This document shows positions 1 to 50,059 of a stretch of 50,059 nucleotides of DNA, piece after piece. The stretch covers positions 1 through 50,059 of the IMG/VR virus record IMGVR_UViG_3300027879_000002; one strand, 5' to 3'. Source of the DNA: a virus. Its lineage: Duplodnaviria > Caudoviricetes. How positions within the stretch are numbered: position 1 is the first letter of the stretch; each line of letters begins with the position of its first letter. Both the position numbers and the translations under genes were made by a program. The notes beneath the pieces were generated by a model that saw nothing but the letters and a program-made list of their open reading frames with translations, did not search any database and was not told where the DNA came from.

Positions 1-9697: not shown

Positions 9698-11417
9698 CGG
9701 AGCCCTCCTCCTTCTTCTCGTCCAGGTGATGCCAGACCTTCTGGTCGGGGTCCGCCTGGTGGTCGGGGCCTGGCAGGTCTAGGGCTGCTCGAACCTGCCG
9801 GGCTTCCTCTGCGGCTTCCTCTGCGGCTTCGACCATATCGGCGAACCAGTTCTTCGGGGGAGCATCGGGGGCCACGGCCAGGCGACGGCTCCACACCGTG
9901 AGGCTCGCCCGAACCAGAACGCACGCAGGGTCGTCCTCCTCGCACTCCTCGAACTCCGGCTCCCAGGTCAGCGCCTCGTAGCTTCCCTCGGAGATACCCT
10001 CCATCTCCTGGAGGTTCCCGATCTTCATGAAGTGCCAGCCCTGGATGGCGTCGTAGTCGGGGTCCGTCGTCGGAACCAGCTCCCAGCCCCGGTCCAGCCG
10101 CGCCATCGTCGCGCCCTGGTCCCGGAGCAGGTCCCAGATCGTTTGCCGCATCGGCTCGTCCCGCCACATCTCGATCGGGAAGTCCCCCGTCACCGAGACG
10201 CGCTCCCGAAGCCTGGCCTCCTGCTCGCCCGTGAATCCGGCGCCCTGAAGATCTCCCAGGCTTTCCCTGGCGGCCTCCTCGTCCATAGGGCCGCTCTTCA
10301 TCATGCGAGCGATGATCTCGTCTGACCACTGCTCGAACCCCTTCATGAAGTCCCCGTCCGGGGCAACGCCCCTTGCCTTCATGATGGCCAGCGTCTCTGC
10401 CCTGGCGTTCTTGCTGAGATCCTCAATGCCTTCCTCCCAGCCGGTAGCGAACGCCTCCCAGGCCAGAGTCACCGCCTCTGCCGGGAGCTGGTTCCGAACC
10501 TGCTCCCACCAGCTGGCAAAAAGCTCGTCCCGCTGCCGGTAGCTCTCTCCCAGGGGCTTCGGCGAGGTGCCCAGCATCGGTGAGTGCATAACATGCTCGA
10601 CGTAGACGCCCTGGTCGGCCTCCTCCCTCTCCCCGGCCTGGTCGGCGGCTGGGGTCGGCTTGCCGGGGTACCCCGACTCCTCCGGCTGCGACCCCTCCGG
10701 CCCGGAGACAGTGAAGATGATGCCGCCGATCGGGTCCATGGACCTGATCGCGGAGCCGACGGCGTCCATGAGCGCGTCGGAGAAGTAGAGCCCCTCGATA
10801 CGCACGAAGGAGATCGGGCGGCCGTCCTGGGTGAAGGACGGCGCCGGGGCGTCCTCGATTGGCCAGCGCTCTTCCTTCAGGGTGCCCTGGAAATACCTGT
10901 CGTGAATCTGGACTGGAACCCCCAGTATCTCGGCGATATCCCCCGTGCGCACCGCCGGATTGGCACCGGGCGCAACCTCTGCCGCGCGGCGCCGGAGGTA
11001 TTCGATGCCGTCCTCCCAGCTGGCGGCGAAAGCCTCTGCCGCCTCGGAGGTGTATGCCGTGCCGAAAGCCTGCTGCTCCATTTCATCCTCGAGCTGGTCT
11101 GCCAGCTCCTGGCCCACCCGGACGATGACGTCGTGGGCATTCTGATCTACGGCGCCAGGGGCGGATTCGGGCCACGGGGAGCGCCACGAGGAGGGGAGGA
11201 ATCCGCCGTCGCACATCCAGCGGTCGATGAGGGATGCCGCTCCAGTAGCAGCCTCGGCTGCCTCCCGCTCCTCGCGGCTGCCGATCTTCGCGCCCTCCCA
11301 GGCCCGGATCGCCTTGCGCTGCTGCTCCAGCCAGTGCTCGACCTCGGCTGTGACCGAAGCCCTTCCCTTCCCGGCCTTCCGGGTCCCCTCTCCTCGGGGC
11401 TCTTCCTGCTTCCCCAC
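9681..11417 (-). CDS. large acidic hypothetical protein with internal repeats
   Basis: strong GC3 bias; start probably GTG 11417 (uncertain); repeated EAFAxxWExGIExL motif. Confidence 0.7.
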   Translation of the reverse strand: MGKQEEPRGEGTRKAGKGRASVTAEVEHWLEQQRKAIRAWEGAKIGSREEREAAEAATGAASLIDRWMCDGGFLPSSWRSPWPESAPGAVDQNAHDVIVRVGQELADQLEDEMEQQAFGTAYTSEAAEAFAASWEDGIEYLRRRAAEVAPGANPAVRTGDIAEILGVPVQIHDRYFQGTLKEERWPIEDAPAPSFTQDGRPISFVRIEGLYFSDALMDAVGSAIRSMDPIGGIIFTVSGPEGSQPEESGYPGKPTPAADQAGEREEADQGVYVEHVMHSPMLGTSPKPLGESYRQRDELFASWWEQVRNQLPAEAVTLAWEAFATGWEEGIEDLSKNARAETLAIMKARGVAPDGDFMKGFEQWSDEIIARMMKSGPMDEEAARESLGDLQGAGFTGEQEARLRERVSVTGDFPIEMWRDEPMRQTIWDLLRDQGATMARLDRGWELVPTTDPDYDAIQGWHFMKIGNLQEMEGISEGSYEALTWEPEFEECEEDDPACVLVRASLTVWSRRLAVAPDAPPKNWFADMVEAAEEAAEEARQVRAALDLPGPDHQADPDQKVWHHLDEKKEEGSDATEE

Positions 11418-11689
11418 TCTGATCGCCTGCCTTCTGCCGCTGTATACGGCGTTCCTGTACGGGTAACTCGCTGAAGCGTACTCTATGCAGGGATGGAGGT
11501 AAAGGAGGAGGAGATGCCTACTGTAATGGTAGGGTATGGAAATGGAGCCCATGGACGTTAACAGAAGGAAAAACGCGCCAGCCAACTTTCTGCGGGACCA
11601 ACCAAGAACGCGCGAACCACTGGTTAACCCCGTCTTAGGCTCTGAACTATGGCACCCTCACCAGCCTGTATGGCGGGTAGTTACGGGCG

Positions 11690-12260
11690 CACCATAAACC
11701 GGGTTACGGCGCGCCACGCGGGTATACCCCTACCGGGTACCCGCTAACTCGTTAGCCTAGGTAACTAGCCTAGGTAACTACATTCGTTAGCCTAGCGTAC
11801 CAGTTTAGTTAGCGCGGCGTACTACCTACACTTAGCTAGGCTAACGGTAATCGTTAGCGGCGCGTACGACCGCCGGGTACGCCGTAGGGGGCGCCTAGGT
11901 ACCCGACCAGGCGGCGGGCGGCCGGTAGGGGCCGCTACGGGGCCGGGTAGGCCCAGTTTACGGGCCGCCTACCAGCGCAAACGCCGTACGCGGCCTAACG
12001 GGGGCGGGGTAGGGTAGTTACTAGGGTACCAGTTTTACGGGGCTTAGGGCCACGTACAATCGCACGCGGCGCTACGCGGCCGGTAGGGGCCGCCCCTAGG
12101 TGGTACCCGCGTAACTGGTAACGGCGCGTAGGTAACCGGTAACTTAAAATTACCGCAGTTTTTACCGCCTTAGGGGTAGCGCTAGCGGCCCCGGTACCGT
12201 AAAGTCGTAACTGTAAGGCCCCGCCGGGGCGGCGGGTGAGGGTAGGCCGCTTTACCGGAA
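11690..12260. other. non-coding TpA-rich, GA/TC/TG/AT-depleted block with TAGCCTAGGTAAC / CGTTAGCCTAG repeats; candidate genome end
   Basis: manual counts over 11701-12240: TA about 65, GA 3, TC 5, TG 4, AT 5, CA about 13; sits at the divergence point of transcription. Confidence 0.75.
12177..12205 (+). promoter_or_regulatory. phage promoter TAGCGC-N17-TAAAGT
   Basis: matches the genome-wide motif; upstream of the 3-gene operon. Confidence 0.7.
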
Positions 12261-12270
12261 GGAGCACATC

Positions 12271-12513
12271 ATGAGCAAGCCGATCGCCGAAGTCCTGGTC
12301 AGCGTCCCGAGCGACCTGGCCGAGGGCCTGCTGGCCCGCCGCTACCACGTGGTGTTCACGGGCCGGGGCAGGCCTGGCACCGCAGGCGGCACCCCCGACA
12401 CGTGGATCTACTCCAGCGACGACCTGGCCGAGGCCCAGCGCGTCGGGGACAGCTGGCGCCAGTACGGCACGCGCATCATCGACGCGACCGACACCGACGC
12501 CGAGGTTATCTAG
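12271..12513 (+). CDS. small acidic (pre-)early protein
   Basis: RBS AAGGAG; strong GC3 bias. Confidence 0.85.
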   Translation: MSKPIAEVLVSVPSDLAEGLLARRYHVVFTGRGRPGTAGGTPDTWIYSSDDLAEAQRVGDSWRQYGTRIIDATDTDAEVI

Positions 12514-12526
12514 CTAAGGGGTAAAA

Positions 12527-12688
12527 ATGAAATACATCACCATGACGACCGGGGGCGTTTACGGAAACGCCTTCATGGCTCAGGACGACGACGGAGCTAC
12601 GGCTACCGCCCGCAGCGCGGGGTACCAGGTTCAGGACATCATCGACACCGACCTGCCCGGTTACGACGCGATTGTCGTAGTCGCCTAG
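12527..12688 (+). CDS. 53-aa acidic (pre-)early protein (not in ORF track)
   Basis: RBS AAGGGG; MKYITMTTGGVYGNAFMAQDDDG...DLPGYDAIVVVA. Confidence 0.75.
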   Translation: MKYITMTTGGVYGNAFMAQDDDGATATARSAGYQVQDIIDTDLPGYDAIVVVA

Positions 12689-12760
12689 GCCGCTATACGG
12701 TCCCAGACGTCCCCTAGGGACGTAGGGGGCCGGGTAGTTACCTAGCCCACAGGAGACAAG

Positions 12761-13006
12761 ATGTTCACAGCTTCAGACGAGGCACGCGCGCTTAAGGCAG
12801 CCCAGGCAGCCGCTACGCGGTACGAGACAGCCTTCGAGCTGCTTCAGGCAGCCAAGAAGATGGCCGACGAGGCCGAGGCCGAGTTCCTGGCCCTGGACGA
12901 CGAGTACCAGATGATTATGAACGTCCGCAAGGCCATGAACTCCAACTGCCTCGCCACCGCACACGCCAGCTACGGCCGGCACCCGTGGCAGACCGGCTGC
13001 TGGTAG
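12761..13006 (+). CDS. small helical (pre-)early protein
   Basis: RBS AGGAGA; Ala/Glu-rich, coiled-coil-like. Confidence 0.85.
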   Translation: MFTASDEARALKAAQAAATRYETAFELLQAAKKMADEAEAEFLALDDEYQMIMNVRKAMNSNCLATAHASYGRHPWQTGCW

Positions 13007-13050
13007 CTAGGCCGCTAGGCCACCCGCGCACCCGTAACGCCAGTTTTCAC

Positions 13051-13079
13051 AGCCCCCGGTCACCAGCCGGGGGCTTTTT
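13051..13079 (+). terminator. intrinsic terminator
   Basis: AGCCCCCGGT-cacca-GCCGGGGGCT followed by TTTT. Confidence 0.85.
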
Positions 13080-13084
13080 CACGC

Positions 13085-14130
13085 CCATTTTCTGGCCCGG
13101 CTCACAGGCCCCAGACGTCCCCTAGGAGCCAGGAAATCACGAGGACGCGGGTAGTACGGCGACCAGTTTTTCGTCGGATACCGCCATTCTGGATCGCATG
13201 CAGCACCAGTTCTGGGGCCGCGCGGGCGCCGGAAAGCCCAGGAAATCGCCTGTAAACGCCAGGAAATCGGCCTAAGAAACGCCAGAATCGGGCGAATTTC
13301 CACCAGAAATTGGGCTAATTTCACCAGAAATAGCGTCGAGAATGTTGGCGAAATGGCGAATAATCACCACAATTTCGCCCATTTCGGCACCAGAAACAAG
13401 CGATTTACTGGTCATTTCAAGGAAAGCTGTCATTGCCATCGCCAGTTGTCGACGCGATTCGTCGCTAACTTTCAGATGTGACGTTTCTGGCCACAAAATG
13501 GCCTTTATAAATGCATTATACTCCGAATCTAGGAGCTGAAACTGTAGAGAATCGGACGAAATACTGGACTTTCTACCAGAATATTCGGATGAATTGTGCA
13601 TAATTTATTATAGCTCGAAATTCAGCCGATTTCTCGGATCGCTCTCCGCCCCCCTAGAATCACCGTATTCTGGTGTGTAATACCTGGTAGAACCCAGAAT
13701 ACCCCCCACATATTCTGGTATATTCTGGTATTCTGGGCGTGACCAGGGGAAACGCGAAATGTACGTAACTCACCGTAATCGACCTGACCAGAATTAGTAA
13801 TCGAAAATTACATATATTCTGGTATTCTGGGTCTGACCAGGGCATATGCTCGACCACAGTATCATACGATTCTAGCGCTTATTCTGGGCGTAACCAGGTG
13901 AAACAGTCGAAAATCGGACCAGAATACGCTCATTCGGGGGGGATTGAGAAATTCCGACCCAGGCGCCCCATGCCCGAAAACCCGATAGAACGAACACCAT
14001 AATCTGAAACCCGAGCGAACATAAATAACCATTCAAAGCCCGAATAGCCCCCGAATAATCCCCCGGAATAGCCATTCCATAACTGCAAGTTACCCGAACC
14101 CTACCCAAAGTTACCACAAAAAATTCCCCC
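13085..14130. repeat. AT-enriched non-coding block with many CCAG(G)AA/TTCTGG words and helically phased A/T tracts
   Basis: CCAG(G)AA at 13238, 13259, 13282, 13303, 13324, 13390; TATTCTGGG..T.ACCAGG at 13729, 13823, 13880. Confidence 0.8.
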
Positions 14131-14137
14131 TGCCCCC

Positions 14138-14166
14138 TAGCCAGCCCGCCCCACACCCCGTATACT
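14138..14166 (+). promoter_or_regulatory. phage promoter TAGCCA-N17-TATACT
   Basis: motif match with upstream AAAAAATT tract. Confidence 0.8.
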
Positions 14167-14257
14167 GGTGTTGTAGGGCCGGGTAACCCCAGCCCGGCCG
14201 GCCAGCCGCCGGTCACAGTAAATCCCACCACAGCAAAGCCCACGCATAGGAGCCCAC

Positions 14258-14626
14258 ATGAACGTCCGACGCAGCATCGCCGCCTTCCTGGTGAGCGGCG
14301 CCATGATCACCGGCGCCACCATCGCAGGCCACCTCGGGGGCACCGCCGCGAGCGCGGCCCCGACCACCCCGGCCCAGCAGCTGCACCAGCTCGAGAAGGC
14401 CTGCACGCGCGGCGCCACCTTCACCCTCGGGATCGGCTCGGGCACGGCCCGCGACCCCTACCGCGACGTCACCTTCATCTGCGCCGAGCAGCAGCCGGCC
14501 AGCCAGTGCCGCGAGGCCAGCCTGAACCCCACCTGCTTCGCCTACTACAGCCCGTACCGCACGGGCGGCGAGGCGCTGCTCGACCTGTTCGGCCAGACCA
14601 CCACGGTCGGCGGCTCCGACCAGTAG
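14258..14626 (+). CDS. small secreted protein, 4 Cys
   Basis: signal peptide-like N-terminus ending ASA; RBS AGGAG. Confidence 0.8.
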   Translation: MNVRRSIAAFLVSGAMITGATIAGHLGGTAASAAPTTPAQQLHQLEKACTRGATFTLGIGSGTARDPYRDVTFICAEQQPASQCREASLNPTCFAYYSPYRTGGEALLDLFGQTTTVGGSDQ

Positions 14627-14677
14627 CCCGGCTGGCCGCGCTAGCCCCCAGAATTTCAGGAAACTTCTGCTGAGGGC

Positions 14678-14706
14678 TAGCGCGGCCCGGCTGTAGGCGG
14701 TAGGAT
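14678..14706 (+). promoter_or_regulatory. phage promoter TAGCGC-N17-TAGGAT inside a 14-bp inverted repeat
   Basis: IR arms 14634-14647 and 14674-14687. Confidence 0.7.
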
Positions 14707-14741
14707 TGCTTTTAGTAGCCCCGCCGCCTAAGGAGCCCGGA

Positions 14742-14942
14742 ATGAAGAACCGCCTACGCCGCGCGTACCGCGCAATCGTTACCTACGCTAACGACTGGAA
14801 GTTCGCCGCGTCTGAGGAATGGGCTAGCTTCAATGAGGGTGTAGCTGATGACCGCGCTACCCGCCCCTACCTCGTCGCCGTCGCACGTAGCGCTTGGCAC
14901 TCGGCCCGGTACTTCGCTGAGTCGCGCGGCTGGCGCAGGTAG
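14742..14942 (+). CDS. small early protein
   Basis: ATG 14742 with AAGGAG RBS. Confidence 0.75.
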   Translation: MKNRLRRAYRAIVTYANDWKFAASEEWASFNEGVADDRATRPYLVAVARSAWHSARYFAESRGWRR

Positions 14943-14993
14943 CCGGAGCGCTAGCCCCGTAGGAGAAATCCCCAGGAAATTTCCTGCAGGGGC

Positions 14994-15022
14994 TAGCGCT
15001 AGGGCCAGAAATGGCGTAAGCT
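14994..15022 (+). promoter_or_regulatory. phage promoter TAGCGC-N17-TAAGCT inside a 12-bp inverted repeat
   Basis: IR arms 14947-14958 and 14989-15000. Confidence 0.7.
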
Positions 15023-15055
15023 GTAGCTAGTAGGAACCAAGACGAGGAGATCACA

Positions 15056-15562
15056 ATGTCCGACCTGTACGAGTACGACAGCGCCTACGCGATCGCAGAG
15101 GTCAGCGCGTCCACCTTCGACAGCTCCGGCTTCGGCTTCGACGCCGAGGGCCCGGTCACCACCCACCCCCAGAAGACCAGCTTCGCGGCCCCGAGCGAAG
15201 CCAGCTCCTACACCCTGGCCGCGCCCGACGGCACCACCTACACGGTCATCGTCATGAAGGGCGAGGCCATCCCGCTTACCACCAGCCCGGCCGACGAGAT
15301 CTCGGAAGAGATGCTCTTCAGCAAGACCGAGTACGTCTGGTGCGAGACCCCCGGCGCCCCGCACCGCAGCACGAACGGCGCCCCGATCCGGCACTACGCC
15401 ACCCCCTCCTGCAATTACGCCCACGGCGCGGGCCACTACCGCACCGCCTCCGAGGCCGCGCAATCCGCCCCGGCCCCCACCCGGCGCACCCGCGCAGCCG
15501 CGAGCGACCGGGCCGCCTGGCGCCAGGACGCCTGGCGCGCCGCGCACGGCCTGCCGCTGTAG
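15056..15562 (+). CDS. early hypothetical protein
   Basis: RBS GAGGAG; GC3 bias; acidic N-terminus, basic C-terminus. Confidence 0.85.
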   Translation: MSDLYEYDSAYAIAEVSASTFDSSGFGFDAEGPVTTHPQKTSFAAPSEASSYTLAAPDGTTYTVIVMKGEAIPLTTSPADEISEEMLFSKTEYVWCETPGAPHRSTNGAPIRHYATPSCNYAHGAGHYRTASEAAQSAPAPTRRTRAAASDRAAWRQDAWRAAHGLPL

Positions 15563-15567
15563 CCCCG

Positions 15568-15843
15568 ATGCCCGGCCGACACGCCCGCCCGCCCGGCCTG
15601 GGAGCGCACGCCGCTCCCGGGTCGGAGGGCATAGCCACAGAGATAGCCGCCCTGCGCGGCGCCGCGCGCGACCTGCTGGCGCCCCTAGGCCAGCCCTACG
15701 CGGGCCCAGAGGAGCTGGCCGACGAGCGGGACGACCAGCACCTCACGGTGTGGGCCTGCTCGCGCTGCTGCGAATGTGAGGATTGCTCCTGGGTTCGGGC
15801 GGCCGTCGCCGTCCTCCGCGAGATTGCCCGCGAAGACCGATAA
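15568..15843 (+). CDS. hypothetical protein with Cys cluster
   Basis: ATG 15568 just after the previous stop; CSRCCECEDC. Confidence 0.6.
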   Translation: MPGRHARPPGLGAHAAPGSEGIATEIAALRGAARDLLAPLGQPYAGPEELADERDDQHLTVWACSRCCECEDCSWVRAAVAVLREIAREDR

Positions 15844-16047
15844 CCACCGTTAAGCCCGTTTCCGCCCGGTCTGGCCCCTTACCCGGCCCGGCCGGGCGGA
15901 CCCACGTTACCGCCCGGATGCGAGCCATTCAGGCCCCTATCGGAGCCGCTACCCAGACCCAGGGGCGTAGCACCCTCCGCCCTCCCCAGCCACGCTACGC
16001 CAATCCAGGCCACAGCAAAATAAAAAGCATAAATTTCCCTGAGGGGG

Positions 16048-16076
16048 TAGCGCGGCCGGGCTGTAGCCCGTATACT
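16048..16076 (+). promoter_or_regulatory. phage promoter TAGCGC-N17-TATACT
   Basis: motif match with an A-rich UP-like element. Confidence 0.85.
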
Positions 16077-16119
16077 GTAGTTGTGGGGCCGGAGAGGCCC
16101 CCGAGCCCAGGAGATTCAG

Positions 16120-16806
16120 ATGAGGATCGAGAAGGTTAACACGACCGGCGTAGAGATCCAGGCCACCCCAGAGATCCACATGGCCCTGCGCATCCGCGAG
16201 GGCAGCATGCAGAACTGGAACAAGAACACGCGGGTGTACGCCAGCTACTCGCCGGGCGACGTGAGGCTGCTCCCCGGAGACGAGCCCCTGCCGACCCCGG
16301 CCTACAGCGCCCAGGGCGAGGACCCCGAGGCCGACGCGGCCTGGCGCCGGTACAAACTGGCCGAGATCGCGGCCATGAAGCGGATGCTGGCCGAGGCCGC
16401 ACCGCTGCTGGGCATGCTGACCGTGCGCGACGTTACCTCCCTTACCGCGCGGTTCTCGCACAAGGCCGGATGCTCCTGCGGCTGCTCGCCGGCCCTGATC
16501 CTGGACGCCCGGCTGAGCTACGACGGCCGCCCGGTCGACGTTACCCTGACCCGGACGCACGACAACCGCCCGCACGACTTCCACAGGGTGCACGCCATGG
16601 ACGCCGACAACCCCTACTACGCCTGCCAGCGGTGCACGACCGGCTCTTACCTGAAGGAGATCCAGGCCAGCTTCCAGACGCGCTTCATCTCCGACGGCAC
16701 CTACGGGCTGCCCAGCCGGGACCCCGACCTGGCAGCTGACGTCCGGGACGAGATCGCCGACGCGGACGAGCTGGGCCGGTACGAGAGCGGCGCCTGCGAC
16801 CAGTAG
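16120..16806 (+). CDS. early protein with FSxKAGCSCGCSP motif
   Basis: ATG 16120 with AGGAG RBS; probable metal-binding motif. Confidence 0.85.
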   Translation: MRIEKVNTTGVEIQATPEIHMALRIREGSMQNWNKNTRVYASYSPGDVRLLPGDEPLPTPAYSAQGEDPEADAAWRRYKLAEIAAMKRMLAEAAPLLGMLTVRDVTSLTARFSHKAGCSCGCSPALILDARLSYDGRPVDVTLTRTHDNRPHDFHRVHAMDADNPYYACQRCTTGSYLKEIQASFQTRFISDGTYGLPSRDPDLAADVRDEIADADELGRYESGACDQ

Positions 16807-16827
16807 GAAACGGCTACGCCCCAGGAC

Positions 16828-16856
16828 TAGCGAAATGCAGTCCTGGGGCGTATACT
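16828..16856 (+). promoter_or_regulatory. phage promoter TAGCGA-N17-TATACT in a 14-bp hairpin
   Basis: TACGCCCCAGGACT / AGTCCTGGGGCGTA. Confidence 0.8.
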
Positions 16857-16890
16857 GTTACCGGAAGCCCAGTTACCAGAGGAGAGCCCA

Positions 16891-17124
16891 GTGGCGAAGC
16901 TAGTGACATGCGGTACCTGCAATGGCAGCGGCAAGGTGAAGGGAGGTAAGACGTGCGGGATCTGCAAGGGGAAGGGCAAGGTCGCGCCCGATAAGCAGAT
17001 TCACCACCGCAAGCCCAAGCCGGGCGAGACGCCCCCGAGGGACGGCGTGACCTGCAAGACGTGTAAGGGCCGGGGCTTCATCGTCGACAGCGAGGGCGAG
17101 CTCAGGCAGTGCCCGGACTGCTAG
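16891..17124 (+). CDS. DnaJ-type zinc-finger (CxxCxGxG repeat) protein
   Basis: CGTCNGSG, CGICKGKG, CKTCKGRG, CPDC. Confidence 0.8.
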   Translation: MAKLVTCGTCNGSGKVKGGKTCGICKGKGKVAPDKQIHHRKPKPGETPPRDGVTCKTCKGRGFIVDSEGELRQCPDC

Positions 17125-17147
17125 GACAGCTACGCTCGCATGCAGGA

Positions 17148-17181
17148 GGCCCCGGAGACCTGAAAGGTTTCCGGGGTTTTC
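17148..17181 (+). terminator. intrinsic terminator
   Basis: GGCCCCGGAGACC-tgaaa-GGTTTCCGGGGTT followed by TT. Confidence 0.65.
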
Positions 17182-17193
17182 TGGCATAAGGGG

Positions 17194-17222
17194 TAGCGCG
17201 CCGGTAGCAGCTGGCGTATACT
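17194..17222 (+). promoter_or_regulatory. phage promoter TAGCGC-N17-TATACT
   Basis: motif match. Confidence 0.85.
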
Positions 17223-17265
17223 GTAGTTGTAGTCAGGAACCAGGCGAACACCTAAGGAGCCCACC

Positions 17266-18171
17266 GTGCCCACCACCCGAACCCCCCGCCCCGCAGCCGC
17301 CAGAGACGCAGCCCGCGTCTCCGCCGTGATCGCTTCCGGCGCCATCGCGGCCCCCGCACGGCGCACCGCTCGCGGCCGCACCCTGCCGCCGGCCAAGACC
17401 GGAAACCCGCGCGCCGACCGCGTTACCCCGGTCGTCGAGAAGCCCGCAGTCCTGGACGAGCTGCCAGCCGCCCCGGTCGGCCTCTCGGGCCAGCTGAAGT
17501 CGCACTGCCAGTTCTACCTGGCGAACGGGATGTTCCACGTCCACAAGGCCGGGTGCCGGGACGTCCGGCGCGGCCTGAAGGACAGCGACTACGACGAGGC
17601 CATCAGCGGCCAGTGGGCCACCGAGGAGGAGGCCATCCGCGAGCTCTGGGACGACCAGATCCACGACGACGTCAAGCGCGGCGTGGACCCCGAGCCCCCG
17701 GCCGCCGAGCTGCTCGGCTACCTGACCGAGACGAACTTCAGCCCCTGCTGCAACCTGATCCCGTTCCCGTCGCCGGTCAGCAGGGACGAGGACGGCAATG
17801 CCCTGGAGGCCGGGCCGATCGTGACCGTCGTAGAGCCGAAGCCCGCGCCGCGCGACACCGAGAAGGCCGCTCGCGCTCGCGCCGTCCGGCGCCAGACCAG
17901 GCCAAAGGGCCAGCCGACGACGACCACCCCGACCACCCCGGCCCGGCCCGAGAGCGCCGCTACCGCAGCGCGACGCGAGGCGAAGCGCAAGCTGGCCCGC
18001 AAGGTGCTGCTGGCGGCCGAGGAGATGGTGAAGGGGCTGCCCGAGGGCGAGCGCCAGGCAGCAGCATCGACGGTCAGCCAGTGGCTGCACCACCTGCCGG
18101 TGCGCGGCGACGACGACGGCCGCTGGTGGCCCACCTCCTTCCCGACCCCCGACCGGTCGGACTGGCGGTAG
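17266..18171 (+). CDS. early protein: FHVHxxGC...PCC core with basic low-complexity linkers
   Basis: GTG with AAGGAG RBS; GC3 bias. Confidence 0.8.
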   Translation: MPTTRTPRPAAARDAARVSAVIASGAIAAPARRTARGRTLPPAKTGNPRADRVTPVVEKPAVLDELPAAPVGLSGQLKSHCQFYLANGMFHVHKAGCRDVRRGLKDSDYDEAISGQWATEEEAIRELWDDQIHDDVKRGVDPEPPAAELLGYLTETNFSPCCNLIPFPSPVSRDEDGNALEAGPIVTVVEPKPAPRDTEKAARARAVRRQTRPKGQPTTTTPTTPARPESAATAARREAKRKLARKVLLAAEEMVKGLPEGERQAAASTVSQWLHHLPVRGDDDGRWWPTSFPTPDRSDWR

Positions 18172-18175
18172 CGAG

Positions 18176-18412
18176 ATGGCGAAGATCAGCGCGCGAGGCG
18201 CAACCGAGGTGGGCCGAGTTAAGGCCAGGACCACCTCGGGGGTGGAGTTCCTGTTCGTTATGACGAGCGACGGCCGCGTCCTACGCCGGGCTACCGGAGA
18301 CTTGGCAACAGGGTACATCCTGCTCAGCCGGGGCGTAGCTCCCCAGAGGCGGAACATCGAGACCCTGCGGCGCATCGTTACCTCCTGCTACAGGATGAAC
18401 ATAATCAGCTGA
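18176..18412 (+). CDS. small basic protein
   Basis: follows the previous stop by 4 nt. Confidence 0.7.
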   Translation: MAKISARGATEVGRVKARTTSGVEFLFVMTSDGRVLRRATGDLATGYILLSRGVAPQRRNIETLRRIVTSCYRMNIIS

Positions 18413-18431
18413 AGTCTGTAGCCCGTACCCC

Positions 18432-18460
18432 TAGCCGGGGGCGGGCTACAGGCGTATACT
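18432..18460 (+). promoter_or_regulatory. phage promoter TAGCCG-N17-TATACT in a hairpin
   Basis: CTGTAGCCCG / CGGGCTACAG stem with TAGC in the loop region. Confidence 0.8.
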
Positions 18461-18498
18461 GATACCAGTAGCCCACCCCCGGACGTAGGAGGATATCT

Positions 18499-18714
18499 GT
18501 GACGCTAGAGCTGATGGTAATGGTGAACGACGGCGAGACGCTAGACGACGTCGCGCGTGAGCTGGTCGGCCCCAAGGGCAAGGCCACGTACGAGGTGCTT
18601 GGACTGCTACCGGGCGACCAGTGGCCCACGCTGCGATTCACCGGCACGGTGAACCAGCTGGTAGCGATATGTGCGGTGGCGAGGCAGTTCGGCAGGACCT
18701 GTACGCCAGCCTGA
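18499..18714 (+). CDS. small early protein
   Basis: GTG with AGGAGG RBS. Confidence 0.75.
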   Translation: MTLELMVMVNDGETLDDVARELVGPKGKATYEVLGLLPGDQWPTLRFTGTVNQLVAICAVARQFGRTCTPA

Positions 18715-18742
18715 ATCGCATGGAATTACTGGCCCCTGCTAC

Positions 18743-18771
18743 TAGCGCGGCGGGGGCCAGTAGCGTATACT
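18743..18771 (+). promoter_or_regulatory. phage promoter TAGCGC-N17-TATACT in a hairpin
   Basis: TACTGGCCCC / GGGGCCAGTA stem. Confidence 0.85.
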
Positions 18772-18799
18772 GTAGTTAGTTAGCCCACCAGGAGGACAG

Positions 18800-19105
18800 A
18801 TGGCAGAAATGAAGGGCACCCCGGTGCCTGAGGTTACAGAGAAGCGAGCCGTGACGAATATCGTCTGGGTCAGGATCGTCTGGGAGCAGCACGAGTTCGT
18901 ACGGATCGGCAAGGTTAACGGGATCAGGCTGTTCAGCATCATGTGGCACAACAGAAAGTCTGACCCGAACTGGATCATGAGGTGCGACCTGCCCGGTTAC
19001 GACGCCAGCACGCAGCGCTGGTGCGACGACGACCGGTCCTTCCTTGAGAGCAAGGCGGCCGACATGCTGGTCTTCTGGCTCCGGAGGATCAGGGGAGAGC
19101 AGTAA
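18800..19105 (+). CDS. early hypothetical protein
   Basis: AGGAGG RBS. Confidence 0.8.
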   Translation: MAEMKGTPVPEVTEKRAVTNIVWVRIVWEQHEFVRIGKVNGIRLFSIMWHNRKSDPNWIMRCDLPGYDASTQRWCDDDRSFLESKAADMLVFWLRRIRGEQ

Positions 19106-19488
19106 TGCCGCCGCCCAAGACGCCCATCAAGAAGCCGGGTAAGCCCGGCAAGGGCGACAGGCCGCCCGGCCGCCCACCAGCCCCAGGCGGCCCGGTGAAC
19201 CCTCCCGACCCTAGCGAGAAGCGACGGCCAGAACTGGTCCGACTGTTCCACCCCGGGGTGCTGATGTACACGAACCCGTACGCCGGAGTGATAGGCCTGG
19301 CCCTGATCCTGCTCGTTCTCGCCGGGTTCCAGAAGGCATGGCGTGATCACCGGCATCCCTTGTGCTACCACGACGACACCGTTCCGTGCAGGATCACGGG
19401 GCCGACCGGGATCTGTCATGATCCGTGCTGCCCTGGCTACGGCGAGATCGGCCAGTGCGTCCCGCACCGGACCAGGAGGAAGCCATGA
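19105..19488 (+). CDS. Pro-rich single-pass membrane protein with Cys/His-rich C-terminus
   Basis: TAATG coupling; TM segment VIGLALILLVLAGF. Confidence 0.7.
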   Translation: MPPPKTPIKKPGKPGKGDRPPGRPPAPGGPVNPPDPSEKRRPELVRLFHPGVLMYTNPYAGVIGLALILLVLAGFQKAWRDHRHPLCYHDDTVPCRITGPTGICHDPCCPGYGEIGQCVPHRTRRKP

Positions 19489-19580
19489 GGCTTTGCTACA
19501 GGTGCGCCCGCCACGCCGGGGAGCGGTGGCACTGGTGCATCCGGCTGGCCTGCGACTGCCCCTGCCGGGGCCGGCAGTGA
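19485..19580 (+). CDS. 31-aa Cys-rich peptide (not in ORF track)
   Basis: ATGA coupling, AGGAGG RBS; MRLCYRCARHAGERWHWCIRLACDCPCRGRQ. Confidence 0.55.
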   Translation: MRLCYRCARHAGERWHWCIRLACDCPCRGRQ

Positions 19581-19691
19581 CGCGATTGTCGTAGTGGCTT
19601 AGGGGACAGAGATCGCATGCAGAGGGGTATACGCGGCCCTTACGGGGCCGCTATACTCCTCTGACCCACACCTAGGCGAGAGGAATAGCAG

Positions 19692-19943
19692 ATGGCCGGT
19701 ACGGCGGAGGAGAGGGCAGAGGCCAAGGAGGCCTTCGGAACCAAGAGCGGTGCGAAGCAGTACGTTGCCTGGTTCCTGGCGACGAGCTTGCAGGGGGTTT
19801 GCGAGAGCCCGGAGAAAATGCTCACAGACATGGGGTACAATCCAAAGTCCCTGAGCCCGGCCCAGATGCAGCGATTCGTGGATGGCGTGGCTGCGATCGA
19901 GGCGGCCCTGAAGCGTATGGCCGGTCCGCTTATGGAGGAGTAG
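19692..19943 (+). CDS. hypothetical protein
   Basis: GAGGA RBS; TATACT at 19652. Confidence 0.8.
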   Translation: MAGTAEERAEAKEAFGTKSGAKQYVAWFLATSLQGVCESPEKMLTDMGYNPKSLSPAQMQRFVDGVAAIEAALKRMAGPLMEE

Positions 19944-19947
19944 TGGA

Positions 19948-19987
19948 AGGGCCGGGTCTACCTGACGAGGGGAGGTAGACCCGGCCC
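19948..19987. terminator. 15-bp hairpin between convergent units
   Basis: GGGCCGGGTCTACCT / AGGTAGACCCGGCCC. Confidence 0.7.
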
Positions 19988-20039
19988 AGCTCTGGGGCGC
20001 ACCTTAGACGCAGCGCGTCATATCGTACCGAATTCCCAG

Positions 20040-20176
20040 CGTAGGGCCGGGAAGACCTTCCCAGTTCCCCTCCGTCTCATCCCGGAGGGGCATCTCTGGT
20101 GGGCTCGATCGACCCAGGGTCGGACGGGGCAGTCAGCCCTGAGGCCAGGCACTCCGGTGAACTTCCCGGCCCTACG
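20040..20176 (-). ncRNA. candidate structured small RNA of unknown family
   Basis: 15-bp terminal stem plus internal hairpins; 5' end lies 6 nt downstream of a consensus promoter. Confidence 0.65.
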
Positions 20177-20182
20177 ACTACG

Positions 20183-20211
20183 ACTATACGCCACAGCCTA
20201 TCCCCGCGCTA
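20183..20211 (-). promoter_or_regulatory. phage promoter TAGCGC-N17-TATAGT on the minus strand
   Basis: reverse complement of ACTATA (20183-88) and GCGCTA (20206-11). Confidence 0.75.
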
Positions 20212-20731
20212 GCTCTTCGCTCCACATTTCTTTCCGCAATTCAGAGGACTGGCGTGCACGACGTAGCGCGCACAGAGCGTGACGGGTAGCATCGCGGACG
20301 TGTTCGCTACCCTTAACGTACAGCCCCAGCGCTCTTAGCCGTTCGTCAGTGAGAGCCTGCTTGGCCTGGACGCGAGACTGGAACGTCACCCTGGCGTCGC
20401 TAAGGTCACCCCGGTGCTGGGCGTACAGGAGCATTGCACCGATGCGCGCGGGGCTAAGAGCAGAAGTGTCCCTGCTCTGGAAATGCGGATCGACATCCCA
20501 GCGCTCAACAACAAGAGCAGGGCCAACAAGGTAGTCAAGAGACTGCGTCTCACGAGCAAGCCGGGCTAGCAGAACTACCTGCTGAGGCTCGTGACCGGAA
20601 ACCTCGCCATAGTCCCATTCAATAATGCTGCTCTCCTCCCTCCCGAATACAGAATCGCGCGGTACTGTAAGCCTGCACCAGCCAGTTGTGCCGCCAGGAT
20701 CGATACCTATGACGTGTATATTCCTGAGCAT
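20198..20731 (-). CDS. RuvC-like Holliday junction resolvase
   Basis: VIGIDPGGTTGW, LVVE, AK, HVRDATRH. Confidence 0.8.
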   Translation of the reverse strand: MLRNIHVIGIDPGGTTGWCRLTVPRDSVFGREESSIIEWDYGEVSGHEPQQVVLLARLARETQSLDYLVGPALVVERWDVDPHFQSRDTSALSPARIGAMLLYAQHRGDLSDARVTFQSRVQAKQALTDERLRALGLYVKGSEHVRDATRHALCALRRARQSSELRKEMWSEELARG

Positions 20732-20905
20732 ATAACGACGTCCTATTCGAGAGGGATAGCTAAGCGTATCCTAGGGAGGCCCGAGAGGCGCACGAGGTAA
20801 CTTACCGGGAAAATGGGAAAGGGGCCGGACTGACCATCCGGCCCCTCTAGAGCTTCCCCAGGCGAAGGGAAAGGAAGGTCCCCGCGTGACTAAGGGCCAA
20901 CGGAT

Positions 20906-22858
20906 ATGACTATACCTCCCGCTTCGGATTCGGCGCTAGTCGTAGCCCATCAGCTGGTGGATATGGGGGTCCCCGTATTCGCCGCACGGCTGAATGCAGA
21001 TGGAACGCCGGATAGACAGGATAGAAGATGGCAGGGGTACCAGAAGAAGGTAGCTGGCGCACGATGCCATGCATCCATTAGCGGATTCAAGGATGGCGAG
21101 GCTCTATGTGCCGTTACCGGCGTGGTATTCGACGTCATTGATCACGATCTACAGAACGACCCTTCTGGCCTAGCGCTAAAGCAGATGTCAGAGGACCTTG
21201 GAGATTTCGGCCCTGAGGTTTATCTGGAAACCCGAACGCCAAGCGGAGGCACGCACCTCTGGGTGGTGCACCAGGATATAGGGACCCATCCAGGATTCAG
21301 GAAAGGGCTGGACTATAAGGGTGGCAATCCCGACGGTAGTAGTAGGGGATTCGTATTCCTTCCGCCTACCATCCGCAGGAGTAAGCGCGATGGGCAGATA
21401 CACCCCTATGAGTATCGCTCCGAGCTAACTCGGCCGGATCCTGACGACTTCTGCCAGGCCTTGTGCGACTACGTTCTTGCAGGTCGTGGCCAGAGAGAAG
21501 AGGAAGTAGAAAGGCCAGCCAGGGAGGAAGTCGATCGGCTACGCATGGCCTGCGTCGCAGCCGAGGCCGGGGGACAGAGAGCAGCGCTCCTACGTTACGT
21601 TCACGAGCTGGAGCGCAAGGGATACGCCAGGACCGATATTCTCAGGCTGCTGAAATCCCTGAAGCTTCCTGCCTATAATCCACGGCGCCCCTGGCGAGAG
21701 CGCGACTTCATGGGGCTGTTCCATCAGCGCGGGACGATCATTCCAGACGCGATCCCAGGCGAGCTTGATGGCATAGATAGCATTAAGCGCGTAACGTCAG
21801 ACGCGGCGCGCTGGCTTAGAGAGATAACGCCGACTCAGCTGAAATGGCTAGCCGCCCCATTGTTCCCATTCGGATGCCTCGTGATCATAGACGGAGACCC
21901 CGGCATCGGTAAGTCTGTTCTGACTCTTGCTATGATGTGCAGGGCATCCCGAGGCGAGCCGATATTCCCAGGTGATCCAGGAATGGGAGAGCCAATAAAC
22001 TGCGCTATAGTCGGAGCCGAAGACGATCTAAGCTCTGTGGTGATCCCTAGAATCCTGGCCAATGGCGGAGACATAGACCGTTTCGTCACGATGCCCGTCA
22101 AGAGGAAGAGGGGAGGAGGACTAGAGCTGCTTACATTCCCAGACGGTGTAAATAAGCTGGAGGCTATGCTAGCGGCTAGCGGCGCCAGATTCTGCACCAT
22201 AGACCCTATATCCTCATTTCTAGGAGAGGATATCAGCAGCCACAATGACGCCAGCGTACGCCGAGCGCTGCAGCCTGTGGTAGAAGTAGCGCAGCGTCAG
22301 CAATGCTGTATATTTCTGGTCAGGCATCTGAACAAGGACAATAGCATGAAAGCCATGTACCGGGGTGGCGGTTCCATAGCCTTCTCCGGGATAGCCCGAT
22401 CAGGTCTGATAGCTGGAACCCTTCCTGATGGTAGTGGCTACGGCATAGCCCAGGTTAAGAGCAGTAACGCAGAGGGACTAGAAGGCTGCCTGGCGTATAC
22501 CATAGATAAGCAGACGGTGAAGATTCCGGGCTCTGGCGTCACAGAGATGCCACTCATCAGATGGCTGGGACAGAGCGACTATACGGCTGACGATCTGGTT
22601 CGGGGCGAGGACGGGCGTAACGGAAACGGCAGAGCTCCAATTCAGCAGCAGATGGTTGAGGAATGCCTGCTAGCGCTTATCCAGGAATATGGCGGTAGTC
22701 CTATTCCGGCCGGTGAGGCGCTGGCCTACATAAAGGCTGATGGCTGTAGCACTTCGCCCATAGTTCTGGCCAAGGCTCGCGAGGCTGTAGGGCTGCGCTC
22801 AGTTCCGCAGAAAAGTGAGACAGGGAGGATGCAGGGCTGGGCCTGGATCTACGGGTAG
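20906..22858 (+). CDS. bifunctional primase-polymerase fused to an AAA_25/RecA-like helicase
   Basis: VIDHD, TPSGGTHLW; Walker A GDPGIGKS, TIDPI, VRHLNK, GSIAF. Confidence 0.9.
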   Translation: MTIPPASDSALVVAHQLVDMGVPVFAARLNADGTPDRQDRRWQGYQKKVAGARCHASISGFKDGEALCAVTGVVFDVIDHDLQNDPSGLALKQMSEDLGDFGPEVYLETRTPSGGTHLWVVHQDIGTHPGFRKGLDYKGGNPDGSSRGFVFLPPTIRRSKRDGQIHPYEYRSELTRPDPDDFCQALCDYVLAGRGQREEEVERPAREEVDRLRMACVAAEAGGQRAALLRYVHELERKGYARTDILRLLKSLKLPAYNPRRPWRERDFMGLFHQRGTIIPDAIPGELDGIDSIKRVTSDAARWLREITPTQLKWLAAPLFPFGCLVIIDGDPGIGKSVLTLAMMCRASRGEPIFPGDPGMGEPINCAIVGAEDDLSSVVIPRILANGGDIDRFVTMPVKRKRGGGLELLTFPDGVNKLEAMLAASGARFCTIDPISSFLGEDISSHNDASVRRALQPVVEVAQRQQCCIFLVRHLNKDNSMKAMYRGGGSIAFSGIARSGLIAGTLPDGSGYGIAQVKSSNAEGLEGCLAYTIDKQTVKIPGSGVTEMPLIRWLGQSDYTADDLVRGEDGRNGNGRAPIQQQMVEECLLALIQEYGGSPIPAGEALAYIKADGCSTSPIVLAKAREAVGLRSVPQKSETGRMQGWAWIYG

Positions 22859-22884
22859 CGGAATGGCTTCAGCTGGCGTACACT
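22856..22884 (+). promoter_or_regulatory. promoter TAGCGG-N17-TACACT, leaderless to ATG 22891
   Basis: TAG doubles as the primase stop codon; 6 nt from the -10 to ATG. Confidence 0.7.
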
Positions 22885-22890
22885 ACAGTT

Positions 22891-23220
22891 ATGAGATGCA
22901 GCAAATGCGGCCACAAGATCTGGTCGACAAGAGCGCTGAATTGCGGCCTCGGAGAAGGCTGCCGAAGAAGGGTGTACCGCGCTGCCAGGTCTCTGGAGAG
23001 CAGCGACAGCAAGCCGGCCAAGCTGGCTGCAGAGCTGATCCTGGACGGAGGGGTGCAGAAGATGCCGGGGCACGGCGGCCGGGTATGGCGTACCGTCAGC
23101 TCGAAGGGCTCTACCGGCTATCTGACCACGACCGGACAGTGCAACTGCAGGCAGGGGCTCAACAGGATGCCGTTCCTATGCCACCACAGGGTGGCAGTGA
23201 TCGTGATGGTGGAGGCGTGA
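22891..23220 (+). CDS. Zn-finger protein (DUF6011-like plus SWIM-like)
   Basis: CSKCG...GLGEGC; CNC...CHHRVAV. Confidence 0.75.
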   Translation: MRCSKCGHKIWSTRALNCGLGEGCRRRVYRAARSLESSDSKPAKLAAELILDGGVQKMPGHGGRVWRTVSSKGSTGYLTTTGQCNCRQGLNRMPFLCHHRVAVIVMVEA

Positions 23221-23417
23221 TGAAGAGCATATTCGTAGTGCTACAGCCTAAAAGCAACACCAACAACAGCGACAAGTACCGGGTCGTTGACAGCCAGAGC
23301 TGGTTCGCTTTCGTCAACGGGGCCAGGAAGAGCGCTGCCGTCTTCGGTGAGTTCGACAGCCTGCTGGAAGCCGAGAAGAGCCGGGACGAGCTCAACAGCG
23401 AGCTCAGCAATGGCTAG
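23220..23417 (+). CDS. small hypothetical protein
   Basis: GGAGG RBS, TGATG coupling; MKSIFVV... Confidence 0.7.
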   Translation: MKSIFVVLQPKSNTNNSDKYRVVDSQSWFAFVNGARKSAAVFGEFDSLLEAEKSRDELNSELSNG

Positions 23418-23658
23418 CCCAGAAGCCACGGGGGCTCAGCGGAATCTGCTTAACGTGCTGCGCCTGATGCTAGGGCTGACGCAGGTACCCGCTAGCGAGT
23501 ATCTGGCTGCCTCTTACGCAGGAGCTATGATAGGCCAGCTCAAGAGGCAGGTGAACGAGGGTGAGATGGTGCGCTGCCCATCTTGCGAAGGCCGGCACGA
23601 GAACTTCGAGCAGGCCAGGGAATGCTATCGCTCCATGAAGCTGAGCAACAAGCTGTAG
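23410..23658 (+). CDS. small protein with ATxxQ module and CxxC-H-RECY finger
   Basis: shares modules with 24729-25361. Confidence 0.7.
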   Translation: MASPEATGAQRNLLNVLRLMLGLTQVPASEYLAASYAGAMIGQLKRQVNEGEMVRCPSCEGRHENFEQARECYRSMKLSNKL

Positions 23659-23684
23659 CTTTCTGGAGTCAGATGGCGTATACT
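23656..23684 (+). promoter_or_regulatory. promoter TAGCTT-N17-TATACT
   Basis: TAG is the upstream stop codon. Confidence 0.75.
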
Positions 23685-23715
23685 CGCTCTATAAGCCCAC
23701 AAGGAGGAGAGACCA

Positions 23716-24732
23716 GTGGAAGTTTCAGACCTACTCCGAAGAGTCAGGAGCCTGATAGCCAAGGCTGAAGACTGCGAGAAGCCAGAGAGCACGGCTTTCA
23801 GCCCGGAGGAGTCGCAGGCGTATCGCGCCAAGGCTGACGAGCTGATGACCAAGTACGCAGTAGACGAGGCGCTGCTACAGGCAAGTCGCCCGGCTGGCAT
23901 GCGCACCCTGCCCGGCTCTATCGAGCTAGAGCTTGCAGGCGGCGGGTTCGAGATGCAGCATTACCTCTGCAATCTGCTAGAGAGCATCGCGTACCACAAC
24001 CGCTGCAAGTTGCGGTCGTACGGAAGATACGACTACGACAAGAAATGCTGGATGGCGAAGGTGTACGGATTCGAGGCCGACCTTCGCTTTGTCGAGATGC
24101 TCTACACTACTCTTCGCCTGCACATGCTAGACGCATTGCGGCCCAAGATCCACCCCGGCCTTACGCTGGAAACAAACTGCTATCGGCTTCACAAGGCCGG
24201 TTACAACTGGCTTGAAATCGCCAGGATGTATGGCTGGAGGAAGAGCGTAGCTTACGGTTCGGAGACCGGCGAGATCTGGGAGAACAAGGACGGCCGACGC
24301 TGGGGTAACCACAAGGTCGGAAGCATGTACAAGCGCGCTTGCTACCGGGGTTACCGGGCCAGGGGCGAGGAGCCGGAGAGAATCCCTGCGGGAGCTACGC
24401 AAACTTACCGCAGCTCAGCTGCACAAGGTTACACCTCGGGCATCAGCAGCAGGCTACGACAGGCTTCCAGCGGCAGGGGCGCCGGGACCGATATCGTTCT
24501 GCGAGGTCAGATGGATCTCATAGACGAGCTCTTCCGGAACGATAACGCTGACCTGTTCGCAGAGCCAGAGCCAGTCACGGATCCGCCGAAGAAGAGCGGC
24601 CGAAAGACTGCCGCCTACAAGCCCCCGCCATTCAGCCGGTCGGCTTACGAGGCAGGCCACGCACACGCCCAGACCGCAGACCTGACGAACAACAGCACTG
24701 CGGAAGGCCGGAAGCGGGAGGTTTCGTCATGA
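23716..24732 (+). CDS. DUF2786-like domain protein
   Basis: LLRRVRSLIAKAE...EE..AY..KADELMTKYAVD; VYGFEADL. Confidence 0.8.
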   Translation: MEVSDLLRRVRSLIAKAEDCEKPESTAFSPEESQAYRAKADELMTKYAVDEALLQASRPAGMRTLPGSIELELAGGGFEMQHYLCNLLESIAYHNRCKLRSYGRYDYDKKCWMAKVYGFEADLRFVEMLYTTLRLHMLDALRPKIHPGLTLETNCYRLHKAGYNWLEIARMYGWRKSVAYGSETGEIWENKDGRRWGNHKVGSMYKRACYRGYRARGEEPERIPAGATQTYRSSAAQGYTSGISSRLRQASSGRGAGTDIVLRGQMDLIDELFRNDNADLFAEPEPVTDPPKKSGRKTAAYKPPPFSRSAYEAGHAHAQTADLTNNSTAEGRKREVSS

Positions 24733-25361
24733 TAAGATGCGGGAGCTGCCGGAAGACCCATCAGACAGTGCAGCAGGTACGCGAGTGCTACGGGAACCCC
24801 CTCAGGCTGCAGCTCGAGCCTGCAACCGATGGCCAGCTCAGATTCCTATCTACGCTGTTCCTTGAGCGGGGCATGGAGGATCTGACGGGAGTCTCCGACC
24901 CCGAAACAAGGAAGGAGTTCACCAAGGCTTCGGCTAGCGAGTGGATCAGCGACATGGTGAGCAAGAAGCGCGAGAAAGGCTACCAGAAACTAGTTTCCGA
25001 TGTGCCGGCGGGCTACTATGCCACCAGAGGGGACGATGGGAAGGAATCTGCAGATGGCGACCCCGAGGGGTACGGAGAGCCGCCTCTTGACTTCTGGTGC
25101 GTCCAGCGGCCGGAAGAAGGCAATTGGGCTGGCATGGTATTCGTCAAGCGCGTTCTCGGCGGACACGACCTGATAACCCTTCCCAGGAAGATGCAGAGAA
25201 TGGCTCTGGAGCGGATAGGCCAGGAAGGACACGAGGAGGCCGGTAAGCTATTCGGCGTCAGCCTTGGTCGCTGCTACGCCTGCGGAACGTCCCTGACAGA
25301 CGCGCTGAGCCGAGAACTTGGGATAGGCCCTGACTGCCGGAAGAAGTGGAACGCACGGTGA
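24729..25361 (+). CDS. multi-module Zn-finger protein with C-terminal DUF6011-like domain
   Basis: GRCYACGTSLTD..SRELGIGPDC. Confidence 0.8.
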   Translation: MIRCGSCRKTHQTVQQVRECYGNPLRLQLEPATDGQLRFLSTLFLERGMEDLTGVSDPETRKEFTKASASEWISDMVSKKREKGYQKLVSDVPAGYYATRGDDGKESADGDPEGYGEPPLDFWCVQRPEEGNWAGMVFVKRVLGGHDLITLPRKMQRMALERIGQEGHEEAGKLFGVSLGRCYACGTSLTDALSRELGIGPDCRKKWNAR

Positions 25362-25364
25362 AAG

Positions 25365-25417
25365 GAGCCCTGGAGGAATAAACCTACCAATTAGGTAGGG
25401 ATATTCCTCCAGGGCTC
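25365..25417. terminator. long hairpin (terminator or processing site)
   Basis: GAGCCCTGGAGGAATA / TATTCCTCCAGGGCTC with inner CCTACC/GGTAGG. Confidence 0.65.
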
Positions 25418-25446
25418 TCTACTTTGCAGCAGAATTCTCCCAGTCC

Positions 25447-25475
25447 TAGCCAAAATGCAGTATGAGGAGTATACT
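25447..25475 (+). promoter_or_regulatory. promoter TAGCCA-N17-TATACT, leaderless to ATG 25482
   Basis: 6 nt between the -10 and ATG. Confidence 0.8.
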
Positions 25476-25481
25476 GTAGTC

Positions 25482-27461
25482 ATGAGAGTAGAAGCCAACA
25501 CAGACGGCAAGCGAATATACGCTCGCTCAATGCCGTTCTCTGAAGAAGCTGTGCGCATCCTCAGCAGCGTACCGGGTGCTAGGTACAGGGCAGCACGCAA
25601 GGAATGGTCCTTTGGCCTAGACATGGATACCTGCCGGCAGCTCAGGAAGGCTCTTGGCAAAGACCTGCTGGTTATGAAGCCTCTGGCTGACTGGGCACGC
25701 GGAGAGGTGGCTCACGAGAGTGCGATTCAGGGCATCCTCTCGGGCGATATCGCTCCGGAACTTAGCCGGGTAGCCAGTCTCAGCCCGAAGCTCTACTCCG
25801 CCATCCAGGATCGCAGCTACCAGCCGGTAGGAGCTGGCTTCCTTCTCGAGGCTCAGCACGCGATCCTAGGAGACCAGCCCGGCCTTGGCAAGACCCTGCA
25901 GGGCCTGGCCGTCTTGCTACAGTCGGGTGCGAAGCGCATACTTGTGGTTTGCCCCCGTACCGCCTGCAGGAACGTATGGGAGAGCGAGACAGCGCGCTGG
26001 GCGCCGACCATCAGCACGTACGTGGCACAGGGCGACAGGGCTAATAGGCAGAAGGTTATCAATCGCTTCCTGTTCTGCAGCAAGAGGGCCGGCCAGCACA
26101 TGCTGATCGTCAACACAGAGATGATGCGCATGATTCCCGAAGTGTGCCCCGACGGTCCTATCAAGAACTGCAAGAAGGAGACGCTGAAAGGTGCCAGGCC
26201 CCCTGCCTTCATCCCTGGGGTGGGAGAGGTAGAGGAAGAGCACAAGCACGAGTTCAAGGTCGCGGAGTGGCCGGTACTTAGCAGTACCCCCTGGGACGCC
26301 ATCATACTAGACGAAAGCCACAACTCACTGGCAAGTACCTCTAATGTGCAAAGCAAGAATATAACGCAGGTTCGCTTCGGAGCTATGCACATTCGTTACA
26401 TGCTCGACCCTGACGGCATTGCAATAGCAATGAGCGGTACGCCTTTCCGCTCTAGGCTTCAGAAGTCCTGGGGCACGCTGAACTGGCTTGAGCCGGGTAA
26501 GTTCTCTAGCTTCTGGAAGTTTGCTGAGAGGCACTTCGGCGTTACGGAAGGAGAATACGGCAATTCTGTGGCGCCAGAGCCCATTGATCTTGATGACTTC
26601 CTAAGCACTCTGGCTCCGTACTATCTGGTCCGTACCAAGGCTGATGTGGCCACAGACCTGCCGCCTATCTTCTACGCGGGCGAGCCCCCGGCTAGCCGCC
26701 CAGAAGGCTTGCCCTGCACATTCCTTGACATGGATCCGCAGCAGGCCAGGGCGTACGATGAAATGCGCGCCCGAGCCATAGCCACTATCAGAGAGGGTAG
26801 CATAAGTGCTGTAGGCCTGCTGGCCGAGCTGACAAGGCTACGTCAGCTAGCATGCTCGTACGGCAGGTTTAGGCAGGACAAGAAGATGGTATACAATGAC
26901 TACATGGGCGAGAACGTCGAGCAGGTAACAGATTCTATGTCGCCATCACTTCCCAGCAACAAGATCGACTGGCTGATAGAGTTCCTACTTGAGCGCGAGG
27001 GTAACGAGGGCAAAGTCGTAGTGGCCTCTAGCTTCTCGCAGCTGATAGGCCTCGCCGCTGAGGCTGTCCGTAAGGAGCTGAAGTACCCCGTCCTTACCCT
27101 TACCGGAGCCACGAGCGACGCGGGCCGTACCGAGCTTGTCCGTCGCTTCCAGGACCCCAGAGACCCCGCCCGCGTAGCTATCATCAACAGCCGGGCTGGA
27201 GGCGAGGCCATCACTCTTGACCTTGCGGACGACATGGTATTCCTTGACCTGCCCTGGACATCAGATGAGATCACTCAGGTAGAGGCTCGAATACATCGCG
27301 TGAGCCGGATCCACAATGTAACGGTGTATCGGCTAATGAGTAGGGGCACCATTGATGAGCGTATGGCAAGCGCCACGGACGATCAGCTCAGAATCCTGAA
27401 GAGCGCTAGGCCGGAAGCCCGTCACGTAGCCCTCGCGATGCTGGAGGCTGAAGGCGAATGA
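25482..27461 (+). CDS. SNF2-family (SF2) helicase
   Basis: DQPGLGKT, ILDESH, MSGTP, GEAITL, QVEARIHRV. Confidence 0.92.
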   Translation: MRVEANTDGKRIYARSMPFSEEAVRILSSVPGARYRAARKEWSFGLDMDTCRQLRKALGKDLLVMKPLADWARGEVAHESAIQGILSGDIAPELSRVASLSPKLYSAIQDRSYQPVGAGFLLEAQHAILGDQPGLGKTLQGLAVLLQSGAKRILVVCPRTACRNVWESETARWAPTISTYVAQGDRANRQKVINRFLFCSKRAGQHMLIVNTEMMRMIPEVCPDGPIKNCKKETLKGARPPAFIPGVGEVEEEHKHEFKVAEWPVLSSTPWDAIILDESHNSLASTSNVQSKNITQVRFGAMHIRYMLDPDGIAIAMSGTPFRSRLQKSWGTLNWLEPGKFSSFWKFAERHFGVTEGEYGNSVAPEPIDLDDFLSTLAPYYLVRTKADVATDLPPIFYAGEPPASRPEGLPCTFLDMDPQQARAYDEMRARAIATIREGSISAVGLLAELTRLRQLACSYGRFRQDKKMVYNDYMGENVEQVTDSMSPSLPSNKIDWLIEFLLEREGNEGKVVVASSFSQLIGLAAEAVRKELKYPVLTLTGATSDAGRTELVRRFQDPRDPARVAIINSRAGGEAITLDLADDMVFLDLPWTSDEITQVEARIHRVSRIHNVTVYRLMSRGTIDERMASATDDQLRILKSARPEARHVALAMLEAEGE

Positions 27462-36219: not shown

Positions 36220-37241
36220 AGTTCGTCAACCTTCATCACCACAGCACCTTTAGCTTTGGTGACGGGTTCGGTACCCCGGCTCAGCACGTAGCCCGCGCGG
36301 CTGAGCTGGGGTACACGGCTATCGCCCTGACCGAGCATGGCAATGTCAGCTCGCACTTCCAGCTGGAGAAGTCTGCGCTAAAGGCAGGCGTAAAGCCCAT
36401 CTTCGGTCTGGAGGCATATTGCGGCCCCGTGGAAGAGAACGCCAGGCAGCAGTTCAAGAACCACCTAACGATCCTGGCCGAGAACCTGGATGGGTATCGC
36501 GGACTGAATAGGATAGTCACGCAGTCCTACCTCGATTACTACCACCACCCCACAGTTTCCGGAAGAAGCCTCTCAGACAACAAGTCTGGATTGATCACTC
36601 TATCGGGATGCTCAGGCTCTCTTCTGGCCTGTACCCTCCTCGGGGGGAAGGGCATCCCCGAGCCCACCTCTAGGTCAGAGAAAGTTCAGTACTTCAGCAA
36701 TGCCATGGAAGTAGCGGCAAAGTTCCAGCGTGCGTTCGGCAAAAGCTACTTCCTAGAGGTACAGCATTTCCACGAGCTTGAGAAAACGATGTATATTAAC
36801 ATGGCATACGCGAGGATTGGACGGGAGCTTGGAATCCCCCTTGTGGTCACCGGGGACGTTCACTATCCCAATCCGGACGAAGGCGAGATGCAGGCTGTAC
36901 TCCACGCCGTACATCGCGGGCATCACTCTGTAGATGACGCCATGAGAAAGTGGAACTACGAAGTGCCAATGACACTTCCAGAGTCAGACGACGCATTGCT
37001 GAACAGGCTACTCCTTACCGGACTTTCATTCGAAGAGGCTTTCGATGCCATAGAAACCAGCTCTAGGATAGCCGAGCGCTGCAATGTAACGCTACCGAAA
37101 GCGGAGCGTCTCGAGTATCCTATCAGCAAGGAGGACCACGAGCCATGGACGAAGAGCTTACGGATAGGCTTACGAAGCTGGACAAGTTCCTGGAAGTCGC
37201 TAATAAATCCGAATTCATCAGGAGTCTTCTCTGGTCCATGA
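36216..37241 (+). CDS. dnaE: DnaE-like polymerase, PHP-domain subunit
   Basis: LHHHSTFSFGDG, ALTEHG, KPIFGLEAY, HLTILA, TGDVHY. Confidence 0.9.
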   Translation: MKFVNLHHHSTFSFGDGFGTPAQHVARAAELGYTAIALTEHGNVSSHFQLEKSALKAGVKPIFGLEAYCGPVEENARQQFKNHLTILAENLDGYRGLNRIVTQSYLDYYHHPTVSGRSLSDNKSGLITLSGCSGSLLACTLLGGKGIPEPTSRSEKVQYFSNAMEVAAKFQRAFGKSYFLEVQHFHELEKTMYINMAYARIGRELGIPLVVTGDVHYPNPDEGEMQAVLHAVHRGHHSVDDAMRKWNYEVPMTLPESDDALLNRLLLTGLSFEEAFDAIETSSRIAERCNVTLPKAERLEYPISKEDHEPWTKSLRIGLRSWTSSWKSLINPNSSGVFSGP

Positions 37242-37396
37242 TGCTTCTTGATGCTGAGAGTGTTCTGCACATCACCGACCCCAACGAGCTAGGCCCGGCC
37301 ACCTATCTGCATGACAAGGCACTGGGGCTCCTTCGGGATCAGGGTTTCAGTGAATCTCAGATAATTGCCATTATCGATTCAAGGCCGTCTATATGA
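37145..37396 (+). CDS. 83-aa hypothetical protein inserted between the DnaE halves
   Basis: AAGGAGG RBS; ATGA-coupled to the catalytic subunit. Confidence 0.7.
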   Translation: MDEELTDRLTKLDKFLEVANKSEFIRSLLWSMMLLDAESVLHITDPNELGPATYLHDKALGLLRDQGFSESQIIAIIDSRPSI

Positions 37397-39633
37397 ACTC
37401 AGAAGAGCTTCTTGTCCAGTGGTGCCGGTTTGGATGGAAGTACAGGGGAATAGGCAAGAGGCCGCAGGCTGAGCAAGACTGGTATGCCGAGCGTGTGCGG
37501 TACGAGCTCAGCCTGATGCTAGAGAAAAAGCTAGCAGACTTCATGCTGTTCACGAGCGACGCGATCAGATGGGCAAAGGACAATGGCATCCCTATCGGGC
37601 CAGGACGCGGATCGACTGCTGCAAGCGTTGTCGCCTGGCTCCTGCGAATCACTGAGATTGACCCATACCGATATCAGGGAATGCTCTTCGAGCGGTTCCT
37701 CGATGTTTCCCGTGCTGACCCTCCGGATATTGACATTGACTGCTCAGACGAGCGACGGGGAGACGTTCGTGATTACCTGGCAGCTAAGTACGGAGCAGAA
37801 TGCGTCGGGCAGATAGCCAACTTCACCCGCTATCGTGCCAAGAACGCTCTAGTCGACATAGCTAGGGTGTACAACATTCCGATAGCAGCCAAAGAGCAGG
37901 TAGCTAGCCTGATTATAGAGCGATCTGGCGGAGACTCTAGATTCGATAGCAGCCTGAGAGATACGGTTGAGATGTTTCCAGATGCCCGGGCCATATTTGA
38001 TCGATACCCTGACTTCTGGAAGGCAACGAAGCTAGAGGGCAATGTGCGTGGCATGGGGGTTCATGCAGCCGGGCTGATTGTAGCCAACTCCCCACTCACC
38101 GACATATGCGCCGTATACGAGCGAGAAGGCGTCCGCGTCCTAAGCATTGACAAGTACGACATCGAGTATGTTGATGCCCTGAAGCTAGACTTCCTCGGGC
38201 TCAGCACAATGGGGATGATAGCTCGCTGTCTCGAGATGGCGGGGCTGACGCTGGAGGACCTGTATGCGATTCCGGACACGGACCCCGATACGATCGAGAT
38301 ATTTCGTCGTGGCGACGTCACCGGCGTATTTCAGTTCGAAGGAAGGGCCACTCGTCTCGTCAACAGAGATGTTGTACCTGAGCATTTCGCTCACATCGCG
38401 GACATCAACGCGCTATCTAGACCTGGTCCGCTATTCTCCGGCCAGACTGCCGAATATGTCGAAGTGCGACATGGTCGATCTAGGGCCGAATCGCTGCACC
38501 CGATGGTGGACGATATCACTAAGGACACTTACGGGCAGATCATCTACCAGGAACAGATTCTGCGTATCCTTCGAGATATGGGGGGATTTGACTGGTTCTC
38601 GGTTGGCCAGATCAGAAGGATCATATCCAAGAAGCTAGGCGAGGCCGCCTTCCAGATGAGCTACAATCAGTTCGCTGATGGCTCTGAGCGCTTCGGGGTG
38701 AGTCGAGAGCTAAGCCTCAAGATCTGGAAGCGTCTGGTTACCTCTGGAACCTATAGCTTCAACATAGCTCATGCCATCAGCTACAGCATGATAGCCTTCT
38801 GGACAGCCTGGCTCAAGGCGCATTACCCCAGGGAGTTCTACGCGGCCTCTCTCGCGAAGGCTGACGAGGAGCAGCAATTCAGGCTGATGCGTGATGCGCT
38901 AGCGCATGACGTACAGATAGTCCCACCCATACTAAACGCTAGTCGTAGTAACTGGCGACCCGTACAGAGCCTAGGGATCGTAGCAGGATGGCAGCAGATA
39001 CCGGGTATAGGAGAGAGCAAGGCCAGAAGGATCGACGAGCTTCGCGCCCTCGGAAGGTTCGGAAGCTGGGCTGACCTGGAGAAGATCCCAGGTATCGGCC
39101 CTAAGACAGTAAGCAAGATGGAGACATTCTCCACCTCGCACGACCCCTTTGGATTGCAGCGTACCGCGAGGACGATGGAGCGAGCGCTGGCCTGGATCCG
39201 GACCCAGGATCGAGTTCCGCTTCCGACACACAACGGAGCAGAGGTTGCAGCAATCCAGGTAAAGGAGAGATACGGAGCGGCAGCACAGAAGAACTATGGC
39301 AAGGGTCCCAGGGTCATATATGCAGGCATCATCAAGACCCGGAACTATCAGGATGCCGTTGAGAACCGTCGGTCACGTACCGGAGAAGAAGCTGAGGATA
39401 TCCTCAGGACGCTGAAGCGGCCGGATCTTCTGGAGTACTGCTCTCTTAGATGCTACGACACAACGGACGAAGAGGTATACATTCGCGTGAATCGATTTCT
39501 ATTCCCCCGGCTCCGCGCTATTATTCAGTCAATAGCCGTAGAGCACGACGTAGTTGTTTGCGTTGGGAATCGGATAGCTGGCTTCGGAACCCCCGTGATG
39601 GCAGAGAAGCTGTACGTTATAGATCCGGACTGA
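37393..39633 (+). CDS. dnaE: DnaE-like DNA polymerase III alpha, catalytic subunit
   Basis: GPGRGS, FERFL...PDIDID, HAAG, KLDFLGL, GVFQFE, YQEQ, YSFNIAHA. Confidence 0.95.
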   Translation: MNSEELLVQWCRFGWKYRGIGKRPQAEQDWYAERVRYELSLMLEKKLADFMLFTSDAIRWAKDNGIPIGPGRGSTAASVVAWLLRITEIDPYRYQGMLFERFLDVSRADPPDIDIDCSDERRGDVRDYLAAKYGAECVGQIANFTRYRAKNALVDIARVYNIPIAAKEQVASLIIERSGGDSRFDSSLRDTVEMFPDARAIFDRYPDFWKATKLEGNVRGMGVHAAGLIVANSPLTDICAVYEREGVRVLSIDKYDIEYVDALKLDFLGLSTMGMIARCLEMAGLTLEDLYAIPDTDPDTIEIFRRGDVTGVFQFEGRATRLVNRDVVPEHFAHIADINALSRPGPLFSGQTAEYVEVRHGRSRAESLHPMVDDITKDTYGQIIYQEQILRILRDMGGFDWFSVGQIRRIISKKLGEAAFQMSYNQFADGSERFGVSRELSLKIWKRLVTSGTYSFNIAHAISYSMIAFWTAWLKAHYPREFYAASLAKADEEQQFRLMRDALAHDVQIVPPILNASRSNWRPVQSLGIVAGWQQIPGIGESKARRIDELRALGRFGSWADLEKIPGIGPKTVSKMETFSTSHDPFGLQRTARTMERALAWIRTQDRVPLPTHNGAEVAAIQVKERYGAAAQKNYGKGPRVIYAGIIKTRNYQDAVENRRSRTGEEAEDILRTLKRPDLLEYCSLRCYDTTDEEVYIRVNRFLFPRLRAIIQSIAVEHDVVVCVGNRIAGFGTPVMAEKLYVIDPD

Positions 39634-39726
39634 AAGCCCCAGGGAAATTCGGGGACAGGCCCCCGCGAGACCCCGATGTACGCGACCCCGAAGTTATTGC
39701 GCAGATTCCTGGAATCGTGGTGGTGA

Positions 39727-40104
39727 TTGGAATTGAGTGACCCCAGAGAATTCCTGTTCGATGATAGGCCTCCGACAGGAGAGCCCCCTATACCCCACAA
39801 GCCTATCCGCACAGCTGAGCCCGGTCAATGCCGCTGCATTCGATTCGGCCAGGCCTGTCTGAACAAGGCGGACCAGGAGGATATGCTGTGCTCGACTTGC
39901 AGGCCTGCCTGCTATAAGTCCAGAAAGGAGGCTGACTGCTTCAGGGATTGCTACGGGCCTAGATGCAACTACGCAACGCATGGTGGCCTAGGAGGGATTT
40001 TCTCTAGGAAAGCTACAGGGAACGTTCTTCGGGAACAGATGGAAGTCACAAGGAGCGCCCTCTGGGAACAGATGGACGCCCTCCGGGAACAGATGGATGA
40101 GTAA
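39727..40104 (+). CDS. Cys-rich hypothetical protein
   Basis: C-terminal (R/W)EQM repeats (GGGAACAGATGGA x3); start uncertain. Confidence 0.55.
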   Translation: MELSDPREFLFDDRPPTGEPPIPHKPIRTAEPGQCRCIRFGQACLNKADQEDMLCSTCRPACYKSRKEADCFRDCYGPRCNYATHGGLGGIFSRKATGNVLREQMEVTRSALWEQMDALREQMDE

Positions 40105-40300
40105 CGTCACCACGGTTGTATCCGCCGATAGCATGGACGAGAATTCATTCCTTCTTCATCTAGCTGGCCGCCACCCCGGCTCACTTGCCGGTAAGCTGCC
40201 AAGGTTCGCCTCAGATTACCTCTGGGATTGCTATCTAGCCTATCACCGACAGCTTCACCAATTCGGAATCGGCCTACTACACGAGCACGAGGAGAGCTAA
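40097..40300 (+). CDS. small His-rich protein, probable paralog of 32231-32449
   Basis: same His spacing. Confidence 0.7.
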   Translation: MSNVTTVVSADSMDENSFLLHLAGRHPGSLAGKLPRFASDYLWDCYLAYHRQLHQFGIGLLHEHEES

Positions 40301-40872
40301 TGAGCGAGCAACGTCTACCGCCCTCGGGGCACGCCGATCCCTCGGTTGCCATCCTGAGCCAGATACGCTGCTTCGGAATGCGCAAGGCAGTGTGCTGGGA
40401 CAAGGACAGCACCCTGGCCAATACCTCCCATCGGCACTGGATGGTTCGGGACGTTATGGAAGGTCGCCGGACCTGGATCGACTATGCCCTCAACTGCGCA
40501 GCCGATACACCCGTCCATTCAGCCCGAGCCCTGATGCACCTTCTGGCGCCGAGTTCGCTGCAGGTCGTGACCTCTGGCGCTCATTTCGAAGCCATGGTGC
40601 CTGTCGGCAAGTGGATACTGGGGAACCAGTTCCCCGTCGACATGATCCGGCTTCGCAGAGACCAGGAGATGAAGATCGGACCGGCGCAGCTCAAGATCCG
40701 TATGATCGAGGAGCTGAGGGAAGAGGGGTATGAGGTAGTCCTATTCGTCGAGGACAACCTGGCAACTGCAATCGAGATCGAGGAAGTTACCGAAGTTCCG
40801 ACCCTGTGCCTGAACCCCCGGTACTCTCCTCGCTCGCAGGGGATCGTGAAGGAATTCGAAGTCCATATTTAA
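40300..40872 (+). CDS. HAD-superfamily (PNK-phosphatase-like) protein
   Basis: WDKDSTLA motif I, VTSG, K, FVEDN. Confidence 0.8.
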   Translation: MSEQRLPPSGHADPSVAILSQIRCFGMRKAVCWDKDSTLANTSHRHWMVRDVMEGRRTWIDYALNCAADTPVHSARALMHLLAPSSLQVVTSGAHFEAMVPVGKWILGNQFPVDMIRLRRDQEMKIGPAQLKIRMIEELREEGYEVVLFVEDNLATAIEIEEVTEVPTLCLNPRYSPRSQGIVKEFEVHI

Positions 40873-40881
40873 GGAGGGATC

Positions 40882-41172
40882 GTGAGAACCAGAAGGTCGT
40901 TCAAGAGGTACAGGATGGCAAGCTCACTGTGCTGGTGCATGGGGGCTCTCATGCTGCTCGGCCTCGCGGCACATAACGTCAGGGTTGCCATATACGGAGG
41001 CGTGGGGCTGTTCGTTGCCATCGGAGCCCGGCACTACCTTGCCGCAGCTACCTCCCGGATGCACGATCACGAGCACATGGTCAACATCGGCCGGGGAGTG
41101 GTGCGGGAGGGGCTGACGGAAGCTCAGCGGGATGAGCTAGCAAGAATCGTACCAAGGTACCGGAGGAGGTAG
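40882..41172 (+). CDS. two-TM membrane protein
   Basis: AAGGAGG RBS; two hydrophobic segments. Confidence 0.75.
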   Translation: MRTRRSFKRYRMASSLCWCMGALMLLGLAAHNVRVAIYGGVGLFVAIGARHYLAAATSRMHDHEHMVNIGRGVVREGLTEAQRDELARIVPRYRRR

Positions 41173-41460
41173 CGCCAGAAGGGAGTGCGACTAGAATCCT
41201 CCCTAGCGGCCCGGCTCTCGACCCTAGTACCTAGGGCTCGGAAGCCGGGCCGACCCATTCACCGATGGATGGGTCGCAGCCCGGTAGCTCCCTGTCGGCC
41301 GGTGTATCGGGCCAGCGTCATAGCGGCTACCAGGTAACGAATCGATAACTTTCAGCCCTGAAGGTTACGGATCGGTAACTCCCTGGCGTAGCTTCAGAAT
41401 ACTGGCGCACTGTACCGGCCAACGGCCAGCGCAAATGTGCGATCCTTCTAGGTCTGGAGC
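41170..41460 (+). ncRNA. candidate promoter (TAGCGC-N16-TAGAAT) plus structured RNA / long 5' leader
   Basis: consecutive hairpins at about 41207-41252, 41252-41276, 41281-41334 and 41341-41372. Confidence 0.45.
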
Positions 41461-41463
41461 TCG

Positions 41464-42165
41464 ATGGATGGAATCAGCAGGATAGTCCTGGCAGCAGCGA
41501 CGGCAACGTCAGCGCTCGCCCTGATGATGACTATGACCCCCACCCTAAGTGCGGCCCCCGGTGTCACAGACGCCATCAGCAGCAAGCTTGCTCCCGTAGT
41601 TCGCGAGAAGCCTGCCGCTCCTCCCGCCGTATCGGCCGTGAATGTACCGGCTGCACCCCCGCGCTATACCGTTCGCGTGAATGACACGCTATCATCGATC
41701 GCCGGCCGCCTGCTGGGGAGCACCTCGCGCTGGCCGTCGCTCTGGTGGGTGAACCGGAGCAAGGTTACTGACCCCAACAGCCTGTATGTTGGAGAGTCTC
41801 TGGCCCTGCCGCCTTCAGGCCTGAATATTCCCGGCCTGCTACAGAAGGCCCTGGCCGCTATTTCCGGCTACTCCTCGTACTCGCAGGCAGCGCAGGTCAG
41901 CACCGAGCAGGCTGGTGCCCCGGTCAGCACCGGCGGAGCCTTCGAGCAATGCGTCATCCGCGCCGAATCCGGAGGCAATCCCCGCGCCTATAATCCGAGC
42001 ACGGCTAGCGGCCTCTTCGGATTCCTTCTGTCGACCTGGGACAGCCTAGGGCTTGGGTACCCCGGCGGTGCATACACCGCTCCGATATCGGTTCAGGAGG
42101 AAGGCTTCGATATCGAGTACGCCCGAGACGGAACCTCGCCCTGGGCACCGTACGATGGCTGCTAA
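41464..42165 (+). CDS. secreted LysM + lysozyme-like (Rpf-type) transglycosylase
   Basis: signal peptide; YTVRVNDTLSSIA LysM; CVIRAESGGN, GLFGF..STW, Q...G..PW..C. Confidence 0.88.
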   Translation: MDGISRIVLAAATATSALALMMTMTPTLSAAPGVTDAISSKLAPVVREKPAAPPAVSAVNVPAAPPRYTVRVNDTLSSIAGRLLGSTSRWPSLWWVNRSKVTDPNSLYVGESLALPPSGLNIPGLLQKALAAISGYSSYSQAAQVSTEQAGAPVSTGGAFEQCVIRAESGGNPRAYNPSTASGLFGFLLSTWDSLGLGYPGGAYTAPISVQEEGFDIEYARDGTSPWAPYDGC

Positions 42166-42201
42166 CTCTCTACTCTGTACGGGCTCGGAAAGGCTGGAAG
42201 C

Positions 42202-42432
42202 ATGATACTTCACGTTCACCTACTGGTGCTATGGGTGATTCTCGTCCTGGCTTCCATTGGGACTCTGGATCTGATCCTGTGCACCGGAAACATCACCCGA
42301 TTCTTTCGCGATCACTGGAGCGAGTTCTTCTCAGAGCGCAGGCTAGAAAGAGAAGAGCCGCCATCCGATACGGAAGACGGCTCTCTCGATCTCCCGGAAG
42401 AGAGGACCTGGGAGGACCTTACCGGCTACTAG
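42202..42432 (+). CDS. small membrane protein
   Basis: N-terminal TM, acidic tail. Confidence 0.65.
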   Translation: MILHVHLLVLWVILVLASIGTLDLILCTGNITRFFRDHWSEFFSERRLEREEPPSDTEDGSLDLPEERTWEDLTGY

Positions 42433-43175
42433 ACGGCAGGCATCCAGTAGAACATACCAGTGGGCATCCTGGCATTCATGTTGCCGCCGTTGAAGTAGTG
42501 CGTCTGTGCCGGTCCGAATCCGCCGGGTGACATGATGGCGGTCTCGTAGATGACCGACTGCAGGGAGCGCTGGTAAACCTCGCATTCGCTAGCCAGGGAG
42601 TGGATGCCCGAGGCCACGAGGCGGAAGGGCCTGCTGGGCTCGTGAGCGGCTGAGACGTCTGTGAGCCAGCCGGAGTAGAAGATGTCGATGTCGAACGCCG
42701 GCATGCTCTTGTACTGGATGGCCTCGATAGGGAACGGACCGGAAGCGGCCTGAACGGCCGCCACAGCCTCTGTCTCGTTCAGATCCCAGTTGGCTACGAA
42801 CAGGCCCACGCCCTCTGTCACGCCACCGCGTATGAGAGCATTCACTACGGGCGTAACGTTGCTTGCGCTGGTGTAGATCAGGGGCTTGCGCTGCCCGACG
42901 CGCGTTCCGTTGACGAAGTTCGACAGGGCCAGCTGAGCCCAGGTGGCGCAGTCGGGCAGGGTGGCGGCCCCGTTCTCTACGTCCAGGACATCGGCCGTGG
43001 TGTCGGATGCATTTCCGTCCTGGCAGATGCGAACGGCAGTTGGGTGCGCCGCCCAGTCTTCAGGCGTCCAGATGATTGCGGAGGTACCCGTAGTGTACCC
43101 GGCCGCCTGCCCGACCGGGAGAAGATGGACGTTTTCGTGAATGGCGTCGTAGCCGACGGTGATGCTGATCCCCAT
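42429..43175 (-). CDS. endolysin, GH25-like muramidase
   Basis: ATG 43175 with AGGAG RBS; GYD, LDVE, PLIYTS, LFVANW, IQY, DID. Confidence 0.75.
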   Translation of the reverse strand: MGISITVGYDAIHENVHLLPVGQAAGYTTGTSAIIWTPEDWAAHPTAVRICQDGNASDTTADVLDVENGAATLPDCATWAQLALSNFVNGTRVGQRKPLIYTSASNVTPVVNALIRGGVTEGVGLFVANWDLNETEAVAAVQAASGPFPIEAIQYKSMPAFDIDIFYSGWLTDVSAAHEPSRPFRLVASGIHSLASECEVYQRSLQSVIYETAIMSPGGFGPAQTHYFNGGNMNARMPTGMFYWMPAV

Positions 43176-43186
43176 GATCACTCCTA

Positions 43187-43612
43187 TCAGATCCTGATTA
43201 CGGTTGCCGTATAGCACAAGACCCCGGCCGCAATCAGAACGCCGTATGTCTCTGCTATCGCCTTGAACCCCTTCTCTGGGCGAAGCCAGCATACGCCAGC
43301 TCCTAGAGCTATACCGATAACGGAAGCTATCAGCAATGCTGTCGCCCCTCCGGTGATGGCGTACGGTATACACGGGAGGACGCACGCGAGAAGCGTAGCT
43401 GATCCACAGGCTGCTGCCGCCAGAAAGCTACTCTTGCTTTCGCTAGAGAGCCAGAGGGCAGCAGCCATCCCGACAAGCTCACCCAGGCCCGCTGACAACC
43501 CAGCAGAGAAAATGGCGCTCTGGTGAAGTCTCAGCCCGATCAGCTCGGAAAGAGCCAGGGTGAGTCCGTCTGCCGCCCCAAGTACAACGGCCATCCTCTG
43601 TTGCGACTTCAC
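43187..43612 (-). CDS. VIT1/CCC1-like multi-pass membrane protein
   Basis: VVLGAADGL, AGL..G...GMAA..WLS, LP.IPY; about 5 TM. Confidence 0.7.
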   Translation of the reverse strand: MKSQQRMAVVLGAADGLTLALSELIGLRLHQSAIFSAGLSAGLGELVGMAAALWLSSESKSSFLAAAACGSATLLACVLPCIPYAITGGATALLIASVIGIALGAGVCWLRPEKGFKAIAETYGVLIAAGVLCYTATVIRI

Positions 43613-43983
43613 TTGCAATCCAGGTCTGGTGCAAGCTCAGAAAGGATCTTCTGGTTCCGCTGGTCGTACCCCCGGCTCGGGTTTGCGCTCGGATTGCCCG
43701 GAGGAGGCTTGTTGCTCTCCAGTCGGATAAGGGTGCTGCAGAGCTTCTTCTCGAAAACCATGCTCTGCCTTGCCTGAGTAGCGTTGTTGTTGTTGACGGC
43801 GTGGCTAACCCAGAAGATGGCGAAGCAGGAGAGGGATACGGATATGCAGAAGAGGGCCACGACAGCCCTTCCATGTAGCATAGAGAGACCGCGTTCCCCC
43901 TTCTCTCCTCGCTCTCCCCTAGGACCGCGACCCAAGCTCGGGGTCTGGCTCTTGCCACCCCCGTCATGAGGTGGGCTTCTCAC
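43609..43983 (-). CDS. membrane protein with short Gly-X-Y run (lysis cassette)
   Basis: GPRGERGEKGERG, one TM, two distal Cys. Confidence 0.7.
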   Translation of the reverse strand: MRSPPHDGGGKSQTPSLGRGPRGERGEKGERGLSMLHGRAVVALFCISVSLSCFAIFWVSHAVNNNNATQARQSMVFEKKLCSTLIRLESNKPPPGNPSANPSRGYDQRNQKILSELAPDLDCK

Positions 43984-44224
43984 TTGAACCCTCCTGCTGC
44001 TGCGACGATTGAGGTGACTCCTGTTCCGACGACCGCCGCGAGGACGAAGATGCGCCGGGCGGTGACAGCAATGCTCTCACGTTCCCGTACGCGGCCGGAA
44101 CTACTAGCCCCATGGCGAACGCCAGAACGGCGTCGTTGGGGTGTGCCGAATATGCCTCGTGTATCGCTAGGAAGATCCCGGTCCCGGTGAGAAGAACATC
44201 CCGTATCAGCTCCCACGTCTTCAC
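43964..44224 (-). CDS. two-TM membrane protein (holin candidate)
   Basis: RDVLL..TG.FL..HE; polar tail. Confidence 0.7.
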   Translation of the reverse strand: MKTWELIRDVLLTGTGIFLAIHEAYSAHPNDAVLAFAMGLVVPAAYGNVRALLSPPGASSSSRRSSEQESPQSSQQQEGSSEKPTS

Positions 44225-44294
44225 TCAACTCCTTCCTTTGCCCGGATACGGGCGGCCAGGGTCTTGAGCCATCGGTATCCCAGAGCCAGAACTC

Positions 44295-44603
44295 CTAGGT
44301 GCTAGCGGGAGAAGCCGGAGCTTCCCAGGCGGCCGATGTCGTAGCGACGGAAGCCGGATTCTCCACCGTCGGCGACATGGAGCCGTCCGCCGGGTGCTCG
44401 ATGCCCTGCGGCTGCGACTGGAAGTGCGCCACGAGCGCCGACAGGAGCCCTCCGAACGCGGCTGCTACGGCCCCCGGCGCCCCGGCGGCACCGAGCGCCT
44501 CGACGACGGCGTCCTCGAGGGCGGGCTCGTGCGCCTCTGCGTCCGAGATGACGTTCTTGACGGCGGCCAGGGCGTCCTGCTCGAGCTTCCTGAAATCGAT
44601 CAT
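44295..44603 (-). CDS. Ala-rich acidic hypothetical protein
   Basis: AAGGAAGG RBS; GC3 bias. Confidence 0.7.
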   Translation of the reverse strand: MIDFRKLEQDALAAVKNVISDAEAHEPALEDAVVEALGAAGAPGAVAAAFGGLLSALVAHFQSQPQGIEHPADGSMSPTVENPASVATTSAAWEAPASPAST

Positions 44604-44627
44604 CGAATTCCCTTCCTTCTGAGAGGC

Positions 44628-50059: not shown

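Follow-up and report, generated by a model that had tools for sequence, protein, structure and literature searches.

A probably terminal island stripped of GA/TC and CA/TG steps in an uncultured actinophage-like siphovirus, and switching of the missing step among its relatives

The window, which is the whole stretch of 50,059 nt analysed here (IMG/VR record IMGVR_UViG_3300027879_000002), comes from an uncultured actinophage-like siphovirus. Head genes are carried on the minus strand and genes for a Prim-Pol, a helicase, an exonuclease, Sak4, a ThyX-like protein and DnaE on the plus strand. By its capsid the closest isolate is Streptomyces phage Dagobah (46%), and the DnaE is 48% identical to that of mycobacteriophage PLot. 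The same phage is present on a longer contig of 62.8 kb (L081), from which it follows that about 12.8 kb of the genome is absent from the window; about 4 kb of that part was examined. Thirteen family records, found via DnaE or capsid searches, were compared (the window, G005 to G009 and G017 to G023). The probable terS was found in all 13 and resembles the Dagobah gene before terL (E 1e-8). The features of the locus are given in Table 1.

Table 1. Features at and around the dinucleotide-depleted island (positions in the window)
Feature	Position	Strand	Basis or remark
Terminase large subunit (terL)	5792..7180	-	Closest to Thermobifida phage P1312 (59% identity) and Streptomyces phage Dagobah (51%)
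Probable small terminase subunit (terS)	8304..8855	-	Assigned from position; 2.8 kb from island
Dinucleotide-depleted non-coding island	11672..12258	.	Dinucleotide counts vs expectation
43-nt stretch, candidate protein-binding site	11768..11810	.	84% identity to G005, and dispersed repeats
Promoter-like motif match (TAGC...TATACT type)	12174..12207	+	Matrix score 12.4
First small plus-strand ORF, 80 aa	12271..12513	+	GA/TC and CA/TG use normal
Adjoining repeat block, largely non-coding, internal control	13050..14100	.	GA/TC 138 vs 131; CA/TG 113 vs 131

Some of the genes vary within the family. The DnaE region (36216-39633) consists of two ORFs, one with the PHP domain and one with the polymerase; in PLot and Gibson DnaE is annotated as a single gene of about 3.2 kb. 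Family members encode a PF09250 Prim-Pol. That of G020 (L356 1613-3583) is divergent and without the AAA_25 domain, and there was no Prim-Pol match in G023 (95 kb, rated complete). Between 33659 and 36080 are a conserved flavoprotein, a ThyX-like protein and a small protein (35631-36080), which occur in the same 7 family records. The ThyX motif is RHR, and RQR is found in the ThyX-like protein of the window; the small protein presumably resembles nucleotide pyrophosphatases. The flavoprotein (33659-34468) has 277 homologues, with matches to Rossmann motifs only.

As the initial annotation had it, the island lies where late and early transcription diverge, with minus-strand head genes on one side and small plus-strand genes on the other. 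It is adjoined by a long minus-strand ORF (9681-11585) with a weak HNH match (E 2.5e-5) that is common only to the window and G017. The region from 13050 to 14200 is AT-rich and largely non-coding, with repeated ATTCTGG/CCAGAAT units and inverted repeats, and is possibly an origin or a second end-processing site. The islands of G008, G009, G020 and G022 also have repeat blocks of this kind beside them. The control part of this block has normal step counts though it is largely non-coding, thus the bias of the island is not caused by lack of coding alone. Promoter-like sequences of the form TAGC(G/C)...TATACT are present in at least 10 copies in 14135-27771, mostly on the plus strand and ahead of small genes. 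A matrix built from 7 of these, at 14.1-19.7 kb, gave the match at the right end of the island, which on its sequence is likely to be the promoter of the first early gene; a stock sigma-70 scan gave no match within the island. Outside the island too, the 7 promoter-like cores are GA/TC-poor (20 vs 50).

The dinucleotide depletion is real and far beyond chance. The counts first made over 11701-12240 are exact (TA 65, GA 3, TC 5, TG 4, AT 5, CA 13), and GA, TC, CA and TG together occur 25 times, compared with 125 +/- 7 in 20,000 base shuffles, the lowest of which held 95. These four steps amount to 0.13 of A+T. The other 540-nt segments of the genome average 0.66 and go no lower than 0.42, and none approaches the depletion of the island. 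The best-fitting limits for all four steps (Table 1) enclose 27 vs 150 expected; GA/TC alone gives 11659-12258 (8 vs 81) and CA/TG alone 11694-12265 (17 vs 69). Depletion is stronger for GA/TC (0.12 of expected) than for CA/TG (0.28), these and the ratios for other genomes below being biased low because the segments were picked by maximal depletion; in the 400-nt scan control classes were put through the same search. On the right the ban extends up to the ribosome-binding site that precedes the ORF at 12271. All flanking contexts of the banned steps are depleted and both strands are alike. The simplest rule is that T is almost never before G or C on either strand. TA is 3.6-fold high; this excess and the deficit of AT arise largely because T was left only A or T as followers. 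A deamination model (CA to TA, TC to TT) was rejected for its poor fit, since AA/TT is raised only 1.2-fold and there is no drop in GC. The suggestion of selection for TpA flexibility is not supported, there being no periodicity of TA in the island (p=0.89) and no TA richness in the TC-type islands of G018 and G019.

The island is no simple tandem repeat, and it holds short dispersed repeats that exceed the dinucleotide model (AGTTAC, z 6.2; CCTAGG, z 3.7). Short blocks are common to the window and G005, and to G009 and G022. The counterpart of the 43-nt stretch in G005 lies within the gap upstream of terS, and repeats D2, D7 and I15 are concerned. Folded as DNA the island is no better than shuffles (z -0.65). 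It has no match in an Rfam search, nor by blastn against 50,697 phage records. An unchanged 700 nt is also present in L081 and in one Logan contig, both of which may be the window's own source. Among the sequencing runs listed with the sequence there is one of DNA, which may be the source and has contigs of flat depth, and none of RNA.

A clear island is present 1-6 kb upstream of terS in 7 of the 13 family genomes, the island-to-terS distance being 0.9-5.8 kb in the 8 measured. The bias had been expected to persist in relatives: the position of the island is indeed kept, but which step is missing varies, and it may be TC, TG or both. The ban covers both classes in the window, in G008 (0.27 and 0.21) and in G022 (0.10 and 0.26), GA/TC only in G018 (0.27) and G019 (0.35), and CA/TG only in G020 (0.06 over 864 nt) and G021 (0.18). 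Short or weak GA/TC islands are found in G005, G007 and G009. G006 and G023 have no island at the position upstream of terS, and the G017 record stops before it. In the 400-nt scan of 19 genomes the banned classes reach 0.00-0.37, and the lowest values of the control classes AC/GT and AG/CT are not under 0.45. On a capsid-portal-terL tree the three types are not clades. The genes flanking the islands of G018 and G019 are co-directional, therefore nearness to terS holds more widely than divergence of the flanking genes.

Beyond the family, kilobase GA/TC-free islands directly before terS occur in two of 80 terL-related viral loci, L051 (2 vs 128) and L055 (9 vs 155). The other 78 are without a kilobase island, many of them being too short to extend upstream. 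Whole records of the terL relatives G001 to G004 have no island, and locus searches with the primase and with terS gave no match. In L054, another terminase relative, CG is scarce (26 vs 95) over 1.1 kb ahead of terL, at 7633-8738.

Judging from predicted ORFs, the ban overrides coding in these distant relatives. The L051 island contains a predicted ORF of 204 aa that lacks Asp, Glu and GA/TC altogether; in its two paralogues, which lie on that contig too, there are 12-13 acidic residues and 49 and 60 GA/TC. Acid-poor predicted ORFs are also inside the islands of G018 and G019. Small Cys-X2-Cys paralogues were seen as well, three in L051 and two in L055, with one copy within each GA/TC-free island.

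Outside the islands, at four-fold silent sites genome-wide, T is favoured before the base that the island bans (Spearman -0.77, n=9, p=0.016), a trend across related genomes that leans on two of TG type (without them -0.5, n=7, p=0.25) and does not reach significance for A (p=0.33). A CA/TG-poor segment in G023 that is not upstream of terS was left out of this correlation, which was earlier -0.82 with n=10.

The initial annotation placed the island at the leading end of the genome. A position at a genome end is supported by analogy with two isolates, Dagobah and iggy; the window itself is known from assembled contigs. Dagobah (MT711977) has a direct terminal repeat of 1,187 nt called by PhageTerm (PMC7650747), in which positions 990-1166 contain 2 GA/TC vs 20 +/- 3.4, with none of 5,000 shuffles as low. 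This patch of 177 nt ends 21 nt short of the right terminus and about 115 nt ahead of the terS-like gene. In iggy, with a repeat of 1,091 nt and termini placed by Nanopore read mapping (PMC10484667), a GA/TC-poor island (11 vs 61) ends 42 nt short of the record end. Because of these patches beside termini a genome-end location is likely, and the phage's terminus probably lies at or near the island. By the same analogy a cut would be expected at roughly 11640-11690, by the island edge that faces terS. In CAjan a weaker patch, AT-rich and poor in the four steps (24 vs 73), matches the position of the ECP2304 left end. Segments at left termini that are poor in the GC step were also seen in Siara (1-316, 1 vs 27) and ECP2304 (51-355, 0 vs 19), due in part to AT richness. 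No island was found in PLot, Gibson, Xkcd426, P1312 (25-60 kb), Siara or the ends of HVTV-1. A GA-poor segment in Samson was set aside, as it looks like low-complexity coding sequence. A contig junction of G020 falls within its island but at a tandem repeat, and is therefore uninformative on termini.

The feature is thus real, conserved in position and probably terminal. Our preferred reading, held tentatively and with well under even confidence, is that the island is kept free of a context-specific base modification. It would be a control zone at or next to the genome end, with a terminal-repeat or packaging signal and the first early promoter; T-then-G/C steps would carry the modification, which would hinder proteins working there, and the modifying enzyme would come from the host or be a phage protein that has escaped recognition. 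The specificity of the ban, as counted, is in favour: only GA/TC and CA/TG are banned, never the control classes. Depletion in all flanking contexts is as a dinucleotide-specific enzyme would need. Also in favour are the place of the islands ahead of terS and in the Dagobah repeat, the strictness of the ban in the L051 ORF, the GA-modifying iggy with its own island, phage T-dioxygenases that prefer NTC or NTG, the GA/TC-poor promoter cores and the silent-site trend within its limits. Against it count the family genomes with no island or a weak one, the rarity of strong islands among DpdA-carrying isolates and the distance of Dagobah. The flavoprotein, the ThyX-like protein and the small protein are putative, unassigned candidates for that enzyme; the first two are also present in PLot and Gibson, both of which are without an island. 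A DpdA query had no match in the window, G005, G007, G008, G009 (complete), G015 and G016, although it reached Rosebush at 34% identity and the window is short of the 12.8 kb noted above. An island is absent from YuA and PaMx11, which hypermodify thymine, and homologues of the M6/YuA/PaMx11 enzymes (5-HMUDK, AADT, dU hydroxymethylase) were not found: only helicases matched YuA, and nothing matched PaMx11 (E 1e-6). A protein like the TET-associated glycosyltransferases is encoded in G020 (L356 17884-18696; E 3e-4, below the cut-off) without a TET gene; its cluster is found in G007, G019 and G020 only, and the G020 copy was scanned. The accessible part of PMC8989533 holds no sequence-context data. 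No known modifying enzyme was found in these searches.

It is unlikely, in our judgement, that a host defence hits incoming ends at TC or TG, with the end region purged of these steps and the ban dependent on the host. The initial annotation had proposed a purge of defence motifs, and GATC, GAAC/GTTC and TNTC are indeed absent from the island; the end position, supported by analogy, also agrees with such an attack. The scatter of island types on the virion-protein tree is what host-driven change would give, no phage enzyme is needed, and end-sensing defences exist (PMC12904381, bioRxiv 2025.08.30.673261). However, the missing motifs are only those that contain GA/TC, and none of the motifs tested falls below what the ban alone predicts. 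Palindromes are enriched rather than depleted relative to base shuffles, with 66 of 4 bp vs 41.7 (70.4 in dinucleotide shuffles) and 20 of 6 bp vs 11.2 (23.8); GGCC occurs 12 times vs 5.9 in base shuffles, and there are five KpnI and four AvrII sites. The GajA motif TNNNS/RGGNNA (PMC8136825) misfits, with 0 observed in the island vs 1.3 +/- 1.2. The first 20 kb of T5, which is first to enter, has no dinucleotide ban, and the 13050-14100 block next to the island is normal. A defence directed at TC or TG was not found in the literature, and the available portions of the two end-sensing papers name no dinucleotide target.

Biased repair is improbable, though several of the observations suit it. 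Terminal-repeat copies would anneal in each infection and T:G mismatches be converted to C:G in one context, so that TC or TG would be erased inside the repeat and enriched elsewhere by deamination. The sharp edges, the strand symmetry and the override of coding agree with this, as do the GC content of most family islands, which are GC-richer than their own genomes, the T/C silent-site trend opposite to the island, and the Sak4-like annealase and exonuclease that the phage encodes. Against this, only the last 200 of the 1,187 repeat nt of Dagobah are affected, the island of the window is hardly GC-richer than its genome (63 vs 61%), and the promoter cores outside it are GA/TC-poor too. A repair enzyme specific for a dinucleotide is not known from these hosts.

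It seems quite improbable that the steps are missing only because short protein-binding repeats, now a degenerate array, grew from a seed motif that happened to be without them. The repeats in excess of the dinucleotide model, the blocks shared between genomes and the visibly repetitive islands of Dagobah and L051 speak for it. Yet spacers and ORFs follow the ban as well, TA shows no period, and arbitrary seeds should sometimes have dropped AC/GT or AG/CT, which is never so in the 19 genomes.

Highly improbable is a zone without Prim-Pol start sites, in which a strand would stay unprimed during duplication of the end. The family does encode a Prim-Pol of the PF09250 type, and the genome of the strongest TG type, G020, has a swapped one. 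The pRN1 primase, which we take to be a member of the prim-pol clade, provides a parallel. It needs GTG (PMC2034472), and the N. equitans primase reads a T-centred triplet (PMC10250227); a context-free ban is a poor fit to triplet-reading primases, and the TC and 'both' types are not grouped on the primase tree. A translation-free leader, in which GA loss would remove Shine-Dalgarno sites and TG loss start codons, can be dismissed as very remote, since the shifts from base shuffles that it would explain (Shine-Dalgarno-like words 1 vs 14, ATG/CAT 2 vs 12.6, stop triplets 78 vs 20) all equal the dinucleotide-shuffle expectation and the ban is symmetric and crosses ORFs in G018, G019, L051 and L055.

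The novelty lies in the pattern; any mechanism is a proposal. No prior description of such islands was found in the open full-text literature, as judged by titles and abstract openings. A dinucleotide that is due every few bases is banned over 0.2-1.1 kb, even in genes, which argues for a strong pressure on the chemistry of end DNA, and this pressure is explained by no system found. We give not quite even weight to the wider proposal that many tailed phages carry a terminal zone without one dinucleotide, so strictly kept that even the genes inside it lose Asp and Glu, and that the missing step (TC, TG or both) would reveal, from sequence alone, the target of an undiscovered enzyme that modifies DNA or attacks its ends and changes its specificity fast. 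The switching between TC and TG is a natural comparison set for the hunt for such an enzyme, and the pattern could mark termini and modification contexts in uncultured phages.

Among known systems, restriction sites are avoided in the first-entering DNA of T5 (the first-step-transfer region) and T7 (the left end). The likeness is motif avoidance limited to a likely terminal region; here, in contrast, the ban is on a dinucleotide, palindromes are enriched relative to base shuffles and the step switches among relatives. The phage T-dioxygenases 5mYOX97 and 5mYOX176 prefer NTC and NTG (PMC13229309), which are the two banned classes, but none of the 17 records searched, of which 3 are at least 90% complete, has a match to Tet_JBP (PF12851). 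In iggy about 97% of GA sites are modified (PMC10484667), and CAjan modifies GA and GGC (PMC10484667, PMC7544227); an island is not mentioned in the available portions of these papers. Like the window, these GA-modifying phages have a step-poor island or patch, at the record end in iggy, but they encode DpdA, which was found neither in the window nor in the relatives tested. Of six DpdA-carrying isolates one, iggy, has a strong GA island, and as CA/TG is banned as well in the window, a GA-specific enzyme cannot explain it. Dagobah, like the window, has a GA/TC-poor segment, a GA/TC-free patch at the terS-side end of its terminal repeat. It differs in that its patch is short, CA/TG-rich and not TA-rich, and it is only 46-51% identical to the window; as a cultured carrier of the pattern, it makes it directly testable.

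Follow-up and report, generated by a model that had tools for sequence, protein, structure and literature searches.

The window analysed here, by which we mean the whole stretch of DNA at its full length, is a 50,059-base virus record with protein matches to terminase, primase-helicase, exonuclease, annealing protein, thymidylate synthase, DNA polymerase and endolysin. On its minus strand, at 20198-20731, lies the gene for a RuvC-like Holliday junction resolvase of 177 aa, an assignment drawn from sequence, a fold model (pLDDT 94) and a structure comparison in which the top matches are Holliday junction resolvases, the best being T. thermophilus RuvC (E 2.5e-6); D11, E76, H144 and D147 are the candidate catalytic residues. 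A PDB sequence search with the RuvC profile returned nothing useful. The phage records that match the protein are actinobacteriophages without exception (215/215), and RuvC-like resolvase is the annotation on many of 25 records among the matches listed (of 215). The sole sequencing run that contains the stretch is a soil metagenome of the DNA type; none of the RNA type was found among the runs listed, and no variants in the stretch were seen in that single DNA run, which may itself be the source of the record. Cumulative GC skew reaches its minimum at ~18 kb in the window, away from the locus described below. Elsewhere, the DNA polymerase gene (PHROG 405) is apparently split into ORFs 36216-37241 and 37393-39633 with an open frame of ~50 codons between them, and an AT-richer non-coding stretch at 13570-14140 carries many ATTCTGG/CCAGAAT repeats in both directions, near a cluster of TAGCCTAG repeats at 11720-11950; these two repeat stretches may mark an origin or the end of the genome.

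Directly at the end of ruvC, on the minus strand, is a promoter (20183-20211) with a -35 box TAGCGC at 20211-20206, a spacer of 17 nt and a -10 box TATAGT at 20188-20183, the -35 box sitting within the last codons of the ruvC ORF. An earlier reading of this DNA, made from the letters alone and referred to here as the sequence-only reading, had described it as a full consensus promoter. The boxes, the spacer and the placement of the -35 box stand, but the consensus is not that of sigma-70: a generic sigma-70 scan (TTGACA) gave no match, and the element belongs instead to a phage-wide family, TAGC(G/C)N-N17-TA(T/C)A(C/G)T, that recurs before many genes. Copies of the family occur between 12177 and 27770 of the window and at 20938(-), 32266 and 41170, and several overlap long inverted repeats (14634-14687, 14947-15000, 16815-16852, 18416-18451 and 18727-18762), an overlap that gives promoter-gene-hairpin cassettes. 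When a matrix was built from 13 other sites before genes, picked by eye and with 20211(-) excluded, 20211(-) was the top non-training match at 23.3 bits, the next scoring 12.6, and ten locally shuffled genomes yielded one match as high. The test is partly circular because the sites were selected with the same hexamers, against which it can be set that the training sites sit at gene starts and point in the coding direction.

What distinguishes this copy of the promoter is the sequence that it faces. By eye, all 14 of the other inspected copies have a start codon within ~90 nt, either led by a Shine-Dalgarno (SD) sequence or leaderless, and 20211(-) is the only one of the 15 without a nearby gene start; no SD-led start was found downstream of it, the starts at 20152, 20093 and 20080 having no clear SD. 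The gap had been called free of open reading frames, which is not literally so, since a GTG frame of 58 codons (20194-20018, minus strand) begins upstream of the predicted transcription start and spans the gap; it has neither a homologue nor an exact record in the protein collection, and is probably not a gene. Facing the promoter is a convergent gene for an 83-aa protein (19692-19943, plus strand) with a promoter-like site of its own near 19629. The protein has no family match and, by eye, no long hydrophobic run; the atlas matches, which were eukaryotic GLTP-like clusters, were not accepted. The region before this gene (19623-19670) is a near-palindromic promoter region with TATAC on both strands, and is a possible operator.

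From its spacing to the -10 box, the +1 of the minus-strand promoter is predicted at about 20175-20176, which agrees with the earlier proposal that transcription would begin where a long closing stem begins. The stem is a perfect 15-bp inverted repeat, as that proposal had it, whose 5' arm (20162-20176, also recovered by folding) and 3' arm (20040-20054), both on the minus strand, are 107 nt apart and close a domain of 137 nt. The 137-mer folds with a z of -4.05, none of 300 shuffles being as stable, and the result holds on either strand; the signal stems from the closing stem, and the 107-nt interior alone shows no excess folding (z -0.53, with 87 of 300 shuffles as stable). Pairs of 15-mer arms within 150 nt number four in the window, as against two across 100 shuffled genomes, and since those in the window come from three long hairpins, long stems are habitual in this phage. 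Inside the domain, the 5' part (20100-20161) is occupied by competing weak folds with pair probabilities of at most ~0.55, and the only confident structure is a hairpin at 20061-20099, also on the minus strand, in which CCAG/CUGG and CCCCUCCG/CGGAGGGG pair with a probability of ~0.9 and which locks up a G-rich, SD-like strand. Thus, of the enclosed hairpins read from the sequence, the one formed by CCCCUCCG/CGGAGGGG on its CCAG/CUGG base is borne out, but the GGGC/GCCC hairpin, with a pair probability of ~0.5, is not firmly formed.

The domain is followed by a linker (19988-20039, minus strand) and by a hairpin at 19949-19987 with a perfect 15-bp stem, the 9-nt loop of which (19964-19972) reads C-rich (CCCCUCGUC) on the minus strand. 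Further structure had been claimed all the way to this hairpin; the hairpin itself is exact, but the sequence from 19985 to 20039 is not unusually folded (z -0.78). The convergent 83-aa gene stops 6 nt ahead of the hairpin, which is probably a two-way terminator as well as the 3' end of the RNA. Nothing resembling a terminator lies at nt 137, and because the hairpin at 19949-19987 is the first such element, a primary RNA of ~230 nt is more probable than the ~137 nt originally supposed. Within the RNA itself, the C-rich loop is able to pair with the G-rich strand of the inner hairpin (-17.9 kcal/mol, uncontrolled for chance), which hints at a possible switch.

Searches for known families and for homologues of the RNA found neither. 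Rfam 15, including 6S/Ms1, Y RNA/YrlA, 6C, riboswitches, ribozymes and CRISPR repeats, gave no match in the window, the best hit of Rfam models on 19500-20950 having an E of 0.11 and all falling far under the gathering threshold, and ARAGORN found no tRNA or tmRNA. The initial statement that no family could be recognised is upheld by these searches, and with no Rfam match the suggestions of a 6S- or Y-like decoy or an antitoxin mimic are left unsupported. Among the RuvC homologues listed, 70 of 120 were aligned, and 80 viral and 80 metagenome loci were fetched; in these 160 loci blastn and nhmmer found no homologue of the RNA except in L112, which is this phage's own contig, and none was found in 33 whole virus records or, by blastn, among INPHARED phages. 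At E 0.05, a single-sequence covariance model of the 137-nt RNA recognised none of the 63 virus records searched, and its best E over 67 loci was 0.081. An exact 15-mer scan of viral contigs returned 29 loci, all of them lacking the partner arm, and neither a pattern scan for both arms of the stem nor a search of viral contigs with the extended promoter pattern of this phage gave a match. The nearest RuvC proteins (P0002, P0003 and P0004, at 67-69%) are known as proteins only, and scans for close relatives with the window RuvC or with the P0003 protein confirmed none. The literature search found no paper on this RNA or on the motifs of relatives described below, supplementary motif tables lying outside the search.

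The place behind ruvC is variously filled in related phages. Among 59 distinct relatives (identity of 42% or more, with 100 nt or more of DNA after the gene), 20 carry the promoter pattern, which was drawn up post hoc, near the ruvC stop, compared with none of 174 windows inside ruvC. What follows ruvC is, in many relatives, a gene or a simple hairpin. In L113, the closest fetched relative (66%), the same type of promoter drives a protein gene that is a homologue of window ORF 18176, located in this phage on the other strand at a distance of 1.8 kb. In a sister clade (L039, L116, L120 and L124; L032, L042, L045, L046, L049, L051, L052, L054 and L127), the ruvC-end promoter drives a structured stretch of 130-390 nt and, after it, a conserved gene that is absent from the window.

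Two covarying motifs make up this structured sequence. Unit 1 is a closed domain of ~115 nt in which a closing stem encloses AAGUYAGCCGCU, a hairpin (often with a CU-NNN-AA-type loop of 7 nt), GUAUAG, a second hairpin and GCGGUA. Of its six members, four are at the ruvC end (L039:3573-3693, L116:1081-1205, L120:3538-3651 and L124:3590-3706) and two, matched by the model outside its training set with E ~1e-9, are away from ruvC (L389:1501-1628 and L390:1501-1586, minus strand); in an alignment fitted to the model, both partners have changed in 13 of the 29 pairs. A unit-1 pattern scan of 120 loci found as members, among those listed (GC >0.58 or flanking motif), only L231, which is the same as L039, and L270. 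Unit 2 (L042:3578-3692 and ten like loci in alignment A5) pairs a GGAGGYGRUGCKAU motif, often with a start and a stop in the few codons after it, with a 14-bp stem at a distance of 29-41 nt that begins GGGCCGG or similar and directly precedes the SD of a conserved gene beginning MLE(P/A)GF. Its loop is C-rich and G-poor in 11 of 11 aligned relatives, CACGCCCUCAUAA in several, and 7 of 14 pairs changed on both sides among the 11 sequences. Rfam gave no match of note on six sister-clade loci, including four of the six unit-1 loci. In the window itself, a hairpin at 20820-20846, between ruvC and the primase gene, matches the motif-copy hairpin of L389 in its core and CUGACCA loop over 16 nt; its match to the unit-1 model is weak (E 0.4) and may be due to chance.

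Homology of the window RNA to these units is suggested by two likenesses. In three distinct relatives (L116, L120, and L039, which is the same as L123), CCGG(G)AAG stands just after the -10 box and its complement follows 92-110 nt later; the window RNA has the same closing-stem layout, 107 nt apart, under a pattern defined after both had been seen, and four unrelated CCGG(G)AAG closing pairs occur in the 160 loci. The 5' motif of unit 2 is weakly present in the window linker at 20035-20021 (2.6 bits), 33 nt before the GGGCCGG hairpin, with p ~0.02 for the spacing range, again post hoc. The unit-1 model did not match the window RNA at E <=5, the window interior has none of the unit-1 blocks AGCCGCU, GUAUAG and GCGGUA, and the unit-2 model on the window found the hairpin only (E 1.4, sixth of 21). 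Homology goes no further than suggestion because both likeness tests are post hoc and the covariance models disagree with them. As the window RNA has no homologue and the models of its relatives fail to recognise it, it shows no covariation of its own.

Because no gene follows this copy of the phage promoter, but a long stem and then a terminator-like hairpin, the product is likely a small RNA, and we consider it probable that a stand-alone phage sRNA is made. A discrete sRNA, as the sequence-only reading had it, remains the best account of a strong family promoter, no SD-led start, a terminator-like hairpin and a convergent gene, albeit at ~230 nt in place of 137. The strong copy of the phage promoter at the ruvC end would drive a non-coding RNA of about that length, predicted to fold into the 137-nt domain closed by the 15-bp stem, the linker and the 3' hairpin, and to terminate at 19949-19987. 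The closing stem might protect the 5' end, or might be cut by RNase III with release of the closed domain, and the RNA may descend from the two-unit leader of the sister clade and have outlived its downstream gene. As to function, our preferred, though tentative, reading is that the RNA damps translation in trans, the C-rich loop of the 3' hairpin pairing with G-rich ribosome-binding sites by analogy to 6C/B11. It was chosen because the feature that this RNA has in common with the relatives is a very stable stem capped by a C-rich loop, and because B11/6C of Actinobacteria represses by way of C-rich loops that pair with ribosome-binding sites (PMC10470900). Pairing of RNA segments with 38 start regions of the phage was not above that of shuffles (null fractions 0.29-0.70), and exact complementarity to the phage's own genome was limited to chance-like lengths of 10-12 nt. 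GC-rich terminators often resemble a hairpin with a C-rich loop, and termination of the convergent gene accounts in full for the 3' hairpin, which speaks against translational damping.

Two readings are close rivals of translational damping, each somewhat doubtful in itself. The stand-alone sRNA may act through its 137-nt closed domain, serving as decoy or sponge against an RNA-binding protein or a defence nuclease of the host, with the 3' hairpin a mere terminator. That the closing stem begins at the predicted +1, and that a covarying closed unit occupies the same slot in relatives, fits such a role, and the occurrence of unit 1 away from ruvC in two non-training records suggests that units of this kind behave like movable modules; the interior of the window RNA, however, lacks the conserved blocks of unit 1, is not unusually folded and shows no repeated protein-binding motif. 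Alternatively, and about as plausibly as the decoy, the locus may be an orphaned leader or neutral leftover of a rearrangement that removed or inverted the driven gene, its stems serving to end and stabilise the ruvC mRNA and to insulate it from the convergent early genes. Here the L113 arrangement, in which the same promoter type drives the homologue of ORF 18176, and the sister clade, in which the structured stretch is the leader of a conserved gene missing from the window, are both in accord, as is the frequency of long perfect inverted repeats between the genes of this phage. A terminator, however, needs no new upstream promoter, and a promoter near consensus together with a 15-bp stem kept perfect across 107 nt suggests upkeep, contrary to a leftover. 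A more elaborate form of the decoy idea, which we regard as quite improbable, would make the ruvC-end promoter of this actinophage clade a slot for swappable RNA decoys that soak up host anticodon nucleases (VapC-type toxins). RNase III would cut out the conserved CCGG(G)AAG closing stem and free an interchangeable interior, the window RNA with its CUGAC-loop hairpin being a diverged member. The interiors of the relatives carry short hairpins with loops of the CU-NNN-AA type, and unit 2 carries CUCAUAA, loops that we take to resemble tRNA anticodon loops.

Other readings fare less well than the two close rivals. Convergent promoters share a hairpin without a strong U tract, so read-through overlap is possible, and the RNA could in principle act as a cis-antisense or by transcription interference on the 83-aa gene, in a layout like that of type I toxin-antitoxin systems. 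This is unlikely, as the 83-aa protein has neither the hydrophobic run nor a family match, and the overlap is confined to the hairpin unless termination leaks. Mimicry of a CRISPR repeat of actinobacterial type I-G, in the manner of Racr/Cracr, was considered because the 3' arm and the bases next to it are repeat-like and are followed by a stretch of spacer length and a terminator, the order found in CracrVA1 (10.1101/2024.10.29.618823), and because an alignment with the 5' half of one real I-G repeat agrees in 15 of its 17 columns, the other two being a mismatch and a gap. When six distinct real I-G repeats were aligned over their whole length, however, the site ranked between 34th and 2159th of 5000 windows; the conserved 3' handle is absent, the hybrid pattern occurs in 0 of 401 genomes, and no CRISPR-DR family matches, other CRISPR types having been covered through Rfam. 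This candidate was rejected as very improbable. Least credible of all is the proposal that the RNA is a partner or guide of the RuvC-like nuclease, to which adjacency, and the structured sequence that one sister clade has after ruvC, lend some colour. Since the nuclease folds as an ordinary RuvC, matching stand-alone dimeric resolvases with its 177 aa and no extra domain, such a role is unlikely, and the content behind ruvC is varied: 39 of 59 relatives are without even the promoter pattern, and the slot in L113 holds a protein gene.

The locus remains a good candidate, not a discovery. It is a sharply bounded ncRNA candidate, with a promoter from a clearly defined family of the phage on one side and an end resembling a terminator on the other, and its study has brought out two covarying RNA motifs without an Rfam match in related soil phages. 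Should the RNA act in trans, it would represent a phage tool for tuning translation or for blunting host defence.

As generally defined, the RNA-guided RuvC nucleases TnpB, IscB and Cas12 are large, multi-domain proteins with RNA-binding regions, and are always found beside their omega or guide RNA. By contrast, the window protein is a plain RuvC fold of 177 aa, with no constant RNA in its relatives. The window RNA falls in no family tested, but it can be set beside several known systems. Racr and Cracr are small stand-alone phage RNA anti-CRISPRs with their own promoter and terminator (PMC10651486; 10.1101/2024.10.29.618823), a layout that the window RNA shares without significant likeness to the six I-G repeats or to Rfam CRISPR repeats. 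Intergenic ncRNAs have been described in the actinobacteriophages WC1 (nc_1-3), D29, L5, Giles (~100 nt) and Kampy, no function being assigned to them in these accounts, and those of WC1, D29, L5 and Giles are abundant (PMC10986025, PMC5488031). The window RNA resembles them in being from an actinobacterial phage, intergenic and without an assigned function; they were seen by RNA-seq, whereas it is predicted and has no blastn match in INPHARED. With 6C/B11 it has in common a C-rich loop on a stable hairpin that is in principle able to pair with G-rich ribosome-binding sites, although 6C/B11 has two adjacent C-rich-loop hairpins where the window RNA has one and no Rfam match, and unlike 6C/B11 it is phage-encoded and has a 137-nt closed domain upstream. 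The sister-clade leaders enter a protein gene, whereas the window RNA ends at a convergent gene and has an entirely different interior; the two nevertheless share the same place and the ruvC-end promoter, the CCGG(G)AAG stem in three of the relatives, and, by what is a weak match in the window RNA, a GRUGCKAU-type motif that precedes by ~33 nt a GGGCCGG stem whose loop is C-rich.
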